In this document: positions 1-64,000 of the stretch, one piece after another
Layout of the letters: the number at the start of each line of letters is the position of its first letter
How positions within the stretch are numbered: the stretch's first letter is position 1
NCBI GenBank assembly: GCA_038206875.1
Contig: JBBRAK010000002.1
Span: 12,333-76,332 of the forward strand
DNA from: Candidatus Saccharimonadales bacterium
GTDB lineage: Bacteria > Patescibacteriota > Saccharimonadia > Saccharimonadales > JBBQAJ01
Reading direction: 5' to 3'
DNA: 64,000 bases
Position numbers and translations under genes: made by a program
The notes under the pieces: model-generated
Databases searched by the model: none
The model's input: the letters and a program-made list of their open reading frames with translations, nothing else
What the model was told of the DNA's origin: nothing

Positions 1-68
1 AAGCTGAAGAGCAGGGGATTACTCCTAGACAGCTTGTACACGAAGCTACTTCAAGGCTCTGGATATAA
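1..68 (+). CDS. 3' end of upstream gene, possibly a MoxR-like AAA ATPase (partial)
   Basis: Frame 3 is open from the window edge to TAA at 66-68 (..AEEQGITPRQLVHEATSRLWI*). A DUF58 gene, the usual MoxR partner, starts 12 nt later. Identity is inferred from context only. Confidence 0.3.
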   Translation, partial: AEEQGITPRQLVHEATSRLWI

Positions 69-79
69 GAGTACTATCA

Positions 80-1051
80 ATGAGTATTGTTGAAGCAATT
101 CCGGAAATACAGCCGGTATTTGACCCCCTAGCTCCAGGACGAAGCATAGACTCTATAAATGCTTTGATTCCTAAACGGGCACACACGCTTGCAGGTATTC
201 AGATTGGAGAAACAGTTTCCAAACGAGTTGGACATGGAATCGAAATTGACGGCATACGCCCCTACCAGCCAGGTGATGAGTCTCGGAGTGTTGACTGGCG
301 TGCTACAGGACGACAAACTGATGGTACATTGATGGTGCGTCAACATTATGATGAAATTACGCCAACACTTTGGCTGGTAACAGATATGTTTCAGGCCAGG
401 CATGAAGCAAACGCTGGTCATTTTTCTGAACGTAATCTCGCCGCTTCTGCAGTGATGTCACTTTTGGCTTTGGCTGATAGACAAGGCATGCCAACTGCAA
501 TTGTGGCTGTTCACGAACAAGGCATATTGCACCAAAATCCGGGTCGGGGTCGACAGCACGTTCGGCGTGCAGGAAGCGTAGTTGCCGGTCTTATGCTTGA
601 AAAATCAGCTCAGCCGTTGCCAGAAAGACCACTTTCCGAAGGCCTAAAGGCTGTATCCAAAACCGCCGACGAGAACATAGTTATTGTTGCATCAGACTTT
701 CGAAGTGGAGTCGATGCGCTAGAACCAAGCGTCGACTGGAAGCGTGCTTTGCAACAGCTTGCGAATCAAGGTAACGATATAACAGCTGTCGAATTTACGA
801 ACCCTTGGGACGACAAACTTCCAGAGGAATCCAATAGATTTACCCATGGCACTACCGGAAAATTCATTGGTGGCAAAAAAGAGCAGAAATATCGAGACAC
901 CTACACCGAACTAGCCAAGCGCCAGCAAGAGCTAATCGACTCTGCCATATCAGCGAGTGGAGCCAGTCACCTAAAACTTTCAACAGATGAAGGTCGTTGG
1001 TTCAGCTCACTTAGAGATCAGCTTTTAAAGTTAAGTCGAGTGCATCGTTAG
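80..1051 (+). CDS. DUF58 domain protein (vWA-like, MoxR-associated)
   Basis: 323-aa ORF. The motif IRPYQPGDESRSVDWRATGR matches the DUF58 hallmark as I remember it. Confidence 0.8.
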   Translation: MSIVEAIPEIQPVFDPLAPGRSIDSINALIPKRAHTLAGIQIGETVSKRVGHGIEIDGIRPYQPGDESRSVDWRATGRQTDGTLMVRQHYDEITPTLWLVTDMFQARHEANAGHFSERNLAASAVMSLLALADRQGMPTAIVAVHEQGILHQNPGRGRQHVRRAGSVVAGLMLEKSAQPLPERPLSEGLKAVSKTADENIVIVASDFRSGVDALEPSVDWKRALQQLANQGNDITAVEFTNPWDDKLPEESNRFTHGTTGKFIGGKKEQKYRDTYTELAKRQQELIDSAISASGASHLKLSTDEGRWFSSLRDQLLKLSRVHR

Positions 1052-1093
1052 CGTAAGCGGTTTGCGCTAAATGCGAAAATAGTATAAAAAGTA

Positions 1094-1122
1094 TTGACAA
1101 TAGCTAAAGCATGTTGTACAAT
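1094..1122 (+). promoter_or_regulatory. sigma70-type promoter for the downstream secreted-protein operon
   Basis: TTGACA (1094-1099), 17-nt spacer, TACAAT (1117-1122), about 80 nt upstream of ATG 1204. Confidence 0.55.
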
Positions 1123-1203
1123 GCTACTCATACGTGAAAACTCCACTAGAGAGGGAGTGGGCACGGTGGATAATCAATTAATTCCTAGGGAGGAATACGA
1201 TTT

Positions 1204-1581
1204 ATGAAAAAAGCTATTGTACGCGGTGTTGGTGGTTTTTTGGGGGCAGGAATGTTGATTGCCGGAGGCTATGGTCTTGGTGGTGGATTTGAAAGCGAAC
1301 CTAAGGCCACTGATGCTGTGGTTGCAGATGCCGGAAGCGTAGCAAGTAACTGTATGGATACTGCCGTAACGGATGTAGTTAAAAAAGCAAATGTTGATTT
1401 GAATGATGGTAGTATTGGCCAAACTCAAGTCGATGCTTTGAACGGTGGCCTAGAGAAGAGTGCTCGGGCACAAGCATCTCAGTGCTTTAACAAATTCGTC
1501 ACAGATGCAGTTGCTTCAGTATTTGAAGGCACTCCAGTACCACCCATGGAAGCCGATTTATCAATAAGAGTAAAGGGTTAA
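1204..1581 (+). CDS. hypothetical small membrane/secreted protein
   Basis: 125-aa ORF with GGGAGG RBS at 1188-1193. N-terminal Gly-rich hydrophobic segment (GVGGFLGAGMLIAGGYGLGGG). No recognisable domain. Confidence 0.6.
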   Translation: MKKAIVRGVGGFLGAGMLIAGGYGLGGGFESEPKATDAVVADAGSVASNCMDTAVTDVVKKANVDLNDGSIGQTQVDALNGGLEKSARAQASQCFNKFVTDAVASVFEGTPVPPMEADLSIRVKG

Positions 1582-1590
1582 GGAGTTATT

Positions 1591-2724
1591 ATGCGACCAA
1601 TGGAATTAGCCGGAGAAATTGCTAGAAAAGTTGCAGTTCCTGCGTTTGCAGTTACTTTCGCAGTAGGCGGTGTTGCTTGTAGCGGATCAGATGAATCAGC
1701 ATTGAGGCCCGACAATGGTTCGGCACCAAGTGCTCAAAGTGCCAAAGAAGCGGCAAACGCTTGTGCTGGAGAGTATGACCTTACGGCAAACTTGGCCAAC
1801 CAGGTTTTTGCTGATCGTTCCTCTGTATTTCCATCTTTAGCTGACAACAAGGGCAATCTTTTGCCCAAAAGCGATGCAATTGAGGCTATGCAAAAGCAAA
1901 CTGGAAGTGATTTCCGAGTTGCTGCCGTTATGTCGGAAGTCTACAATGTCCGAGACAACAAACTCGCACCTGACACACTGACAATACCTGGTTTTGAATC
2001 GGCAGTTTCTGCTATGAAGGTCAACAACAAAGGAGTTGCAAAACGTGTTGAGTACATGTGTAACCAGTTTGAGTTCAATCAACCTGAAGAAGAATTTGCA
2101 GTTGTTGGTGGAAACGCTACGCAGATATCTTTTGCAAGAAACGAAAAAGGTGTAGCGGGAATAGTATTTGAAACGATTGATGTGGATAGAGTTATAAGCG
2201 GATTTACGCTTGGTGCAAACTTTGACGATGCTGAATTGAGTAGAGATGACCGTATATTCCTAAAACAGTTTATGAAAGACACGATTGTTACCGAAGACGG
2301 TAAAATCGTTATTCGTAACCTAGCTTTGAACGGCGGAGTAAACGTAGAAGATCAGGTTGCCGAAACTCCAGTTTCGCCAAATCTTGACCAAAGCGACAAC
2401 AAAAACGGTGGCGGTGGAACTTTTGGGAAAAAGAAGAACAAAGGCGAAAGCGACCAGCCCGGTTCCGTGGAAGAGAGCGGTGGCGATGAAGGAGACAAGC
2501 CTGGCACAGCACCAAGCTTTGGTACTGGCAATGGTAATGGTCACGGATCGACTACCAGCACTTCGCGCCCAGGTAGCACAACTACAACCACAATTCCCAA
2601 TTCTACTACAACTACATCAACAACCACACGACCACCAGTTGTAACCACAACTACAACTATAACAACTCCTAAGGGCACTGTCACACCATGCGAACCTAAC
2701 CCACCGTACACATATTGCCCATAA
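1591..2724 (+). CDS. hypothetical secreted/lipoprotein-like protein with Thr-rich tail
   Basis: 377-aa ORF starting 10 nt after the previous stop. N-terminal signal with lipobox-like GGVAC-SGS. C-terminal Gly/Thr-rich mucin-like region (STTTTTIPNSTTTTSTTTRPPVVTTTTTITTP). Confidence 0.65.
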   Translation: MRPMELAGEIARKVAVPAFAVTFAVGGVACSGSDESALRPDNGSAPSAQSAKEAANACAGEYDLTANLANQVFADRSSVFPSLADNKGNLLPKSDAIEAMQKQTGSDFRVAAVMSEVYNVRDNKLAPDTLTIPGFESAVSAMKVNNKGVAKRVEYMCNQFEFNQPEEEFAVVGGNATQISFARNEKGVAGIVFETIDVDRVISGFTLGANFDDAELSRDDRIFLKQFMKDTIVTEDGKIVIRNLALNGGVNVEDQVAETPVSPNLDQSDNKNGGGGTFGKKKNKGESDQPGSVEESGGDEGDKPGTAPSFGTGNGNGHGSTTSTSRPGSTTTTTIPNSTTTTSTTTRPPVVTTTTTITTPKGTVTPCEPNPPYTYCP

Positions 2725-2754
2725 TTGTTAAATAAGGATAAAGGATATATAACT

Positions 2755-3831
2755 ATGAATAAGCTCACAATTTTCAAAAAAGTTAGTTTAGCACTAGTAG
2801 GAATACTTTCATTAGGTGTTCTTGTAAGTTCGGCTGTTGCCCACGCTATTCCCTACAACGGGGATGATACTGTTGCTTCTCAATCACCAGCCTTTAACGT
2901 CTTTACTGGCGTTCCAGCACCTTGGGGTAACGAAAGTGATTTCTTACGTGCTCGTGTTGACGACGGAAGTAGCACTGACTATTCTGACCCGCTCACCAAC
3001 GGCTGTGCTAATGGTACAAAATTCCAAATGCGTGTTTATGTACACAATGGTGCCAGCGCAGGTGGTAACAATAACGGAAGTGGCCCAAGTGTGGCACACG
3101 GTGCCAAAGTCAAAGTTAGTATTCCTGGAAATGAAGCAAGTATTTTCTCACCAAGTGCTAGTATAAGCGCAACAAACGCTGGAACTGTAAACGACGTAAC
3201 TACAATCAATTGTAACGGTCGTAAGGTGAAAATGACCTACATACCCGGCTCTGCCACATCATATAGTAAAGGCACCGGCGTAGTACAGCTAAGCGACTCA
3301 ATTGTTTCTAGCGGTACTGCAATACGTAGTCATGGTGTTTCAGGTGACGTATGGGGTTGTTGGGATGAAAGAGTCTACGTTGTTCTAAGCGTTAAAGTTG
3401 AAGCAGTCCCAGTTGTTGTTCCTTCAAGCGGTGAATGTAAGCTAAGCGATCTAAAAGTTTTTGATAACCGTAAAGTACGAGTTAGCATAACAGGCAAAAC
3501 TACAAATGCAACTGTAGTAGGTTACTCAACTGATTTTGGAGACGGCTCTACCAGCAACAACCAAACAGCTGAACACACTTACACCAAAGACGGAACTTAC
3601 ACTATCGTATCTAAAGTACAGGTAAAATTCGCAGATGGTAGCATGAAGTGGTTAGATTCAGCTTCATGTGTTAAAAAAGTTGAATTCAAGCCTGGTAAAC
3701 CGCCTGTAGTTATCCCTCCGGTTACTACTCTACCTAACACAGGTCCAAGCGATATGATTGGTATATTTGCAGCCGTAAGTATAGCCGGCGCACTCGTACA
3801 CAAGTTCATTCTTAGCCGACGATACCAGTAA
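2755..3831 (+). CDS. LPXTG-anchored surface protein with PKD-like domain
   Basis: Start chosen at ATG 2755 (AAGGAT at 2741-2746) rather than TTG 2725. Has a signal peptide and a PKD-like motif (DFGDGSTSNNQTAEHTYTKDGTYTI). C-terminal sorting signal is LPNTG, then a hydrophobic stretch, then RRYQ. Confidence 0.8.
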   Translation: MNKLTIFKKVSLALVGILSLGVLVSSAVAHAIPYNGDDTVASQSPAFNVFTGVPAPWGNESDFLRARVDDGSSTDYSDPLTNGCANGTKFQMRVYVHNGASAGGNNNGSGPSVAHGAKVKVSIPGNEASIFSPSASISATNAGTVNDVTTINCNGRKVKMTYIPGSATSYSKGTGVVQLSDSIVSSGTAIRSHGVSGDVWGCWDERVYVVLSVKVEAVPVVVPSSGECKLSDLKVFDNRKVRVSITGKTTNATVVGYSTDFGDGSTSNNQTAEHTYTKDGTYTIVSKVQVKFADGSMKWLDSASCVKKVEFKPGKPPVVIPPVTTLPNTGPSDMIGIFAAVSIAGALVHKFILSRRYQ

Positions 3832-3925
3832 CAAGAAGCAGGTTGGACACTGAATAGATTTTGTGTTAGCATAGAATCTGTAGAAACGAGTCGTGACTGA
3901 CCGCCCTCTCTAATAAATATAATCC

Positions 3926-3960
3926 TTGAAATCCCTTCCCAAAACCGGAGGGGATTTCAA
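3926..3960 (+). terminator. stem-loop downstream of the LPXTG gene (possible terminator)
   Basis: 10-bp inverted repeat TTGAAATCCC (3926-3935) / GGGATTTCAA (3951-3960) with a 15-nt loop. No clear U-tract follows. Confidence 0.35.
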
Positions 3961-4033
3961 TATTACCTCTGTTATGATACAATTACCCGGTGTTTTTTGG
4001 TCCCAAATCAATAAAACCGTTCATGTAAAATAC

Positions 4034-4108
4034 GGTCCCATCGTCTAATGGTTAGGACACCAGGTTTTCATCCTGGCAATAGGAGTTCGATTCTCCTTGG
4101 GATCACCA
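4034..4108 (+). tRNA. tRNA-Glu (anticodon UUC), CCA encoded
   Basis: Cloverleaf folded by hand. Acceptor GGTCCCA/TGGGATC (one G-U). Anticodon stem CCAGG/CCTGG with loop TTTTCAT. T-arm AGGAG-TTCGATT-CTCCT. Discriminator A followed by CCA. Confidence 0.9.
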
Positions 4109-5648
4109 TAGCAGAATTTGCAACCGAATCAGCCTCCATTTCAGACGTAATACATCTGTAAAGGGGGCTGATTTCGTTGATTATAAAGTTCTGCTTTTTA
4201 GTATCGTATTCAAACCCGCTGGGGAAGATGAGTGCTTGGAACTTTTGCTTTCGTTCTAATGAAGCGTCTGACCACTGTTTTGCAACGTTACCCATAAAGT
4301 TCAGGGCGTATTCTATGTTTGATTCACTAACAGTTTGTTGTTGCTCTAGTTCGTTGATTTCTCGGCTAACGTCAATCTTTTCTATGTCTAGGTCGTCTAC
4401 GACCATAGCCTTTTCCTCGTCAGTTAAGCCACCGTTCACGTACTTCTTAATAGTATTCGCCCTCGTCTTGGCAATACCGTCTAGCTTGTCACGTAGCTGT
4501 GCGAGGTCTTCATTAAGACTACCTAGCTCTTTCACTGACGTGCGAACCAGCACTTCTTTCATAAGTTTAATGGTTTTGGGCTTAGGCGCAATCTTCGTAA
4601 GTAAGTCTTCAAACCCTAGGTGGGCGTCTTCTACTAATACCGAACCAGTGCCACGGCAGCTTTTCCTTGCACAGTAATAACGATACTCACCGCCAGGATT
4701 GCTGCGAGTCATGTGTTTGTGACAGTTCGTGCAGTTTATGAAGCGACTAAGTGGTGCCATGTTATTTATTTTATGATGTTTTAGCCCAATCAGGTACACT
4801 TTATTTTTCTGCTTTAGTAATTCCTGATTCTGCCAAAAGGTAGCTTCGTCAATAAGTGCGGGGTGCTTACCCTGAACAATTTCTTTACCCGTAAAAGAAT
4901 CACACACAAAACCAGCGTATTCGGGGCGTTTGAGCATTTTAGTCATAACCTCTTGGTTAATGGGTTTACCGTTCAGCCCAAAGAAATCTATGCAAGTGGC
5001 GTAACGGCACATTTCAGCGATAATCTTGTCGCCCTTATTGAAACGCATAAGTATCTTAGCTACTTTGTCGGCTTCTGCTCCTTTCGCCATTGTTGGGCGT
5101 TCATGCCCTTCGGAGTTTTTAATCTTTTGCGACTTATAACCTCGTATGGGCTTATGTTGCCAGTAGCCTTGTTTGGCAAGGCGGGTCATGTTATCTATAA
5201 CGGTTTCACGCTTATTCTCGTTGTCTAGTTGTCCAACCATGACGTATAGGCTTTCCATGAATTTACCCATTGGACTATCATCAAATTGCTCGGTAGCAGA
5301 ACGTATTTGTATGCCTTTAGACGCTAGGATAGAACGCATACCCATTATGTAGCTATCTATGTCACGACTTGCACGGTTCATCTTGTAGACAATGACGTAG
5401 TCTATCGTGCCTTTCATTTTCAGGGCGAGTTTAAGTAGGTTCTGTAGTTCTTCTCGGTCTGTATTCTTGCCAGACTTGGCTTCATCAAAGAACCACTTCA
5501 CAACGTTAATGCCGTTAGCGTCAGCGTACTTTTGTATTACCTCACGCTGGTTCTTCTTGCTTTCGCCCTTGATTTGTTTCTTGTCGGAAATACGAAGATA
5601 GCCGAGTGCGGCTTTCTTTGGTTTAATAGTATTTATTGTATCTGACAT
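4068..5648 (-). CDS. large serine recombinase (integrase)
   Basis: 526-aa ORF. N-terminal resolvase catalytic motifs (GYLRISDKKQ, DEAKSG, NRASRD), a central recombinase domain, a Cys cluster (CTNCHKHM..YYCARKSCRG, zinc ribbon) and a coiled-coil C-terminus. The last 13 codons are antisense to tRNA-Glu. Confidence 0.9.
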   Translation of the reverse strand: MSDTINTIKPKKAALGYLRISDKKQIKGESKKNQREVIQKYADANGINVVKWFFDEAKSGKNTDREELQNLLKLALKMKGTIDYVIVYKMNRASRDIDSYIMGMRSILASKGIQIRSATEQFDDSPMGKFMESLYVMVGQLDNENKRETVIDNMTRLAKQGYWQHKPIRGYKSQKIKNSEGHERPTMAKGAEADKVAKILMRFNKGDKIIAEMCRYATCIDFFGLNGKPINQEVMTKMLKRPEYAGFVCDSFTGKEIVQGKHPALIDEATFWQNQELLKQKNKVYLIGLKHHKINNMAPLSRFINCTNCHKHMTRSNPGGEYRYYCARKSCRGTGSVLVEDAHLGFEDLLTKIAPKPKTIKLMKEVLVRTSVKELGSLNEDLAQLRDKLDGIAKTRANTIKKYVNGGLTDEEKAMVVDDLDIEKIDVSREINELEQQQTVSESNIEYALNFMGNVAKQWSDASLERKQKFQALIFPSGFEYDTKKQNFIINEISPLYRCITSEMEADSVANSAMVIPRRIELLLPG

Positions 5649-5690
5649 AAGTATATTTAAGGTTATAATGGACTAATTGGCAAGTATATT

Positions 5691-5882
5691 CTATTTAAGT
5701 AATTCTAGAGCTAGGTCTTCTAGCTGTAAAATCAAGGGAATGAGCTGACTATCACTCAAGTCTTTGGCGGTGTACCCCAATATCTTGCGGGCTTCTTTCG
5801 GGGAAATGATGAGACTCGCTGTAAGTTGCTCTAATGTCGGTTCCTTTGTTTTCATAACATTTATCCAAGGGTCGGTCAGCAA
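5691..5882 (-). CDS. small hypothetical protein (candidate Xis/RDF by position)
   Basis: 63-aa ORF, probable start at M10 (5855), lying between the two recombinase-family genes. No motif recognised. Confidence 0.45.
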   Translation of the reverse strand: MLTDPWINVMKTKEPTLEQLTASLIISPKEARKILGYTAKDLSDSQLIPLILQLEDLALELLK

Positions 5883-5904
5883 TTAACCAACCGACCCACG
5901 AGCA

Positions 5905-6381
5905 TTAGCCTAGTAGCCCCGTTGAGTCATGCTGTTGCATACGTTTTGCCAAACCCTGCTTAACACGCATTGAGCGTTGTTCTGACTCGAACTGTTCGAG
6001 CATAAGTTGTATAGCTTCCATAAAACGACCCATTGGCTCATTAGTGTTTGTGCTGCACTGGTCAGTGGTCACGACATCGACATCGTGACGTGCAAGAGCG
6101 TTTTTGAAAAACATAAATTCGCAGTAGTCACGGCTAATACGAGCGTTGTTTTGTACGATTAGGGTGCTGATTTCTGGGTGATTCTCGCAGTACGTTATTA
6201 TCTCGTCTAATTGTTCAGCAGAGATTTTACCGATACACATAAAGTACGTTTGAATGCTTAAATAGTGCCGTCCTGCGTACTGCTCAATTTTGGCTTTTTG
6301 GCTCGCTAGGGAATTACCCGTTTTTGTTTGTTGCTTATGTGTTGCACGCACGAATGCGATTGCTTGTTTTGGAGTTTTCAT
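5905..6381 (-). CDS. resolvase catalytic-domain-only paralogue (Ser to Thr at nucleophile position)
   Basis: 158-aa ORF that aligns to the N-terminus of the adjacent recombinase: AFVRATHKQQ vs GYLRISDKKQ, ARISRD vs NRASRD, EPMGRFMEAI vs SPMGKFMESL. It has no recombinase, zinc-ribbon or HTH domain. Confidence 0.7.
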   Translation of the reverse strand: MKTPKQAIAFVRATHKQQTKTGNSLASQKAKIEQYAGRHYLSIQTYFMCIGKISAEQLDEIITYCENHPEISTLIVQNNARISRDYCEFMFFKNALARHDVDVVTTDQCSTNTNEPMGRFMEAIQLMLEQFESEQRSMRVKQGLAKRMQQHDSTGLLG

Positions 6382-6437
6382 ATCGTTAGTTGTTCCTTGT
6401 GTTAAGTAGTGAGATGTATCTATATGTAGTATTGAAT

Positions 6438-6561
6438 TAGTAACCTATGTAGTAATTGAGGGAATCCATAAAGAGTTATCCATTAAGCAGTAACTCTGTA
6501 TAAGTACCTATAAGCTGTATAGTTTCAGTAACCTATACAGTTCTATATAGAGAACCTATGG
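6438..6561. repeat. iteron-like repeat cluster in an AT-rich intergenic region
   Basis: AGTAACCTAT at 6439-6448 and 6527-6536, AGTACCTAT at 6503-6511, AGAACCTAT at 6551-6559. Inverted repeat CTGTATAG (6515-6522) / CTATACAG (6533-6540). Confidence 0.6.
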
Positions 6562-6587
6562 CGGTGTATGGAGTAGAACGCTAGTCA

Positions 6588-6956
6588 TTAGAAGCTACCG
6601 TCTGTGCTGGGAAATTGGTCGTTCAGTTTATTGTCACGAATGTAACTGTCAGCAGCACGCATGGCTTCATCACGAATCAGGTCTAAGAAAAAGCTGTCGC
6701 CACTGAACTCAATTGGATTAACCCACTTGCCAGCTAAGAAGCTCGGCATTTGGAACCACAGATTGTTGTATTTCGGCGAGGGGCGAACTGTGCAACTGTT
6801 GATGTACATACGCAGACTTGGTATATGCACCTTGATGTACATGATGTTCTTCTGGCTGTTGAAGGCGTAGACTTGGGCTGTTACGTCAGTCATATCTAGT
6901 TGCATGACTGTTCTCCATGTATGTTGTGCCATAGCAAGTGCAATAGGTCGTACCAT
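6588..6956 (-). CDS. hypothetical protein, weakly SpoVG-like
   Basis: Maximal ORF is 122 aa. The likely start is M18 or M22 (6905 or 6893), adjacent to the upstream stop. The pattern M-DVT.., ..FQMPS.., NPIEF faintly recalls SpoVG. Tentative. Confidence 0.45.
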   Translation of the reverse strand: MVRPIALAMAQHTWRTVMQLDMTDVTAQVYAFNSQKNIMYIKVHIPSLRMYINSCTVRPSPKYNNLWFQMPSFLAGKWVNPIEFSGDSFFLDLIRDEAMRAADSYIRDNKLNDQFPSTDGSF

Positions 6957-7273
6957 TCTTCAGTGTTCTGGTAGCGTTCACAGAAAATACGATCCAGCTG
7001 GGCTTCTACGATTTCTACATTCAGGCACTTACGGCGTTGTTGCTTTATGTAGAACTTCTGACGTAACCAGCTCGGCTTCGGCTTGCCAGCCTGTACAAAT
7101 AGCCACTTAGCCGCAGCAAGCTGCTGACGTGTGATTGTTATTTCGTTTTTAGACGAAACTTTCATCTGAGAAGTCGTGTCAGAAATCGTTGTTTGGTGGT
7201 CAAGAGCACTATTGATGTGTTCTGGCTCATTTTGATTGTTTTTGTTGTGACTTTCTTTCTTAATGTTTTTCAT
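6896..7273 (-). CDS. hypothetical protein
   Basis: 125-aa ORF in the same operon orientation as its neighbours. N-terminus is polar and low-complexity. No motif recognised. Confidence 0.5.
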   Translation of the reverse strand: MKNIKKESHNKNNQNEPEHINSALDHQTTISDTTSQMKVSSKNEITITRQQLAAAKWLFVQAGKPKPSWLRQKFYIKQQRRKCLNVEIVEAQLDRIFCERYQNTEEWYDLLHLLWHNIHGEQSCN

Positions 7274-7361
7274 ACAGAAACCTTTCTTTGTGAGCTAGTC
7301 GGCGGGACAAGTGATTGCCGATTCGCTCATTAACCTGTCCTGCATATAATTATCGAGGCAT

Positions 7362-7393
7362 AAAAAAGAGATTCCCGACAGAGCCGAGAATCT
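7362..7393 (-). terminator. rho-independent terminator (minus strand)
   Basis: On the minus strand, stem AGATTC/GAATCT (7369-7374 / 7388-7393) with a 13-nt loop is followed by TTTTTT (plus-strand A-run 7362-7367). It lies just downstream of the 7428-8255 gene. Confidence 0.55.
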
Positions 7394-7427
7394 TAAAACA
7401 ACACCTTACAATTCTCTGAATTGCAGA

Positions 7428-8255
7428 CTATTTGGGTTTTACTGTATTGACAAGCCTTTCAATAATCGCTGCTTCACTACTGTTGAGTGATTTGTGCGGA
7501 TTGAGCATTATTGTTTGTTCTTTTGTATTGACGCTCACGAAGATGTCTTTTATTTCGCCAGTGAAGCCCATGAGCTTCGGCCAGTCTTTCGCCTTTGAGC
7601 GTATTGTTTTGAAGTGTGTGCCTAGGTCGTCTTTCTTTACCCATTCGTCTGGCCTGACTAGGAGGTACTTTACCAAGTGATAGTTGAAACGCTTTCTGCT
7701 GTCAAAGCGTTTAATTGTAAGAGTAATACCTAGGTAACTCAATTTTAATGACTGCTGGACTAGGAATATTTTAGCGATATGGTTGCCATTCAATCCAGTG
7801 GTCTCCATGACAAGCCGTGGCATTGGATTCTCATTTGGATTGAATCCGTGAGATTCGCAGAACTGTATAAAACGGTCATGGTCAAAGCTATCAAGGAAAC
7901 GTAGCCAATCATACTCACGATGTGCTGGATCAGTGGTGTTCCAATCGCCCCATACGGTGTTTGTCCACTCCTTAGGTATATTAGAATTAAATGATTTGGC
8001 AATCTCTAGCTCTTCCTGTGCTTGCAGCACTTGGTTACGATACCAATTTTCGTCAGAGCGAGTTTTTAATACACCTGCTTGTGTTAGCGTCTCAACGGCA
8101 CGGTCTTCGTCAGCAACATTGTCCAAGTTCTCATTAGACGAAAGCTTGTTGTCCCAATCAAATACCCAACGGCGGTCATCAAAATCACTACCGTCAAGAA
8201 ATAAGTTGTTGAGCTTGAAGACCACTCGCTGTAACCACTTATTATTGTCTGCCAT
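7428..8255 (-). CDS. hypothetical protein (possible DNA-binding or replication function)
   Basis: The ORF track gives 7428-8417. I prefer ATG at 8255 (MADNNKW..) because the 8417 start would overlap the divergent 8359 gene. Trp/Asp-rich with no recognised domain. The functional guess is from position only. Confidence 0.55.
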   Translation of the reverse strand: MADNNKWLQRVVFKLNNLFLDGSDFDDRRWVFDWDNKLSSNENLDNVADEDRAVETLTQAGVLKTRSDENWYRNQVLQAQEELEIAKSFNSNIPKEWTNTVWGDWNTTDPAHREYDWLRFLDSFDHDRFIQFCESHGFNPNENPMPRLVMETTGLNGNHIAKIFLVQQSLKLSYLGITLTIKRFDSRKRFNYHLVKYLLVRPDEWVKKDDLGTHFKTIRSKAKDWPKLMGFTGEIKDIFVSVNTKEQTIMLNPHKSLNSSEAAIIERLVNTVKPK

Positions 8256-8358
8256 CAGGGGTAGTATAACCGCCTGACAACAGTAACTCAAATGCTGATA
8301 CCTGATCCAATCTGTAATAATAGGTATAGGGATTAACACAAAAACAAAGGATTTACTC

Positions 8359-8592
8359 ATGGCGGTTAAAAACACTGTCGGCCGGCCACCGAAAATGTCG
8401 ATGAAAATACTCGACAAATTATCTGATTCAATTTCCCACAGTTACAGTGTCGGTGACTCGTGCCGCTATGCGAAAATTTCGAAAAGCACTTTTTACCAAT
8501 ACCTAAGAAGTGAGCCAATCTTTGCGGATAGAATTGCCACTGCTCGGGAAAACCAACGTAAAGTAAGCTTTAATTTTCGCACATTTTATTAG
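8359..8592 (+). CDS. small HTH protein (terminase-small-subunit/resolvase-type HTH, possibly a remnant)
   Basis: 77-aa ORF. GRPPK plus CRYAKISKSTFYQYL..FADRIATARE resembles the N-terminal HTH of phage TerS-like proteins. The ORF ends shortly after. Confidence 0.5.
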   Translation: MAVKNTVGRPPKMSMKILDKLSDSISHSYSVGDSCRYAKISKSTFYQYLRSEPIFADRIATARENQRKVSFNFRTFY

Positions 8593-8828
8593 CTTAACCA
8601 GTCGCATTGTAGACGATTTCGCTAAAATCAATGTCTGAAAATTAGTACCTCGCTCAAGCTGGTTAATGTTGGAAAATGGCGTTGAAGTGTAAAAAATCTG
8701 GAAAAATAATTCCACGGGCTAAATAGGTCTTTTTCAGCTCAAAATAATGAACGAACCCTTAGCAATATCGCTCTCTGTGGGCTCTCTGGAGCGTCTAGGA
8801 CGTGTTCGTACACGAAAGTCGAGTAAAG

Positions 8829-9053
8829 CTACAACCCTTTGAACAATTGCTCTAATGTGATGTCTAGTGAATTAGCAATTTTATGGAGTGTTGAGAGCGT
8901 AGGCTTTCTGCGTCCTTGTTCAATATAGCCCATATGTGAGCGGTCTATGCCACTAGCTGAAGCGAGCTTTTCTTGGCTCATGCCTTTATCATTACGAGCC
9001 TTCACGATTCTCTTACCGATTTCAGCATAAACGTGGTCAATGGTTGATTTCAT
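8829..9053 (-). CDS. XRE/Cro-CI family transcriptional regulator
   Basis: 74-aa ORF with a classic HTH_3 pattern (MSQEKLASASGIDRSHMGYIEQGRRKPTLSTLHKIANSL). Confidence 0.85.
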   Translation of the reverse strand: MKSTIDHVYAEIGKRIVKARNDKGMSQEKLASASGIDRSHMGYIEQGRRKPTLSTLHKIANSLDITLEQLFKGL

Positions 9054-9078
9054 TAACCTAAGCGTATTGCTTACAAAA

Positions 9079-9124
9079 GTCAGTAACCACTGACAGATGT
9101 CAGCGAGTATGATATATTACTGAC
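9079..9124. promoter_or_regulatory. operator array between the XRE gene and the divergent DUF4352 gene
   Basis: Overlapping palindromes GTCAGT-aacc-ACTGAC (9079-9094) and CTGAC-agat-GTCAG (9090-9103). A further ACTGAC lies at 9119-9124. Confidence 0.55.
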
Positions 9125-9150
9125 AAATGTAATCAAGAGAGGTTTCCAGA

Positions 9151-9741
9151 ATGTCAGAAGAAAAGAAGAAGAAGAACTGGTTCGCAAAGCACAAGATACT
9201 AACCGTAATACTTGCGATTATCGTAATTGCAGTAGTAGCTAACGCTGCTGGTGGCGGTAGCAAGAGTAATAGCTCTACAAGTGGTGGTAGCGGTAATAGT
9301 GGTAGTGGCGAAAAGACATACAAGTTTAATGAGCGAGCCGACAAGCAACCAAAAGATGTAGAAGTATTGCCCGGCGAAACAGCAACCGTAAGTGGCGTTA
9401 AGATGACCTTATCGGGTGTAGAATACAAGACCGCTGTGAGCGACTATGAAAAAGCAGATGACGGTAAAACCTACGTTGTTGCTGACGTTACGCTTGAGAA
9501 CACTACTGATAAAACACAGTCGTATAACTCATTGTATTTTCGTATGCAGACCGCTGGTGGACAGGTGCTAGATAGCACGTTTGCTACTGTTCCTAGTCCG
9601 TTAAATTCTGGAGACATTGTAGCTGGCGGGAAAGTCACTGGTAAGGTGGTCTTTGAAGTACCAGTAGAAGACGGTCATCAGTACGTTATTTGGAAGCCGG
9701 GTGCTTACAATGCAGACCGTGCTATCGTTCAGGTAAAGTAG
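9151..9741 (+). CDS. DUF4352 domain membrane-anchored protein
   Basis: 196-aa ORF with an N-terminal TM, a Gly/Ser linker, then a DUF4352-like Ig domain (TYVVADVTLENTTDKTQSYNSLYF, GGKVTGKVVFEVP). Confidence 0.75.
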   Translation: MSEEKKKKNWFAKHKILTVILAIIVIAVVANAAGGGSKSNSSTSGGSGNSGSGEKTYKFNERADKQPKDVEVLPGETATVSGVKMTLSGVEYKTAVSDYEKADDGKTYVVADVTLENTTDKTQSYNSLYFRMQTAGGQVLDSTFATVPSPLNSGDIVAGGKVTGKVVFEVPVEDGHQYVIWKPGAYNADRAIVQVK

Positions 9742-9763
9742 TCAAGTTAATTTAGTAAAGTAA

Positions 9764-9788
9764 GGGGCGGCAGCTGTCGCCCCTTTTT
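9764..9788 (+). terminator. rho-independent terminator
   Basis: GGGGCG (9764-9769) / CGCCCC (9778-9783), 8-nt loop, followed by TTTTT (9784-9788). Confidence 0.8.
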
Positions 9789-9867
9789 CTTAGTTGACGT
9801 TTATTGCTTATGCTTGTGTTGCTTATTTGTTAATTATATAATCTAGGTAATTATTTAAGGAGTTAGC

Positions 9868-10872
9868 GTGTCAGCCGAAATACTAAGCCAATATAGCGAC
9901 TCGCCAGAAGCATACAATCCTCTAGCGAACCACCCAGACCCAGAGCAACTAGTTCTAAATAGCTTAAATCAAGGTACAGTCCTTGCGGGACGTGAGAAGC
10001 CATTTACTTGGGAGTTAGATAACATAACTTCCGAGGGTGCGTTACACCGTTATCGTGCGGAAGTAGAAGTAGAAGCACTCATTAACCTTGCAGAACGTGG
10101 ACCAGTGGATATTGAGATGAGTAGTGCCGACAAGCTCGTTCTCCGCAGCTTGTATGATGAAGACCACTTTGACCCAGACACAGTTATTCGGCTTGACCAC
10201 TTGGGTTATAAGGGTCAGCCACCATTAGAACATGACGTAAAAGCGGTGGAAGTTTATCTTGCGGAACAGTTGGACGAATATAGCCTAGGACATCTAAAAG
10301 AATGGGTTCACTTTGGTATGACTTCGGAAGATACTAATAATCTTGCTTACAACCTCATGCTTCGTGACGCTGCGAATAAAGTTATTGTTCCTTCTGTTAC
10401 ACGTGTTGCTGACCGTTTAGCTCACCTAGCAACTGTTTATGCAGATACCCCTACACTTGGTGTTACTCACGCTCAAAAAGCTTCACCGACTACCGTTGGT
10501 AAGCAGTTTGGTTACTTGCTGGCAAACATTACTAAAGTATCGGAAGAATTAGACGGTAAGCGTTTGAGCGGTAAGTTCAGTGGTGCTGTTGGCAATCACA
10601 ACCCAATGACCGTATTGTTCCCAGAGTTTGACTATGACGAATACTCAAAAGACTTCGTTGAGGGCATGGGCTTTACCTATGCTTCTGTTGAGAACCAGCG
10701 AAACGACCACCTTGCAGTAACCGATTTGCTATCAATCGTTTCTAGACTTGCGTTGGTAGGTAAAGACGCTACTGATAATGTTTGGTTGCAGATACTAGGC
10801 AACAAGCTAACACAACGACTTGTAGCTGGCGAAAAAGGCTCATCTACCATGTCTCACAAAATTAACCCTTAG
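9868..10872 (+). CDS. adenylosuccinate-lyase-like protein, N-terminal part ending at in-frame TAG
   Basis: GTG start with AAGGAG at 9857-9862. Fumarate-lyase family motifs present: HDVKAVE, TSEDTNNL, THAQKASPTTVGK, GAVGNHN, GSSTMSHKINP. The ORF stops immediately after the signature. Confidence 0.75.
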   Translation: MSAEILSQYSDSPEAYNPLANHPDPEQLVLNSLNQGTVLAGREKPFTWELDNITSEGALHRYRAEVEVEALINLAERGPVDIEMSSADKLVLRSLYDEDHFDPDTVIRLDHLGYKGQPPLEHDVKAVEVYLAEQLDEYSLGHLKEWVHFGMTSEDTNNLAYNLMLRDAANKVIVPSVTRVADRLAHLATVYADTPTLGVTHAQKASPTTVGKQFGYLLANITKVSEELDGKRLSGKFSGAVGNHNPMTVLFPEFDYDEYSKDFVEGMGFTYASVENQRNDHLAVTDLLSIVSRLALVGKDATDNVWLQILGNKLTQRLVAGEKGSSTMSHKINP

Positions 10873-10917
10873 AGATTAGAGAACGCTGAATCCCTCTTTG
10901 GACAAGCGATTGCTTTA

Positions 10918-12039
10918 ATGAGTCGTGCACCAGAGGGGCTTGTAGCAAGCCGTCACGAAAGAGACTTATCAGACCACGGCTGGCAGCGTGCCTACGGTGA
11001 TATGATTGGGCGAGTTGTTGCTGGCTTTAATTACTTCGCAGTTCAGCTTGACCGACTTGCTGTTGACGAAGACGGTGCTAGAGAAACACTGAACCAGTCT
11101 GCTGAAGTTTTGAGTGAGTTAGTTCAGACTGCTGGGCGTGTATCAGGGGATCCAGACGCTTATGACAAGGTGGTTACACTAACTCAGGGCAAGAAACTTG
11201 ACCTAGCGGGTATTCGTGAGGTTATTGACGAAGCCTTGCCTGACGGTGAATTAAAAGACCGTGTTGCTGCTGTTACGCCAGATATGTATGTCGGTGTTGC
11301 TGGCGAGAAAGCCCGTGAAGCGGTGCTGGGCTGGCACGCAGCAAAGTTGATTCTAAGACGTGGCGTGCTTGATGAGTCAACAAGTATTGACGCAGTATTG
11401 TTTGACCTTGACGATACGCTTCACTTCGGAGTTAAAGATGAGGTCATTGCAAAGCTAACGCACATATTTGGTGAGTTTGAATCTGGCTTTTCAGAAGAAG
11501 AAATCAAAGATTACTCCAAGATACACGACTTCAGTAAAATGGTTGAAGCAATGGTTGCTGAACACAATGTTCGTAGCTCAACAAAGCTAACAGTTGATGA
11601 CTTTATGACGGCTAACGGTAGAGTTACTGGTAGCTTTGACCATATGTTTTACGCACCAACAGAATCAAAAGAAGTTATTCAGACAGTGCGTGAAAGCGGT
11701 AAAGTGACGGGACTTGTCACAACGAGGGGTCCAGTATCGCTAGGTCGTGTGCTTGATTTGCACGGCTTTAGTGATTCGTTTGATGTGATAATTGGCGGTG
11801 GAGATGTAAAGAGGCGTAAGCCACACCCAGAACCATTAGCAATAGCACTCGGCAAGCTTGGAATTAACCCAGAACGTAGTATGTATGTGGGCGATGACCA
11901 AGACGCTGATGTTGGTGCTGCCATGGCTCTAGGAATGAAAACTGCTTTAGTTGGTGAAACTCCTCCAGACCCATACGGTCCAAAGCCAACTTATCATTGG
12001 AAAGACTTGCAACCACTCGCAAGGCTATACGCCCGATGA
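10918..12039 (+). CDS. C-terminal part of the same lyase fused to a HAD phosphatase domain
   Basis: Same frame as 9868-10872, and codons 10873-10917 are also open. Lyase C-terminal motifs SRHERDLSDH and LTQGKKLD. HAD motifs DLDDT, TTRG, KRRKPHPEP, GDDQDAD. Confidence 0.75.
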   Translation: MSRAPEGLVASRHERDLSDHGWQRAYGDMIGRVVAGFNYFAVQLDRLAVDEDGARETLNQSAEVLSELVQTAGRVSGDPDAYDKVVTLTQGKKLDLAGIREVIDEALPDGELKDRVAAVTPDMYVGVAGEKAREAVLGWHAAKLILRRGVLDESTSIDAVLFDLDDTLHFGVKDEVIAKLTHIFGEFESGFSEEEIKDYSKIHDFSKMVEAMVAEHNVRSSTKLTVDDFMTANGRVTGSFDHMFYAPTESKEVIQTVRESGKVTGLVTTRGPVSLGRVLDLHGFSDSFDVIIGGGDVKRRKPHPEPLAIALGKLGINPERSMYVGDDQDADVGAAMALGMKTALVGETPPDPYGPKPTYHWKDLQPLARLYAR

Positions 12040-12605
12040 TTCACAAGATACCCATTTCTGGCGGACCATGCACAGGTAAAACAACGCTTGTAGAAGCATT
12101 ACATGAACGCTTTCCCGACGCTTACTTTGTTGATGAGCCAGCCACACGAGTTATAGAACGTGAGCTTGATTTTGAATCAAGACATGATGATTATGAACCA
12201 AAAGTTCCATGGCTCGACTACCCTAACTTTGCCCCAATGGCAATTGCAGAGTCAATTGCACTTGAGGACTCAATTCCTTACGAGGCTGGTGTGACATTTC
12301 TAGACCGTAGCCTAGTTGATAACATTGCCTATGGTCGTATTAACGGCTTTGAGGACTTAATACCCGATGTGCAGCTTAGAATATGGCTTGCACGCTATAG
12401 CTTTGCACTAATTTGCCAACCACTTGAACAGTACCTAGCAACAGAAGTAAGACGGGAAACAGCAGAAGAAGCACTGTTCACACACGCAGCCATTGAAGAA
12501 GCATACAGAGAATCCGAACTGGAAGTCGTTACCTTACCGCCAGTGAGCGTTGCCGACAGATTGTCATTGGTAGAGATTGCACTGCAAGAACGTGGACTAC
12601 TTTAG
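12036..12605 (+). CDS. AAA_28/NadR-kinase-like P-loop NTPase
   Basis: Start chosen at ATG 12036, which overlaps the upstream TGA (ATGA). Walker A is ISGGPCTGKTTL. Overall pattern matches AAA_28 ATPases. Confidence 0.65.
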   Translation: MIHKIPISGGPCTGKTTLVEALHERFPDAYFVDEPATRVIERELDFESRHDDYEPKVPWLDYPNFAPMAIAESIALEDSIPYEAGVTFLDRSLVDNIAYGRINGFEDLIPDVQLRIWLARYSFALICQPLEQYLATEVRRETAEEALFTHAAIEEAYRESELEVVTLPPVSVADRLSLVEIALQERGLL

Positions 12606-12894
12606 TACATCAAAAAACAATGAGATTATAAATGGCTTTTTTGTATTGTGAGTTTGTATCGTACTTTACGCCTGATTTGGCAAAGGCGACTTTCTAACTC
12701 GCAAGGCTCTTTTCGTCTAAATCTATAGTCGTACACACTATTATATTCTGCAATGGGGGATACTAGTGACTACTTAGCAAGCTGTAACTGATTACCGCCT
12801 AGGTTCATTCCCTTGAGTAGCTCGTTCCATCTAATGATTTCCGCCACTATAACCTTATAAACCGATAGGGGTAGGGTCACCATTATCGCAAATC

Positions 12895-14388
12895 ATGAAA
12901 CCAACTATTGCAGGGAATAACCATAACAGGTTAGAATATATGCAAATGGTGGAAACTACTAACAGGGTACCAAATGTACCACTTGCTAAATTTAAACGAA
13001 CCAAGATAATTGCTACACTTGGTCCTGCAACAGACAGCTACGACTCGGTGCTACAACTCATCAAAGCCGGTGCAAATGGAATAAGGCTTAATTTTAGTCA
13101 TGGTAACCCCGAAGAACGGGTCAAACACATAAAATGGATTCGAAAGGCTGCGGCCGAATACGGCAAACCAATTGCGATAATTCAAGATTTGCAAGGACCC
13201 AAAATACGTCTAGGCGATTTTGACAGTATAATAAATGTTCAAAAAGGCCAATCTCTAAGATTTGGTTACAACGCCAACTTTTCAGACGATGGGGTACTTC
13301 CAACCCAGTATGATTTGAGCCAAAAAGTAAAAAGAGGCGAGCGACTATATCTGTACGATGGACACGTAAAAACCACGATTACTAGTGTCAAAGACGGGAT
13401 AGTTCACGCAACGGCCGAAAACGAGGGCATTCTCATAAAAAGAAAAGGCATAAACCTGCCAGACACGAATTTTGAAGGCGATGTTATAACCAAAAAAGAC
13501 AAAACAGATTTGGCATTTGGTTCAGAGCATGACATTGATTATGTAGCTCAAAGTTTTGTCCAGTCGGCTAGCGACATCCGTAGTATGCGCCGAATAATGA
13601 ACAACCTGGGGATGAATGCAAAGCTTATAGTAAAATTTGAAACCAAATCAGCAGTCGAACACATGGAGGAGATAGTCAAAGAATCAGATGTAATCATGAT
13701 TGCGCGGGGAGACTTGGCAGTAGAAGTGCCAGCGGAATCCGTTCCTGTTTTGCAAAGACAATTAGTAGGACTTGGTATCAAATATTCCAAACCCACGATT
13801 GTAGCAACCCAAATGCTGTTTAGTATGGCAGAAGCATCCGAACCAACTCGCGCCGAAGTTTCAGACGTGGCAACAGCTGTAATAATTGGCGCTGATTGTG
13901 TGATGCTGAGTGAAGAGACGGCAATCGGTAAATACCCCATAAAATCTGTCGAAACCATGAAAAAAGTAATCCTTTATACTCAAGCAAATTCACCGCTAAG
14001 AGCAATTTACTACAACGATGAAGAATCCATAAAAACCAAACAGTCTGCTATTTCGCAGGCTGTTATGAATTTGGCAGATAACTTGCAGGCAAAAGCGATT
14101 GTTGCAGAAACAAAGTCTGGCGAAACCGCCCTACAGTTGGTGTCTAGAAGACCAAGCCAACCAATTGTTGCAGTAACCTCTGTAAATAGAGTTGCACAAC
14201 AACTGGCAATTGTATATGGTGTAAAAAGTTATGTACGACCAGATGACAAAATGGCAGCGACCAAACTTACAAACTGGCTACTTCAGAGCAAAGTACTCAA
14301 AAAAGGCGACATGATTGTCACAGCTTCTGGGCAATATCCTGGCGTAGTAGGAACTACAGATACTATTAAAATTCGGGTGTTAAAATAA
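12895..14388 (+). CDS. pyk: pyruvate kinase
   Basis: Motifs KIIATLGPAT, NFSHG, DLQGPKIR, MIARGDLAVE. The true start may be M16 or M18 (12940 or 12946). Confidence 0.9.
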   Translation: MKPTIAGNNHNRLEYMQMVETTNRVPNVPLAKFKRTKIIATLGPATDSYDSVLQLIKAGANGIRLNFSHGNPEERVKHIKWIRKAAAEYGKPIAIIQDLQGPKIRLGDFDSIINVQKGQSLRFGYNANFSDDGVLPTQYDLSQKVKRGERLYLYDGHVKTTITSVKDGIVHATAENEGILIKRKGINLPDTNFEGDVITKKDKTDLAFGSEHDIDYVAQSFVQSASDIRSMRRIMNNLGMNAKLIVKFETKSAVEHMEEIVKESDVIMIARGDLAVEVPAESVPVLQRQLVGLGIKYSKPTIVATQMLFSMAEASEPTRAEVSDVATAVIIGADCVMLSEETAIGKYPIKSVETMKKVILYTQANSPLRAIYYNDEESIKTKQSAISQAVMNLADNLQAKAIVAETKSGETALQLVSRRPSQPIVAVTSVNRVAQQLAIVYGVKSYVRPDDKMAATKLTNWLLQSKVLKKGDMIVTASGQYPGVVGTTDTIKIRVLK

Positions 14389-14412
14389 TGCAACATATAA
14401 GGGTTAGAAAAT

Positions 14413-15720
14413 TTGAGTTTTGATAAGAAAACTATCCACGACATTGATTTGCAGGGCAAACGTGTTCTTCTGCGAGTTGACTACAATGTACCGTTAGACA
14501 GTAGCGGCCATATTACAGACGACTATAGGATAAAAAAATCCTTGCCTACAATCCAGTATTTGTTAGAAAGAAGTGCCAAAATCATCATCTGTTCACATTT
14601 GGGACGGCCGGAAGGCAAAGTAGACAAAAAATACAGCCTGAAGCCGTGTGCTGAGCGTCTAGGAAAACTCCTGGACAAACCAGTTAAGTTTCTGGAAGAT
14701 TGTGTCGGTAGCGAAGTTGAGCAATATATAAAAGGCGTAGAACCTTCCAGTATTACGTTACTTGAAAATGTACGCTTTCACCCAGAAGAAGAGTCAAATG
14801 ACGCAGGCTTTGCCAAAGCGCTGTCGTCTTACGCAGACATTTTTGTGCAAGATGCGTTTGGAGTAGTTCATCACCCGGCAGTTTCTGTAACTGAGATACC
14901 CAAGCACATGCCAGCGGTTGCCGGTTTGCTAGTGGAAAATGAAGTAGACACAATATCTGAAGTCATGGATAACCCAAAACGACCGCTTATGGCCATAATT
15001 GGTGGCGCCAAAATAAGTGACAAGCTAGATATCATAAACCGGTTTATAGATATTGCGGATTTTGTTGCTATTGGTGGCGCTATGGCAAATACATTTTTGC
15101 TAGCAGAAGGAATAAAAATCGGCAAAAGTTTGGCGGAACCGGATGCAATTCCGCTTGCAAAGAAAATTATAGAGAGAGCGCGGGCCAAAGCCAAAAAAAA
15201 GCGATTTACATTTTACTTGCCTCAAGATGGTGTGGTCGCAACCGATATTTCTAAAACTGCCAAAACCCGGATTGTGGATTGGGACGCACATGTTATAGCT
15301 CAGGAGGAAAACTATCCAAAACAACCACCCCGTAGGTCTGCTTACGTGCTGGGCGATGAACTCATTTTGGACATAGGACCTTTCACGGGTGCATTTATAG
15401 CTGGGGCCATGCAACAGTGCAACACAGTTATATGGAACGGCGCCATGGGCGTAACTGAAGTTCCGGCGTTGATTGGGCCAGTTGGACCTTTTTCGCACGG
15501 AACAGACTTGATTGTGGATTCAATGTTAGGTGAATATGGGCAAAAACCGTTTACAGTTTTAGGTGGGGGAGACACCGTCGGGTATATTGAAGCCCTGAAG
15601 CTTACTGACATGTTTAATCATGTTTCAACTGGTGGCGGAGCTAGTATGGAGCTCATGAGCGGTAAAAAATTACCAGGAGTAGAGGCGCTCCTCAATAAGG
15701 TTAACAAAGTGGTACAATAA
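14413..15720 (+). CDS. pgk: phosphoglycerate kinase
   Basis: TTG start. Motifs RVDYNVPLD and CSHLGRP, full length 435 aa. Confidence 0.92.
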   Translation: MSFDKKTIHDIDLQGKRVLLRVDYNVPLDSSGHITDDYRIKKSLPTIQYLLERSAKIIICSHLGRPEGKVDKKYSLKPCAERLGKLLDKPVKFLEDCVGSEVEQYIKGVEPSSITLLENVRFHPEEESNDAGFAKALSSYADIFVQDAFGVVHHPAVSVTEIPKHMPAVAGLLVENEVDTISEVMDNPKRPLMAIIGGAKISDKLDIINRFIDIADFVAIGGAMANTFLLAEGIKIGKSLAEPDAIPLAKKIIERARAKAKKKRFTFYLPQDGVVATDISKTAKTRIVDWDAHVIAQEENYPKQPPRRSAYVLGDELILDIGPFTGAFIAGAMQQCNTVIWNGAMGVTEVPALIGPVGPFSHGTDLIVDSMLGEYGQKPFTVLGGGDTVGYIEALKLTDMFNHVSTGGGASMELMSGKKLPGVEALLNKVNKVVQ

Positions 15721-15731
15721 GCATAACAGTT

Positions 15732-16529
15732 ATGAAAAGAACACTAATAGTCGGAAACTGGAAAATGAATCTAACTGTCCACGAGGCCAGCATACTGGTA
15801 CACCGTCTGACAGAACGAATTCGAATCCATCGTGATATTGAGCTAGTTCTAGCTCCCAGCCTAGTATGCTTGCAACCAATATTTATGCAGATTGACCAAA
15901 GAAAGTTTGGGCTTGCGGCGCAAAATGCCTACCACGTAGACGAAGGCAACTACACTGGAGAGGTTAGTTTTAGTATGCTCAGAGGACTGGTAGATTATGT
16001 AATTGTTGGTCATTCTGACAGACGGCACAAATTTGATGAAAGTCTAGAAACGGTCCGAGACAAGGTAGCAGCAAGCGTGCGAAATAAAATTGTACCTATT
16101 CTATGCGTCGGAGAAACCAAACACGAACGTCTAGAGGGCGAAACTATGCAAGTATTACACGACCAAGTTACCACCGCTCTTAGTAACCTGACAGAAGAAG
16201 AAGTAGAAAAAATTGTTATTGCGTATGAGCCAGTTTGGGCACTGAGCAATGGCAGAGATTTTTCCCATCACGAAATCCCAACGCCAGATATCATAGCAAA
16301 AGCCATAGGCTCAATTCGCAACAACATTCGACATCTTTATGGTAAAAAGGTTTCAGAAAACATACGCGTGCTATATGGGGGTAGCTCAAGCACTTCTACT
16401 GCACATGGTCTGCTTTCAACGGATGGCGTGGATGGTCTGCTAGTCGGAGGAGCGAGCCTGAACTACCATGAATTTAGTGGCATCGTCGAGGCAGCTTACA
16501 GAGTGAGTCATGAAACAGAAGAAAAGTAA
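15732..16529 (+). CDS. tpiA: triosephosphate isomerase
   Basis: Motifs GNWKMN, GHSDRR, AYEPVWA. Confidence 0.92.
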   Translation: MKRTLIVGNWKMNLTVHEASILVHRLTERIRIHRDIELVLAPSLVCLQPIFMQIDQRKFGLAAQNAYHVDEGNYTGEVSFSMLRGLVDYVIVGHSDRRHKFDESLETVRDKVAASVRNKIVPILCVGETKHERLEGETMQVLHDQVTTALSNLTEEEVEKIVIAYEPVWALSNGRDFSHHEIPTPDIIAKAIGSIRNNIRHLYGKKVSENIRVLYGGSSSTSTAHGLLSTDGVDGLLVGGASLNYHEFSGIVEAAYRVSHETEEK

Positions 16530-17127
16530 AATGTCCTCAAAAAAAGATACGGCAAAAACCATGGACGTATCAAAACCTGGCAAATCTACACCCGACGCTT
16601 CCTCACGCCCAGTAATAGTTACGAATCGTTCTATGGTTCAGGATCCAACCCTAACAGACCGGTTCAAGGAAGACAACTCAAAGCCTACCGAGGCAACAGT
16701 TGCGCGTGGAACAAAAACTATCAGCCCACCCAATAAATCTAGCGACGACGATACGCCAAATTCCTATACTTCAAATTCATCAGAGAACCACAAAACTGAA
16801 CCGACACTACACAGGAAACCAGACATTCAGAAAGACCAATCCAAAGAAGCTGCGGTTGTCGAAGCTGTAGCTGACCAAGCTACCGAAGACAAGAAAAAGT
16901 TAAACAAAGAAAACGACGCAGATATTGCCAGAAAAGCCAAACTGGAAAAACTTATTGCGGACAAGAAATACTTCGTCCCGATTGGTCAGGTCTTGCGTCG
17001 ACGCAATCGCCGAGCGCTGATTGTTTTTTTAGTTGTACTAATCATTCTAGTTGGTGGATATCTTGTAGTAGATGCAGGACTCATAAAAACATCCATAGTA
17101 CTACCGTTCGATTTTATAAAAACTTAG
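16510..17127 (+). CDS. hypothetical protein with disordered N-terminal region and C-terminal TM anchor
   Basis: 205-aa ORF (alternative start ATG 16531, right after the tpiA stop). Lys/Ser/Asp-rich, with a single C-terminal TM (ALIVFLVVLIILVGGYLVV). Confidence 0.55.
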   Translation: MKQKKSKMSSKKDTAKTMDVSKPGKSTPDASSRPVIVTNRSMVQDPTLTDRFKEDNSKPTEATVARGTKTISPPNKSSDDDTPNSYTSNSSENHKTEPTLHRKPDIQKDQSKEAAVVEAVADQATEDKKKLNKENDADIARKAKLEKLIADKKYFVPIGQVLRRRNRRALIVFLVVLIILVGGYLVVDAGLIKTSIVLPFDFIKT

Positions 17128-17144
17128 TCTGCTAAAATAATTGA

Positions 17145-19295
17145 GTGTTAAACGACTTATTGGCGGGGCTTAACCCGGAACAAATGCGGGCTGTAGAAGC
17201 CACCGAAGGACCTCTGCTAATTCTTGCTGGAGCAGGAAGTGGCAAGACCAAAACACTCACCCACCGGATTGCTCACTTGATAGCTTCACGTAAAGCGACA
17301 CCCTACAATATATTGGCGGTAACTTTTACCAACAAAGCAGCTAAAGAAATGCGCGAACGGGTTGCTGAGCTGACGGGGGAAAATGCACAGATCCGCAGTT
17401 TTATGCCTTACATGGGAACATTCCACGGGATTTGTGTCCGTATCCTTAGGCAAGATGGCGAACACGTGCATGTTCCAAAAAACTTTGTAATATTTGACGA
17501 AAGTGACCGGCAAAGTGCAGTAAAACAAGCTAGCAAACAGCTCATGCTGGACGAAAAGGCCTATACTTCTAGGGCAATTTCTAGCTTGATAAGTAGTGCC
17601 AAAAACGAACTTATTTCTCCTGCCAACTATGCAGGCATGGGCAGTGGCCCTTTGCATAAAGCGGCCGCTCAGGTATATCCTCTGTACCAAAAAATTCTAA
17701 AAGATAATCAAGCACTAGATTTTGATGATTTAATTGGCAGGGTAGTACAACTTCTTCAAACAAACCAAGAGATTCGAGATAAATGGCGTAAACAGTTTGT
17801 ATATATAATGATAGACGAATATCAAGATACCAATGCAGCGCAGTACAAGCTGATAAAACTTCTCACTAACGACAAACACAACATCGCGGTAGTTGGTGAC
17901 GATTGGCAAAGTATTTACAGTTGGCGGGGAGCTGATTTTCGAAACATACTAAATTTCGAAAAAGACTATCCAAAAGCCACCATTATAAAACTTGAGCAAA
18001 ACTATCGAAGTACAAAATCTATTTTGGACGCTGCACATGCCGTAATTACCAAAAACGATCATCGCTCGGACAAAAAATTATGGACAGACCTCGGAGCAGG
18101 CAAGCCAGTTCAAATTACCCAAATTAATAGCGAACGGGCAGAGGGTGAAGCCATTATACGGCGAGTAAAAACGGCAACAGACATAAAAGCCCGTAGCTTC
18201 AAAGATTTTGCAGTCCTATATCGTACAAATGCCCAGAGTCGTGCTATAGAAGAGTCATTTATACGCTACGGTGTGCCTTACAGAATTGTTGGTGGACAGC
18301 GGTTTTATGACCGCAAAGAAATAAAAGATATTATGGCCTATTTACGGTTGATTTATCAGCCATCTGACAGAGTAAGTTTTGCACGTATAGTTAACGTACC
18401 TGGGCGAGGAATAGGAGCAAAATCAGTAGAAAATTTCTTTACATGGGCACAGAGCAATGAATTTTCATTGCAGGGCGCACTGCAAAGTGTGAAAAATTTA
18501 CCAGGATTAACTAACAAAGCTCGTGCAGGGTTTTTGGAACTCTCTGACGTCGTGAATTCTTTTAGAGAAATTATGGACAAAACACCTCTGCCAGTTTTGC
18601 TTGACAGTTTGTTGCGCAGGCTGGACTACATGTCATTTCTAGATGACAAAACACCGCAGGGTGATTCACGCCAGGAAAATGTAAAAGAACTTCTGAGCGT
18701 AGCCAAAAGTTATCAGGATGTGGGACTGGACGGGTTTTTGGAAGAAGTTGCGTTGATTAGCGACATAGACAGTGCTGATTTTGGCAACAACGCCGTCACT
18801 CTCATGACTCTGCATGCCGCCAAAGGCTTGGAATTTCCTGTAGTTTTTATGATAGGTATGGAAGAAACCTTATTCCCACATTCCCGAGCGCTTTACGACC
18901 AAGCCGAGATGGAAGAAGAACGACGGTTGTGCTACGTTGGTATGACCAGGGCCAAAGAAGAGCTAAATTTGCTACACGCCAGCAGTAGGCTTTTGTACGG
19001 GGGCATGCAACATAACCCGCCGTCTAGGTTTCTATCAGAAATAGACGGCGAAACCAACTTAGTCGGTGATTTTGGCGAACCAAACAACTACCAACCGTCT
19101 ATTGGGTTGCATGCTGAGGCAGAAGGTGAGGTACGATATGCACCAGATTTGGCCGAAGGTGATGGGGTTGTTCACCAGATATTTGGCAAGGGAACTGTAG
19201 TAGAGCTAGAGGGCGACAATGCCACAATCTACTTCAAAGGCAAAGGCACCAAAAAGCTAAACATAGCGTTCGCCCCGCTAGAAAAGTTGTCCTAA
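17145..19295 (+). CDS. pcrA: ATP-dependent DNA helicase PcrA/UvrD
   Basis: GTG start. Motifs AGAGSGKT, DEYQDTN, QNYRS, TLHAAKGLEF, YVGMTRAKE. Confidence 0.92.
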   Translation: MLNDLLAGLNPEQMRAVEATEGPLLILAGAGSGKTKTLTHRIAHLIASRKATPYNILAVTFTNKAAKEMRERVAELTGENAQIRSFMPYMGTFHGICVRILRQDGEHVHVPKNFVIFDESDRQSAVKQASKQLMLDEKAYTSRAISSLISSAKNELISPANYAGMGSGPLHKAAAQVYPLYQKILKDNQALDFDDLIGRVVQLLQTNQEIRDKWRKQFVYIMIDEYQDTNAAQYKLIKLLTNDKHNIAVVGDDWQSIYSWRGADFRNILNFEKDYPKATIIKLEQNYRSTKSILDAAHAVITKNDHRSDKKLWTDLGAGKPVQITQINSERAEGEAIIRRVKTATDIKARSFKDFAVLYRTNAQSRAIEESFIRYGVPYRIVGGQRFYDRKEIKDIMAYLRLIYQPSDRVSFARIVNVPGRGIGAKSVENFFTWAQSNEFSLQGALQSVKNLPGLTNKARAGFLELSDVVNSFREIMDKTPLPVLLDSLLRRLDYMSFLDDKTPQGDSRQENVKELLSVAKSYQDVGLDGFLEEVALISDIDSADFGNNAVTLMTLHAAKGLEFPVVFMIGMEETLFPHSRALYDQAEMEEERRLCYVGMTRAKEELNLLHASSRLLYGGMQHNPPSRFLSEIDGETNLVGDFGEPNNYQPSIGLHAEAEGEVRYAPDLAEGDGVVHQIFGKGTVVELEGDNATIYFKGKGTKKLNIAFAPLEKLS
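19232..19276 (+). repeat. copy 1 of a 45-bp perfect direct repeat (inside the pcrA 3' end)
   Basis: CTTCAAAGGCAAAGGCACCAAAAAGCTAAACATAGCGTTCGCCCC, identical to 19375-19419. Confidence 0.95.
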
Positions 19296-19374
19296 AAAGG
19301 GAAAAGAGCAACCAGACAAAATGTATTCCATTTTGCCTGCGTGATGAGAAAAACCGTAGGTTTGTCTTATGGGT

Positions 19375-19419
19375 CTTCAAAGGCAAAGGCACCAAAAAGC
19401 TAAACATAGCGTTCGCCCC
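19375..19419 (+). repeat. copy 2 of the 45-bp perfect direct repeat (intergenic)
   Basis: Identical 45-mer 143 bp downstream of copy 1. Similarity continues imperfectly for about 10 more nt (ctcgaaaag vs ctagaaaag). Confidence 0.95.
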
Positions 19420-19542
19420 CCTCGAAAAGATCTAAACTTTGAGTCTATGCGCATAGCTTAATAAGGGGTGATTTGTTAATATATTCAAGTGCTAAGCGTG
19501 AGAATTAATTAGTCACTACCAGAGCTCACAAAATCCATTTTT

Positions 19543-20757
19543 ATGATCAAGAATAAATTCTACAGACATGACAAAACACCCCGTGAAATTCACAAGCACC
19601 CGTTTGTGGTGCCAGTAGTTACGTTTATATTGCTAAGTTTTATCACTATGTTTGGACTGGTAGCACTAAATGGCCGTACTATTGGTCCCGACGACGCCCA
19701 CGTAGTCCAGCTTTCGGTAGACGACAAAAAACAAACCATTCCAACCAGGGCCATCTCTGTCGAAGATTTTTTGAAACGCGCAAATGTTGTATTGCAGGAA
19801 GGTGATGTAGTAGAGCCAAGCTCAGACACGTCCATAGATGCCGATAATTTTCGCATAAATGTATACCGGGCAAGACCAATTACTATTTTGGACGGTGATA
19901 AGCGAATCCAAGCTTTAAGTGCCGCTACTACAGCACGAAGTATCGCGAACCAAGCGGGGATTAAAGTGTTTCCAGAAGATGAGTTAAAACAAGAAACATC
20001 CTCTGATGTACTCAGAGACCAAGTCCTTGGCGACAAAATAACTATCAACAGAGCCACGCCAGCCAATCTAAATTTATACGGCACGCCAGTAGTTATAAGA
20101 ACGCACGCAAAAACCGTCAAAGAGTTGCTTAAAGAAAAAAACATAAACTTGAACAATGGCGACACAGTTCAACCAGCGGAAGAAACACCCATAGCACCAG
20201 AAATTCAAGTTTTTGTAACACGAGTCGGTACTCAAATAGTTACAACAGAAGAACCAATTGCTATGGAGGTTCAGACCACCGAAGATTCCAGCCTGAATTT
20301 TGGCGCAACAGCAGTCAGGCAAAAAGGTGCGCCAGGCAAAAAACTTGTTACCTACCAGCTAGAGCTACAAAACGGAACGGAGGTTGGCCGAAAAGTAATT
20401 CAGGAGGTTCGGACTCAGGAGCCGGTTTTGCAAATTGTTGCACGGGGTAAAGCTTTCAACGTTGACAAAGACAAAAGCACGGTCATGGCACTTGCGGGAA
20501 TAAATGTTGCTCGGGATTATCCATACGTTGACTATATAATTAACAAAGAATCACGGTGGAACCCCTTATCAAGAAATGTATCGTCAGGTGCGTACGGCTT
20601 AGGGCAAGCATATCCGGGCAGTAAAATGGCAGTATTTGGCGCGGATTGGGAAACCAACCCCGTCACACAACTAAAATGGGCTAATAGTTATGCGGTGACT
20701 CGTTACGGTAGTTGGTCGGAAGCATATCAACACTGGTTGTCTAGCCATGTCTGGTAA
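19543..20757 (+). CDS. RpfB/YabE-like cell-wall protein (DUF348 repeats, G5, C-terminal transglycosylase-like domain)
   Basis: N-terminal TM, then repeated DUF348-like segments and a G5-like segment (QKGAPGKKLVTYQLELQNG). C-terminal motif YIINKESRWNP..SGAYGLGQA..GSW. Confidence 0.7.
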   Translation: MIKNKFYRHDKTPREIHKHPFVVPVVTFILLSFITMFGLVALNGRTIGPDDAHVVQLSVDDKKQTIPTRAISVEDFLKRANVVLQEGDVVEPSSDTSIDADNFRINVYRARPITILDGDKRIQALSAATTARSIANQAGIKVFPEDELKQETSSDVLRDQVLGDKITINRATPANLNLYGTPVVIRTHAKTVKELLKEKNINLNNGDTVQPAEETPIAPEIQVFVTRVGTQIVTTEEPIAMEVQTTEDSSLNFGATAVRQKGAPGKKLVTYQLELQNGTEVGRKVIQEVRTQEPVLQIVARGKAFNVDKDKSTVMALAGINVARDYPYVDYIINKESRWNPLSRNVSSGAYGLGQAYPGSKMAVFGADWETNPVTQLKWANSYAVTRYGSWSEAYQHWLSSHVW

Positions 20758-21550
20758 CGCTGAACCGATTGCCAAAAAAAGTTTGGGGCAACACTGGCTA
20801 AATGACTTACCAACGCTTGAATATATCTGTGAGGAAGCCAAAATAAATGCTACCGACACAGTGCTAGAAATTGGACCTGGAACCGGTAATTTGACCAAAC
20901 TTTTGGTAAATTATGCCAGCCAAGTCGTGGCTGTAGAGTTTGACCAAAATCTAGCTGACCAGCTACCAAACCGGGTTAAGGCATCGAATTTGCAGGTAGT
21001 TAACCAAGATATACTAAAATTTGACTTAACCAAACTACAGCCAAACTACAAAGTTGTAGCCAACATACCATACTACTTGACCAGTAATTTGATTCGCACT
21101 CTTTCAGAGTCCACCAATCCGCCGATTTCCGCCGTGCTGTTAGTTCAAAAAGAAGTTGCTCAGCGCATATCGGCACCACCGGGTAAAATGTCATTGCTCT
21201 CGGTAAGCGCGCAGTTTTATTGGCATGTTGGACTTGGGGATATTGTACCGGCAAGACTTTTTTCACCACCACCCAAGGTTGATTCGCAGGTGATTACACT
21301 GGATATGCGCCTAGACCCACTTTTTCCAGATGTCGAAGAAAGGCAATTTTTCCGCCTGGTCAAAGCAGGATTTGCTAGTAGGCGAAAAACCCTTCTCAAC
21401 TCTTTGGCAGGGGGGCTCAGAACAGAGAAAGAAGCCGTTCAAAAAGCACTTGATGCGTGTCATATTTCATCTGGTTTACGCGCCCAAGCTTTGTCGCTGG
21501 AAAATTGGTACACGGTCTACAAAACGTTTACCGAACTAGAATTATTGTAA
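20747..21550 (+). CDS. rsmA: 16S rRNA (adenine1518/1519-N6)-dimethyltransferase
   Basis: Motifs LGQHWL and VLEIGPGTGNLT. 267 aa. Confidence 0.9.
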   Translation: MSGNAEPIAKKSLGQHWLNDLPTLEYICEEAKINATDTVLEIGPGTGNLTKLLVNYASQVVAVEFDQNLADQLPNRVKASNLQVVNQDILKFDLTKLQPNYKVVANIPYYLTSNLIRTLSESTNPPISAVLLVQKEVAQRISAPPGKMSLLSVSAQFYWHVGLGDIVPARLFSPPPKVDSQVITLDMRLDPLFPDVEERQFFRLVKAGFASRRKTLLNSLAGGLRTEKEAVQKALDACHISSGLRAQALSLENWYTVYKTFTELELL

Positions 21551-21631
21551 GTCCCCTACCCTTTCAAAAATAAACACTTGACGTGTTAAGTATTATTCAG
21601 CTACACTTGTAGCGTATAAAGGTTTTACTAT

Positions 21632-22096
21632 ATGGGTCCAACAAACAACATCGGTTACCTGCTCCAGCATCTATCTGGCGTTTTGGCCAAACAATCTGAC
21701 CAAGCACTGCAAGAACGGCTAGGGATAGGGTTTTCCCAGTTCAAAATATTGCGCGTTTTACAGCACAGCCCTCATACTCAACAGCGACAAATTGCCGAGT
21801 GGCTAGGTCAAACAGAAGCCAGTATAAGTAGGCAGATAAAACTCATGATAGAAAAAGGACTACTGGTGTCTACTGTAAGCCCCAAAAACCGTCGGGAGCA
21901 TATAACTACACCCACAACTAAAGGTGTGCGTATGACAGAAGAGTCGTTGAACGTGCTTAATTCGACTCACTCAAGCATGTTTAGTGAGCTAGGTGACAAA
22001 CAACAACACCAATTACTAGAGATTTTGTCGTACATGCACCAATACGCCTGTCAGCCTGGCAAAATCGGTGCTTGCCACCACCCTTTTAACACTTAA
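21632..22096 (+). CDS. MarR family transcriptional regulator
   Basis: Winged-helix pattern LRVLQHSPHTQQRQIAEWLGQTEASISRQIKLMIEKGLL. Confidence 0.85.
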   Translation: MGPTNNIGYLLQHLSGVLAKQSDQALQERLGIGFSQFKILRVLQHSPHTQQRQIAEWLGQTEASISRQIKLMIEKGLLVSTVSPKNRREHITTPTTKGVRMTEESLNVLNSTHSSMFSELGDKQQHQLLEILSYMHQYACQPGKIGACHHPFNT

Positions 22097-22121
22097 ATTA
22101 CGAAACATGAGAAGGAGAAAC

Positions 22122-23432
22122 ATGAACGACATCAAACAAAAAATGGCCAGTAGGGCGCTTCCAGCGGTTATATTCACAATTTTTCTAGATGTGCTTGGAG
22201 TTGGGATTTTACTACCAATAATCCCTCAGCTTTTGGCCAACCCTGGTTCAGCATATTATTTACTACCCGCTGGCTGGACTTTCAAGGGCGGATTGATACT
22301 GTTGGGGTGGTTAGTTGCAATTTACCCATTTATGCAGTTTTTATCTACACCAATTCTGGGTCAGTTATCTGACAGGTTCGGTCGTAAAAAAGTATTGGGT
22401 TTTAGTATAGCTGGGACGGCTTTAGGTTATGTATTGTTTGCAATTGGTATCATTACTAGAAACTTACCGTTGCTGTTTTTTAGTCGAGCATTTGACGGAA
22501 TAACTGGTGGAAATTTGAGTGTTGCCCAAGCTGTGATTGCAGACGTGACACCACCAAAAGATCGTACCAAAAATTTTGCACTTATAGGAGCGGCATTTGG
22601 TATGGGTTTTGTCATGGGGCCGTATATTGGCGCCAAACTTGCTACGCCCAACCTCAGCTTTTTTGGACTATTTAACACACCGCATTGGTTCAACCCTGCC
22701 ACACCTTTTTGGTTCACAGCTATACTTAGCGCGTTAAATGTTCTAGTTGTTCTGGTACTACTTCCAGAAACTCACAAACACATGAAAAAAGTAAAAATAA
22801 AAGTAAATCAATCCGTAAAAAACATCATAAAAGCAGCCACTTTCCCGGGACTTAGAGTTGTTTTCCCTTCGATATTTTTGTTCTGGGGTGGATTTGCATT
22901 TTTTCAAACATTTTTTACGGTTTTGCTTATACAAAAGCTCAAATTTAGCCCGAGTAACATTGGTGACTATTTTGCATATGTTGGAATATGGATTGCTATT
23001 ACCCAAGCAATCATAACACCACGAGTCGCAAAACGTTTCAAAAACTACCAAGTTTTGAGAGTCAGTTTGTTTGCGGTCGGGATTGGGCTATTGCTAAACT
23101 TATGGGCGCACAATACAGCTGAACTTTTGTTGGTAACCCCATTATTTGCAGTTTTTGTTGGGCAAACCATTGCCAACAGCACTTCGCTTGTCAGTAACTC
23201 CGTGGGGCCTGAAATACAGGGTGAAGTCCTGGGCATCAACTTCTCAGTTCAAGCTTTGGCGCAGGCCATACCAGCCGCACTTAGTGGGTATTTGGCAGAG
23301 ATTGGTATAAGCGCACCGGTGATTGTCGGTTCTGCGTTTGTGATATCAGGTGGAATTTTGTACTGGACCATCTACAGACCGTCCAAGCATGTCTTGTACG
23401 CCGAATCTGCTCCTGTAAGCGCCAGTCACTAG
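22122..23432 (+). CDS. MFS transporter (drug-efflux type)
   Basis: Start at ATG 22122 with GAAGGAG at 22111-22117. About 12 TM segments. MFS motif A is GQLSDRFGRKKVL. Confidence 0.88.
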   Translation: MNDIKQKMASRALPAVIFTIFLDVLGVGILLPIIPQLLANPGSAYYLLPAGWTFKGGLILLGWLVAIYPFMQFLSTPILGQLSDRFGRKKVLGFSIAGTALGYVLFAIGIITRNLPLLFFSRAFDGITGGNLSVAQAVIADVTPPKDRTKNFALIGAAFGMGFVMGPYIGAKLATPNLSFFGLFNTPHWFNPATPFWFTAILSALNVLVVLVLLPETHKHMKKVKIKVNQSVKNIIKAATFPGLRVVFPSIFLFWGGFAFFQTFFTVLLIQKLKFSPSNIGDYFAYVGIWIAITQAIITPRVAKRFKNYQVLRVSLFAVGIGLLLNLWAHNTAELLLVTPLFAVFVGQTIANSTSLVSNSVGPEIQGEVLGINFSVQALAQAIPAALSGYLAEIGISAPVIVGSAFVISGGILYWTIYRPSKHVLYAESAPVSASH

Positions 23433-23449
23433 CAAACTATTGACATAAG

Positions 23450-23458
23450 TGGTATAAT
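23450..23458 (+). promoter_or_regulatory. extended -10 promoter element for ssrA
   Basis: TGgTATAAT, 26 nt upstream of the mature tmRNA 5' end. Confidence 0.5.
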
Positions 23459-23483
23459 GTATAAACCTCAACAGAGGTAAATT

Positions 23484-23898
23484 GGGGCTGAAATTATGCT
23501 CGACGTTGGACTTTAACAGTTAGATCAGCAGGTCGCTTGTCAGCGTTATAGACAAACAATCGTAATTGCAACAGCTTTTACACGCGCAAAGAACTTTTTG
23601 CAGGACGGTGTAGCAACTTTGGTTGCTTCATTGACACCACAACTATCTTACGCAACTCTTTCAGCTTAATTGTCTGGAAGCATGCCTGAAACGACTCCAG
23701 TTAGTATCGGTGCATGATATATTTTCTGGACGCTCAAATACTCATGACCCATGACATTTGCTAAGACTTAGGGTAATCAGAGACTACTTTTTGGTCATTC
23801 ACCAGTAGACCTTTGATAAATTTAAATGACACAAACCTGTAGGATAGACTAACTAGCTAAACTAGCGGACGCGGGGGCAGTTCCCGCCAGCTCCTCCA
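23484..23898 (+). ncRNA. ssrA: tmRNA (SsrA)
   Basis: 5' GGGGCTGAAATTATGCTCGACG pairs with 3' ..GGACGCGGG-GGCAGTT-CCCGC-CAGCTCC-T-CCA, keeping G3:U70. An internal open frame ends ..LSYATLSA with TAA at 23667-23669 and is the candidate tag. The T-loop and discriminator are atypical. Confidence 0.85.
23880..23898 (+). repeat. direct repeat DR1 (tmRNA 3' end)
   Basis: GTTCCCGCCAGCTCCTCCA. Confidence 0.95.
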
Positions 23899-23908
23899 AA
23901 AAAAAAGT

Positions 23909-23934
23909 GTCTCAGCTCCTGCTGGGACTTTTTT
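23909..23934 (+). terminator. rho-independent terminator after ssrA
   Basis: GTCTCAGC (23909-23916) / GCTGGGAC (23921-23928), loop TCCT, then TTTTTT (23929-23934). Confidence 0.8.
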
Positions 23935-24062
23935 CTTGGGTTGATTCTGGGTGGGAACTGCCCCGAGAGGGTGAGGATTGCCAGATGGGAATCTGCAAGA
24001 GAAATTTCAGACACAAACTAGTTTGTGATATGTAAATTTATAAACAAGTAGCGTAGCTACGT

Positions 24063-24081
24063 GTTCCCGCCAGCTCCTCCA
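24063..24081 (+). repeat. direct repeat DR2 (perfect copy of the tmRNA 3' end)
   Basis: GTTCCCGCCAGCTCCTCCA, identical 19-mer 183 bp downstream of DR1. Confidence 0.95.
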
Positions 24082-24168
24082 TTCTACTTTGCCAAGGCTT
24101 CGTAGAATTGGCTAAGTCGAATGCCCTCCATAGCTTTATGCGACGGAGGGCCTTATTATATAATTTAT

Positions 24169-24408
24169 ATGTATTATGTTTATGTTTTGAAAAGTGAAAA
24201 TAATGAAGCAATTTATACGGGATATACGAGAAATCTAAAAACTAGACTGAGAGAACATAACTCTGGCAAGAGTACACACACAAACAAATATAAACCCTGG
24301 AAAATATTAGTTTACTTTGCGTTTGAAAATGAGAAATCTGCAAGAAATTTCGAAAAATATCTTAAGACCGGTTCTGGAATTGCGTTTGCCCGCAAACATT
24401 TACTCTGA
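24169..24408 (+). CDS. GIY-YIG nuclease family protein (single-domain, YhbQ/UPF0213-like)
   Basis: Start chosen at ATG 24169. MYYVYVLKSENNEAIYTGYTRNLKTRLREHN matches the GIY-YIG core. 79 aa, lying between DR2 and DR3. Confidence 0.8.
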   Translation: MYYVYVLKSENNEAIYTGYTRNLKTRLREHNSGKSTHTNKYKPWKILVYFAFENEKSARNFEKYLKTGSGIAFARKHLL

Positions 24409-24421
24409 GTTTTCCACGCTT

Positions 24422-24439
24422 GTCCCGCCAGCTCTTCCG
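24422..24439 (+). repeat. direct repeat DR3 (degenerate copy of the tmRNA 3' end)
   Basis: GTCCCGCCAGCTCTTCCG. It shares the 12-mer TCCCGCCAGCTC with DR1 and DR2. Confidence 0.7.
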
Positions 24440-24441
24440 TA

Positions 24442-24469
24442 TTGATAAATATTGATAATAGTGTATAAT
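24442..24469 (+). promoter_or_regulatory. sigma70-type promoter abutting the HAD gene start
   Basis: TTGATA (24442-24447), 16-nt spacer, TATAAT (24464-24469). The GTG start at 24477 is only 7 nt downstream, so the mRNA is leaderless or has a very short leader. Confidence 0.45.
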
Positions 24470-24476
24470 ATGCTCT

Positions 24477-25187
24477 GTGAATAAGCCACTTGCGCTATTT
24501 GATGTGGACAAAACGTTATTTGATGGTTTTTCGTATTTCCCTTTGCTGGAAATGCAAGTTAAAGAAGGTTTAGTTGACACCTCTGTGTCACAAGAGGCTG
24601 CGGCTAGTTTGGGGCAATATACCAACGGTCAGTTAGCTTATGAAGGTTTCGTTAAATCGTTACTGGATATGTATGCTATCGGGCTTAAGGGGAGGCCCGT
24701 AGGTGAAGTGTTGGACACGACTGAAGCATTTTTCAACCAAACGGGTGACTTCTTTGGATATGTTAGACCAACGGTAGATGATTTGAGGGCCTCGCATGAA
24801 CTTGGTATTGTAACTGGGGGGACTCAGTTCAGTGCAGAGGCAGTTGGCAAGGTTTTTGGAATAGAAACCACCCTAAGCTCAGTTATGGGGGTAGAAAATG
24901 AGCATCTTACAGGGAACATGGCGTCTTACTTAGCTACGACGCAAGAGAAGAGAGAGGCAATACATCATCTGACAGAAGTTCATCCTTACGGGGGTTCAAT
25001 GGGATTCGGTGACTCTGAGGGTGACACAGAAATGTTACGAGCTATAGAACATGCTGTTTGTATCCAGCCTACACCCGGGCTTCGTGGAATAGCCGTACAG
25101 GAGGGCTGGGCAATCGTTGACTCTCCTGATGAGCTTGCATCAACTACTGGTCTGTGGGTAGTTAAACATGCTCTAGTTGTTGATTAA
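24477..25187 (+). CDS. HAD-IB family hydrolase (SerB-like)
   Basis: GTG start. Motif I FDVDKTL and motif IV GDSEGDTEML. Confidence 0.8.
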   Translation: MNKPLALFDVDKTLFDGFSYFPLLEMQVKEGLVDTSVSQEAAASLGQYTNGQLAYEGFVKSLLDMYAIGLKGRPVGEVLDTTEAFFNQTGDFFGYVRPTVDDLRASHELGIVTGGTQFSAEAVGKVFGIETTLSSVMGVENEHLTGNMASYLATTQEKREAIHHLTEVHPYGGSMGFGDSEGDTEMLRAIEHAVCIQPTPGLRGIAVQEGWAIVDSPDELASTTGLWVVKHALVVD

Positions 25188-25439
25188 CTGATGGGTGTAC
25201 TTAACTAGGAAACTACTAACCTCTTTCGCCTTTCCTCCTCACGTCGATACTCTATCCAGTCATCCCAGAGTAAATACCGCCATCTGCGTATTTCATCAAA
25301 GATGAGGGGTGAACTTTTTACAAGGAACTTCGCTACAATCAACTTTATCTCTGTCGTCTGAGGTTTTTTTGGATATTGTTGCTAAGATATATGTATTGGA
25401 AGATTACATTTCAGAAAACCTAAGAAACGGACCATCAAA

Positions 25440-26117
25440 GTGATTTTTATTATAATTGGCGTTTTGGTAGTGGGCGAGCTTGCGGCGCTTGGATGGCTAG
25501 CGTCCACTGTTTCCTCGTACAAAAACTTTTGGGTACAAAAAGCTAAAGAGTCAGGCGAAATTACGTATTTAGCGCTAGGAGATTCCGCGGCGCAAGGAAT
25601 AGGTGCTACAAGTCCTAGCAGGGGATACGTCGGTCTAATTGGCGCTAGGCTAGAAAAACAGACAAACAAAAAAGTTCGTATTGTCAATTTGAGTAAAACT
25701 GGTGCCAAAATGGAAGACTATCTCAAAGAACAGGCACCCCAAATTAAAGACATAAATGCAGATTATGTGACTATAGAAATCGGTGCAAATGACATTCTTG
25801 GTTTTGACGCTGACAAATATCGCGCCAGTTTTAAGAAAGTACTTGCCACGCTTCCTAATGGGGCATTTGTGTCAAATATGCCTTTGTTTAACAGTCGTCC
25901 ATCCAGCACAAACAATGCCAAACAGGCCAGTAAAATTATCAGTGAAGAGTTGAAGAATTACCCAAAACTTAAATTTGTTGATTTACAGAAACAGGTAGCC
26001 GAACATCAGAGTATTTTTGGTTTTGCACCAGACCTATTTCACCCAAACAACCTGAGCTACAAAAACTGGGCCGAAGCGTTCTGGATAAGTATTAAAACCG
26101 ACAAGCAGTTTAAGTAA
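25440..26117 (+). CDS. SGNH/GDSL hydrolase
   Basis: GTG start and N-terminal TM. Block motifs LALGDSAAQG, IEIGANDI, DLFHPN. Confidence 0.82.
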   Translation: MIFIIIGVLVVGELAALGWLASTVSSYKNFWVQKAKESGEITYLALGDSAAQGIGATSPSRGYVGLIGARLEKQTNKKVRIVNLSKTGAKMEDYLKEQAPQIKDINADYVTIEIGANDILGFDADKYRASFKKVLATLPNGAFVSNMPLFNSRPSSTNNAKQASKIISEELKNYPKLKFVDLQKQVAEHQSIFGFAPDLFHPNNLSYKNWAEAFWISIKTDKQFK

Positions 26118-26159
26118 ACATTACGCGCAGTATTATCTTTATCGCACGTCGTCAATAAA

Positions 26160-26372
26160 CTAGGGTTTTTTGCGGAGCATCAGCTTGAGGTTGGACAGGT
26201 AGTGGTTGGGGTTTACTGCAGGGTGTCCTTTTAGATAAACCAAATGTGTTTGTACAAAAGAAATACGATTGCCTGGCCACAAATCTCCATTTGCTCGGTA
26301 GGCAGATTTGGTTAACAAACTTTTGTCTGTTTCCATAGCCTGCAAAGCTGTTGTAATGTCCGTTTCTTCCAT
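26160..26372 (-). CDS. hypothetical protein
   Basis: 70-aa ORF, the only minus-strand gene in this stretch. It is preceded by an 18-codon basic sORF. No motif recognised. Confidence 0.45.
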   Translation of the reverse strand: MEETDITTALQAMETDKSLLTKSAYRANGDLWPGNRISFVQTHLVYLKGHPAVNPNHYLSNLKLMLRKKP

Positions 26373-26527
26373 GATAAATAGTCCTTAAACTTTAGGTTTC
26401 TTTGGTTTTTTGACTTCTTTTCGCCCTCGATCTTTCGACATTGCTTGTCTCCCTTTGATATCCATTATGCGCTCAAGGGTGTAAAAATGCTAATCCAACC
26501 GGGATATGACGCTATTGACAATGCGCT

Positions 26528-27199
26528 ATGGCAGGGTATAGTCATGAGCAGGATATTCTAAACATAAGAGGTAAAACTGTGTCAAAAATAAAAATCTCAA
26601 CAAAACGAACAAACAAAAACCAAAGTAAAGTCAAAAGAGCCCTTAACTGGTTCAAGCCAACTACTCCGCTAAAAGGCATGCTCCTATTTGCCCTAGTGTT
26701 TGCCATCGGTGGCGGTAGCTACTATGTCAGCAAAAGTCACGCCGCAACAGCGACATACACAGAGACAGCTACTCAATTAACGCTTTCAAATGGAGCTTCG
26801 TTAGTGAAGGAAACCAAAGGCTCCAAATCATCCACGACGGTTGTAAATATAGTAGACGATGGAGCAAGAAGTACCCAGGTTATGTTTACTAATCAAGCGA
26901 TGGTCATTAACTTACAAAAACTTTTAAACGGGCATATGGCTAGGGTATGTGCCAATGTTCGTGTACTTACCAATGGAGCATGGGTACAAATAGGTAGCAT
27001 TGCTCTAATGAATCCCCAGCCAGGACAGCAAATTAATGGCATTTGGTATTCGCAATGGACAACCGCAAGCAATACGTACTCATATATCTGCACGCCTTAT
27101 GGCATGATTGATATTACAAAAGGTGGTTTCCTGCCCGAAGTCAGAACTTCATATTCTGCTTTACACCTGTCATTTATGACGGTAGAGATATTAAATTAA
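26528..27199 (+). CDS. hypothetical membrane-anchored/secreted protein
   Basis: 223-aa ORF with one N-terminal TM (GMLLFALVFAIGGGSYYV). The start is uncertain. Confidence 0.55.
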   Translation: MAGYSHEQDILNIRGKTVSKIKISTKRTNKNQSKVKRALNWFKPTTPLKGMLLFALVFAIGGGSYYVSKSHAATATYTETATQLTLSNGASLVKETKGSKSSTTVVNIVDDGARSTQVMFTNQAMVINLQKLLNGHMARVCANVRVLTNGAWVQIGSIALMNPQPGQQINGIWYSQWTTASNTYSYICTPYGMIDITKGGFLPEVRTSYSALHLSFMTVEILN

Positions 27200-27258
27200 C
27201 TTAAATGACCATAAGGCTAATCTGAAGAATAGCACTCAATTGGTATAATGACTACACC

Positions 27259-28650
27259 TTGTCTAGGAAATATGTCTTAAGCGCCTCAGTTCATGTAAAA
27301 ATGTTTGCCACCTGTTGGATTATAGTTAGTTTACTTTGGTCCTGGCTGTTCCTCGTTGCAGTTGGTCGGCTAGCCGACCAACCCACTGTTGCCTATATCA
27401 CTATTACCTTTGCCTTTCTAGTCATCACCATTATTTCTGCGGTTATTTTTACGGTAGCTATCTGGTATTTACGCCGTTCGTATCAAAATAAACCAAACTG
27501 GACATGGCTACTACAGGCAACTGTTATTTGGGCCCTAGCCGAAGCATTAATTGCTTGGTTAGTTGCTTTTGTCTGGATAGGCAGAAACGGGAGCATAGAC
27601 AACATATTGCCTTTTAGCTCGCTGACGCCATTCATTATGTACACTCCGCTGAAGTTTCTGAGCCGTTTCACGGGATACTATGGACTTTCAGCGGTTGTGG
27701 TAATTGGTATAGCCGGTCTGTGGTTGAAAAAGGTTCGAAAGTACGTTGCTTACTATTGGCTAGTAGTTACATTACTCGCTATCGGATCATGGTGGCTCTA
27801 TAGAACACCCACTGGCACAACAGAACAAATCACTATTGTAGCCGAGACACTGGAACACAAAGCTCCGGTAGATGCTTCTGGCAGTAAGCTAGTTGTTCTA
27901 CCGGAATATGGTCTTGATGACTTTAATCAAAGCAAACCAGCTACTCGCTTTAAACCGCAAACAGATAACTACTACTTTGTTGGCTCCAAACAAACTTCAG
28001 TGACCAAGGGTCTCACAAACGAGCTGTTATTTGGTTCAAAAGACAATGGTATTACTAGCAAGCAACAAAAGACCCGGCTAATTCCGGGCGGAGAATATCT
28101 CTCTTTCGGTGTAGAAATAGCTCTGCGATTGTTTTCTAAAACGACCTATACCGACTTTCAAGTGCGGCGTGAAGTGGTTCGGGGTATCAAACCAATCCAA
28201 CCGTTTTATATTGATCAAAATCTTATAATCGGAAGCGAAGTTTGTTCGAGCATCATGACTCCTAGAGATTATCGCCAACTTACCCAGAAAGGTTCAACTG
28301 TCCTAGCTAACTCAGCTTCACTCGAGATATTCGAAGGTTCGCGGTTATTTGCTTGGCAACATCGCGGATTAGCTAACTTTATGGCAGTGGCTAACGCCAG
28401 ACCATTCTTGCAATCTACCAATCATTGGCCAGCCTTTGCGCTAGATTACGATGGAAATGTGGTCGCAACCGTACAGCCAGTAGGATCACGTGATGTGAAC
28501 ATTCAAACAAACACCAAAAAGACACCATACACCTATCTGGGTGAGTGGGTGGTGATTTTAGGTGGAGTGTACATATCCGTACTGCTGATAAGAAAAATAT
28601 TCGAAAAACTAAAACAACTTTATATTTTGCGTAAAAATAGCAGTAAATAA
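27259..28650 (+). CDS. apolipoprotein N-acyltransferase-like protein (polytopic N-terminus plus CN-hydrolase domain)
   Basis: Multiple N-terminal TMs. Candidate CN-hydrolase triad context: VVLPEYG (Glu), KTRLIPGGEY (Lys), VCSSIMTP (Cys). TTG start at 27259 or ATG at 27301. TGgTATAAT at 27241-27249. Confidence 0.7.
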   Translation: MSRKYVLSASVHVKMFATCWIIVSLLWSWLFLVAVGRLADQPTVAYITITFAFLVITIISAVIFTVAIWYLRRSYQNKPNWTWLLQATVIWALAEALIAWLVAFVWIGRNGSIDNILPFSSLTPFIMYTPLKFLSRFTGYYGLSAVVVIGIAGLWLKKVRKYVAYYWLVVTLLAIGSWWLYRTPTGTTEQITIVAETLEHKAPVDASGSKLVVLPEYGLDDFNQSKPATRFKPQTDNYYFVGSKQTSVTKGLTNELLFGSKDNGITSKQQKTRLIPGGEYLSFGVEIALRLFSKTTYTDFQVRREVVRGIKPIQPFYIDQNLIIGSEVCSSIMTPRDYRQLTQKGSTVLANSASLEIFEGSRLFAWQHRGLANFMAVANARPFLQSTNHWPAFALDYDGNVVATVQPVGSRDVNIQTNTKKTPYTYLGEWVVILGGVYISVLLIRKIFEKLKQLYILRKNSSK

Positions 28651-28661
28651 CCGAGCTAGGG

Positions 28662-28690
28662 TTGACTATTAAAAATTATTATGCTAATAT
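28662..28690 (+). promoter_or_regulatory. sigma70-type promoter of the DEAD-box helicase gene
   Basis: TTGACT (28662-28667), 17-nt spacer, TAATAT (28685-28690). Leaves a leader of about 100 nt. Confidence 0.55.
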
Positions 28691-28794
28691 TAGGTTAATT
28701 GTTTCAGATGAATCCGGGTTAGTTAGTATTTTTACTTTGGTTTCATTACAGCAATGAGAGTAAAAAACTAATAAACTATAAGGATTCTTTTTTT

Positions 28795-29988
28795 ATGCCT
28801 AGTTCTAATTATTCATTTCGCGGAAGTCGCCGGCCCGGTCCTGGCGCTAAACCGCAACGCCGTAGTGCTCCACGTAGCAATGGTAGACGCGGTCAATACA
28901 TTGACCCAGCGCGTTTTATCAAAGTAGCCAAGGGTTTAGAAGTTGATGCGTATATTTCAACACATCAGTTTGATGATTTTGAAATTCAGCCAATATTAAA
29001 AACCAATTTAGCTTCCAAGGGTTATGTTACGCCGTCTCCAATCCAAGACCAGACAATACCACAGGGTCTAAGCGGTAAAGACATCATTGGTATTGCCAAC
29101 ACTGGCACCGGCAAAACCGCTGCTTTTGCAGTGCCAATACTTAACAAGTTAATCATGGACAAAAGTTCCAAAGCTCTGATAATCGCCCCAACTAGAGAAC
29201 TAGCCGAACAAATTCAAGACGAATTTCGGGCAATTGGTCGTGGTAGTGGTCTGTTCGGAACTCTACTTATTGGTGGATCAAGTATGGGCGCACAACTGCG
29301 CGATTTACGGGATAACCCAAGAGTAGTTATAGGCACGCCTGGTCGTATAAAAGACCACATGGAACGTGGAACGTTGCGGCTCAACAGCTTCAATACAGTA
29401 GTTTTAGATGAAGTGGATCGAATGCTGGACATGGGCTTTATCCTGGACGTTCGACACATATTGAGTCAACTCAAACAAGATAGGCAGTCGTTCTTTTTCT
29501 CTGCTACCATGGACAGCAAAGTTAAATCTTTGATTCAGACATTTTCAAACGACCCTGTAACTGTTTCTGTCAAAACAGGCGATACAGCAGACAACGTGCA
29601 CCAAGACGTAGTCAAATATGCTGGTTCTAGTGACAAAATAGACAAACTCCATGACGTGTTACTCAAAGCTGGTAAAGTGATAGTTTTTGACGAAACACAA
29701 CGTAAAGTTGAACGTCTTAGCCAAGAACTAATCACTAGAGGTTTTTCTGCCGATGCAATTCACGGTGGCAAATCTCAAAGTCAGCGTCAACGCGCTCTAA
29801 AGCGGTTTAAGACCAACGACATCACAATATTGGTTGCTACAGATGTAGCTGCCCGTGGGATTGATGTAATTGACATAACTCACGTCGTAAACTTTTCTCT
29901 GCCACAGTCTTATGAAGATTATGTGCACCGAATTGGTCGGACTGGACGTGCTGGTCGAACCGGTCACGCCCTTACCTTTGTGCAATAG
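28795..29988 (+). CDS. DEAD-box ATP-dependent RNA helicase
   Basis: Motifs TGTGKTAAF, PTRELA, DEVD, SAT, HRIGRTGRAG. Arg-rich N-terminus. Confidence 0.92.
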   Translation: MPSSNYSFRGSRRPGPGAKPQRRSAPRSNGRRGQYIDPARFIKVAKGLEVDAYISTHQFDDFEIQPILKTNLASKGYVTPSPIQDQTIPQGLSGKDIIGIANTGTGKTAAFAVPILNKLIMDKSSKALIIAPTRELAEQIQDEFRAIGRGSGLFGTLLIGGSSMGAQLRDLRDNPRVVIGTPGRIKDHMERGTLRLNSFNTVVLDEVDRMLDMGFILDVRHILSQLKQDRQSFFFSATMDSKVKSLIQTFSNDPVTVSVKTGDTADNVHQDVVKYAGSSDKIDKLHDVLLKAGKVIVFDETQRKVERLSQELITRGFSADAIHGGKSQSQRQRALKRFKTNDITILVATDVAARGIDVIDITHVVNFSLPQSYEDYVHRIGRTGRAGRTGHALTFVQ

Positions 29989-30172
29989 TTGGAACTGCCA
30001 CAAAACGGCACTTTTTGGCTGAAAATTTGCGCTCCGATGCTCACGTACCCAAATGTACGCTCCGCTTCGGTGCTCAATTTTGAACCAAACTGCACCATTT
30101 TGTAAAAGTCCAATCTCATCAAAACAGTTTTTCTCTTGGTGGTTAGAGCAGGCAAGATGATATGCTGGTAGT

Positions 30173-31420
30173 ATGTTGGATAAAATAAAAAACTTTTTGT
30201 CGGGAAATTCAGACTTGAGTGCAAATGATGTAGTCGAAGCTCGTGCCTATATAGAAAATTATTGGGAAAACCTCGTGCGTTTTCATCCCAAAGACGACGA
30301 AAGTTTGATGGGTTTACCAAACAAATACATAGTTCCGGCTTTTGAAAAGGGACATGATTTTGATTTTAATGAAATGTATTATTGGGACACTTATTTTTTG
30401 GTCCAAGGGATGTATAAATCTCCTGACAAAAAAGATTTGGTAGTTGGTATGCTAGAAAACTTGCTGAGCATGTTCGAAAGGTTTAACGTTATCCCAAATG
30501 CTTCAAGAACGTATTTGACGGGTCGATCACAACCGCCAATTCTAAGCAGTTTTATATGGGAAGTTTACAATGCTTATGATATGAGCGAAAAATGGCTCAA
30601 GCGTGCCATGAGCGTAGCCGAAGACGAATATAATTCTGTCTGGATGGGGACTGCCAAACCTCATGCAAGACAAGTTTACAGAGGGTTGTCCAGATACTAT
30701 GATATAAATTTGATTCATGATTTGGCAGAGGCAGAAAGTGGCTGGGATATGACACCTCGATTTGGTAGACAGTGTTTGAACTATCTACCAATAGACCTAA
30801 ACTCACTGCTATATAAATATGAAACTGATTTAGCTCAGTTTTACAGGCATGTCAAAGATATTCGTACGGCTGCCAAATGGGACGTCGCAGCAAAACACCG
30901 AAAAGCAACAGTCAATGAGTTAATGTGGAGCAACCTGAAGGGTCTCTATTACGATTACAATTTTGTCAAAGAACGACGCGGAACGGTAAGCTCGCTAGCT
31001 GGCTTTTACCCCATGTGGGCAGGTATGGTCAGCAAAAAGAAAGCAGAACAAATGGTAAAAGCCCTCCGACGTTTTGAAAATCGTGGCGGTTTGGCAACAA
31101 CTGATGTGCAACAATTAAGTCAGTTTGTACCAGGTTCTGTTCCAACCCAATGGGCATATCCCAATGGATGGGCGCCACTTCAATTTAGAATAATTCAAGG
31201 GTTACGAGAATATGGTTACAACGAGGACGCACGCAGAATTGCAATGAAGTGGCTCAAAACTAACCTATCTTGGTTTCAAAAAAACGGTGTCTTTTTGGAA
31301 AAATACAACGTGGTTAGTCCCGACAAACCACCAAGTAAAGGGCTTTATCCTTCGCAAACCGGTTTTGGATGGACTAATGCAGTTTTTGAACGCTTGTGCC
31401 AAGACTTCATAGACAAATAA
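30173..31420 (+). CDS. alpha,alpha-trehalase (GH37), cytoplasmic type
   Basis: Motifs YYWDTYF, GRSQPP, and QWAYPNGWAPLQ (trehalase signature 2). No signal peptide. Confidence 0.85.
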   Translation: MLDKIKNFLSGNSDLSANDVVEARAYIENYWENLVRFHPKDDESLMGLPNKYIVPAFEKGHDFDFNEMYYWDTYFLVQGMYKSPDKKDLVVGMLENLLSMFERFNVIPNASRTYLTGRSQPPILSSFIWEVYNAYDMSEKWLKRAMSVAEDEYNSVWMGTAKPHARQVYRGLSRYYDINLIHDLAEAESGWDMTPRFGRQCLNYLPIDLNSLLYKYETDLAQFYRHVKDIRTAAKWDVAAKHRKATVNELMWSNLKGLYYDYNFVKERRGTVSSLAGFYPMWAGMVSKKKAEQMVKALRRFENRGGLATTDVQQLSQFVPGSVPTQWAYPNGWAPLQFRIIQGLREYGYNEDARRIAMKWLKTNLSWFQKNGVFLEKYNVVSPDKPPSKGLYPSQTGFGWTNAVFERLCQDFIDK

Positions 31421-31598
31421 CACCCGTGGCACACTGCTGTGTCAATTTTTGCAGTGCTCCTTCAGCATACATTTTGTACTCTTACGTTCGCGCTTCGTAA
31501 TTTCCTTGCATTGCACTCACGTGTGTTACCCGCCTTGTAATATAGGTTTTCAACTCCGGTTGTCTATTTTTTGGTCTGATTAAGTATAATTTATATAG

Positions 31599-31772
31599 AT
31601 GAATGATGAAGATACAGATAGACTACCGTGTGCAGAAAAACTTAGTTTTGATACCAAAGTCCAAGCTCAGGCTAGTGCTGTTGTGGCCGACTGGCAACAC
31701 GGCGCAAAGCTAAAAGTATATTTATGCAAAGATTGCGAACTTTGGCATTTAGCCAGCAATTCACCAGATTGA
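31599..31772 (+). CDS. small Cys-containing (zinc-ribbon-like) protein, below the ORF-track cutoff
   Basis: 57 codons: MNDEDTDRLPCAEKLSFDTKVQAQASAVVADWQHGAKLKVYLCKDCELWHLASNSPD*. Cys/His spacing is C-x31-C-x2-C-x3-H. Confidence 0.45.
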   Translation: MNDEDTDRLPCAEKLSFDTKVQAQASAVVADWQHGAKLKVYLCKDCELWHLASNSPD

Positions 31773-31893
31773 CAGAATAAATTCAACGTTTTATAATCCA
31801 GACATGTTTAGTAAATTTGAAGTTTCTGGGATGATGCCTATGCCACGCCCTGGGCTGGTTTTGCGTTAAACTTCAATAATTCAACAGAAACAC

Positions 31894-31915
31894 ACCGGCT
31901 CTGGGCCGGTTTTTT
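31894..31915 (+). terminator. rho-independent terminator
   Basis: ACCGGC (31894-31899) / GCCGGT (31905-31910), 5-nt loop, then a T-run through 31915. Confidence 0.75.
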
Positions 31916-31948
31916 AATTAATACTAGAAAAGCATAAGGAATTTAGTA

Positions 31949-32527
31949 GTGCCTCAACCAACATCCACCTCAGGTTTACGTACACAGTTTGAAAATCTAG
32001 GACATATATATGTGCCAGATGTTTATGATCCGGATCAAGCCCCTCAATTGGGAGCTGAAGTGAGTGAACTTTTTAGGTATGTTCGTGTCGCCCAAGTAGT
32101 TGTCCTGGGTGAACAAAAACGCGGTTTGAAAGATCCGCAGCTCGACCCTAACAAACATAAAAATATTATTGCGGTTATGGGAAATATTGGAACCCTGGCA
32201 TCTGATGTAATTGGGTGTGATTTATGGCCAGCGCTATCACCTAGTAAAACACTTCTACACGCCTTGGACATGAACCCAGTTGTAAAAACATCTGCCAAAG
32301 CCACCCAAAACCGGATTACCCCAGTAAGTGGCGTTCGACATAGGGATCGTGGTTTAGCCGATATAGTTGCAGTGACAAATTTTGAAGGCGAGTCTAGGCT
32401 CGAATTCGATGACGGGCATAGGCATGACTTAAAACCAGGGGGTGTTGTTTTTCATAATCCATCGCTTTACCACCAGGGTTCAGCAAAGGTCAAAAGAAGA
32501 GCCCTGGTATTGTCGAGAACTAAATGA
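31949..32527 (+). CDS. hypothetical protein, possible 2OG-Fe(II) oxygenase fold
   Basis: GTG start with AAGGA at 31936-31940. H-x-D (RHRD) .. H (FHNPSLYHQG) .. R (KRRALVLS) spacing is reminiscent of the 2OG oxygenase facial triad. Weak. Confidence 0.55.
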   Translation: MPQPTSTSGLRTQFENLGHIYVPDVYDPDQAPQLGAEVSELFRYVRVAQVVVLGEQKRGLKDPQLDPNKHKNIIAVMGNIGTLASDVIGCDLWPALSPSKTLLHALDMNPVVKTSAKATQNRITPVSGVRHRDRGLADIVAVTNFEGESRLEFDDGHRHDLKPGGVVFHNPSLYHQGSAKVKRRALVLSRTK

Positions 32528-32582
32528 AATATAAATCCAGAATTGTTGTTCTTACATCTGCAAACAGTTAAACTTATATACA

Positions 32583-34031
32583 ATGAGTAATTATTTTGTA
32601 ACAACTGCTACTCCGTACGTAAATGCCGAACCCCACATTGGTACGACGTTGGATTTTTTATATGCTGACGTATTAGCACGAGCAGCTCGTGCACAAAATA
32701 AACCGGTTCTTTTTAGTACGGGCACGGACGAACACGGTGGAAAAATTGCTGAAAAAGCTGAAGAAATGGGCATAACTCCAAAAGAATTTGCCGACAAAAT
32801 GAGCCAAAATTTCCGTGATTTAGCCAAAACTCTAAATATTAGCAATGATAGGTTCATCCGAACCACAGACCCTGGTCACGAACAAAGGGCACAGCTCATC
32901 TGGAAAGCACTTCAAAAAGATATTTACAAGGGAAAATATATAGGCTGGTATTGCACGGGAGATGAAGCTTTTTTTACAGAAGCAGTTGTAAAGGCAAACA
33001 ATGGTGTCTGTCCAAACCACAATCGTAAATACGAAAAAATAGAAGAAGAAAACTACTTTTTTAAACTTAGTAGCTACGCTCCAAAAGTTCTGGAAGCTAT
33101 TGAGTCTGGAGAATTTAAAATTGTACCAGAAACCAAGAAAAACGAAATTCTACAAGTTTACAAAGACGGACTTGAGGACATAAGTGTATCCCGACCCAAA
33201 TCCAAAATCTCTTGGGGCATCCCTGTGCCTGGCGACGATACTCAGGTCATGTATGTATGGTTCGAGGCGCTTATGAATTATTTAACTGTACTTGGGTATC
33301 CAGAGCACGAAGACTTCAAGAAGTTTTGGCCGGCAAATGTTCAAGTTATCGGCAAAGACATATTACGGTTTCATGCAGCTGTGTGGCCTGGCATGCTTAC
33401 GGCTATTGGCTTACCGCTTCCAAAAATGTTATATGCGCACGGATTTATTACGGTAAACGGTAAAAAAATGAGCAAAACTCTGGGAAATGTAATAAAACCA
33501 AACCAAATTATTGATGAGTTTGGGGTAGACGCTTTCCGATATTATTTTTTACGCCACATACCTTCATATACAGATGGAGATTTTAACCAAGATAGGTTTT
33601 TGGCTGCTTACAACAATGAACTAGCCAACGAACTTGGAAATAGCGTGCAACGAACAGCGGCTATGATAACTCAATACCAAAATGGCATTATTGGCAATGT
33701 CCCAGAGGCGGAACACGATCAAGCGCAGTACGCAGATGCAATCGAAAAATGTCAATTTGATAGAGCGCTAGATGACGTATGGGGACAAGTACGTGGACTC
33801 AATCAATATATCGAAGAAGAAAAACCCTGGGCTATTAGCAAAACAGGAGACAAGGATCACTTAAGTGAAGTTTTGGCATATCAAGTGAGCTGTTTGTTAG
33901 AAATTGCCAATATGCTAAGTCCTTTTTTGCCCGAAACGGCCCAAAAAATACGCTACATTTTCGAAGAAGGGATAATCCGCCCCACCAAAACTACTCTCTT
34001 CCCTCGAAAAGAAGCTCAAGAACAGGGTTAA
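32583..34031 (+). CDS. metG: methionyl-tRNA synthetase (minimal form)
   Basis: HIGH-type motif PHIGTT and KMSKT. 482 aa with no C-terminal tRNA-binding appendix. Confidence 0.92.
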   Translation: MSNYFVTTATPYVNAEPHIGTTLDFLYADVLARAARAQNKPVLFSTGTDEHGGKIAEKAEEMGITPKEFADKMSQNFRDLAKTLNISNDRFIRTTDPGHEQRAQLIWKALQKDIYKGKYIGWYCTGDEAFFTEAVVKANNGVCPNHNRKYEKIEEENYFFKLSSYAPKVLEAIESGEFKIVPETKKNEILQVYKDGLEDISVSRPKSKISWGIPVPGDDTQVMYVWFEALMNYLTVLGYPEHEDFKKFWPANVQVIGKDILRFHAAVWPGMLTAIGLPLPKMLYAHGFITVNGKKMSKTLGNVIKPNQIIDEFGVDAFRYYFLRHIPSYTDGDFNQDRFLAAYNNELANELGNSVQRTAAMITQYQNGIIGNVPEAEHDQAQYADAIEKCQFDRALDDVWGQVRGLNQYIEEEKPWAISKTGDKDHLSEVLAYQVSCLLEIANMLSPFLPETAQKIRYIFEEGIIRPTKTTLFPRKEAQEQG

Positions 34032-34032
34032 A

Positions 34033-34845
34033 TTGAATTTTGTAGATACGCACTGTCATATTCATGAAGCGGGCAAGGGCGAGTCTGGCGACGCGTTTAT
34101 GCGAGAAAAATGGACCAAAGCGGGAATTACCAATCCCGATATTTTGATAAAAGAAGCGAAAGAAGCCGGCGTAACCAAACTTATATGTGTAGGATGTACG
34201 TTTAAAGACAGCAAAATGGCTGTTGGTTTGGCTCAGAAATATGAAAATTGTTGGGTTAGCGTAGGAATTCACCCGCACGAGGCCAAAGACCATTTGCATA
34301 AGTCCACTCAAGAAGACTTCTCCGAACTTGTAAAACAGGAAAAAGTTGTGGCTATTGGAGAATGTGGACTGGATTATTACTACAATCACTCTAAAAAACC
34401 TGACCAAGTTAAAATATTGGAATTTCAGCTGGAGCTGGCCAGAAAACATGACTTACCGCTAATTTTTCATATACGAGGAGCGTTTGAAGATTTTTGGCAT
34501 GTTTATGACCAATTTAAGGGTCTGAGAGGTGTCGTTCATAGTTTCAGCTCTGACATGCGGGACCTTGAGCAAATACTATCCAGAGGCTTGTATGTGGGTT
34601 TAAATGGGATTATGACTTTCACAAAAAATGCTGACCAACTTAAAGCGGCAAAAGCCGTGCCTTTAGATAAATTACTTCTTGAAACGGACTCACCGTTCTT
34701 GACACCATCTCCAGAGCGTGGTACAATCTGTATGCCTAGGCATATTGTGCGTACGGCGGAGTTTTTAGCAGGCCTTAGGGATGAAGAACTGGCAGAAATA
34801 GCCAAAGCAACCACCCAAAACGCCTGCAATTTATTTTCTATTTAA
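34033..34845 (+). CDS. TatD family metal-dependent hydrolase/DNase
   Basis: TTG start. Motifs DTHCH, GECGLDY, HSF, ETDSPFL. Confidence 0.88.
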   Translation: MNFVDTHCHIHEAGKGESGDAFMREKWTKAGITNPDILIKEAKEAGVTKLICVGCTFKDSKMAVGLAQKYENCWVSVGIHPHEAKDHLHKSTQEDFSELVKQEKVVAIGECGLDYYYNHSKKPDQVKILEFQLELARKHDLPLIFHIRGAFEDFWHVYDQFKGLRGVVHSFSSDMRDLEQILSRGLYVGLNGIMTFTKNADQLKAAKAVPLDKLLLETDSPFLTPSPERGTICMPRHIVRTAEFLAGLRDEELAEIAKATTQNACNLFSI

Positions 34846-34850
34846 ATACT

Positions 34851-35171
34851 ATGAATACAACTACATTTACAGGCTACGATTCTCCAGAAAATTTACGGGC
34901 GCGACGTAAAGGTCTTGAGGTGCTACCGTTACAAGCTCAGAGACGGGTTGGTGTTTTGGGGTTTGCACTCAGAGCTTCTGAAGCAATGCCTGGCTCAATA
35001 GATTTCACATCAGAAACAACCAAATTTATCCCTAGTGTTGAAAAAGTTGTGGCGCCAGATGCTATAGTTACTCCGAAACTAGAAGCTAATAATCAGCAAG
35101 ATTCAACTGCGGCACGGTCAATATTAGACGAAGCCTATCGAATGCTGAGTGATGCTTGGAGTAAAAACTAA
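34851..35171 (+). CDS. hypothetical protein
   Basis: 106-aa ORF. Its stop overlaps the next start (TAATG). Confidence 0.5.
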   Translation: MNTTTFTGYDSPENLRARRKGLEVLPLQAQRRVGVLGFALRASEAMPGSIDFTSETTKFIPSVEKVVAPDAIVTPKLEANNQQDSTAARSILDEAYRMLSDAWSKN

Positions 35172-35542
35172 TGTTTCAAAAAATCATACAGTCAGTAATA
35201 GGGCAAAGGGCTGAAGACCGAGAAGCAAATTTATATCGGAATTTGATTCATCATGAAGCCGAAATTGGCGGAAGTGTTTTCGGTCCAATCCCAAAAGGAA
35301 ACAGGCGAGAATTTTTCTGTCTTGATGAACATACATGGGTATGGCACGAAGAATGGACAGATGAAACAGGACAGCGTCACGTGCGAGCTACGCGTTATGA
35401 CGTAAGACCTGATGGACTCTTAAAGTCTCAAAATGGGCATTATCAACGCGCCTCTGCTCATGAAACAAGTAAATTCAAACAAGCTGCACGACAATATGTT
35501 GATCGCGTGAACCGCGAAATGTATAACGGACTGATTGCATAA
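35171..35542 (+). CDS. hypothetical protein
   Basis: 123-aa ORF, translationally coupled to the previous ORF. Trp/His-rich core FFCLDEHTWVWHEEW. Confidence 0.55.
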   Translation: MFQKIIQSVIGQRAEDREANLYRNLIHHEAEIGGSVFGPIPKGNRREFFCLDEHTWVWHEEWTDETGQRHVRATRYDVRPDGLLKSQNGHYQRASAHETSKFKQAARQYVDRVNREMYNGLIA

Positions 35543-35569
35543 TTACCCCTGTTGATATAGCATAAAATT

Positions 35570-36733
35570 ATGTCAAAAAAAGGGATCTACCTAGATCATG
35601 CCGCGGCTACTCCGATGGACGACCGGGTCTTGACTGCAATGATGCCGTATTTCACCGGCAAATTTTATAATCCATCAGCTACTTATCTTGCCGCAACAAA
35701 CGTAAAAGCTGAACTAGGAAAAGCCAGGGAAGTCGTGGCGCACTGGCTGGGCGCACGACCCGGAAACATCATATTTACCGCAGGAGGAACAGAGGCTAAT
35801 AATTTGGCATTGTTTGGGGTGGCTAAAAATTATCCAAAAAACCACATAGTAAGTTCGGCAATTGAACATGAATCAATTTTAAACCCACTTAAACAGCTTA
35901 AAAATACCGGCAATAGCTATACTTTGGTAGCGCCAAAACCAAGTGGTGCAATCGACCCTGGCAGGATTGCGAAATCTATTTCGGACAAAACTGTGTTGGT
36001 GAGTGTAATGTATGCCAACAACGAAATAGGTACTATCCAGGACATCAAACAAATTTCCTCAGAAGTTGCCAAAATTCGAGCACACAGACGAAAATCTGGA
36101 AATAAACTGCCTATTTATTTACACACCGATGCATGTCAGGCGACGGCATATTTGGACCTGCATGTAGCAAGAATTGGTGTAGATTTGATGACTCTAAACG
36201 GCGGAAAAATATATGGACCAAAGCAGAGTGGCGTTCTATATGTGGGGAGTCAGGTAAATCTCAGTCCTATTGTATTTGGGGGTGGTCAGGAGCTCGGGCT
36301 TCGAAGCGGTACAGAAAACGTGGCTGGAAACATTGGTTTTGCTACTGCTTTGAGTTTGGTTCAGTCTAGTAGAGATTCCGAGCGGGCCAGACTTCAAAAA
36401 CTGCAATCACTTTTTATCGGTGAACTTATGAATAAAATTCCAAGTGCAGTTATAAATGGTTCCATGAATCACAGATTACCCAATAATGTTCACATTACCA
36501 TTCCCGGTACCGATAACGAACGATTAGTTTTTGGGCTGGATGAGGCTGGTGTGCAATGTGCGGCTGGTTCAGCATGTAGTGCCAGCAATGACGAGCCATC
36601 GCATGTGTTGAAGTCCGTGGGTTTAAGTGACAAAGATGCTCAATCCTCTTTGCGATTTAGCATGGGTAAGTCAACATCAGAAACTGATGTTCGAAAGACC
36701 GTTTTTGAGCTGGCTAAAATAGTTGCAAGCTGA
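35570..36733 (+). CDS. cysteine desulfurase (class V aminotransferase, NifS/YrvO-like)
   Basis: 387 aa. GGTEANN, the PLP-Lys region NGGKIYGPK, and the active-site Cys loop AAGSACSAS. Confidence 0.88.
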   Translation: MSKKGIYLDHAAATPMDDRVLTAMMPYFTGKFYNPSATYLAATNVKAELGKAREVVAHWLGARPGNIIFTAGGTEANNLALFGVAKNYPKNHIVSSAIEHESILNPLKQLKNTGNSYTLVAPKPSGAIDPGRIAKSISDKTVLVSVMYANNEIGTIQDIKQISSEVAKIRAHRRKSGNKLPIYLHTDACQATAYLDLHVARIGVDLMTLNGGKIYGPKQSGVLYVGSQVNLSPIVFGGGQELGLRSGTENVAGNIGFATALSLVQSSRDSERARLQKLQSLFIGELMNKIPSAVINGSMNHRLPNNVHITIPGTDNERLVFGLDEAGVQCAAGSACSASNDEPSHVLKSVGLSDKDAQSSLRFSMGKSTSETDVRKTVFELAKIVAS

Positions 36734-36891
36734 GATGCCTGGTACTATACTGGTAATGGTTTCAATCTAACAGATATGTTATTTTCAAAAATCAAACAAT
36801 ATATGACTATTCATCGTTTGCTGGCTTTCGCGGGTCTTTTTATACTTGTTTATATTAGTTTTTAGTACAGCCTTTTTGCGACTGAACGAAC

Positions 36892-36944
36892 CCGCTTTGT
36901 GAGAAATCTATCATAAGCGGTTTGTCGCATGTAAACATAAGCGG
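36892..36944. promoter_or_regulatory. dyad plus repeated half-site upstream of the ATPase cluster
   Basis: CCGCTT (36892-36897) is inverted relative to CATAAGCGG (36912-36920). A second CATAAGCGG lies at 36936-44, 24 bp later. Confidence 0.3.
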
Positions 36945-37145
36945 ATTATAGGTTTCATTACAGGTGTTTTTGGCGTATATTTAGTACTAAGGATTAAAGA
37001 GAGTTTATGGGTACTATTCATACTGTTTCAAAAACCATTGTCAATACCATTCATACCACCGTGTGTGAACGAGGTAATGAGATGCTTTTATATCCTTTGG
37101 CAGGAGTTTTTGCAGTCTATAAATAAAGCAGGTGGGGGCATATAA

Positions 37146-37769
37146 GTGGAGCTTTGGTGGGTAATCATAATACTGGTCAGTTTGCTAGCATCAACTCTAG
37201 CATTTGTTTATTTGGCAGTACAAATTACACCCAAAGGTGGCAAAAACTTACATAACGGCAAAGACCCATATACCGAGCTTGCAGAAAAAGACGTGGAACA
37301 CATTTTCAATGATGAATTCCGACAAGAATTGCGCAACAGGGGTCGTCTCCATTTCGAAAAAATTATTGGTGAAAACGCCATGTTTTTGCAACAGGACTTA
37401 CGGCTGACCACTTCGCAACTAAACGAATACATGAAAAGTGAAATTAATAGCAAGTTGCAAGAAGAATTTGCCAAATATGAAGAATCTATTTCCGACGCCA
37501 AAAATTTGGCCCTAGAATCAATAACCAAAACCCAAGATGCGATTGAACAACAACGTCAGATGATGAGTCAACAGCTGACTGAGGAAGTTGCCGACGAAAA
37601 AGCTCGTCTTGTCAAACGGTTTGAGGAAAACATGGCGGATATTGTAAATCACTATGTTCTAGCAGCCGTCGGTAGCCAGATTGATTTAAACGATCAGCTT
37701 GAATATATATTGGGAGAACTGGAAGAAAACAAAAAAAATATTATAGAGGACATAACACATGGTGGATGA
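37146..37769 (+). CDS. atpF: F-type ATPase subunit b-like (N-terminal TM plus long coiled coil)
   Basis: GTG start with GGTGGGGG at 37132-37139. One TM followed by a helical Glu/Lys/Gln-rich rod. Its position ahead of delta supports the call. Confidence 0.65.
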   Translation: MELWWVIIILVSLLASTLAFVYLAVQITPKGGKNLHNGKDPYTELAEKDVEHIFNDEFRQELRNRGRLHFEKIIGENAMFLQQDLRLTTSQLNEYMKSEINSKLQEEFAKYEESISDAKNLALESITKTQDAIEQQRQMMSQQLTEEVADEKARLVKRFEENMADIVNHYVLAAVGSQIDLNDQLEYILGELEENKKNIIEDITHGG

Positions 37770-38301
37770 GCCGAAATATCAGTTACGTCTTCCTTTTGCC
37801 GTAGTTACCAGGGCAGATGTAGGCAGGTTGATAGGTGAAGCTGAAGCTATCGACAATTTTTTACGTCAGGCAGCCATCCGCAAACCTGGCACTGCTTTGG
37901 TTTTGCCAAAATCTAGCCAGGTATTCGAGGACATCATAGATATGAACAAACTAAATATGTTGCATGAAACTGACAGAAAAAAACTGTTCCAGTTTTTGCA
38001 GGCAATTCGAGCGACTGCACCTATATTGCACATGGGGTTTAGTTCTGACCCGTCGCCGGTTTTTCAACAGAAGCTAGTTACTTGGATTAGACAGCAGATG
38101 CACCCGTATTTGTTGTTACAGATAGGACTTCAGCCAAATATTGGCGCCGGATGCGTAGTGCGCTCTACGAATAAATTTTACGACTTTAGTTTGCGTGAAC
38201 GATTCAAATCCCAACGCAAGCTATTGATATCCAAAATGCGAAGCACCGACGAACTAGTCTCTGTTATGCAAAACAATATTTTAGAGAAAGCACCCGAATG
38301 A
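37759..38301 (+). CDS. atpH: F-type ATPase subunit delta (OSCP)-like
   Basis: C-terminal [26 protein letters not shown] resembles the delta motif (DPSLIGG..G....D.S). Overlaps both neighbours. Confidence 0.65.
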
Positions 38302-39916
38302 ACTCGGGAAATAAACATTTTGACAAGTTGGTTGCCACCGGAAGCCCTGTTGGAGACGTTATTGCTGTAGACAAATTTTTGGTAAAAGTTAACGGTTTAC
38401 AGCCTTGTAATGTCCACGCGCTTATAATGTTCGAAGACGGTAGTAAGGGATTTGTTCACCAAGTACTCGCTGACCATGTAGTCGTCTTGCATTTGGGTAG
38501 CACCATGCTCAGGGTTGGCATGATTAGCGTGGTTCAACATCAATCATTAGTATGTAAAGTTGGCAAAGATTTTGTGGGGAGAGTTATTTCGGTTATGGGT
38601 GAACCAATTGATGGAAAGGGGCCGATTGCAGCTGACGCGGTTTGGCCTGTTTTCAACTCAGCACCTCCGTTGTATGCTCGCAAACTTTTGGACACACAAC
38701 TGGAAAGTGGTGTCACGGTTATTGATTCACTGTTTCCAGTTCTTCGTGGACAGCGTATGGCGCTTCTGGGAGACGGGAAGTCCGGCAAGAGTACATTGGT
38801 AACTCAACTAACAATAAATCAGAAAAATACGAACCAAACAGTTGTATATGTTTTAATTGCAAAACGTAGAAGTGACGTTGACATGCTACTAACGCAACTT
38901 GAAGCAAATGGTGGTTTGGAAAACGCCGTCGTGATTGTTAGTACAATGTTTGAATCACTCATAATGAGCTATATAGCACCATATGTCGGAGCGGCTATTG
39001 CGGAATATTTATGGCAGGAACTGGCCCAAGATACCATAATTATTTACGATGATTTGACCTCTCACGCCCATGCTTATCGAGAAGTTGCGCTGATGTCGGG
39101 CGTGAGCCCGGGTCGAGACTCCTACCCTGGCGACATGTTTTATGCGCACTCCTCGTTACTGGAAAGGGCCGGCAGATTGGATAGTAACGGTGCTCATTTG
39201 ACAAGCTTGCCAATTGTAAATGCGGCTGGTGGCGATATTACAGCTTATTTGCCCACAAACATCATGTCTATTACAGACGGACAATGGATACTAGATATGG
39301 ATATTTTTCGCAATGGAATACGCCCAGCGCTTAATATTGGTCTAAGCGTGACTCGTGTTGGGGGTGTTGGTCATAATAAGCGTCAAAAGGCACTGGCCGC
39401 CCAGACTCTCAAGCTATTAGCAGACTATCGCCAAGCAGAAGAATTTTCTCATTTTGGCTCGGAACTGGCTCTTGAAGCCAAAAAAGCCCTCCAGATAGGA
39501 AAGAATATTTTTGAAATGTTGACCCAGTCGCCGTCTGACACTTATTCATTAATCGCACAACAACTGATGTTGGATATAATTCTAAATGCAAATGAGGGTG
39601 AATCTTTAGATATATCGGCTATGAAGTTGCATGTAGTGGATTTGGCCACTAAAGTATCCAGCGACGAGGATTATGAAAAAATCAAACTTGAACTAAAATC
39701 CAAATCCAGCACCGTCCTAAAAGGTGCACCTACTCCAGCATCACACACCGAGACTTCCGAATCTGTTGCTGGCACCGTTTTCAAGCCTGACGACGACGGA
39801 CAGAAGGATAATGAGGATTCTAAAAAAGACAATAGCGCTTCTGATGAGCAAAAACCAGCAAAACATAACGAAAATCACGCCAAAGTACCTGCGAGCGAAG
39901 AGTCGGAGTTCAAATC

Positions 39917-39920
<4 letters not shown>
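38298..39920 (+). CDS. atpA: F-type ATPase subunit alpha (divergent, with acidic C-terminal tail)
   Basis: [35 protein letters not shown] and [16 protein letters not shown] match alpha. Walker A is GDGKSGKS rather than GDRQTGKT. About 60 extra low-complexity residues at the C-terminus. Confidence 0.85.
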
Positions 39921-42087
<2,167 letters not shown>

Positions 42088-42217
42088 GTTATTTAAGTTA
42101 CAATCGACCCCTGGGATTAAGGTTATTAAATTTGGTGAGTGTAGCATGGCAGACGTAAAAGAATCCCAGCCAATAGAATTAAATACAAAAGAAAAAGCAA
42201 AGGGGGACAATACACAC

Positions 42218-42454
42218 ATGCACGTAAAAGTGTATGCTCCGTTCAAAGTGTATTACGACGGCATGGCAGAAAGTATCTCGGCAGAAAACCAGACTGGCCC
42301 ATTTGACATTTTAGCCTCTCATCACAACTTTATGACACTCCTCAGTGCCTGCGAGATGACAGTCAGAAACGACGGTAAAGAAGAAAAAATAAAAATTGAC
42401 AGAGGAATAATGCACGTCAAAAAAAACGCTGTCATAGTTTTTCTAGATGTTTAG
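42218..42454 (+). CDS. atpC: F-type ATPase subunit epsilon, beta-sandwich domain only
   Basis: Start preferred at ATG 42218 (GGGGG at 42202-42206); the maximal ORF starts at 42146. MHVKVYAPFKVYYDG..GPFDILASHHNFMTLL fits the epsilon N-terminal domain. No C-terminal helical hairpin. Confidence 0.7.
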   Translation: MHVKVYAPFKVYYDGMAESISAENQTGPFDILASHHNFMTLLSACEMTVRNDGKEEKIKIDRGIMHVKKNAVIVFLDV

Positions 42455-42536
42455 TTTCAGGACCTAAAGTCAAAATAGACTGTAGTTTAAGAACAGATTT
42501 CTGTAGTTCGAAATTATAGTCTAGAATATAGCAACG

Positions 42537-43634
42537 ATGAAAACAGTCTATGTAGGAATGAGTGGTGGTGTCGACAGTTCAGTAACTGCAGCTTTGCTTA
42601 AAAAGCAGGGATATAACGTCGTAGGCGTGTATATGAAAAACTGGACCAAAGATTTGCCAGGCATGCCGTGTCCATGGAAAGAAGATTACCAAGATGCCAA
42701 AAGGGTGGCAGTACAACTAAAAATAGACTTCAAAGTATTTGATTTTCAAAAACAATACCATCAAAAAGTAGTTGACTACATGATTGCGCAGTACAAATCT
42801 GGCAAGACTCCAAACCCGGATATTATGTGTAACCAAGAAGTTAAATTCAAACTGTTCTTAAATACCGCGCTGGAGGACGGTGCAGATTTGATTGCTACCG
42901 GTCACTATGCCCGAATCCTACAAGCTCCAGACCAAAATTCTAAACCTTCAAAACTCCAGAGCCAGCTTCATACGGCACAGAATCAAGAAAAGGATCAGAC
43001 GTATTTTCTATATAGAGTCAGCCAAGACGCATTGTCAAAAAGCCTAATGCCAATTGGTGAGTTCAAAACCAAGTCCGAAGTTCGCATGTTGGCAAAGAAA
43101 TTAGGCTTAGCCACTGCCGACAAAAAAGATAGTCAAGGAATATGCTTTGTAGGGAAAGTGGGTATTCGAGAATTCCTACAGCAGTATGTTTCTACTACAC
43201 CAGGACTTATTTTTGATCAGGCTGGGCAGGAGATAGGACAGCACGACGGAGCGATATTTTACACAATTGGCCAACGCCATGGTTTGGATGTGGGCGGGGG
43301 ATTACCATACTACGTAACTGGCAAAAACATGAAAAAAAACGAAGTATATGTGACGACAAATCTTGATGATGAAAAACTGTGGAGCGACACTTTAAATCTA
43401 ACTGATATACATTGGATTAACGGAGTGCCTGATTTTACCAAAAGTTACTCTGTTAGGAGTCGGTACAGAGCACCACTGGTTAATGCCACGCTACAGGTAG
43501 TGTCAGGCGTAGTGAAAAATAACAAAAATACGCTACAGGTAGTGTTGTCAGACAAAATTAGGGCTGTTACTCCGGGTCAATCAACAGTTATTTATGACGG
43601 AACCAAAGTTTTGGGCGGTGGGGTCGTCATATAG
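42537..43634 (+). CDS. mnmA: tRNA 2-thiouridine(34) synthase
   Basis: PP-loop GMSGGVDSSV and GICFVG. 365 aa. Confidence 0.92.
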   Translation: MKTVYVGMSGGVDSSVTAALLKKQGYNVVGVYMKNWTKDLPGMPCPWKEDYQDAKRVAVQLKIDFKVFDFQKQYHQKVVDYMIAQYKSGKTPNPDIMCNQEVKFKLFLNTALEDGADLIATGHYARILQAPDQNSKPSKLQSQLHTAQNQEKDQTYFLYRVSQDALSKSLMPIGEFKTKSEVRMLAKKLGLATADKKDSQGICFVGKVGIREFLQQYVSTTPGLIFDQAGQEIGQHDGAIFYTIGQRHGLDVGGGLPYYVTGKNMKKNEVYVTTNLDDEKLWSDTLNLTDIHWINGVPDFTKSYSVRSRYRAPLVNATLQVVSGVVKNNKNTLQVVLSDKIRAVTPGQSTVIYDGTKVLGGGVVI

Positions 43635-43679
43635 TTTCACCAGGTTTCAATTTACCAACAAGTAGAATACAATCTAAGT

Positions 43680-44084
43680 ATGTATAAAAACATCCTATTT
43701 ATAGAGGATGAGCAATTTATTGCCGAAATGTATGCAGAAATTCTGCGTCAAGAGGGCTATAACCTGCAACTTGAGGGTGATGGCCAAAAGGGCTATGAAC
43801 TGGCCAGTACTGGAAAGTACGACCTTGTTTTGTTAGACATTATGCTCCCTGGAATGGCCGGGATAGATATACTCAAACGACTAAGGGATTCTAAACTGTC
43901 TCCCAATTTTACACCTGACCACCACATAATAGTTCTAACCAATCTAGACGAAGATGATCTGACCAAAAAAACAATCAGTGAATTAGCTCAAGGCTACTAT
44001 ACGAAAGTTGATATCACACCACACAAGTTGGTTGAAACTCTGAAACAAATGAACGAACCAAACACAGTCGATGACGAAAAGTAG
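43680..44084 (+). CDS. single-domain response regulator (receiver only)
   Basis: Receiver pattern ILFIEDE .. DLVLLDIMLPGMAGIDILKRLR. No output domain, and no kinase gene nearby. Confidence 0.85.
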   Translation: MYKNILFIEDEQFIAEMYAEILRQEGYNLQLEGDGQKGYELASTGKYDLVLLDIMLPGMAGIDILKRLRDSKLSPNFTPDHHIIVLTNLDEDDLTKKTISELAQGYYTKVDITPHKLVETLKQMNEPNTVDDEK

Positions 44085-44106
44085 CTAATCTGTTAGACTT
44101 TCTCTT

Positions 44107-45993
44107 ATGAATGCACAGGAAATCAGGCGAGCATATTTAGATTTTTTTGCGAAAAGCGGACACAAATCTATCCCCAGGGCGCTTTTGGTTCCGTACAACG
44201 ATCCAACTACGCTTTTTACCGGTTCGGGTATGCAACCACTAATTCCCTATTTATTGGGCGAAAAACACCCCGACGGCACTCGGATAGTTAATAGCCAAAC
44301 CTGTCTGCGTGCGCAAGATATAGATGAAGTCGGTGACAACAGCCACACCACATTCTTTGAAATGCTAGGGAACTGGAGCCTAGGTGACTACTTTAAAAAA
44401 GATCAAATTCCATGGTTTTTTGAGTTTTTGACAGAGGTAGTTGGGCTGAACCCCGAGAAGCTATATGTTACTTGTTTTATTGGTGACAAAAAACATGGCA
44501 TTGCTCGAGATGATGAGTCGGCTAAAATCTGGCAGGAATTATTTGCAACCAAAAATATCACGGCAGAAATTGTCGAGATTGGCAGTCAGAGTGATGGAGA
44601 TAAACGAGGCATCAAGCCCGGAGAACGCATATTTTTCTATGATGATGGTGAAAATTGGTGGTCACGTGGTGGCGGAATCGACAAAACGCCAGTGGGGGAT
44701 CCCTGTGGACCGGATAGCGAAGTGTTTTATGACTTCGGGCCTCAGAACCATGCTGAAGGTTACGGCGAACCGCACCCAGCCAGCGACTCTGGTCGCTTTA
44801 TGGAAATTGGCAACCAAGTGTTCATGCAGTATAAGAGAACCAAATCCGGTTTTGAAGAGCTGGCGAAGCCAAATGTTGATTTTGGTGGTGGGCTGGAACG
44901 AATCGCGGCTGCCAAAATTGAAAGCCCAGACGTGTTCAAAATTAGCATTTTGTGGCCAATTATCGAAGAGCTTCAGAAGTTATCCGGCAAAAATTATGAA
45001 AGTCACACCGAAAGCATGCGTGTGATTGCCGACCATTTACGAGCGGCAACATTTCTTGCAGTTGATGGTATCACGCCAAACAACAAAGAACAGGGTTATG
45101 TAATGCGACGGCTGGTCCGCCGAGCTATACGCTTTGCCTTTGAGCTTGGCATTGAACAAAATTTCTTAAAACAAGTCGTGCCAGTTATTTCAGACATGTA
45201 CCTAGAGGATTATTCTGAAGTTGAAAAAAACAGAGACAAAGTTATCGAGATTCTAGCCAAGGAGGAAAAAGTTTTTCGGCAAACATTAAGAAAGGGTCTC
45301 AAGGAATTCAAAAAACTGACCGAAAACGGTCTGACGGGCAAAGAAGTTTTTACCCTTTATGATACTTACGGTTTTCCTCTGGAGCTAAGCCTTGAGGAAG
45401 CCTACAAGCAGGATGTAAAAATTTCTGACAGCTGGCAAAAAGAGTTTGATGCTTTGATGGCAGAGCAGAGAGCTAGGAGTCAAACAGCTAGTAAAGGCAC
45501 TTTCAAAGGTGGGCTGGGGGGTTCTAATATCCAGCACAAAAAATACCATACGGCAACGCACCTGATGTACCAAGCCTTGCGAGATGTATTGGGTGATCAT
45601 GTAGTTCAAAATGGCAGTAATATTACTGAAGAGCGACTGCGGTTTGATTTTAGTCATCCAGAAAAGGTGACTCAGGAGCAGATTAAGCAAGTGGAAAACA
45701 TTGTAAACGAACAGATTACAAAAGATTTGAAAGTCAGTTTTGAGGAGTTCCCAACAAAAGTTGCTATCGAAGAAAAAGGTGCCCTCGGACAGTTTGGTGA
45801 CAGGTATGGCGATACGGTAAAAGTTTACAAAATGATTGCGGATGGTACCGAAAAGCCCTATAGTTTTGAAATCTGTGGTGGTCCGCATGTTGACCACACC
45901 TTACAGCTAGCAGAGGACAACAAGAAATTCAAAATCATAAAAGAAGAAAGCTCGAGCGCAGGCATTCGGCGTATTAAAGCTGTTCTAGCTTAG
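44107..45993 (+). CDS. alaS: alanyl-tRNA synthetase (short form without C-Ala domain)
   Basis: Catalytic core plus editing-domain motifs HTATHLM and CGGPHV. 628 aa against about 870 for canonical AlaRS. Confidence 0.9.
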   Translation: MNAQEIRRAYLDFFAKSGHKSIPRALLVPYNDPTTLFTGSGMQPLIPYLLGEKHPDGTRIVNSQTCLRAQDIDEVGDNSHTTFFEMLGNWSLGDYFKKDQIPWFFEFLTEVVGLNPEKLYVTCFIGDKKHGIARDDESAKIWQELFATKNITAEIVEIGSQSDGDKRGIKPGERIFFYDDGENWWSRGGGIDKTPVGDPCGPDSEVFYDFGPQNHAEGYGEPHPASDSGRFMEIGNQVFMQYKRTKSGFEELAKPNVDFGGGLERIAAAKIESPDVFKISILWPIIEELQKLSGKNYESHTESMRVIADHLRAATFLAVDGITPNNKEQGYVMRRLVRRAIRFAFELGIEQNFLKQVVPVISDMYLEDYSEVEKNRDKVIEILAKEEKVFRQTLRKGLKEFKKLTENGLTGKEVFTLYDTYGFPLELSLEEAYKQDVKISDSWQKEFDALMAEQRARSQTASKGTFKGGLGGSNIQHKKYHTATHLMYQALRDVLGDHVVQNGSNITEERLRFDFSHPEKVTQEQIKQVENIVNEQITKDLKVSFEEFPTKVAIEEKGALGQFGDRYGDTVKVYKMIADGTEKPYSFEICGGPHVDHTLQLAEDNKKFKIIKEESSSAGIRRIKAVLA

Positions 45994-46031
45994 CCGGAAT
46001 AACCCCTGTTTATGGTACAATAATAGCGATT

Positions 46032-47336
46032 ATGCTCAAAAAAATTAAAGAGTTGAAAACAGCTGCCATCTCGCGAGTTCCAAATAGAAAACAAGGAAAA
46101 TCAACCGGTAAATATATTGTCGGACTCGACATAGGTACTGAATTTGTAAAAGTGCTCATAGCAAAAGTTGAAGGCGACAATTTGAATATAATTGGAGTTG
46201 GACGAGAACACCAAGGCTTAACAGACATGCAAGCAGGGGCTATTTCGGATATTGCAGGTGTGGTTCGAAATTGTGACAAAGCACTTTCCGAGGCAGAGGC
46301 GCAAGCAGGGGTTAGTGTGCGGTCCGCGGTAATCGGAATTGCCGGAGAGTTAGTAAAAGGCACGACAACCACTGTACGCATAAGACGTAAAAACCCTGAC
46401 AAACAGCTTGATATGACCGAAACAGAGCAAATTATTGGACTTGTACAAGAGCGAGCACTAGAAAAAGCTAAGCACCAAATAGCTTGGGAGATGGGTGGAA
46501 GAGACGTAGAGATAAGATTAGTAAATAGTGCGCTGGTTAGAATAGATATTGACGGCTATGCTGTGACTAATCCAATCGGTTTTCAGGGTAAAGAAGTTGT
46601 AGTTCAGTTATATACGGCTTTTGCGCCTTTGATACACATTGGTGCTCTAGAGCGTACTGCTCAAGAATTAGACTTAGATTTAGTCGCAGTGGCTGCTGAA
46701 CCATTTGCAGTAGCCCGTTCTGTGATAGGAAATGATTCTGACGCCACGACTAGTGCTGTGCTTATGGATGTTGGAGGTGGTACCACAGATATTGCCGTAC
46801 TTCACGACGGTGGTGTGCAAGGCACCAAAATGTTTGGTATAGGTGGTAGAGCGTTTACCAGATCAATTGAAAGAGAGCTGGACCTAACTTTTGCCCAGGC
46901 GGAAGATTTCAAGCTGGCTTACGGCGCCGGGCATGTTACTGCCACTAAAGCAACAGATATCAAGCATGCCCTAGACAAAACTTTAGATGTTTGGCTGAGT
47001 GGTATAGAATTAGCACTTGGTGAATTTACTATGACAGACCATTTACCTAACCAGCTTTTATTGTGTGGCGGTGGTTCAAGTTTGGATATGCTTATGGATA
47101 AACTAGAACAATCAAGTTGGTATAGGGATTTGCCCTTCACAAAACGTCCAGTTGTAAAGCATATTCAGCCAGAAGAAGTTGTTGGAATATATGACAAAAC
47201 TGGTAGTGTAAATGACCATACTTATATAACAGCCATGGGACTGCTAAGAGTTGGACTTGACACGATTCAAATGCAAGATAGCTCAAAATCTACAGGGACA
47301 GTCAAGCAAAGACTCGATAGGATGCTACAAATATGA
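46032..47336 (+). CDS. ftsA: FtsA-like actin-family ATPase
   Basis: GLDIGTEFVKVLIA, DVGGGTTDIAVL, LLLCGGGSSL. No ftsZ follows. Confidence 0.75.
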   Translation: MLKKIKELKTAAISRVPNRKQGKSTGKYIVGLDIGTEFVKVLIAKVEGDNLNIIGVGREHQGLTDMQAGAISDIAGVVRNCDKALSEAEAQAGVSVRSAVIGIAGELVKGTTTTVRIRRKNPDKQLDMTETEQIIGLVQERALEKAKHQIAWEMGGRDVEIRLVNSALVRIDIDGYAVTNPIGFQGKEVVVQLYTAFAPLIHIGALERTAQELDLDLVAVAAEPFAVARSVIGNDSDATTSAVLMDVGGGTTDIAVLHDGGVQGTKMFGIGGRAFTRSIERELDLTFAQAEDFKLAYGAGHVTATKATDIKHALDKTLDVWLSGIELALGEFTMTDHLPNQLLLCGGGSSLDMLMDKLEQSSWYRDLPFTKRPVVKHIQPEEVVGIYDKTGSVNDHTYITAMGLLRVGLDTIQMQDSSKSTGTVKQRLDRMLQI

Positions 47337-49030
47337 AAATCAAAGACAATAGTAACGCAAAAGACACGATTTATCTTGATGCAGAAGATGACATAACAGT
47401 TATAATCGAAAAAATTCGCGCGTCAGAATCTAGGGTTGTTGCTTTAGTTTTACCTAAAAGGGCTACCACATTGCAGTCAATAGTGAACCTAAAACTTCTA
47501 AAACGGAGCGCCAAATCCGCAAATAAAAGTATAGTATTGATTACCTCAGAAGCCGGTTTATTGCCAATTGCCGGTGCTGCTGGATTGCACGTTGCAAAAA
47601 CTTTGCAGAGCAAACCTGAAGTCCCAGAGTCTCCTCAATTAAATTCAAAAGAAACTATCGCAAGTACTGGTAACAAACCCGAGGGCGACGAACCAAACAT
47701 AGACCCTGCTACTTCAATTGGTCAACTTGCTGGTCATTTAGCCACCGAAGAAACAATCGAACTCGATAATGAAACTGCTGATAATTTGCCTGAAACAAAA
47801 TCAAAATCTAGCAACAAAAAACCATTTAACAAAAAATTTAAAGTCCCAAATTTCAATCGGTTTAGGTTATTTTTGTTTGGTGGACTAGGACTTTTGATAC
47901 TTATTCTTGTTGGTGGAGTGTTTGCTCTAGTAATATTACCAAAAGCACAGATAGTAATAAAAACGGACACTTCAAACATCAACAGTGACTTGGTAATAAC
48001 CGCCAAAACCGATGCTACTTCCGTGGACAACGATAAGCTAATCATTCCAGCAGTTACCAAATCGCTCAAAAAAACCGACACCGAAAAAGTACCCACCACA
48101 GGGAAAAGGGATGACGGAACAAAAGCCAAGGGTACTATGACGCTGACAAACTGTATAGACGACGGTCAATCTCACACTGTTCCTGCGGGTACGGGTTTTT
48201 CTTCGGGCTCAACTACCTTCGTCACTGATTCAGCGCTAACTCTTGAACCTGCGCTCTACAGCGGTTCAAGCTGCAAGAGCGCCACGTTTGGATTGAGTAA
48301 ATCAGTGCCAGTGACTGCAAGTCAGGCTGGGGATACCTATAATCTAGGAGCACGGTCTTATAACAGTCCGGCAAGTCTTAGTACAGCTCAAGGTTCAGTT
48401 CAGGCCACGGGTTCAAATATGACTGGCGGAACTAGCAAAATTATCCAGGTTGCGAGTCAAACGGACATTGATAATGCCAAACAAAAAGTGGTTGACCGTC
48501 TGAATTCTGCAGTAGTTGCTGAAATAAAAAGTCAATTTGAGACGGATAAGTTGACTGGTCTTACCGACACATTTGCTGGTGACAATCCTGCCGTTGTTAG
48601 TACTCCTAACGTAAACGAGCCTGGCGCAGAGGTCAATGTTTCAGTCACCATTACCTTTACTGAACTGGGGGTAAAAAATGATGACCTAAAACAAGTTGTG
48701 GAAAACGATGTCAAAAAACATATAGATAGCTCCAAGCAAGTTATACAAGACAACGGAATTGGAAGTGCTCGGATACAAGTTACCGACAAAAAATCAGCCA
48801 ACGAAGTTAAATTTAGCATATCAACGCTTGCGGTCGCTGGGCCACAGCTAGATACAGATGGAATCAAAAAACAAATAGCTGGCAAGAAAAAGAAAGAAGC
48901 CGAATCAATCATCAAGTCACGCCCAGGCATAATTGACGTAACAACAACGTACAAGCCGTTTTGGGTGTATTCCACACCTAAAAACATCAACAAGATAACA
49001 ATCACATACGAGCAAAATGATTCCCACTAA
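47333..49030 (+). CDS. hypothetical bitopic membrane protein coupled to the ftsA-like gene
   Basis: 565-aa ORF whose start overlaps the ftsA-like stop (ATGA). Cytoplasmic N-terminal domain of about 100 aa, a disordered linker, one TM (LFLFGGLGLLILILVGGVFALVIL) and a large extracytoplasmic domain. Confidence 0.65.
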   Translation: MKIKDNSNAKDTIYLDAEDDITVIIEKIRASESRVVALVLPKRATTLQSIVNLKLLKRSAKSANKSIVLITSEAGLLPIAGAAGLHVAKTLQSKPEVPESPQLNSKETIASTGNKPEGDEPNIDPATSIGQLAGHLATEETIELDNETADNLPETKSKSSNKKPFNKKFKVPNFNRFRLFLFGGLGLLILILVGGVFALVILPKAQIVIKTDTSNINSDLVITAKTDATSVDNDKLIIPAVTKSLKKTDTEKVPTTGKRDDGTKAKGTMTLTNCIDDGQSHTVPAGTGFSSGSTTFVTDSALTLEPALYSGSSCKSATFGLSKSVPVTASQAGDTYNLGARSYNSPASLSTAQGSVQATGSNMTGGTSKIIQVASQTDIDNAKQKVVDRLNSAVVAEIKSQFETDKLTGLTDTFAGDNPAVVSTPNVNEPGAEVNVSVTITFTELGVKNDDLKQVVENDVKKHIDSSKQVIQDNGIGSARIQVTDKKSANEVKFSISTLAVAGPQLDTDGIKKQIAGKKKKEAESIIKSRPGIIDVTTTYKPFWVYSTPKNINKITITYEQNDSH

Positions 49031-49439
49031 AAATATATTAGGTTTAGATGTCGGTGAAAAACGTGTTGGGGTTGCGCTGGCAAATTCCGAATTGAAGCTC
49101 ACAAAACTACTACAGACATTGGATTTTCAAAGTAATAAATTTTGGGAAAATCTAGGCGAACTTATATTGGAGCACAAAATCACTGATATTGTGGTTGGAC
49201 TGCCAAGGGGACTAGACGGTCAGGAAACGGCCCAAACAAAATTTGTTCGCGAATTTGCAGAAGTTTTACAAGAGAAATATTCAATACCAGTTCACTGGCA
49301 GGATGAAGCCCTGACTTCCGTAAGAGCCCGAGAGATTTTGGAAATGAACGGAAAACCATATAAAAAATCGGATGTTGATGCTATTTCTGCTAGCCTAATA
49401 CTTTCAGATTATTTAGAAAATTCTGTGGCGCAAGTATGA
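49017..49439 (+). CDS. ruvX: Holliday junction resolvase-like nuclease RuvX/YqgF
   Basis: LGLDVGEKRVGVA. 140 aa. Confidence 0.88.
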   Translation: MIPTKNILGLDVGEKRVGVALANSELKLTKLLQTLDFQSNKFWENLGELILEHKITDIVVGLPRGLDGQETAQTKFVREFAEVLQEKYSIPVHWQDEALTSVRAREILEMNGKPYKKSDVDAISASLILSDYLENSVAQV

Positions 49440-50491
49440 AAAATCGCTTACCAAGATCAAAGAAACTAAATTGGGCTAAATTTTGGACAATTGTAGCTCT
49501 CGCAATAATTATTGTCCTCGGTTCGGCGCTGTATATTGTCCGAAAATCATATTACGATCATTTAAAACCGGTAAGTACTTCACAAAATAATGTACTAATA
49601 ACTGTTGAAAGTGGTTCGACAGTAAGTGAAATAGGTGTGAAACTCAAGGAGCACGGGTTGATTAAAGCACCATGGGCTTTTGAATGGTATGTTAGAAACC
49701 ATGATGTTCGAGACAAGTTACAGGCTGGCACATACTCGCTCAGACCTAGCCAGACGGTTCCTGAGATTGTTTCGGTCCTTACTCATGGCAAAGTTTATAC
49801 AGATTTGTTCCGTATATCACCCGGACTTAGGATTGACCAGATTAAGAGTGACTTGATAAATAGTGGTTTTTCTTCAGAGTCCGTCGAGGCGGCTTTGAAA
49901 CCAGGTCAATACGCCGACCATCCTGCCTTGGCAGATAAACCGGCGGACGCCTCGCTCGAAGGTTATCTATACCCGGAATCATTTCAAAGAACTGCCGACA
50001 CCAAACCAGAAACATTAATCCGACAGTCATTAGACGAAATGCAAAAACGCCTCACTCCACAAATTCGCGCGGCCTTTGCGAAACAAGGCTTAACGACTCA
50101 CCAGGGGGTTATCATTGCATCAATAGTAGAACAAGAGGTAAATAATGCTTCAGACAAACCTATGGTTGCTCAAGTATTCTTACGTCGGTATAGGCAGGGT
50201 ATACAACTTGGGTCTGACGTTACGGCATTTTATGGGGCAATCACCAATGGTCAACCTGCCAGTGTTGGTTTTGATTCGCCATACAACACACGTATTCACA
50301 ATGGTCTAACACCAGGGCCTATCAGCAACGTTTCAGAATCCTCTTTGCAAGCCGTTGCGTATCCAGCAGACACGGACTTTTTGTATTTTGTGGCTGGCGA
50401 TGGAGCTGACAAAGGCAAAACATACTTTTCTCACACCCTGGCCGAGCACGAGGCATTGACCAGAGCGCACTGCACGGAGCTATGCCAATAG
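49436..50491 (+). CDS. mltG: endolytic murein transglycosylase MltG (YceG-like)
   Basis: N-terminal TM and YceG pattern (GTYSL.P, EGYLYPESF, ASIVEQE). Confidence 0.88.
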   Translation: MKNRLPRSKKLNWAKFWTIVALAIIIVLGSALYIVRKSYYDHLKPVSTSQNNVLITVESGSTVSEIGVKLKEHGLIKAPWAFEWYVRNHDVRDKLQAGTYSLRPSQTVPEIVSVLTHGKVYTDLFRISPGLRIDQIKSDLINSGFSSESVEAALKPGQYADHPALADKPADASLEGYLYPESFQRTADTKPETLIRQSLDEMQKRLTPQIRAAFAKQGLTTHQGVIIASIVEQEVNNASDKPMVAQVFLRRYRQGIQLGSDVTAFYGAITNGQPASVGFDSPYNTRIHNGLTPGPISNVSESSLQAVAYPADTDFLYFVAGDGADKGKTYFSHTLAEHEALTRAHCTELCQ

Positions 50492-50496
50492 TCCGA

Positions 50497-50544
50497 CCCC
50501 TGTTAAGGTAGATTTTCTCTCTCTGTTTAACAGGGGTGGTTTTT
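50497..50544 (+). terminator. rho-independent terminator after mltG
   Basis: CCCCTGTTAA (50497-50506) / TTAACAGGGG (50527-50536), followed by tggTTTTT. Confidence 0.7.
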
Positions 50545-50744
50545 ACATCAAAAAGCTTGTTTTTATATGCATATTTGCTATACTTTTATGCATAACTCGC
50601 TCTACTGTTAACAGAGGTAACACAATGTGCAGACAGAGGAGTTATATCTGTTTTTGCACTATGCGTATAAAGTAAATTGTTTTATTCCAACACTTACAAT
50701 ATTAACTAAGAGCCAAAAACAGATTATCCCGCTACCTAAGCGGA

Positions 50745-51860
50745 ATGGAGTTGAGTATTAGTAACCAATCACACACAATAGGACAAAACACTATTGTACG
50801 TCGAAAGGCAAAGATTTTTTCCGGGCGAAAACAACGACGTTTTACACTACGTTCAAGAAAACGAATGATTAGGTTCAGTCTGTTGACGGCAAACGTAGCT
50901 TTGCTTGCAGTGGTACTATTTTTTGTTACAAGAAATCCCGTACAAAGCAAATCTGTTCGACAAAATGCAGTAGCTCCTACGACTAATTCTGATGTAGTTG
51001 CTGGACCTTTAGACCAAGTATCCTCTGCTGATATTGCTGTTCACGTTGCGCGCATAGCCAACCTACCGGAAGCAGTGTCGGTTGTAAATCACGCAGACTC
51101 TGTTAGCGCAACTGCCAACACCTCTTCCGCTGACACTAGCGTAGTAGCCAAGCCACAGGTTGTCTCTGGGGTACTTCCTTCACGAAAAGACATTCATATA
51201 TACACAACTGTCCCGGGCGATACTGTTGGTTCAATTGCAACAAAATTTGGCAACTCTTCAGAAAGCATAAAATGGAGCAATGGCCTGACTAGTGACAACA
51301 TTCCCGCAGGTAGGCAACTTATCATGCCTCCAATTGGTGTAAACGGCATAGTATACGTCGTCAAAGCCGGGGATACTCCTGAATCTCTTGCACGAAAATA
51401 TGCCACAGATAAAGACCTATTGATTTCGTTTAACGACGCAGAAATAAATGGTTTTGCTGTGGGTGAACGTATATTTATTCCTAACGGAATAGTTGCAGCA
51501 ATTTCAGTTTCTTATAATTATTTTGCTACACCTGGTGGCGGAGGCGCTTACTATAGAGGTTGGTGTACCGACTATGCATCAAGGCAGGGTGGAGCACCCG
51601 GTGGATGGGGTAACGCCAATACGTGGGCAATAAATGCTGCGCGCACTCCCGGATGGACTGTCAGTAGAGTCCCTAGGGCAGGTGCCATTGCCCAAAGGGG
51701 TGGAGGCTTAGGGCATGTCGGTATCGTAGACGAAGTTTCTGCCGACGGCACGATGATCAAATATTCTGATATGAATGGACTTGCTGGATTTGGTAGAGTT
51801 GGCAAAAGCGACTGGGTGCCAGTGCAATCAGCCTTTCAGAATTTCATATACAGACAATAA
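50745..51860 (+). CDS. LysM x2 plus CHAP domain peptidoglycan hydrolase
   Basis: LysM motifs YTTVPGDTVGSIATKFG and YVVKAGDTPESLARKYA. CHAP Cys GWCTDYA and His GHVGIVDEV. The start is uncertain (TM at MIRFSLLTANVALLAVVLFF). Confidence 0.85.
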   Translation: MELSISNQSHTIGQNTIVRRKAKIFSGRKQRRFTLRSRKRMIRFSLLTANVALLAVVLFFVTRNPVQSKSVRQNAVAPTTNSDVVAGPLDQVSSADIAVHVARIANLPEAVSVVNHADSVSATANTSSADTSVVAKPQVVSGVLPSRKDIHIYTTVPGDTVGSIATKFGNSSESIKWSNGLTSDNIPAGRQLIMPPIGVNGIVYVVKAGDTPESLARKYATDKDLLISFNDAEINGFAVGERIFIPNGIVAAISVSYNYFATPGGGGAYYRGWCTDYASRQGGAPGGWGNANTWAINAARTPGWTVSRVPRAGAIAQRGGGLGHVGIVDEVSADGTMIKYSDMNGLAGFGRVGKSDWVPVQSAFQNFIYRQ

Positions 51861-51903
51861 TAGTTGATAGGAGACTTTCTCTGGGTACTGTATTCTTATT
51901 GAT

Positions 51904-53181
51904 ATGTTTGTAGATTTGGCCAGTGTAGGGTTAAAAGCAGGCGACGGCGGAAACGGCGTTGTTAGTTTTCGTCATGAAAAATTTATTGACAGAGGTGGCC
52001 CAGACGGTGGTGACGGTGGAAAAGGTGGAGATATTGTGTTAATTGCAAGTAGAAATCAAAACACTCTTGCAAATTTTCGGTTTAAAAAAGAGATAAAAGC
52101 CGATAATGGACAACCGGGCTCAATGCGTAGAAAACATGGACGTAGTGGTGAAGACTTGATTATTGCAGTACCTGTAGGGACTAGCGTTATTTTAGATGAC
52201 GGAACCACTACGGCAGATTTGACTTTAGACAATCAAAAATTTGTAGTGGCCCGTGGCGGGAAGGGTGGATTTGGGAATGCTCATTTCGTAAGTAGTACAC
52301 GTCAAGCTCCCAGGGTTGCAGAAAAAGGCGAAAATGGGGATGAACTAACGGTTACGTTTGAGTTAAAAATGATTGCGGACGTTGGGTTGATTGGACTTCC
52401 AAATGCCGGAAAATCTACACTGCTGAGTGTCGTCAGTAATGCACAGCCTGAGATTGCAAACTATCCCTTTACAACCCTTACTCCAAATTTAGGAGTAGTA
52501 GACATAGACAATCAAAATTCATTACTTTTTGCAGATATTCCAGGGTTGATAGAGGGTGCGAGCGAGGGTAAGGGTTTGGGTGACGAATTTTTACGTCATG
52601 TAGAACGAACGAGGGTGCTTTTGCATCTAGTTGACGCTTATCAAGACGACATAGTCGGTGCATACAAAACAGTCTTAGCGGAACTGGCCGCCTACAAGGT
52701 TGACTTATCTGAAAGACCACAGATTGTATTACTCACAAAAATTGATGGATTAGATGCGGAAATTATTGCCGACAGAGTAAGCGAGCTAAAGAAAGTTTTG
52801 CCTAAAAATACGAATATTCTTCCGATTTCCGCGCAAAGCAAACTAGGACTCAAAGATTTACTTTTTGCTGTAAAAAAACTCGTTTCAAAAATTCAATTTG
52901 AAGCAAAAGCAGATGAAAATACAAAAGATACATTACCAATATTAACGATACCGATTGTTGACGCCTGGAAAGTTACAAAGACAAAAGACGGATTTGTAGT
53001 TACCGGGAAAAAGATTGAACGATTTGCTGTGCGAACCGAGTTTACCAGCTTTCATGGTCAGCAACGTTTGAGAGACATTATGAAAAAAATGGGTATCATG
53101 CATGAACTCAGAAGAAGAGGAATTGAACCCGATGCAAAAATTATCATCGGTAAACCGGCAATTGGTACACTAGAATATTAA
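51904..53181 (+). CDS. obg: GTPase Obg/CgtA
   Basis: Gly-rich Obg fold (GGNGVVSFRHEKF..GGPDGGDGGKGGD). G1 GLPNAGKST, G3 DIPGLIEGA. C-terminal OCT domain. Confidence 0.92.
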   Translation: MFVDLASVGLKAGDGGNGVVSFRHEKFIDRGGPDGGDGGKGGDIVLIASRNQNTLANFRFKKEIKADNGQPGSMRRKHGRSGEDLIIAVPVGTSVILDDGTTTADLTLDNQKFVVARGGKGGFGNAHFVSSTRQAPRVAEKGENGDELTVTFELKMIADVGLIGLPNAGKSTLLSVVSNAQPEIANYPFTTLTPNLGVVDIDNQNSLLFADIPGLIEGASEGKGLGDEFLRHVERTRVLLHLVDAYQDDIVGAYKTVLAELAAYKVDLSERPQIVLLTKIDGLDAEIIADRVSELKKVLPKNTNILPISAQSKLGLKDLLFAVKKLVSKIQFEAKADENTKDTLPILTIPIVDAWKVTKTKDGFVVTGKKIERFAVRTEFTSFHGQQRLRDIMKKMGIMHELRRRGIEPDAKIIIGKPAIGTLEY

Positions 53182-53210
53182 AGGTAGTTTGCCTATGCTA
53201 GACTTGCTGT

Positions 53211-54656
53211 ATGAGTAATAGTTTGTATTTTTATGATCTTGAGACTTCAGGATTTGACCCCAAGCAACAGCGTATTATGCAGTTTGCGGGCCAGAGAACC
53301 GACATGCAACTAAAGCCAATCGCCGAACCCCATAATATATTAGTTAAACTGTCAGACGATATTTTGCCGGATCCAGACGCAGTATTGTTAACGGGAATTA
53401 CACCTCAAATGACAATTTCCGAAGGGGTGACTGAGGAGGAATTTCTTCAGATTTTCAAAAACGAAATCTCAACGCCGGGGACTATATTTACTGGCTATAA
53501 TAGCGTTCGTTTTGACGACGAGTTCATGAGGTATTTGCAGTATAGGAACTTTTACGATGCTTACGAGTGGCATTGGGCCGACGAACGGTCGCGCTGGGAT
53601 TTGCTAGATGTAGTACGCATGACTCGTGCACTACGCCCAGACGGCATAAAATGGCCGTTTAACAGTGATGGACAGCCCGCAAATCAGCTAGGACTACTTA
53701 CGACTATTAACAAACTGGACCATGCTAACGCTCACGATGCATTGAGCGACGTGGTGGCAACAACTGACTTAGCACGCTTGTTGCGTGCCAAACAACCAAA
53801 ACTTTTTTCGTTTCTACTCAAACTAAGAGACAAAAAAGAAGTAAAAAAAGTCGTCCAAACTAACCAACCTTTTGTATATACAAGTGGAAAATTTTCGTCG
53901 GAATACGAAAAAACAACTGTTGTATTAAATTTGTTCGACAGTACTAAACAAAACGGGATAGTTGTGTATGATTTACGCTATGATCCAGAACCATATTTAC
54001 GATTGTCCTCAGAAGAACTTGCCCCGATGTGGCAACATTATTGCAAAGAAAGACCGTGCCCGCATCCCAGGCTTCCTGTTAAAAATTTACAGTTCAATCG
54101 ATGTCCTGCCGTAGCCCCACTAAGTGTTTTTAATTCTGACTGCCAAGAGCGATTGAATCTGTCTTTGAAAACCATAGAAAAAAACAAAAATATACTTAAA
54201 AACCAACCCAAATTTGTCGAACAGCTAAAAGGGGCGATAGATATAATGGACAAAAAATACCAAACAAAATTAGTAACAGAAGTGATAGAAGCTGACGGCC
54301 GATTGTATGATGGATTTGTAGGTGACTCGGATAAGTCTCTGATGGCAAAGATTCACAGCAACAATTTTGTAGAACAAGAAATTGGCAAATTTAATTTTTC
54401 AGATGAGCGCCTAAATCAACTATTGCCACTTTACAAAGCGAGAAATTTTCCAAAATCGCTTTCAACTGGTGAGCGCGAAGACTGGGAAAAGTTTCGCGAA
54501 AATAGACTACTTGGAGGCAAGATACCTAGTCGAGCGGTAAAATATTTTGATAGACTATCACAGTTGTCGACACAAAAAAATCTTAGTGACAATAAAAGAT
54601 ATTTACTCGAGGAACTTCAGCTATGGGGGCAGAGTATTTTACCAATTCCAGACTGA
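53211..54656 (+). CDS. sbcB: exodeoxyribonuclease I
   Basis: Close pattern match to E. coli ExoI as I remember it: YDLETSGFDP, GYNSVRFDDEF, SRWDLLDVVRMTRALRPDGIKWP, NAHDALSDV. Confidence 0.85.
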   Translation: MSNSLYFYDLETSGFDPKQQRIMQFAGQRTDMQLKPIAEPHNILVKLSDDILPDPDAVLLTGITPQMTISEGVTEEEFLQIFKNEISTPGTIFTGYNSVRFDDEFMRYLQYRNFYDAYEWHWADERSRWDLLDVVRMTRALRPDGIKWPFNSDGQPANQLGLLTTINKLDHANAHDALSDVVATTDLARLLRAKQPKLFSFLLKLRDKKEVKKVVQTNQPFVYTSGKFSSEYEKTTVVLNLFDSTKQNGIVVYDLRYDPEPYLRLSSEELAPMWQHYCKERPCPHPRLPVKNLQFNRCPAVAPLSVFNSDCQERLNLSLKTIEKNKNILKNQPKFVEQLKGAIDIMDKKYQTKLVTEVIEADGRLYDGFVGDSDKSLMAKIHSNNFVEQEIGKFNFSDERLNQLLPLYKARNFPKSLSTGEREDWEKFRENRLLGGKIPSRAVKYFDRLSQLSTQKNLSDNKRYLLEELQLWGQSILPIPD

Positions 54657-54741
54657 ATATTTATATATATTTTGCACACACCCGTTTTTGAAATTGCCAA
54701 ATCGTCAAAACCACAGTACGACTTTATGTATACTGGAGGCA

Positions 54742-55341
54742 ATGGATGTGCATAGCTTTAGCAGAGATTTAGAAAAATGGGACAAATCAAATGGCGAAAA
54801 AACCATCGGTTCATTGGAGAAAGTTTTTGCAGAAAAAAGTTTTGCAATAATAATACTATTACTCATGGCAATTCCGGCATTGCCGATACCTACAGGAGGA
54901 ATTACTCATCTATTTGAACTAATAGTCATGCTACTTGCTTTAGAAATGATAATTGGTCGTGAGACTATATGGTTACCCAAAAAATGGAAAAATAAAGAAC
55001 TTGGGAAAACGATAAAACAAAAAGTTATACCCTATATTGTTAAAAAAATAAGATGGTTCGAAATACATTCTCGAAAGAGATTAAATGGTATTATAATAAA
55101 TCGAAATTTCAACAGGTTAGCGGGGTTAGTATTTTTTATATTTGCATTTGTAGCTGCAATCGCACCGCCGTTTTCTGGCTTAGATACATTGCCGTCTATC
55201 GGCGCCGTTATTGTCGCTCTTTCGCTAATTCTAGGCGACGTTCTAATATTTTTTGCCGGCATATTAATTGGTGGTATAGGGATAGCTTTAGTTTCAATAT
55301 TTGGTGAGATTACCGTGACTTTGCTAAGGCACATTTTTTAA
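54742..55341 (+). CDS. ExoD-like exopolysaccharide synthesis membrane protein
   Basis: Start at ATG 54742 (GGAGG at 54735-54739), not 54547, which overlaps sbcB. ExoD pattern AIPALPIPTGGITHLFE..GRETIWLPKKW. Confidence 0.78.
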   Translation: MDVHSFSRDLEKWDKSNGEKTIGSLEKVFAEKSFAIIILLLMAIPALPIPTGGITHLFELIVMLLALEMIIGRETIWLPKKWKNKELGKTIKQKVIPYIVKKIRWFEIHSRKRLNGIIINRNFNRLAGLVFFIFAFVAAIAPPFSGLDTLPSIGAVIVALSLILGDVLIFFAGILIGGIGIALVSIFGEITVTLLRHIF

Positions 55342-55398
55342 TATATTGGTCCATAGTGTCTGGACTTTTTCTCTGTTATTTGGTACAATCTCCCAGCT

Positions 55399-58209
55399 AT
55401 GAGTGACATAATTCGTGTTCAGGGGGCGAGGGAACACAATCTCAAAAATGTTGATGTTGAAATTCCGCGCAATAAGCTAGTGGTAATTACTGGTTTGTCC
55501 GGTTCGGGTAAATCATCACTGGCTTTTGATACCATTTATGCGGAAGGTCAGCGTCGATATGTAGAAAGCTTGAGTGCCTACGCCAGACAGTTTCTAGGTC
55601 TCATGGAAAAACCAGACGTCGATCAGATTGATGGTTTAAGCCCGGCGATTTCCATAGATCAAAAATCAACATCTAGAAACCCGCGCAGTACTGTGGCGAC
55701 CGTCACAGAAATTTATGATTATTTACGACTTTTGTTTGCTAGGATTGGCGTGCCACACTGTCCAGTTTGCTCAAAGCCCGTAACTCGACAGACCTCAAAT
55801 GCCATTGTTGACCAAGTAGCTTCATTGCCGCTAGGTTTAAAACTTATGATTCTTGCACCAGTGGTCACAGACAAAAAAGGCGCATTTGAGCACATACCAG
55901 AACAATACATGAGGGCAGGTTTTGCGAGGGCAAGAGTAGATGGGGTTATCTATTCACTGGATGAATTTCCGGAGCTAGACAAAAACTTCAAACACAAAAT
56001 TGAAATCATAGTTGATAGAATCGTAAATGATGAGCCAAGTCGTGGACGCCTAACGCAATCTATAGAACAAGCTCTCGACCTTGCGGAAGGCAAACTGATT
56101 GTTCTTGATGCCGATAGTAAGCAGGAGCACAGCTATTCGCTCATGTACGCTTGCATCGACCATCCAGACGTGGCCATACCGGAGCTGGAACCAAGGACTT
56201 TTAGTTTCAACAGTCCGCACGGGGCTTGTCCAGTCTGTACTGGGCTGGGTTCTAGGCTAGAAGTAGATCCCGAATTGGTAATTCCGAACGGCCGTTTGAC
56301 TATAGCTGAAGGCGCAATTCGACCTTTCAACCGAGTAGCGGCTGACGCATGGTATATGAAAAAAATGCAAGCCGTGGCTGAAAAATACAAATTTACGTTG
56401 CACGAACCCACGGGGGAATTAAAAAAGGAAAATCTTGATAGAATACTTTTTGGAACGGGCGCTGAAAAATATCGAGTTTCACTTGGAAGTGGAAGAACCT
56501 TCGACACGACATATGAAGGAGTAATACCCAATCTTGAACGTCGACATAAAGAGACCGACAGTGATTTTATGCGCAGAGATATTGAACGATTTATGCGCGA
56601 AAGTCCCTGCCATGTATGTAAGGGTCGTAGATTGAAGCCAGAAGTTTTGGCGGTAACAGTTTCTGGTAGTTCAATCATGGATATTTGTGAATTATCAATA
56701 GACGAAGCCGTGAAGTATTTCAAAAATATCAAATTTAGCCCCAAAGAATTACAAATTTCGCATCAAATAATAAAAGAAATAACTGCCCGATTGAAGTTTA
56801 TGCAGGACGTAGGGCTAAATTATTTAAACTTGCTCAGAAGTGCAGTAACTCTGTCAGGAGGTGAAGCTCAAAGGATTAGGCTTGCTACACAGATTGGGTC
56901 AGGACTTCAGGGTGTTTTATATGTGCTGGACGAACCTAGTATAGGTTTGCACCAAAGAGATAATGCACGACTTATTAACACTCTTAAACATCTTCGCGAT
57001 TTGGGGAATACTGTACTTGTTGTCGAACATGACGAAGACACCATCCGCACTGCGGACTATTTGCTTGATATAGGACCAGGTGCTGGGATACATGGTGGTG
57101 AAATTATTGCCGCCGGGAAACCAGATACAGTCGCAAAAAACCCAAAAAGCATTACTGGACAATATTTGCTTGGCAAAAAGAAAATAACTATTCCAAAAAA
57201 GCTTCGCTCCGGCAATGGAAATGCACTTGTAGTTAAAGGTGCCAGAGAAAACAATCTAAAAAACATCACTGTAGAAATACCCCTGGGCAAACTTGTAGTG
57301 GTGAGTGGTGTATCCGGTTCCGGCAAATCATCACTAATAAACGACATTTTGGCAAAAGAATTATCAGCTAGGCTCATGAGAGCAAACCTAGTTCCGGGAG
57401 CTCACGACGAAGTAACTGGCATAAAACATCTAGACAAGGCAATTGTAATTGATCAATCGCCAATCGGTCGTACTCCACGCTCCAACCCTGCGACCTACAC
57501 AGGATTATTTACTCCCATAAGGGATTTGTTCGCTAGTGTCCCAGAAGCCAAACTGAGAGGTTACAGCCCAGGAAGATTCAGCTTTAATGTAAAAGGTGGT
57601 CGTTGCGAAAACTGCTCTGGCGATGGAATTATCAAAATCGAAATGCACTTTTTGCCTGATGTTTATGTGACATGCGAAGCATGCAATGGCAAGCGATATA
57701 ACCGTGAAGCGCTGGAGATTCACTACAAAGGTAAATCAATAAGCGATATTTTGAAGATGACCTGCGACCAAGCATTGGAATTTTTTGAAAACATTCCTGC
57801 AATAGCTCGCAAACTACAAACTCTAGTTAACGTTGGGCTAGGATATATCGCACTAGGTCAGGCTGCGACAACACTCTCGGGTGGAGAAGCACAGCGAGTA
57901 AAACTTGCCACTGAATTGTCCCGCAGACCAACTGGCCGAACGTTATATATTTTGGATGAACCAACGACTGGGCTACATTTTGCCGATGTAGAAAAGTTAC
58001 TTGGGGTTTTGCATGCGTTAGTGGATACCGGTAACAGTATGATAATTATTGAACATAACATGGACGTGATAAAAAACGCTGACCATATAATCGATATGGG
58101 TCCAGAAGGCGGAGACGCCGGTGGGCAAATAGTTGCACAAGGAACTCCAGCACAAATTTCCAAAAACAAAGCCTCCTACACTGGCAAATACTTGACACAT
58201 ATGTTATAA
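55399..58209 (+). CDS. uvrA: excinuclease ABC subunit A
   Basis: 936 aa. [28 protein letters not shown], two ABC modules, zinc-finger Cys pairs. Confidence 0.95.
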
Positions 58210-58226
58210 TATAATCAGATGATGTA

Positions 58227-58844
58227 TTAGCTGAGTTTGTTTTTCTCTTTTTTACGTCGTATCAAGATGTTCTTTAGCAAGTGATAAAACATTGGTAGTA
58301 AGCTCACGGACATCGCCAGGAGCACTACTGGCAAAACGAAATGATCTATGTTTGGGATTTTACTGCCAAACAAATACCCAAGCATTGTTATGCCACCTCC
58401 CCAAAGAACACCTCCAAGTACGTTGTACGTCATAAACAGGTTGAAATCCATGTGGGCAACACCTGCAACAACGGCTGCAAATGTTCTGACTATCGGAATG
58501 AATCTGGCAAACAAAATAGTTTTCCCTCCATGAGCCTCGTAAAACCCTTCTGCGCGGGTGATGTATTCTTGTCTAAACAATAAACCATCAGATTTTCTAA
58601 AAACATGTTTCCCCCCACGACTGCCAATTTGATATCCAGCGATGTTACCAACTATACTTGCCAAAATAATGACTACCAGTGCCCAAGCTAATGACAATTT
58701 ACCCTGTGCCGCAAAAACTCCAGCACTTAGTAAAAGTGTGTCCCCCGGCAAGAAAAATCCAACCAAAAGACCGGTCTCGGCAAAAATAATTGCCCCGATT
58801 AATATCAAACCACCACTTTCAATTAATGTTGCTACATCAAACAT
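58227..58844 (-). CDS. DedA family membrane protein
   Basis: GFFLPGDTLLLSAG and ARFIPIVRTF. 205 aa. Confidence 0.85.
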   Translation of the reverse strand: MFDVATLIESGGLILIGAIIFAETGLLVGFFLPGDTLLLSAGVFAAQGKLSLAWALVVIILASIVGNIAGYQIGSRGGKHVFRKSDGLLFRQEYITRAEGFYEAHGGKTILFARFIPIVRTFAAVVAGVAHMDFNLFMTYNVLGGVLWGGGITMLGYLFGSKIPNIDHFVLPVVLLAMSVSLLPMFYHLLKNILIRRKKEKNKLS

Positions 58845-58940
58845 CTATTAAGATTACCTAGTCTATGCAACTTAGTCCATAGCGCATATTAGCCTAATCT
58901 GTTATACTGTTTGAGAATATTTCCAAATTCTGGAGGATAA

Positions 58941-59660
58941 ATGAGCGGCGATACTATTTCAATTGAACTTCAAGAACGTACTGTTTTGCGAAAAGGACTG
59001 CAGAATTTGCGTGCTTCTGGGCAAATACCAGCAGTTATACATAATCACGGCAACGACTCGATACACGTTATGGGTGATGCGGTAAATATGCAAAAAATAT
59101 ACTTATCGGCCGGGAAACACCACCCAGTTCAAGTAACTGTCGGCAAACAACAACACCTAGCGCTTATCAAAGACGTAGATTTTGAACCAGCAAAACATCG
59201 CATGCGCCACGTTGTGTTTCAGGCGATTCGTCAAAATGAAGAAACAGAAGCCGAAGTACCGATTGCATATCTTGAAATCGAAATTCCTGCAGAACGTGCC
59301 AGTTTGTTGGTTCTAAAGCAATTAGACCGTGTGCAGGTAAAAGCTTTGCCCAAAGATTTGCCCAATGAGCTAGTAATTGACCCTAGTGTTTTGGTAGAGG
59401 TAGGCGACCACGTCACAGTTGCTAATCTAGTGGTACCTCAGGGAGTCACAGTTTTAACTGACCCAACCTCTCAAATTGCAGTAGTAGAAATGCCCAAAGA
59501 CCAAGCCGCCGAAGCTGATGCTGCCGCTGAAGCACTCGCTGACGACGCTGGAGCACCTGATGAAGAAGAGACTCCTGCAGGAGACGCTACCTCAGGTGAG
59601 GAATCAGGCCCAGTAGCTGATGAGTCAAAAGACAATAAAGAAACCACAAAAGAAGAATAA
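58941..59660 (+). CDS. rplY: 50S ribosomal protein L25/general stress protein Ctc
   Basis: RKGLQNLRASGQIPAVIHNHG, two-domain Ctc length, acidic tail. Confidence 0.85.
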   Translation: MSGDTISIELQERTVLRKGLQNLRASGQIPAVIHNHGNDSIHVMGDAVNMQKIYLSAGKHHPVQVTVGKQQHLALIKDVDFEPAKHRMRHVVFQAIRQNEETEAEVPIAYLEIEIPAERASLLVLKQLDRVQVKALPKDLPNELVIDPSVLVEVGDHVTVANLVVPQGVTVLTDPTSQIAVVEMPKDQAAEADAAAEALADDAGAPDEEETPAGDATSGEESGPVADESKDNKETTKEE

Positions 59661-59664
59661 AACC

Positions 59665-60186
59665 TCAGCTTAACAAGATTCCACCAATTACGCCCCCTGT
59701 TAAGATAATAAATAGCGGGTTAATCTTCCACCGCGCGATTGCAAGAAACGCACCCACTGTGATGATTAGGTAGACAAGAGAAATGGTGTTTACGCTAAAT
59801 AATTTATAGCCAATAGCGATCAACACACCAGAGGCAGATAACCCAATTGCCATTAAAAAATTGCCAGCTCGTTTATGGTGGATGAAATTACTCAAGTATC
59901 GACCAGATAATATTGCCAATATCACCGGAGTAAGATATATCGCAAAAGTAGCTACGACTGCACCCGACAAACCTCCACCAGCGTAACCTATAAAAGTTGC
60001 AATACTAAATAGCTGTGGGCCAGGAGATGCAAAACCAAATCCCAAAAAAGCCGCAAAGTCCTGAGGAGTCAACCAATGCGTGTGGTCTACCGCCAGGTCA
60101 TAAAAAAGTGATTGGCTACTCCCGGCAAATCCAGCCAAACTTATGATTAATATATAGCCGTATATTGTAATAAGCTGTTCAAACAT
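59665..60186 (-). CDS. chrA: chromate transporter family protein (second half of a split pair)
   Basis: 173-aa polytopic protein, paralogous to the upstream half and overlapping it by 8 nt. Confidence 0.75.
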   Translation of the reverse strand: MFEQLITIYGYILIISLAGFAGSSQSLFYDLAVDHTHWLTPQDFAAFLGFGFASPGPQLFSIATFIGYAGGGLSGAVVATFAIYLTPVILAILSGRYLSNFIHHKRAGNFLMAIGLSASGVLIAIGYKLFSVNTISLVYLIITVGAFLAIARWKINPLFIILTGGVIGGILLS

Positions 60187-60745
60187 GAACTACCTGGTTT
60201 TTTATAGTACTAAACAAGAGGACTGATACCGTTGCAAAAGCGAATATTAAAATTACTGGAACTTCAAAAACCAATTTTGCAATACAAGCGGCAGCAACCG
60301 CCAACCACAAATAATTATTTGACACATGTCGTTTGCCGATTCTATACGCATTACCCAGCACAATGCCACTAACAGAAGCTTGAAGCCCGATTGTGTATCG
60401 ACTAAAATCACTACCTCTAAAGTAAGTAAAGTATATAATTGTAAATATAAAAGTTGCAAACACGGAGGGGATTAAGTATGCCAAAATACAAATTATCGTA
60501 CCACCAACTCCACGTATAAAGTATGCAATTTGCGCAGCCAAAATAATTTGCGTAGCCCCTGGCAATATTTGCCCAGACGCGGTTGAGCTGTGCAGTTGTT
60601 TGTTGGTGAGTACATTGCGTTTTTCAATTAGCTCTCGTTCTAAGATTAACGACGTTGTTGGCCATCCACCGTATGCCCGCACGCCAGTTTTAAAATAGAT
60701 TATAGCTAATTCTTTTGTACTTATCTTGTATGTATCTTTACTCAT
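60179..60745 (-). CDS. chrA: chromate transporter family protein (first half of a split pair)
   Basis: 188-aa polytopic protein in a short-chain CHR pair arrangement. Its start overlaps the upstream ABC gene's stop. Confidence 0.75.
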   Translation of the reverse strand: MSKDTYKISTKELAIIYFKTGVRAYGGWPTTSLILERELIEKRNVLTNKQLHSSTASGQILPGATQIILAAQIAYFIRGVGGTIICILAYLIPSVFATFIFTIIYFTYFRGSDFSRYTIGLQASVSGIVLGNAYRIGKRHVSNNYLWLAVAAACIAKLVFEVPVILIFAFATVSVLLFSTIKNQVVHV

Positions 60746-62492
60746 TCAAAAATCCTCCGGATTGGTGTGACCAAAGTTTTGCATATAAGCCATCTTTTTT
60801 CAAAAGAGCCTCATGACTAGCTTGTTCTCTGATTCGTCCATCATCAAGAACGACAATTCTGTCCATTTTCTGTACAGTGCTCAGCCTATGCGCAATTACT
60901 AATACGGTTCTGCCTTTCATAAGTTTCCAAAGTGCGTCTTGTATGAATTTTTCTGATTCTGAATCTAGTGCGCTGGTGGCTTCGTCAAGTAGCAATATAG
61001 GTGAATCTTTCAACATTGCTCGTGCAATAGCTACTCTTTGGCGTTGACCACCAGAAAGCTTTACGCCTCGTTCTCCAACAAGCGTTTCGTAGCCATCTGG
61101 CAGTTTTGAAATAAATTCGTCTGCATGGGCCCGTTTGCCAGCAGATACAATCTCCGCAATACTGGCACCAGGTCTTCCATAGGCTATGTTTTCACCAAGA
61201 GAACGATGAAAAAGTAGCGGTTCCTGGGGTACGTATGAGATAGCCTTATGCAAATCATCTCGAGTTATCGAGCGAATATCCTGACCGTCGATTAATATTG
61301 CTCCGGATTGAATATCCACATATCTAAGTAATAACTTGGTAATTGTAGTTTTGCCTCCACCACTAGGCCCTACTAGCCCAACTCTTTCGCCTGGTTTTAC
61401 TCCAAAATTAAAGTCTTTAAACAATGCTTCGGAATTTGTATTTCCAACTTCGTATTTGAAATTAATTTTCTGGAACTGAATATATCCGTGGGTAATTTTT
61501 GACACTAACGGATTTATAGGGTCTTGAACGGCCGGCTGGCGTTCAAAGAGCTCCGACATTTCATGAGCGTCTCCCAGTATGCCTTCAAAATACCGGATAG
61601 AAAGAGAAGATTTGTGCAAACTGTCTATAATTCGAATTACATAAACTTGGAATAACAAAAATATGGCAATGCTTATAGAGCCCGATTCAACTGCCCTTAT
61701 ACCGCCTGCAAGTACAACTATCTGGAGCACTACTCCAAATATCGCGATATACAATATGTTCCTAACCCCAACTCGCCAACTGTCTGCATAGGCGTTTTTT
61801 CGCTTAGTATTGATTTTGCTATATCGTCTGATTTCATGTGTCTTTGAAGCAAATGTATCAATCGTTACTGCGTTCGTTAGCGCATCTGCGAGCTCGCCTG
61901 TTTGCTGGCTTTCATAGCCTACGGCTTTTCGACGAATCGGCATGCGTTTGTTGGCTAGATAAGTTATTGCGATAAAAGAAAGTAGCCAAACTATACCAAC
62001 ACTAAAGCCAATCACCGGGTATATATACATTGTTATGGCAATTGCAGCAAAAACCGTACACATCTGACCCCAAAAATCCAAAAAAAACGTTACATGAAAA
62101 AGATCATATGCTTTAGCAAAACGATTTGCTTGTGTGACAAGTGAGCCACTAAAATTATCTGCAAAAAAAGCATAGTCTTGTTTCATTAATTGGTTAAAAC
62201 AATCATTGTATATATCCTCTAAAGAGCGTGAGTGTAAGCGAATACCTATAAAGTAATCAACAAAAAACCACAGTAGAATTCCGCTGGCAAATGAAGCTCC
62301 GGCATAAAACACATTATCTAGTCCGGCATGCCCTGAGGTTACTAGTTCGCCTAATGCTCTAGCAACAAACAGCGGGCTTATTATGGTTTGCAAAACAACA
62401 GCAGGACCAAGTAAAAATAGGCTTGCAAACATCCATGGTCGTCTACGCCAATACGAAAAAAATACAAAGATTGGTTTAAATGTTTCTAGCAC
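60738..62492 (-). CDS. ABC exporter, fused permease/ATPase
   Basis: 584 aa with 6 TMs. GPSGGGKTT, LSGGQRQR, LLLDEATSALD. Confidence 0.9.
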   Translation of the reverse strand: MLETFKPIFVFFSYWRRRPWMFASLFLLGPAVVLQTIISPLFVARALGELVTSGHAGLDNVFYAGASFASGILLWFFVDYFIGIRLHSRSLEDIYNDCFNQLMKQDYAFFADNFSGSLVTQANRFAKAYDLFHVTFFLDFWGQMCTVFAAIAITMYIYPVIGFSVGIVWLLSFIAITYLANKRMPIRRKAVGYESQQTGELADALTNAVTIDTFASKTHEIRRYSKINTKRKNAYADSWRVGVRNILYIAIFGVVLQIVVLAGGIRAVESGSISIAIFLLFQVYVIRIIDSLHKSSLSIRYFEGILGDAHEMSELFERQPAVQDPINPLVSKITHGYIQFQKINFKYEVGNTNSEALFKDFNFGVKPGERVGLVGPSGGGKTTITKLLLRYVDIQSGAILIDGQDIRSITRDDLHKAISYVPQEPLLFHRSLGENIAYGRPGASIAEIVSAGKRAHADEFISKLPDGYETLVGERGVKLSGGQRQRVAIARAMLKDSPILLLDEATSALDSESEKFIQDALWKLMKGRTVLVIAHRLSTVQKMDRIVVLDDGRIREQASHEALLKKDGLYAKLWSHQSGGFLNE

Positions 62493-62511
62493 ATTGATAT
62501 CATTCTACCAG

Positions 62512-64000
62512 TTAATCTTCCAAAAACCCGCCTGTTTGGTGGTCCCATAATTCTGCATATTCACCTTTTTTGGCAATTAGTGCTTTATGGTCGCCGTCTT
62601 CGACTATTGTTCCATTTTTCATAACCAATATCCTGTCCATTTTACGGATAGTACTCAAACGATGCGCGACTACGATTGTAGTACGATTTTTCATGAGATT
62701 GTCCAATGCAGTAGTTATAAATTTTTCACTTTTGCTATCTAACGCGCTAGTGGCTTCGTCCAAAATCAGTATTGGCGCCTTGCTGAGCATAGCTCGGGCG
62801 ATAGCCACGCGTTGTTTTTCACCTCCGGAAAGTTTTATGCCACGCTCACCAACCAATGTATGATATTTTTCTGGCATATCATCAATAAATTCTGATGCAT
62901 GGGCCAACTTTGCCGAATCGTAGACTTCTTGGTCCGAAGCATCTTCACGTCCATAGCGAATGTTTTCCAACAGTGAACGATGAAACAATATTGGTTCTTG
63001 TGGCACAAAGGCAAGTTGACCCCGCAAATCGTCCTGTTTTACTTTAGCAATGTTTTGGTTATCTATGGTTATTGAACCAGTATCTAGGTCGGCAAATCTC
63101 ATAATCATTCTTGTCAAGGTGGATTTGCCAGAGCCAGAATGTCCAACTAAACCTACCTTCTGACCCGCTGGAATTTTCAAATTGAAATTTGTAAATACCT
63201 CACCACTGGAATCAGCGTATGAAAATCCAACATTATTGAATGCAATTGAGCCCTCATGCATGGCAATCTTTTCAGGATTTATTGGGTCCAGCACTTCTGG
63301 AGTAAGATCGAGGATATCTGTCATTTCTGAAGCATCTGCAAAAGCTAGTTCTACTTTTTGGATAGTACGATTCAGATTGAACAACTGATTGTAGATTTGC
63401 ATTATGTATAACTGTGCCGCAAGAACGACAGAGATGTGCACTTTCCCAGTAGTTACAAGATTTATAGACAAATACAAATAGACAAACAAAAACACCACCA
63501 CAAATATCCACCTAACATTTCGAATATGTGCGTCATATTTCCAAGACTTCCATCTTTTTTGATATCGGTCCTCACTCGTCGATTCAAATCGGCGCGATTC
63601 AAATGATTTTCTGGCAAAAATTTTCACGTTCAACATGTTTGTCACGGAGTCTGCAATGTTTGCAGTCACTCTGGAATCAGCCGCTGTCGCACCCCTAGTT
63701 ATAGGAAATTTTTTAACAGTTAGCCAGGCGATAAGGCCAATAAAAAGAACAGCCCAAGTCAGTAATGCTATTCCCAAAACAGGGGCAATAAAAAACAAAA
63801 CAATAATAGCAAAAATTAAAAATATTGTTGCGCTAAAAAGCTCAAAAAAGAACGTGTCTTCTAAAATCTCATAAGACTTTAGAAATCTACTAAATTGAGT
63901 AACTAATGACCCAGCAAAATTGTCACTATAAAACCTATAACTATGCTGTTGCATTTTGGAAAAAACAAATCGCTCAAGATCTCTCAAAGTTTTAGCTTGG
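62512..64000 (-). CDS. ABC exporter, fused permease/ATPase (5' end outside the window)
   Basis: GHSGSGKST, LSGGEKQR, ILILDEATSALD. The frame stays open to the window edge, and the track start at 63987 is a TTG inside the gene. Probable heterodimer partner of the downstream gene. Confidence 0.88.
   Translation of the reverse strand, partial: QAKTLRDLERFVFSKMQQHSYRFYSDNFAGSLVTQFSRFLKSYEILEDTFFFELFSATIFLIFAIIVLFFIAPVLGIALLTWAVLFIGLIAWLTVKKFPITRGATAADSRVTANIADSVTNMLNVKIFARKSFESRRFESTSEDRYQKRWKSWKYDAHIRNVRWIFVVVFLFVYLYLSINLVTTGKVHISVVLAAQLYIMQIYNQLFNLNRTIQKVELAFADASEMTDILDLTPEVLDPINPEKIAMHEGSIAFNNVGFSYADSSGEVFTNFNLKIPAGQKVGLVGHSGSGKSTLTRMIMRFADLDTGSITIDNQNIAKVKQDDLRGQLAFVPQEPILFHRSLLENIRYGREDASDQEVYDSAKLAHASEFIDDMPEKYHTLVGERGIKLSGGEKQRVAIARAMLSKAPILILDEATSALDSKSEKFITTALDNLMKNRTTIVVAHRLSTIRKMDRILVMKNGTIVEDGDHKALIAKKGEYAELWDHQTGGFLED

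Follow-up and report, generated by a model that had tools for sequence, protein, structure and literature searches.

A large serine recombinase (LSR) gene that ends antisense inside an intact tRNA gene raises the question of how an integrase comes to occupy such a position, and of what integration then does to its own C-terminus. The window examined here, the whole stretch of 64,000 nt that was analysed, comes from a Candidatus Saccharimonadales bacterium (GCA_038206875.1, contig JBBRAK010000002.1, positions 12,333-76,332, forward strand). The best explanation of the locus as a whole, held with high confidence, is that an LSR island has split its own integrase gene at tRNA-Glu; the consequences drawn from this for integrase isoforms and for a hairpin beside the tRNA are inferred.

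Boundaries and content of the island

The sole tRNA of the window detected by ARAGORN is tRNA-Glu(ttc) (Table 1), and the recombinase ORF does end antisense within it, as a preliminary description of the locus had stated. That description had also proposed, as att cores, a heptamer shared by the tRNA 3' end and a site ahead of pyk. The heptamer is present at both positions, but with five copies in the window against 7.75 expected it is, by itself, no better than chance. The assignment of attR is supported by an orphan integrase tail found there, which matches the tails of intact long-form integrases. The assignment of attL is supported by the closest relative, L001, whose tRNA-Glu is identical to that of the window and whose similarity breaks exactly at 4108 and resumes at 12903, and by the same attL/attR layout in 20 other integrated loci. 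With attR so placed the element measures ~8.78 kb. The order tRNA-Glu to pyk is kept in relatives L001, L002 and L003, where the intervening DNA is unrelated or short. Either relatives carrying the same 4.1-12.9 kb gene set or boundaries unrelated to TCACCAT would have refuted an integrative element; the gene set is absent from relatives, and the boundaries fall on the core. Tail homology, the L001 breakpoints and recurrence of the layout in the 20 loci, together with two relatives at 27-30% identity, establish window positions 4103-12883 as an 8.78-kb integrative island, inserted by its own LSR at the tRNA-Glu(UUC) 3' terminus of a Saccharimonadales (CPR) chromosome.

The block of identity between attL and attR is 6-7 bp long in 21 elements, and no second copy of the tRNA 3' 28-mer with three or fewer mismatches was found; only the 7-bp core repeats. 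In L016 and L041/L043 the two cores differ at core position 5, as do the -1 positions, which confines the exchange to TGGT. On sequence grounds the crossover is thus inferred to lie within the ACCA of the tRNA end (4105-4108), the exact dinucleotide being undetermined. Exchange at this point leaves the tRNA intact without a duplicated tRNA segment.

Table 1. Features of the integrative island and its attachment sites (window coordinates)
Feature	Position	Strand	Basis or remark
tRNA-Glu(UUC), intact	4034-4108	+	ARAGORN; B arm of attL
LSR, integrated form, 526 aa	4068-5648	-	Pfam Resolvase and Recombinase
attL core TCACCAT (integrase strand: ATGGTGA)	4103-4109	.	core in common with attR
Long hairpin directly 3' of tRNA	4110-4195	+	antisense in integrase C-terminal linker (P arm)
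Small ORF, 54-63 aa, immediately upstream of int	5691-5882	-	conserved companion
Resolvase-domain-only paralogue, 158 aa, accessory	5905-6381	-	Pfam Resolvase E 8.5e-18
Three ORFs of unknown function, 122, 125 and 329 aa	6588-8417	-	
77-aa HTH protein, HTH_7 / small-terminase-N-like	8359-8592	+	Pfam below cutoff, PHROG
XRE-family HTH regulator	8829-9053	-	Pfam HTH_3 E 2.9e-13
DUF4352 secreted or membrane protein, cargo	9151-9741	+	Pfam E 7e-19; PHROG 806
Adenylosuccinate-lyase-like and HAD phosphatase fusion, cargo	9868-12039	+	
AAA_28 / NadR-like kinase-type ATPase, cargo	11997-12605	+	Pfam AAA_28 E 1.4e-24; NCBIfam weak nadR
Orphan integrase 3' end: MV, 35 codons and stop	12770-12883	-	P' arm of attR
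attR core TCACCAT	12877-12883	.	11 nt ahead of first pyk ATG

The strand bias remarked on earlier holds, with 4068-9053 coded on the minus strand and ORFs up to ~58 kb almost exclusively on the plus strand, and the XRE and DUF4352 assignments are confirmed by Pfam. The "TerS-type HTH" stands in part: a PHROG match to the small-terminase N-terminus (E 2.6e-11) supports it, but the Pfam HTH_7 and Sf6-terminase-like matches fall below cutoffs. Homologues of this protein occur in the L013 and L016 elements. The label "phage-like" cannot be sustained. With the exception of the same 77-aa protein, no virion structural, packaging, lysis or conjugation genes were found in the element with Pfam, PHROGs or NCBIfam, and the cargo consists of metabolic or accessory genes. 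The element is a cargo island rather than a phage. The adenylosuccinate-lyase-like/HAD gene is broken by an in-frame TAG (10870-10872) and is possibly a pseudogene. None of the three ORFs of unknown function has a Pfam or NCBIfam match; the 125-aa product has a weak PHROG "DNA binding protein" match, and the 329-aa one is common to L026.

Nearer the integrase, tBLASTn places homologues of the small ORF just upstream of int in 52 loci, drawn from both clades; in L035 the ORF overlaps the int start. The ORF has no Pfam or PHROG family and is a candidate directionality factor or DNA-binding partner. The resolvase-only paralogue, present in only 9 of 42 loci, carries Thr at the nucleophile position, where the alignment shows T, A or S.

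Integration splits the integrase gene

The integrated-form ORF carries the sequence marks of an LSR: catalytic domain, recombinase domain, Cys4 ribbon with coiled coil, and short att core. The recombinase HMM check proposed in the preliminary description returned Pfam Resolvase (PF00239, E 7.5e-26) and Recombinase (PF07508, 22.3 bits against a cutoff of 21.1); PF07508 is also precomputed in many homologues, and PF13408 is found in homologues. Neither Pfam nor NCBIfam gave a tyrosine recombinase (Phage_integrase) match. The family alignment shows the nucleophilic S21, in R-I-S-D-K-K-Q, to be invariant in 35 sequences, and the zinc-ribbon residues C306, C309, C326 and C331 are likewise invariant. 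Homologue P0029 has PDB matches to 3guv and TP901-1 3bvp, and an AF2 model of a long-form homologue (pLDDT 85) contains coiled-coil helices, 357-404 and 410-438, inserted inside the zinc-ribbon region. Named LSRs are remote (XisF, 73 bits against a cutoff of 375; CcrB, 70 against 900), and no relative of the integrase turned up in a scan of IMG/VR. Catalysis of attP x attB integration and the need for a directionality factor are inferred for this LSR, and the partner is only a candidate.

Residues 1-515 of the integrated form (4104-5648) close with a Met-Val pair on the shared attL core, and the last 11 codons plus the TGA (4068-4103) are antisense to the tRNA, giving a C-terminus that reads ..SAMVIPRRIELLLPG. 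The overlap with the tRNA is 41 nt, and the stop is the complement of 4068-4070, that is, of anticodon nucleotides 35-36 and nucleotide 37. At the other end of the island, 37 minus-strand codons after attR align with the C-terminal tails of intact homologues 545-556 aa long (E 2e-8). BLASTP against intact homologue P0029 aligns the tail with residues 514-535, right after the junction, at 68% identity (E 2e-8). A tail HMM trained on 16 long tails taken from other loci, with the window left out, gives a single significant match in the 64-kb window (12892-12773, minus strand, E 1e-4; next E 0.47), and the orphan tail is 72% identical to that of L007 (E 8e-18). It encodes a conserved tail helix (..VIVAEIIRWNELL..). 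Joining both element ends yields the tail ..SAMVTLPLSVYKVIVAEIIRWNELLKGMNLGGNQLQLAK followed by a stop, identical to the tail written in the preliminary description, whose claim that integration alters the integrase C-terminus is borne out by the homology of the orphan to intact long-form tails.

These comparisons show that attP lies inside the integrase gene, 35 codons ahead of the native stop, so that integration splits the gene. The 515-codon body stays beside the tRNA, reads 11 antisense tRNA codons and stops at the anticodon-loop TGA, and the native 35-codon tail is stranded at attR, 8.8 kb off, just upstream of pyk. Because the gene spans the recombination site, insertion exchanges a conserved tail for a few antisense tRNA codons. 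Recombination of attL with attR would, by inference, rebuild a 550-aa integrase gene together with the tRNA-pyk junction; excision competence has not been shown, and there are no data on an empty attB or a circular attP junction of this particular element.

The exchanged tail consists of a flexible linker and then an amphipathic helix with the motif W/Y-N-x-I-x-x-E-I-x-R-W; in the AF2 model of the long-form homologue, whose output lacks contacts, the linker is disordered (501-519) and the helix spans 520-542. Over the first ~12 tail codons conservation is at the DNA level, third positions included, and TGGAAC is invariant in the Met clade, a pattern consistent with a P' half-site. At codons 15, 16, 18 and 22 the amino acid is kept and third positions vary, as does the first position of the Arg codon. 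Synonymous variation of this kind reveals selection on the tail helix at the protein level. The W-N/helix motif is retained, despite diverged DNA, in relatives of 27-30% identity.

The hairpin that directly follows the tRNA folds at -37.2 kcal/mol (z -7.6; 0 of 200 shuffles fold equally well) and contains the inverted repeat I1 at 4121-4179. It is kept in Glu-clade loci, and Met-clade loci carry a canonical hairpin with a T-run. A consensus terminator scan did not call the window hairpin, which lacks the canonical T-run. Lying antisense in the integrase 3' end, it may serve the tRNA gene as an insulator or in place of the gene's own terminator, and it could limit convergent read-through between tRNA and int.

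A recurrent design among known integration systems

The LSR ORF ends antisense in a tRNA in 48 of 62 related loci (17 tRNA-Glu, 31 tRNA-Met). The frame is the same in every case, and codons nTG-GTn overlie the tRNA CCA end. Of 30 integrated loci, 20 have an orphan tail on the same strand after the same core, 3.2-9.7 kb from int on its upstream side; none was found within the available flank in the other 10. The split design extends to L088 and L090, relatives at 27-30% identity. tRNA-antisense C-termini characterize at least 83 of the 128 full-length 50%-cluster representatives, and others have W-N type long tails. The short C-terminus is exclusive to homologues abutting a tRNA; its conservation in homologues away from tRNAs would have refuted an integration-dependent change, and those have the long tail. 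Use of a tRNA, initially regarded as exceptional for serine integrases, is within this clade the rule. Disrupted int ORFs occur in only 5 of the 62 loci. Cargo differs wholly between related elements, the int module and attR being conserved; restriction-modification systems, toxin-antitoxin pairs, CBASS-like genes and metabolic genes are seen. Some long-tail integrases in chromosomal contexts (L005, L064) are unexplained by the simple model.

The window element shares with the LSRs phiC31, Bxb1, A118/LI, TP901-1, CcrAB and XisF the resolvase catalytic and recombinase domains, Cys4 ribbon and coiled-coil insert, and with known LSR elements short att sites whose common core is very small and an integrase gene at the element edge adjoining attP. 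It differs in targeting the tRNA ACCA end and in having attP inside the int ORF, so that the C-terminus differs between episomal and integrated forms. Use of t(m)RNA genes by S-Int has been recorded in 14 of 297 cases, "not reported previously" (PMC7192596). In SSV-type tyrosine integrases of archaeal viruses and plasmids (PMC7253208, PMC8371274), attP also lies inside the integrase ORF, and the gene is partitioned by integration at a tRNA and restored by excision. Those, however, are tyrosine recombinases of Archaea rather than a serine recombinase of CPR bacteria; their attP holds a long (~40+ bp) tRNA copy in place of a 6-7-bp core, and their split leaves two inactive pseudogenes, whereas here the last ~35 residues are swapped for 11-13 tRNA-antisense residues. 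Integration-dependent immunity in mycobacteriophage BPs and its relatives (PMC4557955, PMC3694055) likewise combines attP in a coding gene, a tRNA attB and a changed C-terminus and behaviour. The BPs integrase is a tyrosine recombinase, and it is the repressor that is altered, losing a degradation tag; here the integrase itself is remodelled, with unknown consequence. P4-like or Islander-type tyrosine-integrase islands also sit at the 3' end of an intact tRNA with int beside it, at hot spots of repeated or decayed insertions, but the window island, using a serine recombinase, lacks a duplicated tRNA 3' segment and crosses over at the terminal ACCA rather than the anticodon or T loop.

Meaning of the tail exchange

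By inference from the architecture, each state would yield its own integrase isoform. The long form, with its selected tail helix, would be the integration-competent episomal enzyme, and the short form, with its tRNA-coded tail, may have altered activity or stability. Such a change could bias directionality or commitment, possibly with the ~60-aa upstream ORF as directionality factor; C-terminal and coiled-coil elements control LSR directionality (PMC3783163, PMC2475636). Because no recognised catalytic or DNA-binding domain is missing from the short form, a neutral swap is possible, and its functional effect is untested. Only tentatively can gene splitting be proposed as a built-in directionality switch in a large CPR serine integrase clade that cuts at the universal tRNA ACCA end. 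The C-terminal helix of the long form would then enforce or permit attP x attB integration, which would itself convert the gene into one for a tRNA-tailed isoform without the helix. This isoform would not re-integrate any more and would be either ready for attL x attR excision or barred from it, possibly with the ~60-aa partner. In that case no separate regulatory circuit would be needed for the element to "know" its own state.

It is possible, if doubtful, that integration is instead "suicidal" in the manner of SSV, loss of the tail helix inactivating the integrase and locking copies in place, with exit only when full-length integrase acts in trans, or never. The SSV family provides a precedent (PMC7253208), integrated copies dominate the data, and the protein-level selection on the tail implies a role in some activity. 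The hot spot also contains decayed remnants and arrays of orphan tails (L001 3453-3497, L005, L016 fragment), which fit as well. However, only ~35 residues past the zinc ribbon are lost, the catalytic, recombinase, zinc-ribbon and coiled-coil parts all staying, and most integrated int ORFs are intact. Orphan tails, moreover, retain reading frames and conserved residues, which argues for frequent re-joining.

It is rather unlikely that the exchange has no functional meaning, attP merely happening to sit late in int, with equal isoforms and a tail conserved for the DNA needs of the P' half-site. LSR families differ widely in their C-terminal extensions, and the DNA-level conservation of the first tail codons, with the invariant Met-clade hexamer, is what this account expects. 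Past about codon 13, though, synonymous changes leave E, I/L, R, W and L in place at a distance of more than 35 bp from the core, beyond a typical ~25-bp half-site, and the helix motif outlasts DNA divergence in the remote relatives. That the locus is not mobile at all, but ancestral chromosome with a domesticated recombinase and a coincidental repeat, is scarcely credible: chance-level heptamer frequency, a GC content not distinct from the flanks and metabolic cargo would allow it, against the L001 breakpoints, the homology of the orphan to intact tails, the complete turnover of cargo around a conserved int module and attR, and 20 further loci with the same bipartite structure.

Serine integrases are prized for genome engineering because they are simple and strictly directional, and how that directionality is set is an active question. 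The apparently undescribed, large LSR clade found here combines three oddities: it targets the invariant ACCA terminus of tRNAs, carries attP in the integrase ORF and exchanges a selected C-terminal helix on integration. In this clade, C-terminal control of directionality can be studied as a natural experiment, and its att/integrase pairs are new, with near-universal targets. Few mobile-element mechanisms are known from the reduced genomes of Saccharibacteria and other CPR, and the clade shows how small cargo islands move there; it also extends the principle of integrase gene partition from archaeal tyrosine recombinases to bacterial serine recombinases.

The integrase gene and its end inside tRNA-Glu

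The only tRNA that ARAGORN detects in the window is tRNA-Glu(ttc), and the minus-strand ORF that runs into it encodes 526 residues ending ..SAMVIPRRIELLLPG, just as the preliminary description, which had a serine recombinase terminating at 4068 within the tRNA, had read it. The overlap is 41 nt, and the TGA stop lies opposite anticodon positions 35-36 and nt 37 of the tRNA. The product matches the Resolvase (E 7.5e-26) and Recombinase domains, which bears out its earlier assignment; S21 and four cysteines (C306, C309, C326 and C331) are invariant in the family alignment, and the AF2 model of a homologue (mean pLDDT 85) has long coiled-coil helices within the zinc-ribbon region. Together these features identify a large serine recombinase (LSR), and every LSR criterion that could be tested is met by the window enzyme, whose gene is termed int here.

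Immediately 3' of the tRNA, and on its strand, lies a long hairpin corresponding to inverted repeat I1 (-37.2 kcal/mol, z -7.6, with none of 200 shuffles as good); it is kept in relatives of the Glu clade, the integrases ending antisense in tRNA-Glu (z -4.6 and -5.0). At the same position the Met clade, whose members end antisense in tRNA-Met, and some Glu-clade members carry a canonical intrinsic terminator. This terminator is a GC-rich stem and then a T-run, with columns T31-T33 invariant; in the Met-clade P arms (the element DNA beside the tRNA at attL, the tRNA-side junction), RNAalifold finds compensatory change in 5 of 7 consensus pairs, in a fold blurred by two stem registers. A terminator likewise stands right after the tRNA at the native unoccupied sites of three related loci (L002, L003 and L005), and it is of the intrinsic kind in both L002 and L003. 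From this we infer that the element brings, within codons of the integrase linker, a substitute for the terminator or insulator of the tRNA gene; for the window itself the inference is only tentative, given the weak T-run of its hairpin, which a consensus terminator scan did not call.

The distal site, the insertion boundaries and the point of exchange

The preliminary description had placed attR, the far junction, at a second copy of the heptamer TCACCAT. As stand-alone evidence the heptamer was rejected, since its five copies in the window, against 7.75 expected, put it at chance level, and homology of the tail was used instead. That the far end might retain a 3' half displaced from the tRNA was also rejected, because no larger copy of the 3' part of the tRNA occurs elsewhere in the window; the duplication pattern of tyrosine integrases is thus absent.

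Sorted by C-terminus, about 250 homologues, most of them saccharibacterial, form two classes. The proteins of about 525 aa have terminal peptides of the kind that an antisense tRNA T-arm and acceptor typically encode (..MVIPRRIELLLPG, ..RGIEPRLPG, ..LVAGAGLEPATLWL), and those of 545-556 aa have a different tail of about 35 aa, such as ..MVTLSHSIYKSIVEEIIRWNAIT.. in homologue P0029 and ..LVAQVHSNWNDILTELSRWRKI.. in homologue P0114. Joining the window ends across the core yields ..SAMVTLPLSVYKVIVAEIIRWNELLKGMNLGGNQLQLAK*. An HMM built from 16 long tails of other loci, with the window left out, has one significant match in the 64-kb window (E 1e-4; next match E 0.47), BLASTP aligns the window tail to residues 514-535 of P0029, directly past the junction (68% identity, E 2e-8), and the same tail is 72% identical to the orphan tail, the int 3' end left at attR, of L007, a locus whose integrase is 71-72% identical to that of the window. 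The tail reconstructed earlier across the circular junction is therefore genuine, and the proposed attR is real by tail homology although its heptamer is uninformative. Measured by int, orphan tail and core, the element is 8775 bp long, in agreement with the first estimate of about 8.78 kb.

The order tRNA-Glu to pyk is kept in three Saccharimonadales MAGs, the only relatives recovered by a pyk scan of genome contigs (L001, L002 and L003). In the closest, L001 (pyk 87% identical, tRNA-Glu identical), nucleotide similarity to the window stops at 4108 and is back at 12903, with nothing similar between; its tRNA-pyk interval of 6.9 kb holds unrelated genes and no LSR, and the interval is only 0.6-1.0 kb in L002 and L003. 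The similarity break and the short intervals mark an insertion, whose inferred ends are 0 nt off the proposed att core at the left and about 20 nt off at the right. None of the three pyk-bearing relatives from the contig scan has a clean empty attB, and an exact-protein look-up with pyk for an empty site gave no match.

Two of these relatives carry traces of other elements. About 420 bp downstream of tRNA-Glu, L001 has a decayed attR, a TCACCAT core and then what is left of a tail, MVNHKESKWNDI.., without an integrase close by; its tRNA-Glu site has been used before, and that element has since been largely deleted. In L002 the DNA downstream of the tRNA repeats 20 nt of the tRNA-Glu 3' end and includes a second fragment that resembles a T-arm; both have the look of scars left at this hot spot by other elements, ones whose att sites are of the duplication type.

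Only a 6-7 bp core is common to attL and attR. The positions directly 5' of TGGT differ between the two in most loci, and core position 5 (tRNA nt 72) differs also in L016 and L041/L043; these mismatches flanking TGGT place the exchange within it, that is, opposite the ACCA that the discriminator and CCA form. As judged from these alignments the exchange maps to the ACCA end of the tRNA, the exact dinucleotide being undetermined, and its placement there explains how the tRNA remains intact without any duplicated tRNA segment. The predicted attP joins 12876 via TCACCAT to 4110, giving a 550-aa ORF, and the predicted attB joins tRNA-Glu ..GGGATCACCAT to TATCGCAAATC..pyk.

Codon-position entropies computed over 32 distinct tails reveal DNA-level conservation in the first ~12 tail codons (e.g. 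Met-clade TTGGTTGCCCAAGTACAT..TGGAAC..ATC), as expected for a P' half-site on the attR-side arm. At codons 15 (E), 16 (I/L), 18 (R) and 22 (L) the amino acid is kept and third positions vary, as does the first position of the Arg codon; on this codon pattern, the tail is a selected peptide and not DNA alone. AF2, whose output was limited to pLDDT and secondary structure, gives a disordered linker (501-519) and then a helix (520-542, pLDDT about 70). Given the selected tail and the modelled helix, integration takes away a conserved amphipathic helix and puts in 11-13 residues dictated by the tRNA.

Features of the window element and of related loci (positions are those of the respective locus)
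Feature	Locus	Position	Strand
tRNA-Glu(ttc)	window	4034-4108	+
int ORF	window	4068-5648	-
int stop codon (complement)	window	4068-4070	-
attL core TCACCAT	window	4103-4109	
ACCA, inferred place of exchange	window	4105-4108	
Inferred insertion	window	4109-12902	
Hairpin corresponding to inverted repeat I1	window	4110-4195	+
~60-aa ORF	window	5691-5882	
Resolvase-domain-only paralogue	window	5905-6381	
38-nt direct repeats	window	6416-6453, 6504-6541	
Lyase/HAD fusion	window	9868-12039	
In-frame TAG of the fusion	window	10870-10872	
Orphan tail	window	12770-12883	-
Long-tail HMM match	window	12892-12773	-
attR core TCACCAT	window	12877-12883	
Decayed attR	L001	3453-3497	-
20-nt repeat of tRNA-Glu 3' end	L002	750-769	
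T-arm-like fragment	L002	about 930-955	
Resolvase-domain-only paralogue	L004	2377-3153	
Resolvase-domain-only paralogue	L007	9247-9729	
Integrase, orphans and tRNA-Glu(ctc)	L005	209-4810	
Two orphan tails	L005	2545, 3981	
Long-tail integrase and unlike orphan	L064/L065	3101, 11561	
Two orphan tails	L068	2770, 4444	
Inverted copy of integrase codons	L016	8387-8605	

Family-wide architecture and cargo

A metagenome scan gave 80 loci, 62 of them with a usable integrase 3' end. The ORF ends antisense inside tRNA-Glu (ttc/ctc) in 17 of these 62 and inside tRNA-Met (cat) in 31; four have the long tail, five are cut by a contig end, with tRNA-like tails still present in all five, and five have a disrupted ORF. 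The tRNA-Glu loci belong mostly to a clade at least 50% identical to the window, the tRNA-Met loci to one at 40-47%, and the frame across the tRNA CCA end is constant (codons nTG-GTn). An orphan tail ORF lies on the same strand, 3.2-9.7 kb upstream of int, in 20 of the 30 integrated loci with upstream flank, and the core before it is that of attL (TGGTGA in the Glu clade, TGGT[T/A]GC in the Met clade). An exhaustive HMMER search returned 372 50%-cluster representatives (E 1e-30 or better); among the 128 full-length proteins in its top 150, at least 83 bear the tRNA-antisense signature in their last 22 residues, the others showing whole-tRNA read-through or W-N type long tails. Two distant homologues, P0264 of locus L088 (27% identity) and P0140 of locus L090 (30% identity), also terminate within tRNA-Glu(ctc), each with an upstream orphan core and tail (VVHLDSVSWNRVEEWLREV.. 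and MVTQALRNWNHIYSNMQEM.., respectively). The named cluster members include one from Microgenomates and one from candidate division WS6, and the integrase clade therefore spans CPR phyla. In P0037, P0074, P0122, P0148, P0178, L060 and L023 the reading frame meets no stop in the anticodon loop and so continues through the whole antisense tRNA (e.g. ..GFEPTTFCSASKRSIQLSYG..); evidently tRNAs other than those for Glu and Met also serve the family as targets.

Some loci do not fit the simple model. In L005 a long-tail integrase is followed by two ATGGTGA-plus-tail orphans and by tRNA-Glu(ctc) with its native terminator, the orphans alternating with ParE/Phd, RHH/ParE and YafQ/RelB toxin-antitoxin cassettes in a cassette-array-like order that the model leaves unexplained. 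L064/L065 have a chromosomal long-tail integrase of a tail type unlike the orphan at its own attR, and L068 has two orphan tails, each after a similar terminator-like B' arm; these two patterns suggest that integration was tandem or nested, with attL perhaps as its target. Tandem integration into attL, or an accretion of cassettes, may lie behind all of these loci, a choice that is unresolved. In L016 the final ~73 codons of an integrase occur in the element once more, in inverted orientation, and are 56% identical to residues 447-519 of homologue P0001. No terminal overlaps indicative of circularity were found in the long-tail contigs L004 and L006, which leaves an episomal state unproven.

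What related elements have in common is confined to the int module and the attR/tail region. The ~60-aa ORF immediately preceding int is conserved across both clades, in 52 loci, and its counterpart in L035 overlaps the int start; a Pfam search gave no family and none is assigned elsewhere. Among candidates for a directionality factor this ORF ranks first, solely on grounds of position and conservation. A resolvase-domain-only paralogue upstream of the integrase module lacks the nucleophilic Ser (Thr in the window, Ala in L004 and L007) and may be a non-catalytic partner; present in just 9 of 42 loci, all in the closest subclade, it was rejected as a core partner. Upstream of this small gene in the window, the intergenic DNA contains two direct repeats, 88 nt apart and 74% identical to each other, which could serve as operators or iteron-like sites.

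The remaining genes of the window element encode an XRE regulator, a 77-aa HTH protein, three unknown ORFs, a DUF4352 protein, an adenylosuccinate-lyase-like/HAD fusion and an AAA_28 ATPase. The fusion, in which an ASL_C part is joined to a HAD phosphatase, is a nucleotide-metabolism cargo gene interrupted by TAG, either a pseudogene or a case of stop-codon read-through. Cargo varies elsewhere: hydrolases and a dehydrogenase in L007, EcoRII and HinP1I restriction-modification systems in L004 and L090, toxin-antitoxin pairs in L005, SMODS/SLATT genes in L006 and, in the minimal 3.3-kb element of L035, a single secreted protein. Searches of the window element gave no virion, lysis or conjugation genes, and a scan of IMG/VR no viral relatives of its integrase; the region once described as phage-like is a small cargo island and not a recognisable prophage.

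A split integrase with state-dependent C-termini

To the extent that genomic comparison can establish it, the element was inserted by an LSR at the ACCA end of the tRNA, with attP inside int, which is split on integration and has C-termini that depend on state. For the change of tail itself two other readings were considered, namely that it is a neutral by-product of the position of attP, and that the split is a suicidal inactivation of the integrase, as in the archaeal SSV-type tyrosine integrases, whose int gene is likewise partitioned on integration (PMC7253208). A non-mobile region is excluded by the tail homology at attR, the breakpoints in relatives and the family-wide architecture.

Serine integrases were found to use t(m)RNA genes in 14 of 297 islands, a use termed previously unreported and needing proof (Mageeney et al., PMC7192596). 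The C-terminus of the BPs repressor is likewise remodelled on integration, but that protein is a repressor (PMC4557955). A literature search of incomplete coverage, in which absence is not proof, brought up no earlier account of LSRs with attP inside int or of tRNA-targeting LSRs in Saccharibacteria, nor of any serine integrase that combines attP within its own ORF, a tRNA 3'-end target and a tail swap.

By inference, excision of the element would restore the 550-aa ORF, and the long and short isoforms of the integrase would differ in function. Nothing here tests a role for the tail swap in directionality or commitment, but such a role is plausible because LSR directionality is set by C-terminal and coiled-coil elements (PMC3783163, PMC2475636).

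Follow-up and report, generated by a model that had tools for sequence, protein, structure and literature searches.

A lyase–phosphatase fusion gene interrupted by a single in-frame TAG in a Saccharimonadales bacterium: a probable recent knockout of a rare, putative purine-conversion module

The window analyzed here is a 64,000-nucleotide stretch of DNA from a Candidatus Saccharimonadales bacterium (contig JBBRAK010000002.1). It contains a gene for an adenylosuccinate-lyase (PurB)-like domain joined to a HAD phosphatase, followed by a P-loop NTPase gene, and both lie downstream of a tRNA gene and the remnant of an integrative element (Table 1). A sequence-only reading of this locus had described the lyase and phosphatase parts as one frame, broken solely by the TAG at 10870–10872 and open for 15 codons thereafter. 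Translation agrees with this description: positions 9868–12039 form a single frame of 724 codons including that one internal stop, and the open reading frames (ORFs) 9868–10872 and 10918–12039 are two pieces of one fusion of 723 residues. The 15 codons between them (10873–10917) read RLENAESLFGQAIAL, and the next ATG stands at 10918. All motifs listed in the earlier reading are present, with the stop falling one residue past the fumarate-lyase signature. The terminator-like hairpin upstream marks the module as a putative transcription unit of its own, and nucleotide homology to relatives begins just past it, at position 9804. No second copy of the module was found elsewhere in the window.

Table 1 Features of the locus (positions refer to the window)
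Feature	Position	Strand	Description
tRNA-Glu(UUC)	4034–4108	+	Oriented with its 3′ end towards element and module; overlaps the integrase gene at the latter's 3′ end
Integrative-element/prophage remnant	4068–9741		Between the tRNA and the module
Large serine integrase	4068–5648	−	In the element
Truncated resolvase	5905–6381	−	In the element
Terminase-small-like HTH fragment	8359–8592	+	In the element
XRE repressor	8829–9053	−	In the element
DUF4352 protein	9151–9741	+	In the element
Intrinsic-terminator-like hairpin	9762–9785	+	Closes the upstream DUF4352 gene
Shine–Dalgarno AAGGAG	9857–9862	+	5 nt 5′ of the GTG start of the fusion; read from the sequence
Fusion gene, 5′ part	9868–10872	+	334 codons; first two thirds of the PurB-like lyase; ends GSSTMSHKINP-TAG
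E43 codon	9994–9996	+	Replaces phosphate-binding Tyr16 of E. coli PurB; GRY to GRE, clade-specific
In-frame TAG	10870–10872	+	Trp335 position; G→A transition at 10871
Open inter-ORF codons	10873–10917	+	15 codons; encode conserved E338 and N339, which both fragments would lack
Fusion gene, 3′ part	10918–12039	+	373 codons; end of the lyase helical bundle, ASL_C and the whole HAD-IA domain
HAD-IA phosphatase domain	about 11353–12036	+	Complete; DLDDT, T618, K651, GDDQDAD
AAA_28 P-loop protein	12036–12605	+	189 aa; its ATG overlaps the fusion TGA as ATGA; own stop TAG

The architecture proposed earlier, a PurB-like lyase, a HAD phosphatase and an AAA_28 protein, was borne out by Pfam profile searches of the joined translation. 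Within the lyase part, Lyase_1 matches residues 125–347 (6.9e-28) and ASL_C residues 361–475 (3.4e-19), and E. coli PurB (PDB 2pts_A) aligns with residues 31–478 (E = 1.3e-66, 34% identity). The likeness to E. coli PurB (PDB 2PTS/2PTQ/2PTR; NF006764) spans both domains in a full-length alignment and includes the catalytic Ser of GSSxMxxKxNP, H171, H91, T122/S123, Q247, K301, N309 and the Ser/Arg phosphate ligands. In the numbering of the fusion, the conserved catalytic and ligand residues are H122, T152/S153, H201, Q277, S325, K331, N339, S361 and R365, among which S325 and H201 (E. coli S295 and H171) are invariant in the clade. The N-terminal SPxDGRY motif, which the earlier reading could not recognize, exists in an altered form, LAGRE (G41-R42-E43, codons 9988–9996), which aligns with SPVDGRY of E. 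coli. The phosphate ligands R42, N339, S361 and R365 are kept, and Tyr16 has become Glu43, the GRE sequence being present in 110 of the 120 homologues. The full set of PurB residues that act as 5′-phosphate ligands (Arg15, Tyr16, Asn309 and Ser/Arg of domain 3; PMC2917274) is thus incomplete, with Tyr16 replaced.

In segments of the 5′-phosphate pocket, the clade has fixed two linked substitutions, Tyr16→Glu and Ile305→Trp. These set it apart from E. coli PurB, as do the C-terminal HAD domain or neighbouring HAD gene, the absence of an adjacent purA and, for the window copy, its truncation. Neither PurB equivalog cut-off was reached (NF006764, 340.3 vs 446 bits; TIGR00928, 206.9 vs 326.2 bits), and a rough neighbour-joining tree places the lyase clade inside E. 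coli-type PurB. No purA was detected within 8–10 kb of the fused genes or anywhere in the window; purA adjoins 15 standalone purB genes. Because the 5′-phosphate ligand Tyr16 is now Glu, the substrate may differ from adenylosuccinate and SAICAR, and the two clade-specific pocket changes lend some support, at the level of sequence, to the lyase being a paralogue with altered specificity.

The phosphatase part matches Pfam HAD_2 at residues 510–695 (3.6e-23), with HAD motifs I–IV all conserved. Its structural model (pLDDT 92.3) matches generic HAD-IA folds with a C1 cap, and both the DxDxT/Thr/Lys/Asp motifs and the C1-cap fold are shared with HAD-IA phosphatases such as phosphoglycolate phosphatase, PpaX, nucleotidases of the YjjG/YfnB type and NANP. 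No subfamily cut-off was reached (best, PGP_bact, 76 vs 180 bits), and the structural neighbours are too diverse to indicate a substrate from the fold. A HAD domain fused to an enzyme of a phosphorylated metabolite is also seen in Acinetobacter MtlD, a mannitol-1-phosphate dehydrogenase/phosphatase (PDB 7OCP–7OCU). The literature searched held no case of HAD fused to an enzyme of the fumarate-lyase superfamily, and searches on PurB–HAD fusions or on purB in Saccharibacteria and the CPR returned nothing relevant past general background.

The product of the downstream ORF matches Pfam AAA_28 (1.1e-24; 87.9 bits against a gathering threshold of 27) and carries a Walker A motif, GGPCTGKT, in which G9, G10, G14, K15 and T17 are invariant. 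Its model (pLDDT 93.2) has a nucleoside/nucleotide-kinase fold, for which the best Foldseek matches are the ribosylnicotinamide-kinase domain of NadR (8x7f, 6gyf), dCK, dGK and TMPK, with TM values of 0.6–0.73 for NadR, dCK and TMPK. Shared features are the P-loop and a DRS motif that aligns with the DRS/DRY segment of TMPK; identity is just 14–24%. Unlike NadR, the protein has a single domain of 189 residues without NMN adenylyltransferase; the resemblance is one of fold only, and the score for the NadR equivalog TIGR01526 (24.3) stays below the cut-off of 341. A distant AAA_28 homologue adjoins a gene with a faint Pfam match to nucleoside 2-deoxyribosyltransferase.

Searches for uninterrupted counterparts recovered more than 100 fusions of 703–735 residues from Saccharibacteria, Roizmanbacteria, Nomurabacteria, Levyibacteria and a TGA-recoded lineage, along with one protein that its source labels 'MAG: archaeon'. 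Among Saccharibacteria and other CPR lineages, the uninterrupted fusion is the usual form. Two archaeal/DPANN-like loci, L055 and L057, encode the parts in separate genes that adjoin and overlap, one for the lyase and one for HAD. In 18 of 22 loci the AAA_28 gene comes immediately after the fusion; no other neighbour is conserved. The alternative that lyase and phosphatase are normally separate genes, and the locus an ordinary purB in conserved context, therefore finds no backing, given that the fusion is the CPR norm and its genomic context is not conserved.

When intact, the first gene would encode a bifunctional protein of 723 residues, combining an E. coli-type adenylosuccinate-lyase-like domain with a HAD-IA phosphatase, and the second a translationally coupled AAA_28 protein with a nucleoside/nucleotide-kinase fold. 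An N-succinylated purine nucleotide would lose fumarate through the lyase domain and, in a neighbouring step, the 5′-phosphate through the fused phosphatase; the AAA_28 partner would phosphorylate a nucleoside or nucleotide. Together, these activities may provide accessory purine conversion or salvage in organisms where de novo nucleotide synthesis is mostly missing; one study found this pathway lacking from 93% of the Patescibacteria genomes that it examined (bioRxiv 10.64898/2026.06.21.733656). If the same purine were the target of lyase, nucleotidase and nucleoside kinase alike, the three would form a futile cycle, so the order of the steps and the substrate of the kinase are guesses.

The upstream recombinase element reported in the sequence-only reading is present, including its serine integrase and truncated resolvase, and it also holds unknown ORFs. 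In the window and in loci L013 and L010, a tRNA gene (Glu, Thr and Met, respectively) has its 3′ end turned towards an integrase and the module; in the window and in L013 this tRNA is also overlapped by the integrase gene's 3′ end. Four further loci have a plus-strand tRNA 165–316 bp upstream of the module with no integrase between. From these positions, the module appears usually to sit just 3′ of a tRNA gene and to behave as an accessory unit. Because three lineages have a serine integrase separating tRNA and module, island cargo is plausible, and it is likewise plausible that the module was carried as cargo beside the recombinase. The tRNA 3′ end facing integrase and module resembles known tRNA-associated serine-integrase islands; the four loci without integrase and the lack of att direct repeats do not. 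From the tRNA-Glu region to the region upstream of pyk, neither att-like direct or inverted repeats nor a compositional step was detected, and a search for island boundaries of the module found none.

A rival reading is that the intact module does not serve purine salvage. It might instead be cargo of a mobile island whose target is a succinylated nucleotide or nucleoside of non-canonical type, with a role, for instance, in nucleotide modification or a conflict system, an explanation that we consider unlikely. In its favour, few copies of the module exist: about 110 clusters at 90% identity were counted among 5.8 billion, and roughly 25 carriers among 185,579 species representatives. Flanking sequences vary even where genomes share 87% identity inside the module, and its neighbours include IS1595, Mrr, Polbeta, Zeta-toxin and Fic genes; the tRNA and integrase arrangements described above, the linkage of Y16E with I305W and the distance from purA point in the same direction. 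Against it, neither the fusion nor the AAA_28 protein matched any PADLOC defence model, the att repeats of an island were not found, conservation extends to every other catalytic residue and phosphate ligand of PurB, and purA does adjoin the closest sister sequences that have Trp following the signature (L031 and L033). No fused homologue occurs in IMG/VR or in the phage genomes of INPHARED, where only canonical PurB at 26–35% identity was found; a viral origin of the module was rejected on this ground. A broader proposal, also doubtful in our estimation, is that the Glu16/Trp305 lyase clade, its obligatory HAD partner, fused or adjacent, and its frequent kinase-like partner constitute a horizontally mobile tRNA-island pathway of CPR bacteria and DPANN-like archaea, whose substrate is neither adenylosuccinate nor SAICAR. 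If true, candidate substrates would be a modified nucleotide or an N-succinyl purine that is dephosphorylated or in some other way non-canonical, and the pathway would represent a new nucleotide conversion for organisms that depend on scavenging.

The interruption itself was examined by comparison with the homologues. The residue at the position of the TAG is Trp in 119 of 119 clade homologues (20 of 20 in the aligned set). The closest relative, at 88% nucleotide identity, reads CCT TGG AGA where the window reads CCT TAG AGA, so the stop amounts to one G→A change. The two genes have the same length with zero indels, and their codon differences are 103 synonymous and 18 non-synonymous 5′ of the stop, against 104 and 18 3′ of it. 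Such a synonymous excess on either side suggests that the lesion is recent. Only three substitutions at otherwise invariant sites are unique to the window gene (0–1 in relatives), a number too small for post-mutation decay to be read from it. The comparison establishes a TGG→TAG change at the invariant Trp335, directly after the catalytic signature loop, by a single transition, and among the origins suggested earlier, a very recent nonsense mutation is the best supported. The TAG has the look of an ordinary recent knockout rather than a designed feature.

A sequencing or consensus error, with the organism's gene intact and carrying TGG, is the principal competing account of the stop, and we judge it rather improbable. 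It would explain why a single base differs at an invariant codon of an otherwise perfectly conserved gene with no second lesion, and other interrupted copies in public MAGs are indeed assembly artefacts (a scaffold gap of 100 N in L027; a frameshift at 2.7x coverage in L029). Substitution errors in short-read consensus are rare, however, and the remaining window genes that were examined look intact. Furthermore, Logan contig SRR19962010_3261575, which contains the 334-residue product, was assembled independently and is identical over 6868–12882 with the same TAG, although it represents a separate assembly rather than a separate sample and probably derives from the same read set. The TAG allele is carried by run SRR19962010 only, in which flanking contigs of the same strain also occur, and exact look-ups of the window Pyk and TPI proteins for further samples with the allele gave no match.

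It is very unlikely that the interruption is a functional split, in which polypeptides of 334 and 373 residues reassemble or the HAD fragment is active alone. The C-terminal ORF does retain an intact HAD domain, and the two archaeal/DPANN-like loci demonstrate that lyase and HAD can be separate genes. Yet the natural split falls at the domain junction, around residues 480–500, whereas the break here lies at residue 335, inside the helical bundle of the lyase, with the loss of 16 residues that include the invariant W335 and E338; no Shine–Dalgarno sequence could be read ahead of the ATG of the second ORF, and no other genome in the homologue set shares this split. Also very unlikely, and by a small margin the least probable, is decoding of the TAG into a full-length protein by programmed read-through, as suggested earlier, by a suppressor tRNA or by pyrrolysine: the frame past the stop is open and conserved, but none of the 119 homologues has a stop here, near-cognate read-through would insert Gln, Tyr or Lys at what is an invariant Trp, and TAG serves the window as a normal stop, terminating 11 other ORFs, the AAA_28 gene among them. 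Genome-wide reassignment of TAG was rejected on the stop usage of the window (TAA 28, TGA 14, TAG 12). A suppressor tRNA or recoding RNA element was likewise rejected for the window, where tRNA-Glu is the only tRNA, no tRNA-CUA was detected and an Rfam scan returned nothing but a tRNA above the gathering threshold.

With the stop in place, translation would end at residue 334, removing the last bundle helix, ASL_C and the HAD domain; the 373-codon remainder would be without a ribosome-binding site, and the coupled kinase-like gene would probably be under-translated. Taken together, truncation, the missing ribosome-binding site and the expected weak coupled translation point most strongly to an allele of the operon that lost its function very recently, a base-call error being less likely. 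Overall, we think it likely that a recent nonsense mutation has inactivated this operon of two genes, and that the intact module is an accessory unit of purine conversion or salvage.

The stop codon itself is an everyday event, the knockout of a single accessory gene in one strain. Of wider concern is the unit that it affects, a rare and uncharacterized combination of a PurB-type lyase with a remodelled pocket, a fused or adjacent phosphatase and, usually, a nucleoside-kinase-like protein, found at tRNA-proximal positions of the kind that islands occupy. For the most part, CPR bacteria and DPANN archaea are unable to synthesize nucleotides, and little is known about the conversion of those that they scavenge. 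Once worked out, the substrate of this unit would justify the cautious name 'lyase family protein' given by NCBI and would place one defined reaction in the nucleotide metabolism of these symbionts.

The fusion gene, which joins a PurB-like lyase to a HAD phosphatase, reads as one frame of 724 codons, interrupted only by the TAG; beyond it, 15 open codons (RLENAESLFGQAIAL) lead to the next ATG at 10918. Translation and profile searches recovered every feature of the module described in the sequence-only reading: Lyase_1, ASL_C and HAD_2 in the joined product, AAA_28 in the next ORF, the lone in-frame TAG and the ATG/TGA overlap. The top NCBIfam model for the joined product is E. coli-type PurB (PRK09285), matched over its full length at 340 bits, below the trusted cut-off of 446 bits.

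Features of the module and of other parts of the window
Feature	Position	Remark
tRNA-Glu(UUC)	4034-4108	41-nt overlap with the integrase 3' end on the opposite strand
Large serine integrase	4068-5648	526 aa; strand opposite tRNA-Glu
Truncated resolvase gene	5905-6381	minus strand
38-nt direct repeats	6416-6453 and 6504-6541	74% identical, 88 nt apart, intergenic
Terminator	9762-9785	separates module from upstream gene
Fusion gene	9868-12039	
Internal TAG	10870-10872	
Lyase_1	residues 125-347 of joined product	domain search
ASL_C	residues 361-475 of joined product	domain search
HAD_2	residues 510-695 of joined product	domain search
AAA_28 ORF	12036-12605	AAA_28 at 1.1e-24; ATG overlaps fusion TGA
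80-nt intergenic segment	19292-19371	directly after pcrA/uvrD-like gene
tmRNA-like gene	23484-23898 (+)	41.2 bits (E = 6.5e-15)
95-aa ORF	24121-24408 (+)	GIY-YIG-like motif

Among 5.8 billion protein clusters searched, over 100 uninterrupted proteins (703-735 aa) share this architecture, the top ones 94-95% identical to the window product; their named sources are Candidatus Saccharimonadales, Saccharibacteria, Roizmanbacteria and one 'archaeon'. At the stop position, Trp occupies 20 of 20 aligned homologues, and it follows the GSSxMxxKxNP signature in 119 of the 120 proteins listed, the sole exception being a canonical PurB with Ile. The closest relative, which aligns to the window fusion at 88% nucleotide identity without indels, reads CCT TGG AGA for CCT TAG AGA, a single G->A transition.

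Among the origins offered in the sequence-only reading, a recent nonsense mutation is the probable one. Compared with the closest relative, 103 codons before the stop differ synonymously and 18 non-synonymously; after it the figures are 104 and 18. Because synonymous changes are in excess on both sides, and only three private substitutions (D253E, S266G and E345G) fall at sites otherwise invariant in Saccharibacteria, both halves were evidently under purifying selection until very recently. A base error in an otherwise intact gene is a considerably weaker candidate. A Logan contig, built independently from run SRR19962010, agrees with the window at every base of 6868-12882, including the TAG, and encodes exactly the 334-aa and 373-aa products; the same run holds a flanking contig of this strain. 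The agreement excludes an assembler artefact, although an error running through a single read set would produce it too. Neither read-through nor a functional split into two polypeptides is likely, since the break lies inside the lyase helical bundle rather than at a domain junction, sixteen residues are lost, including the invariant W335 and E338 (joined window protein), and ATG 10918 has no ribosome-binding site. Reassignment of TAG is rejected because this codon ends 11 other window ORFs, the AAA_28 gene included (window stops: TAA 28, TGA 14, TAG 12). Across the window, a tRNA search found tRNA-Glu only, and an Rfam scan nothing but a tRNA at gathering threshold. The split is an ordinary one, a fresh pseudogene or an error.

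Interrupted fusion copies in other public metagenome-assembled genomes (MAGs) are artefacts: locus L027 has a scaffold gap, and L029, covered at 2.7x, a frameshift. The fused homologue of L032 (1501-3561), from a bin labelled Peribacteria, keeps Trp after the signature and carries many in-frame TGA codons at conserved Gly positions (e.g. HF*RN*K); its lineage appears to read TGA as sense, as in genetic code 25. Clearly CPR-type fusion genes also lie on contigs labelled Sphingomonadaceae, Woesearchaeota, Opitutae or Gammaproteobacteria in MAG records (L012, L020, L022-L024, L027), which suggests mis-binned contigs or mislabelled bins. Three PurB-like proteins of the representative library (P0168, P0174, P0188; 709-722 aa) show a different fusion architecture, with the lyase at residues ~240-720 behind an N-terminal extension of ~240 aa.

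Gene neighbourhoods were compared in 46 loci from species-representative genomes and in others from metagenomes. Only the AAA_28 gene is conserved beside the fusion: it lies directly downstream, often overlapping, in 18 of 22 non-redundant loci (two divergent copies counted), and the association was also seen when starting from the AAA_28 side. In two archaeal/DPANN-like loci (L055, L057), a same-clade lyase of 479-485 aa is followed by an overlapping, separate HAD gene of 225-227 aa; a pair of genes fused in one lineage and adjacent in another is a classical indication that the two enzymes, here lyase and phosphatase, cooperate. The module is rare, comprising about 110 clusters at 90% identity and only a few at 50%; 185,579 species representatives yielded about 25 fused loci. 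Neither fusion nor operon is described in the literature searched.

The lyase aligns over its full length with E. coli PurB at 34% identity. It retains the catalytic Ser and His and the residues that bind base, ribose and phosphate in PurB structures. A rough neighbour-joining tree interleaves fused and split forms in one clade nested within E. coli-type PurB. The N-terminal substrate motif, previously considered unrecognizable, is present in altered form, with LAGRE aligned to E. coli SPVDGRY. Phosphate-binding Tyr16 (E. coli numbering) is replaced by Glu, giving GRE in 110 of 120 homologues and GRD or GRA in three more, and Ile305, adjoining the signature, is replaced by Trp; canonical PurBs of the same data set pair GRY or GRF with Ile. 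These positions fall in the N-terminal and signature segments, respectively, which in S. aureus PurB belong to one subunit and both contact the AMP phosphate (PMC2917274). As the TAG sits at the Trp replacing Ile305, it removes one of two clade-defining residues. The fusion lyase resembles PurB in fold and catalytic residues but differs in its sub-threshold equivalog score and its loss of Tyr16, and 'PurB-like lyase' is therefore the safe name. Standalone purB is directly adjoined by purA in 15 loci, including sister sequences that already have Trp (L031, L033); in the loci examined, purA never lies within 8-10 kb of a fused gene. Archaeal and CPR loci commonly have purB beside purA, and one Patescibacteria contig (L037, 9346-11873) carries two tandem purA copies (~40% identical to E. 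coli PurA) after canonical purB.

The HAD domain retains all catalytic motifs (model pLDDT 92) and is a bona fide HAD-IA member, its structural neighbours being generic HAD-IA enzymes with very varied substrates, including the phosphatase domain of bifunctional MtlD. The AAA_28 model (pLDDT 93) is nearest in fold to the NadR ribosylnicotinamide-kinase domain, deoxycytidine and deoxyguanosine kinases and thymidylate kinases, the last also matched weakly in PDB and PHROG sequence searches; the protein is not NadR but has the nucleoside-kinase fold in common with it. The most distant AAA_28 homologue found (P0159, 45% identity; L061, 4001-5219) lacks a neighbouring fusion gene; the 192-aa gene after it matches nucleoside 2-deoxyribosyltransferase faintly in Pfam, which again points to nucleoside metabolism.

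Nucleotide homology to the closest relative is confined to 9804-12598, from promoter to AAA_28 end, with both flanks unrelated. Upstream of the module, a degraded integrative element adjoins tRNA-Glu; it comprises the serine integrase, which overlaps the tRNA 3' end, the truncated resolvase, an XRE repressor, a DUF4352 protein and a terminase-small-like fragment. Locus L013 repeats the tRNA/integrase overlap with tRNA-Thr (5796-5871) and a recombinase (5807-7444) ~21% identical to that of the window; a tRNA followed by a serine recombinase precedes the fusion there and in L010 (Met). In L011 and L014 (Met), L016 (Gln) and L019 (Trp), a plus-strand tRNA precedes the fusion by 165-316 bp, and the closest relative has an IS1595 transposase in place of tRNA and recombinase. 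If such genomes carry about one tRNA per 17 kb, as we estimate, tRNAs lie close to the module far more often than expected by chance, and their identities differ. The module is either island cargo or an occupant of tRNA-proximal integration hotspots. The search for att repeats was negative, and no empty site came to light; the earlier proposal of cargo beside a recombinase is plausible but unproven. Searches of viral sequences and of PADLOC models gave no match to the module.

In L013, a Saccharibacteria locus, two copies of a palindromic, GC-rich element of ~90 nt flank fusion and AAA_28, exactly 3015 nt apart (7807-7899 and 10822-10914); they are candidates for REP/MITE-like elements or for the termini of a mobile unit. 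The 38-nt repeats just upstream of the truncated resolvase gene could form a recombinase or regulator binding site. Elsewhere in the window, the tmRNA-like gene scores under the Rfam gathering score of 47, was missed by ARAGORN and the gathering-threshold scan, and sits in a 0.7-kb stretch without long ORFs; between it and a HAD (PF12710) gene lies the 95-aa ORF, its motif (YTGYTRNLKTRLREHNSG) judged by eye. The 80-nt segment matches no Rfam family and is 86.6% identical to L001 34-115 of a relative, likewise intergenic, in reverse orientation among different genes.

Across the intact module, three enzyme folds retain their catalytic motifs, lyase and HAD are obligatorily linked, and translational coupling to the kinase-like gene is frequent. 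We infer that the lyase would eliminate fumarate from an N-succinyl purine nucleotide and that the HAD domain would remove the 5'-phosphate, acting either on the product or, ahead of cleavage, on the substrate; this second order would fit the altered phosphate pocket. The kinase-like protein may phosphorylate a nucleoside or nucleotide of the same salvage network; if a single adenine compound served all three enzymes, they would run in a futile cycle. Such salvage would suit the organisms that carry the module, which mostly lack de novo nucleotide synthesis, absent in 93% of Patescibacteria genomes examined (bioRxiv 10.64898/2026.06.21.733656). The module represents an uncharacterised variant of known enzyme kinds that bears on nucleotide metabolism in CPR and DPANN lineages.

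What the first reader, a model, noticed from the sequence alone, without database searches (positions are those of the whole stretch)
23880..24440. Three direct copies of the tmRNA 3' end bracketing a stand-alone GIY-YIG gene
The last 19 nt of ssrA (GTTCCCGCCAGCTCCTCCA, 23880-23898) recur perfectly at 24063-24081. A degenerate third copy lies at 24422-24439 and shares TCCCGCCAGCTC.

Segment 1 (164 bp, between DR1 and DR2) contains:
- the ssrA terminator;
- an inverted copy of the T-arm (GGGAACTGCCCC at 23953-23964, against GGGGCAGTTCCC at 23874-23885);
- a perfect 16-bp palindrome, CACAAACTAGTTTGTG (24012-24027).

Segment 2 (between DR2 and DR3) contains two hairpins (ATTCTAC/GTAGAAT at 24081-24108 and GCCCTCC/GGAGGGC at 24122-24150) and a 79-aa single-domain GIY-YIG nuclease gene.

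Repeated att-like scars at ssrA normally mark tandem integrase-driven islands, but no integrase is present here. Two readings are possible. Either two islands decayed down to a 340-bp cassette, or a minimal GIY-YIG cassette itself uses the ssrA 3' end as its target. The second reading would be unusual.
Basis: partly seen in the sequence, partly recalled or inferred. Interest (0 to 1): 0.6.

Follow-up and report, generated by a model that had tools for sequence, protein, structure and literature searches.

The report
Nuclease mini-cassette attached to tmRNA gene
A 79-residue nuclease gene with a conserved folded leader sits directly after the tmRNA gene; it is one case of a widespread pattern, which I could not find described, in which such genes lie next to tRNA-type genes and are often flanked by partial copies of them.

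Summary
The last 19 nt of a real but divergent tmRNA gene (23484-23898) recur perfectly at 24063-24081 and degenerately (15/19) at 24421-24439. An intact 79-aa single-domain GIY-YIG gene lies at 24169-24408.

The interpretation needs re-cutting.
- **Old ssrA link.** In related Saccharibacteria contigs the same cassette (two-hairpin leader plus GIY-YIG) follows the tmRNA CCA directly. There is no 164-nt segment and no repeats. The ssrA-nuclease link therefore predates the repeats.
- **Different targets.** The same cassette sits after tRNA-Lys and tRNA-Arg in other genomes, always starting right after CCA.
- **Wider pattern.** Of 79 loci encoding relatives, from many phyla, 49 have a tRNA or tmRNA beside the nuclease gene: 58 on the same strand, 1 opposite. 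About a third carry partial copies of that tRNA. Tandem arrays occur. Integrases are essentially absent.
- **Segment 1 is its own unit.** It has a bidirectional terminator, an inverted T-arm copy, a core and a direct copy of the 3' end. The same layout follows six other tRNA genes.

My reading is a tRNA-end-associated selfish nuclease cassette, later separated from ssrA by a 183-bp insertion. That the nuclease drives insertion is inferred, not shown. I found no published description.

The parts
23484..23898 (+). ssrA (tmRNA) gene. It has an unusual T-loop (GGCAGUU) and a U discriminator. The tag frame is 23568-23669.
   Evidence: Rfam RF00023 full-length match, E = 1e-14, 41.2 bits, below the gathering score of 47. 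ARAGORN finds nothing. Its two aligned terminal stretches are 81-89% identical to the L203 tmRNA, which scores 65 bits. Tag translation.
23880..23898 (+). DR1: the last 19 nt of tmRNA, running from the T-loop to CCA.
23899..24062 (.). Segment 1, called the S unit here. In order it holds a bidirectional terminator, an inverted copy of the T-arm, a purine-rich middle, a palindrome and a small hairpin just before DR2. It contains no ORF related to GIY-YIG.
   Evidence: The same layout follows six other tRNA genes: L002, L005, L018, L045, L071, L072.
23896..23939 (.). Terminator hairpin (stem 23909-23928) flanked by an A-run and a T-run, so it could terminate in both directions.
   Evidence: (I5).
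23950..23964 (.). Inverted copy of the tmRNA T-arm (23874-23888). Together with the terminator it forms an imperfect palindrome of about 90 nt.
   Evidence: I2, 93% complementary. DNA fold z = -6.5. Own-tail score 12 against 6-8 for other tRNA tails.
24012..24044 (.). The 16-nt palindrome CACAAACTAGTTTGTG. Its right arm continues as an inverted copy (20/24) of tmRNA 23813-23836.
   Evidence: (I1).
24048..24060 (.). Small hairpin GTAGC-GTA-GCTAC immediately before DR2. It sits at the T-loop breakpoint, as hairpin insertions do in other partial tRNA copies.
   Evidence: scored as terminator-like on the minus strand. Analogous insertions seen.
24063..24081 (+). DR2: a perfect second copy of the 19-mer. 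Its junction with the leader (CTCCTCCA|TTCTAC) matches the tmRNA-leader junction of relative L202.
24082..24168 (+). Conserved structured leader. The 5' arm TTCTAC can pair with either of two downstream complements (24102-24108, a perfect GTAGAAT, and 24116-24122, a degenerate GTCGAAT). Hairpin 2 is GCCCTCC...GGAGGGC (24123-24151) with an invariant internal AGC/GCGA motif. An AT-rich stretch with a TATAAT-like hexamer precedes the ATG.
   Evidence: RNA fold z = -4.6. Homologous leaders in L001-L005, L202-L205 and L207. Hairpin 2 covariation. No Rfam family matches.
24169..24408 (+). Stand-alone GIY-YIG nuclease gene, 79 aa, of the UPF0213 / Slx1-like type.
   Evidence: Pfam PF01541, E = 1e-17. 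PDB 1zg2, 1ywl and SLX1 matches. Family invariants Y5, Y16, R26, H30, E62.
24421..24439 (+). DR3: a degenerate copy (15/19) of the tmRNA 3' end, 13 nt after the stop codon.
   Evidence: Gapped alignment gives p < 0.005 against shuffles.
24442..24469 (+). Promoter-like site (TTGATA, 16-nt spacer, TATAAT; 11/12) for the downstream HAD hydrolase gene (24477-25187). It marks the end of the feature.

Best explanation
The 340-bp segment is a small, self-contained cassette: a structured leader plus a 79-aa Slx1-like GIY-YIG nuclease gene. It belongs to a widespread class of such cassettes that lie at the ends of tRNA and tmRNA genes, always on the same strand.

**History in this clade (inferred from relatives).**
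- The cassette was joined to ssrA exactly after the CCA and was probably transcribed with it.
- The degenerate copy after the gene (DR3) is the remnant of the tmRNA 3' end duplicated or displaced when the cassette entered. The same kind of copy follows about one third of such cassettes elsewhere.
- Later, in this lineage only, a 183-bp unit entered the tmRNA T-loop-to-3'-end region. The unit is segment 1 plus one 19-mer, and it inserted as a small circle recombining with its target would.
- That event made the perfect DR1/DR2 pair. It gave ssrA its own terminator and cut the cassette off from ssrA transcription.

**Mechanism (inferred, not shown).**
- The nuclease drives rare spread of its own cassette by breaking tRNA-type genes at conserved loops.
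- The cassette then enters by repair or ligation, using the tRNA sequence it carries.
- The enzyme that moved segment 1 is unknown.
For: **Protein.** It is an intact minimal GIY-YIG protein with the catalytic Tyr, Tyr, Arg, His and Glu invariant across 30 relatives.

**Same cassette, different targets, same junction.** The cassette starts right after CCA of:
- tmRNA (window DR2, L202, L203, L205);
- tRNA-Arg (L004);
- tRNA-Lys-CTT (L005);
- tRNA-Lys-TTT (L207).

**Turnover at ssrA.** L203 has an ORF-less leader of one type followed by a 5'-truncated cassette of another type.

**Census of 79 loci.**
- 49 loci have an adjacent same-strand tRNA or tmRNA.
- Strand counts are 58 same against 1 opposite.
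- tRNA density is 0.87 per kb near the gene against 0.063 per kb further away.
- Partial copies of the adjacent tRNA occur in 21 of 58 cases against 1 of 258 controls.
- Right-hand copies are significant in 13 of 33 downstream-type cases, including the window; two of the 13 (L021, L074) may reflect another nearby tRNA gene.
- Tandem arrays occur, some with identical units: L007, L015, L017, L023, L030, L032.

**Neighbours.** Nearest genes are unrelated housekeeping genes; 3 of 137 are integrases. The window has none within about 10 kb.

**Leader.**
- Hairpin 2 is 97.4% paired, with 5 of 7 outer pairs compensatory and 0 of 500 shuffles as good. It has G-U pairs on the sense strand.
- The motif TTCGC follows 13 of 28 nuclease-adjacent tRNAs against 1 of 54 others (my count).

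**Segment 1.** It is a recurrent unit with constant layout and size, 156-178 nt, at seven different tRNA-type genes. The two cassettes preceded by such a unit (window, L005) are also the two of this leader type with complete flanks that keep a clear right-hand copy; four with complete flanks (L004, L203, L205, L207) have neither.
Against: - No cleavage or movement is shown.
- The protein has no DNA-binding domain that could explain site choice.
- Two thirds of downstream-type cassettes have no detectable right-hand copy.
- Identical proteins P0064 and P0122 always sit in the same context across 10 samples each, so there is no sign of current mobility.
- The ssrA link looks vertically inherited. 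Nuclease identity of 68-76% is in line with 69% for the neighbouring HAD protein, and there is partial synteny. A host function would produce the same picture.
- DR3 is better preserved than an insertion older than the clade would predict.
- The L202 contig starts inside the T-arm, so an upstream segment-1-like unit cannot be excluded there.
- The 79 loci were picked by similarity to one protein. They are not an unbiased census.
Confidence: 0.55

Rival explanations
1. Remnants of integrase-driven islands. Two elements integrated one after the other into the ssrA 3' end by a tyrosine integrase and then decayed, or were small integrase-less elements moved in trans. They left attL/attR-type repeats. 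The nuclease gene is cargo.
For: - The repeat runs from the T-loop to the 3' end, which I recall (not checked here) as a usual identity block for tRNA/tmRNA-integrating elements.
- The order (perfect inner pair, degenerate outer copy) fits serial integration.
- Classical ssrA islands with a displaced 3' end copy exist in the data: L145 has a P4-type integrase next to the copy.
- Segment-1-like units have the layout expected of a Campbell-type insertion.
- 3 of 137 neighbours are integrases.
Against: - No integrase lies within about 10 kb in the window or next to the great majority of the 79 loci.
- Relatives carry the cassette fused to the tmRNA with no repeats.
- The same nuclease family and leader recur at many different tRNAs, with the ORF abutting the partial tRNA copy. 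Random cargo of decayed islands would not do this.
- Copies of the 5' part of the tRNA are as common as 3' copies. From memory, that is not the usual integrase pattern.
Confidence: 0.2
2. Host function. The small nuclease works on tRNA or tmRNA transcripts or on their highly transcribed genes, and is kept in their operons. The leader is its regulatory or processing signal. The repeats are by-products of local recombination and have nothing to do with mobility.
For: - Orientation is strictly shared: 58 same-strand against 1 opposite.
- The leader starts at the tRNA 3' end and behaves as a sense-strand RNA structure with G-U pairs.
- The ssrA link is conserved across a Saccharibacteria clade.
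- Context is stable within populations.
- A published fusion of an Slx1-like domain to a TrmH-type tRNA methyltransferase hints at RNA metabolism (PMC1564403).
Against: - Several different copies occur per locus and per genome, and there are tandem arrays of identical units.
- 18 different tRNA types serve as partners, with no fixed one.
- Partial tRNA copies lie next to the ORF.
- There is an ORF-less leader and a cassette replacement in L203.
- Many contigs break at the cassette.
- The cassette is absent from other tmRNA loci with a similar 3' end: L103 group, L131, L174.
Confidence: 0.15
3. Chance similarity or an assembly artefact that duplicated the tmRNA end.
For: Short repeats can be produced by mis-assembly. 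The source genome could not be retrieved.
Against: - Three copies of a 12-mer were found where 0.02 is expected.
- The sequences between the copies are unique and differ from each other.
- An independent locus, L005, has the same three-copy layout at a tRNA-Lys gene.
Confidence: 0.03

Closest known systems
Free-standing GIY-YIG homing endonuclease genes, e.g. phage T4 segB in the tRNA gene cluster (PMC2330249; PMC13096335)
   Same: Both are GIY-YIG nuclease genes lying among tRNA genes without an intron. segB cuts the tRNA gene region of a rival genome and is copied in with its flanks. It can also drive local amplification.
   Different: Seg proteins are about 200 aa or more and have a separate DNA-binding domain (recalled, not checked here); this protein is the bare 79-aa catalytic domain of the Slx1-like branch. 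The cassettes here are chromosomal, occur in many phyla, start exactly at the tRNA end, have a conserved folded leader and are often flanked by partial tRNA copies. Cleavage has not been tested.
Genomic islands and prophages integrated at ssrA or tRNA 3' ends (e.g. Dehalococcoides ssrA islands, PMC3146451)
   Same: Both leave direct repeats of the tRNA/tmRNA 3' end that start in or near the T-loop. Tandem arrays form at the same gene, and the element restores the gene.
   Different: Those elements are kilobases long and carry an integrase next to the gene. Here the units are 183 and 358 bp with no integrase. Copies of the 5' part of the tRNA are also frequent.
Prokaryotic stand-alone Slx1-like / UPF0213 proteins (PDB 1zg2 BH0048, 1ywl EF2693; PMC1564403)
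   Same: Same fold and size, same conserved residues, and function unknown.
   Different: No link to tRNA genes, leaders or repeats is described for that family in the papers I could search.
REP elements with their RAYT transposase, and integron cassettes with attC (comparison from my own knowledge)
   Same: Both pair a small gene, or no gene, with folded palindromic DNA that marks the unit. Both form arrays of short units at one site.
   Different: The enzymes are unrelated (HUH transposase, tyrosine recombinase). Neither has tRNA-end specificity. The comparison is an analogy only.

Membership tests
GIY-YIG superfamily, stand-alone Slx1-like / UPF0213 branch | Sequence match to the GIY-YIG domain | tested here: met
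   Pfam PF01541, E = 1.1e-17, 64.5 bits against a cut-off of 22.6. PDB 1zg2, E = 1.3e-6; also 1ywl and SLX1.
GIY-YIG superfamily, stand-alone Slx1-like / UPF0213 branch | Catalytic residues: Tyr of GIY, Tyr of YIG, Arg, His, Glu | tested here: met
   Y5, Y16, R26, H30 and E62 are invariant in 30 aligned relatives.
GIY-YIG superfamily, stand-alone Slx1-like / UPF0213 branch | Single domain of about 80-100 aa with no accessory domain | tested here: met
   The ORF is 79 aa. The upstream in-frame extension is not conserved.
GIY-YIG superfamily, stand-alone Slx1-like / UPF0213 branch | Nuclease activity | not testable with these tools
   Requires biochemistry.
Homing endonuclease gene (free-standing) | Separate sequence-specific DNA-binding module | tested here: not met
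   Only the catalytic domain is present.
Homing endonuclease gene (free-standing) | Presence/absence polymorphism at the same site among close relatives | tested here: inconclusive
   Two species with identical proteins show the cassette fixed in 10 of 10 samples each. More distant tmRNA loci lack it. No strain-level relatives of the window were available.
Homing endonuclease gene (free-standing) | Cleaves the cassette-less allele near the insertion point | not testable with these tools
   Requires biochemistry.
Integrase-driven island at ssrA or tRNA | Direct repeats of the gene's 3' end at both ends of the element | tested here: met
   DR1/DR2 are perfect and DR3 is 15/19.
Integrase-driven island at ssrA or tRNA | Tyrosine or serine recombinase gene within or next to the element | tested here: not met
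   None in 17145-34845 of the window. Only 3 of 137 nearest neighbours in related loci.
tmRNA (Rfam RF00023) | Covariance-model score at or above the gathering threshold | tested here: not met
   41.2 bits against 47, although the match is full length with E = 1e-14. ARAGORN is negative.
tmRNA (Rfam RF00023) | tRNA-like ends, an internal tag frame, and homology to accepted tmRNAs | tested here: met
   The acceptor and T-arm align. There is a 33-codon tag frame. The two aligned terminal stretches are 81-89% identical to the L203 tmRNA, which scores 65 bits.
Any Rfam RNA family (leader and segment 1) | Match to a curated covariance model | tested here: not met
   Nothing relevant at E up to 10 in the window region. 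Nothing for 16 + 5 related loci.

The most novel reading that the evidence does not exclude
These are autonomous mobile elements of about 0.3-0.45 kb whose only protein is an 80-residue GIY-YIG nuclease. They would be among the smallest self-mobilising DNA elements known. They target the ends or conserved loops of tRNA and tmRNA genes in many bacterial phyla, ride on the host gene's transcription through a dedicated folded leader, and rebuild the gene by carrying a copy of the part they displace. Segment-1-type units would then be gene-less riders on the same or a related activity.
Probability: 0.25. Interest if true: 0.85.

Novelty: new variant of a known kind. Interest (0 to 1): 0.62.

Why it matters
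- **A testable role for an unassigned family.** Stand-alone Slx1-like GIY-YIG proteins are very common in bacterial genomes and especially in Patescibacteria, and they have no assigned role. A strict, co-oriented link to tRNA and tmRNA genes, with partial copies of those genes and a conserved leader, suggests a selfish nuclease cassette specialised on tRNA-type genes.
- **tRNA annotation.** It would explain many of the partial tRNA genes that confuse tRNA annotation.
- **Two candidate new elements.** It adds a candidate new structured RNA (the leader) and a candidate new miniature insertion unit (segment 1).
- **Size limit for mobile DNA.** If the nuclease alone suffices for insertion, the lower size limit for autonomous mobile DNA would drop markedly.

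Tried and rejected
- **Retrieving the source contig.** Exact look-ups of the window's own HAD and GIY proteins, and of their 100% database entry (P0001), found nothing.
- **HAD neighbours as a route to relatives.** HAD homologues (P0002, P0003) are not next to ssrA, so this gave no empty-site comparison.
- **The single metagenome scan.** I put an N at the discriminator position. Only about 10 hits were tmRNA ends or island copies.
- **Viral contigs.** There were no matches for the 19-mer, the hairpin-1 motif or the segment-1 core.
- **Is CCA special to cassette-adjacent tRNAs?** No: 14 of 28 against 23 of 54.
- **Segment 1 as a decayed GIY-YIG gene.** No tblastn match was found even at E = 100, and there is no DNA similarity to any cassette. 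The shared 11-mer AATCTGCAAGA (D3) does not extend.
- **Segment 1 homologues by profile search.** nhmmer found none beyond the three used to build the profile.
- **The 95-aa ORF from 24121.** Its frame and stop codons are not conserved in relatives.
- **The GC palindrome CCTGCCTGCCGGCAGGCAGG as cassette-specific.** This holds in the bacterial loci but not in viral contigs.
- **Identical proteins in different contexts, as proof of recent jumps.** None were found.
- **Group I intron remnants.** The flanks are too short, and published Patescibacteria tRNA introns sit at position 35/36 and mostly lack endonuclease genes (PMC13011429).
Full report

Yes. The 19-mer GTTCCCGCCAGCTCCTCCA is at 23880-23898 and again, perfectly, at 24063-24081. 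A 15/19 copy is at 24421-24439. The shared 12-mer occurs three times in the window against 0.02 expected.

The first copy is the 3' end of a tmRNA gene, 23484-23898.
- Rfam aligns it full length with E = 1e-14, but at 41.2 bits it is below the curated 47 bits.
- ARAGORN misses it.
- Its T-loop (GGCAGUU) and U discriminator are unusual.
- It has a 33-codon tag frame.
- Its two aligned terminal stretches are 81-89% identical to a tmRNA that passes the threshold (L203).

The terminator, the inverted T-arm copy (15 nt), the 16-nt palindrome, the two hairpins and the 79-aa GIY-YIG ORF (24169-24408; Pfam E = 1e-17) are all as described.

**2. Surroundings.**

The neighbours are ordinary genes. Upstream are UvrD, a G5-domain protein, RsmA, MarR and an MFS transporter. 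Downstream are a HAD hydrolase with its own strong promoter-like site right after the third repeat, a GDSL lipase, a DEAD helicase, trehalase, MetRS and TatD. No recombinase lies within about 10 kb. The window holds one copy of the nuclease gene and one of its leader.

**3. The nuclease.**

It is the bare catalytic domain of the Slx1-like / UPF0213 branch (PDB 1zg2, 1ywl, SLX1). That branch is described as the minimal stand-alone form with unknown function (PMC1564403). In 30 relatives Y5, Y16, R26, H30 and E62 are invariant, so the protein is probably active and under selection.

**4. What relatives show at ssrA.**

The closest homologues are 68-76% identical.
- In L203 and L205 a complete tmRNA gene is followed, immediately after CCA, by the same kind of leader, the nuclease gene and a T-run. 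There is no 164-nt segment, no second 19-mer and no third copy.
- L202 is the closest relative. It has the same odd T-loop and U discriminator, and it shows the same tmRNA-end|TTCTAC junction that the window has at DR2. Its contig starts inside the T-arm, so what lies upstream cannot be seen.
- L014 (another Saccharibacterium) and L007 (Cloacimonadaceae, two tandem units) also have tmRNA followed by the nuclease gene.
- Partial synteny (a trehalase gene on the tmRNA's upstream side in L203, a DEAD helicase right after the nuclease gene in L205) and similar divergence of the neighbouring HAD protein (69%) suggest that the ssrA-nuclease link is inherited in this clade.
- L203 also shows turnover: an ORF-less leader of one type is followed by a 5'-truncated cassette of the window's type.
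- More distant tmRNA genes with a similar 3' end (L103 group, L131, L174) have neither repeats nor cassette. The repeats are therefore not a fixed feature of ssrA.

**5. The wider pattern.**

A scan of one genome per species returned 79 loci encoding relatives.
- In 49 loci a tRNA or tmRNA gene lies within 350 nt upstream or 200 nt downstream of the nuclease gene. There are 58 such genes on the same strand and 1 on the opposite strand.
- Local tRNA density is 0.87 per kb against 0.063 per kb in the rest of the same loci.
- Eighteen tRNA types are involved.

There are two mirror layouts.
- **tRNA upstream.** The cassette follows the tRNA, and a copy of the tRNA's 3' part often follows the ORF. 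That copy usually starts in or near the T-loop.
- **tRNA downstream.** A copy of the tRNA's 5' part precedes the ORF. It often ends at position 22 in the D-loop and often has a GC-rich hairpin inserted at the break.

Further counts:
- Partial copies scoring at least 15 are found for 21 of 58 adjacent tRNAs against 1 of 258 controls.
- A right-hand copy is significant in 13 of 33 downstream-type cases, including the window; two of these (L021, L074) may come from another downstream tRNA.
- Tandem arrays of two or three units occur, some with identical units (L017, L030).
- Nearest neighbours are unrelated genes, and 3 of 137 are integrases.
- The same leader type as in the window starts exactly after CCA of tRNA-Arg (L004), tRNA-Lys-CTT (L005) and tRNA-Lys-TTT (L207).

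**6. The leader.**

It is conserved from Saccharibacteria to Alphaproteobacteria and Acidobacteriota.
- A 5' arm can pair with either of two downstream complements.
- A second hairpin then has a 7-bp stem, a 3x3 internal loop with invariant AGC/GCGA, and a short apical stem.
- For this hairpin 97.4% of cells pair and 5 of 7 outer pairs show compensatory changes. No shuffle of 500 does as well, and slid controls collapse.
- G-U pairs on the sense strand point to an RNA structure, or at least a sense-strand one. This fits transcription from the tRNA promoter.
- The motif TTCGC follows 13 of 28 nuclease-adjacent tRNAs but 1 of 54 others (my count).
- No Rfam family matches.

**7. Segment 1 is a separate, recurrent unit.**

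The same architecture follows six other tRNA genes in these loci: L002, L005, L018, L045, L071 and L072.
- The tRNA 3' end is followed by a terminator, flanked by an A-run and a T-run in most of them.
- An inverted copy of that tRNA's own T-arm comes 41-72 nt after the gene.
- A middle part follows; a purine-rich core is shared by L045, L071 and L072.
- The unit ends with a direct copy of the tRNA 3' end, often just after a small hairpin.
- The gap is always 156-178 nt, and no nuclease ORF lies inside.
- In the window the T-arm, the terminator and the inverted copy form an imperfect palindrome of about 90 nt (z = -6.5).

The order (repeat, terminator, inverted arm, core, repeat) is what a Campbell-type insertion of a 183-bp circle carrying one copy of the target end would give. 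This is inference. No enzyme is identified, no Rfam family matches, and profile and viral searches found no further copies.

Only the window and L005 have such a unit directly in front of a nuclease cassette. They are also the two cassettes of this leader type with complete flanks that keep a clear right-hand copy, while four with complete flanks (L004, L203, L205, L207) have neither. L204 may carry a degenerate right-hand copy, but its contig starts inside the leader. This hints that one recombination activity on that gene end made both kinds of repeat.

**8. How it most likely works.**

*Shown:*
- an intact minimal nuclease gene with a conserved folded leader;
- a precise junction at the tRNA/tmRNA 3' end at several different genes;
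- strict co-orientation;
- frequent partial target copies and tandem arrays;
- no integrase;
- an old ssrA link in this clade, plus a lineage-specific 183-bp insertion.

*Inferred:*
- The cassette is selfish, uses the host gene's transcription, and spreads rarely when its nuclease breaks a tRNA-type gene. Entry would be by repair or ligation through the tRNA sequence the cassette carries.
- DR3 is what is left of the displaced tmRNA end.
- Segment 1 entered later, gave ssrA its own terminator and separated the cassette from it. No strong promoter-like site precedes the nuclease gene now.

**9. Against this reading.**
- No activity data exist, and the protein has no DNA-binding module.
- Most cassettes lack a right-hand copy.
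- Two species with identical proteins show the cassette fixed in every sample.
- DR3 is better kept than an ancient scar should be.

The main rivals are decayed or trans-mobilised integrase elements, and a host role in tRNA/tmRNA biology with repeats as by-products.

**10. Known or new?**

Four full-text searches combining GIY-YIG with tmRNA, tRNA genes, tRNA fragments, UPF0213/YhbQ/COG2827 and Patescibacteria found no description of tRNA-attached minimal GIY-YIG cassettes. The nearest published cases are:
- T4 segB in the phage tRNA cluster (PMC2330249, PMC13096335);
- integrase islands at ssrA (PMC3146451);
- the uncharacterised Slx1-like family (PMC1564403).

Subscription-only literature was not searchable. 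I rate it a new variant of a known kind: a free-standing selfish nuclease gene combined with tRNA-end targeting. There is a real chance that it is more than that.

Noticed in passing
L030 2961-2980 and 3319-3338; L035 2952-2971; L072 2968-2987; L028 2416-2459; L017 2947-2966; viral loci L216-L250: The GC palindrome CCTGCCTGCCGGCAGGCAGG and its variants sit inside the D-loop or T-loop of the partial tRNA copies next to nuclease genes; all 10 copies in the 79 loci are within 187 nt of the ORF. In viral contigs the exact 20-mer occurs 42 times, almost never near a GIY gene. Those copies are often flanked by short duplications of the surrounding sequence (L218, L224, L234), as if the hairpin were mobile in its own right.
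   Followed up: partly
L023 3208-3263; L028, L029, L035, L052 at the ORF/tRNA junction: In Bacteroidota-type cassettes the nuclease ORF reads into the downstream tRNA gene and stops at the conserved TAG of the D-loop (tRNA positions 20-22). ORF and tRNA therefore overlap by 22 nt, and RNase P cleavage at the tRNA 5' end would leave a stop-less mRNA.
   Followed up: no
window 23484-23898: The tmRNA gene escapes ARAGORN and falls below the Rfam gathering score. It has a GGCAGUU T-loop, a U discriminator and a long 33-residue tag ending in ATLSA. L202 shares the odd T-loop and discriminator.
   Followed up: partly
L203 2336-2554: This locus holds a tmRNA, then a complete leader of one type with no ORF, then a 5'-truncated leader of the window's type plus the nuclease gene. 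It looks like replacement of one cassette by another at ssrA.
   Followed up: partly
L024 2824-2975: There are three and a half tandem copies of a 32-nt unit that carries the leader motif TTCGCTAAAGCTTCG, between tRNA-Ser and the nuclease gene.
   Followed up: no
L045 3449-3604; L071 5290-5460; L072 2537-2711: Segment-1-like units at three different tRNA genes (Lys, Asp, Tyr) in three Patescibacteria share a core, GGGAAAGGGT..GAAAACGGGAGTTTTC, which is not derived from the tRNA. No Rfam match was found. It could be a small RNA or a recombination site.
   Followed up: partly
L202 1-30; L204 1-40; L001 1-10: Several metagenome contigs begin or end inside the leader or the tRNA-end junction. This is expected if these sequences are repeated within the genome or community.
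   Followed up: no
window 24155-24182, minus strand: A promoter-like site (10/12) inside the start of the nuclease gene points back across the leader towards the small hairpin at 24048-24060, which scores as terminator-like on that strand. It might give a short antisense RNA over the leader.
   Followed up: no
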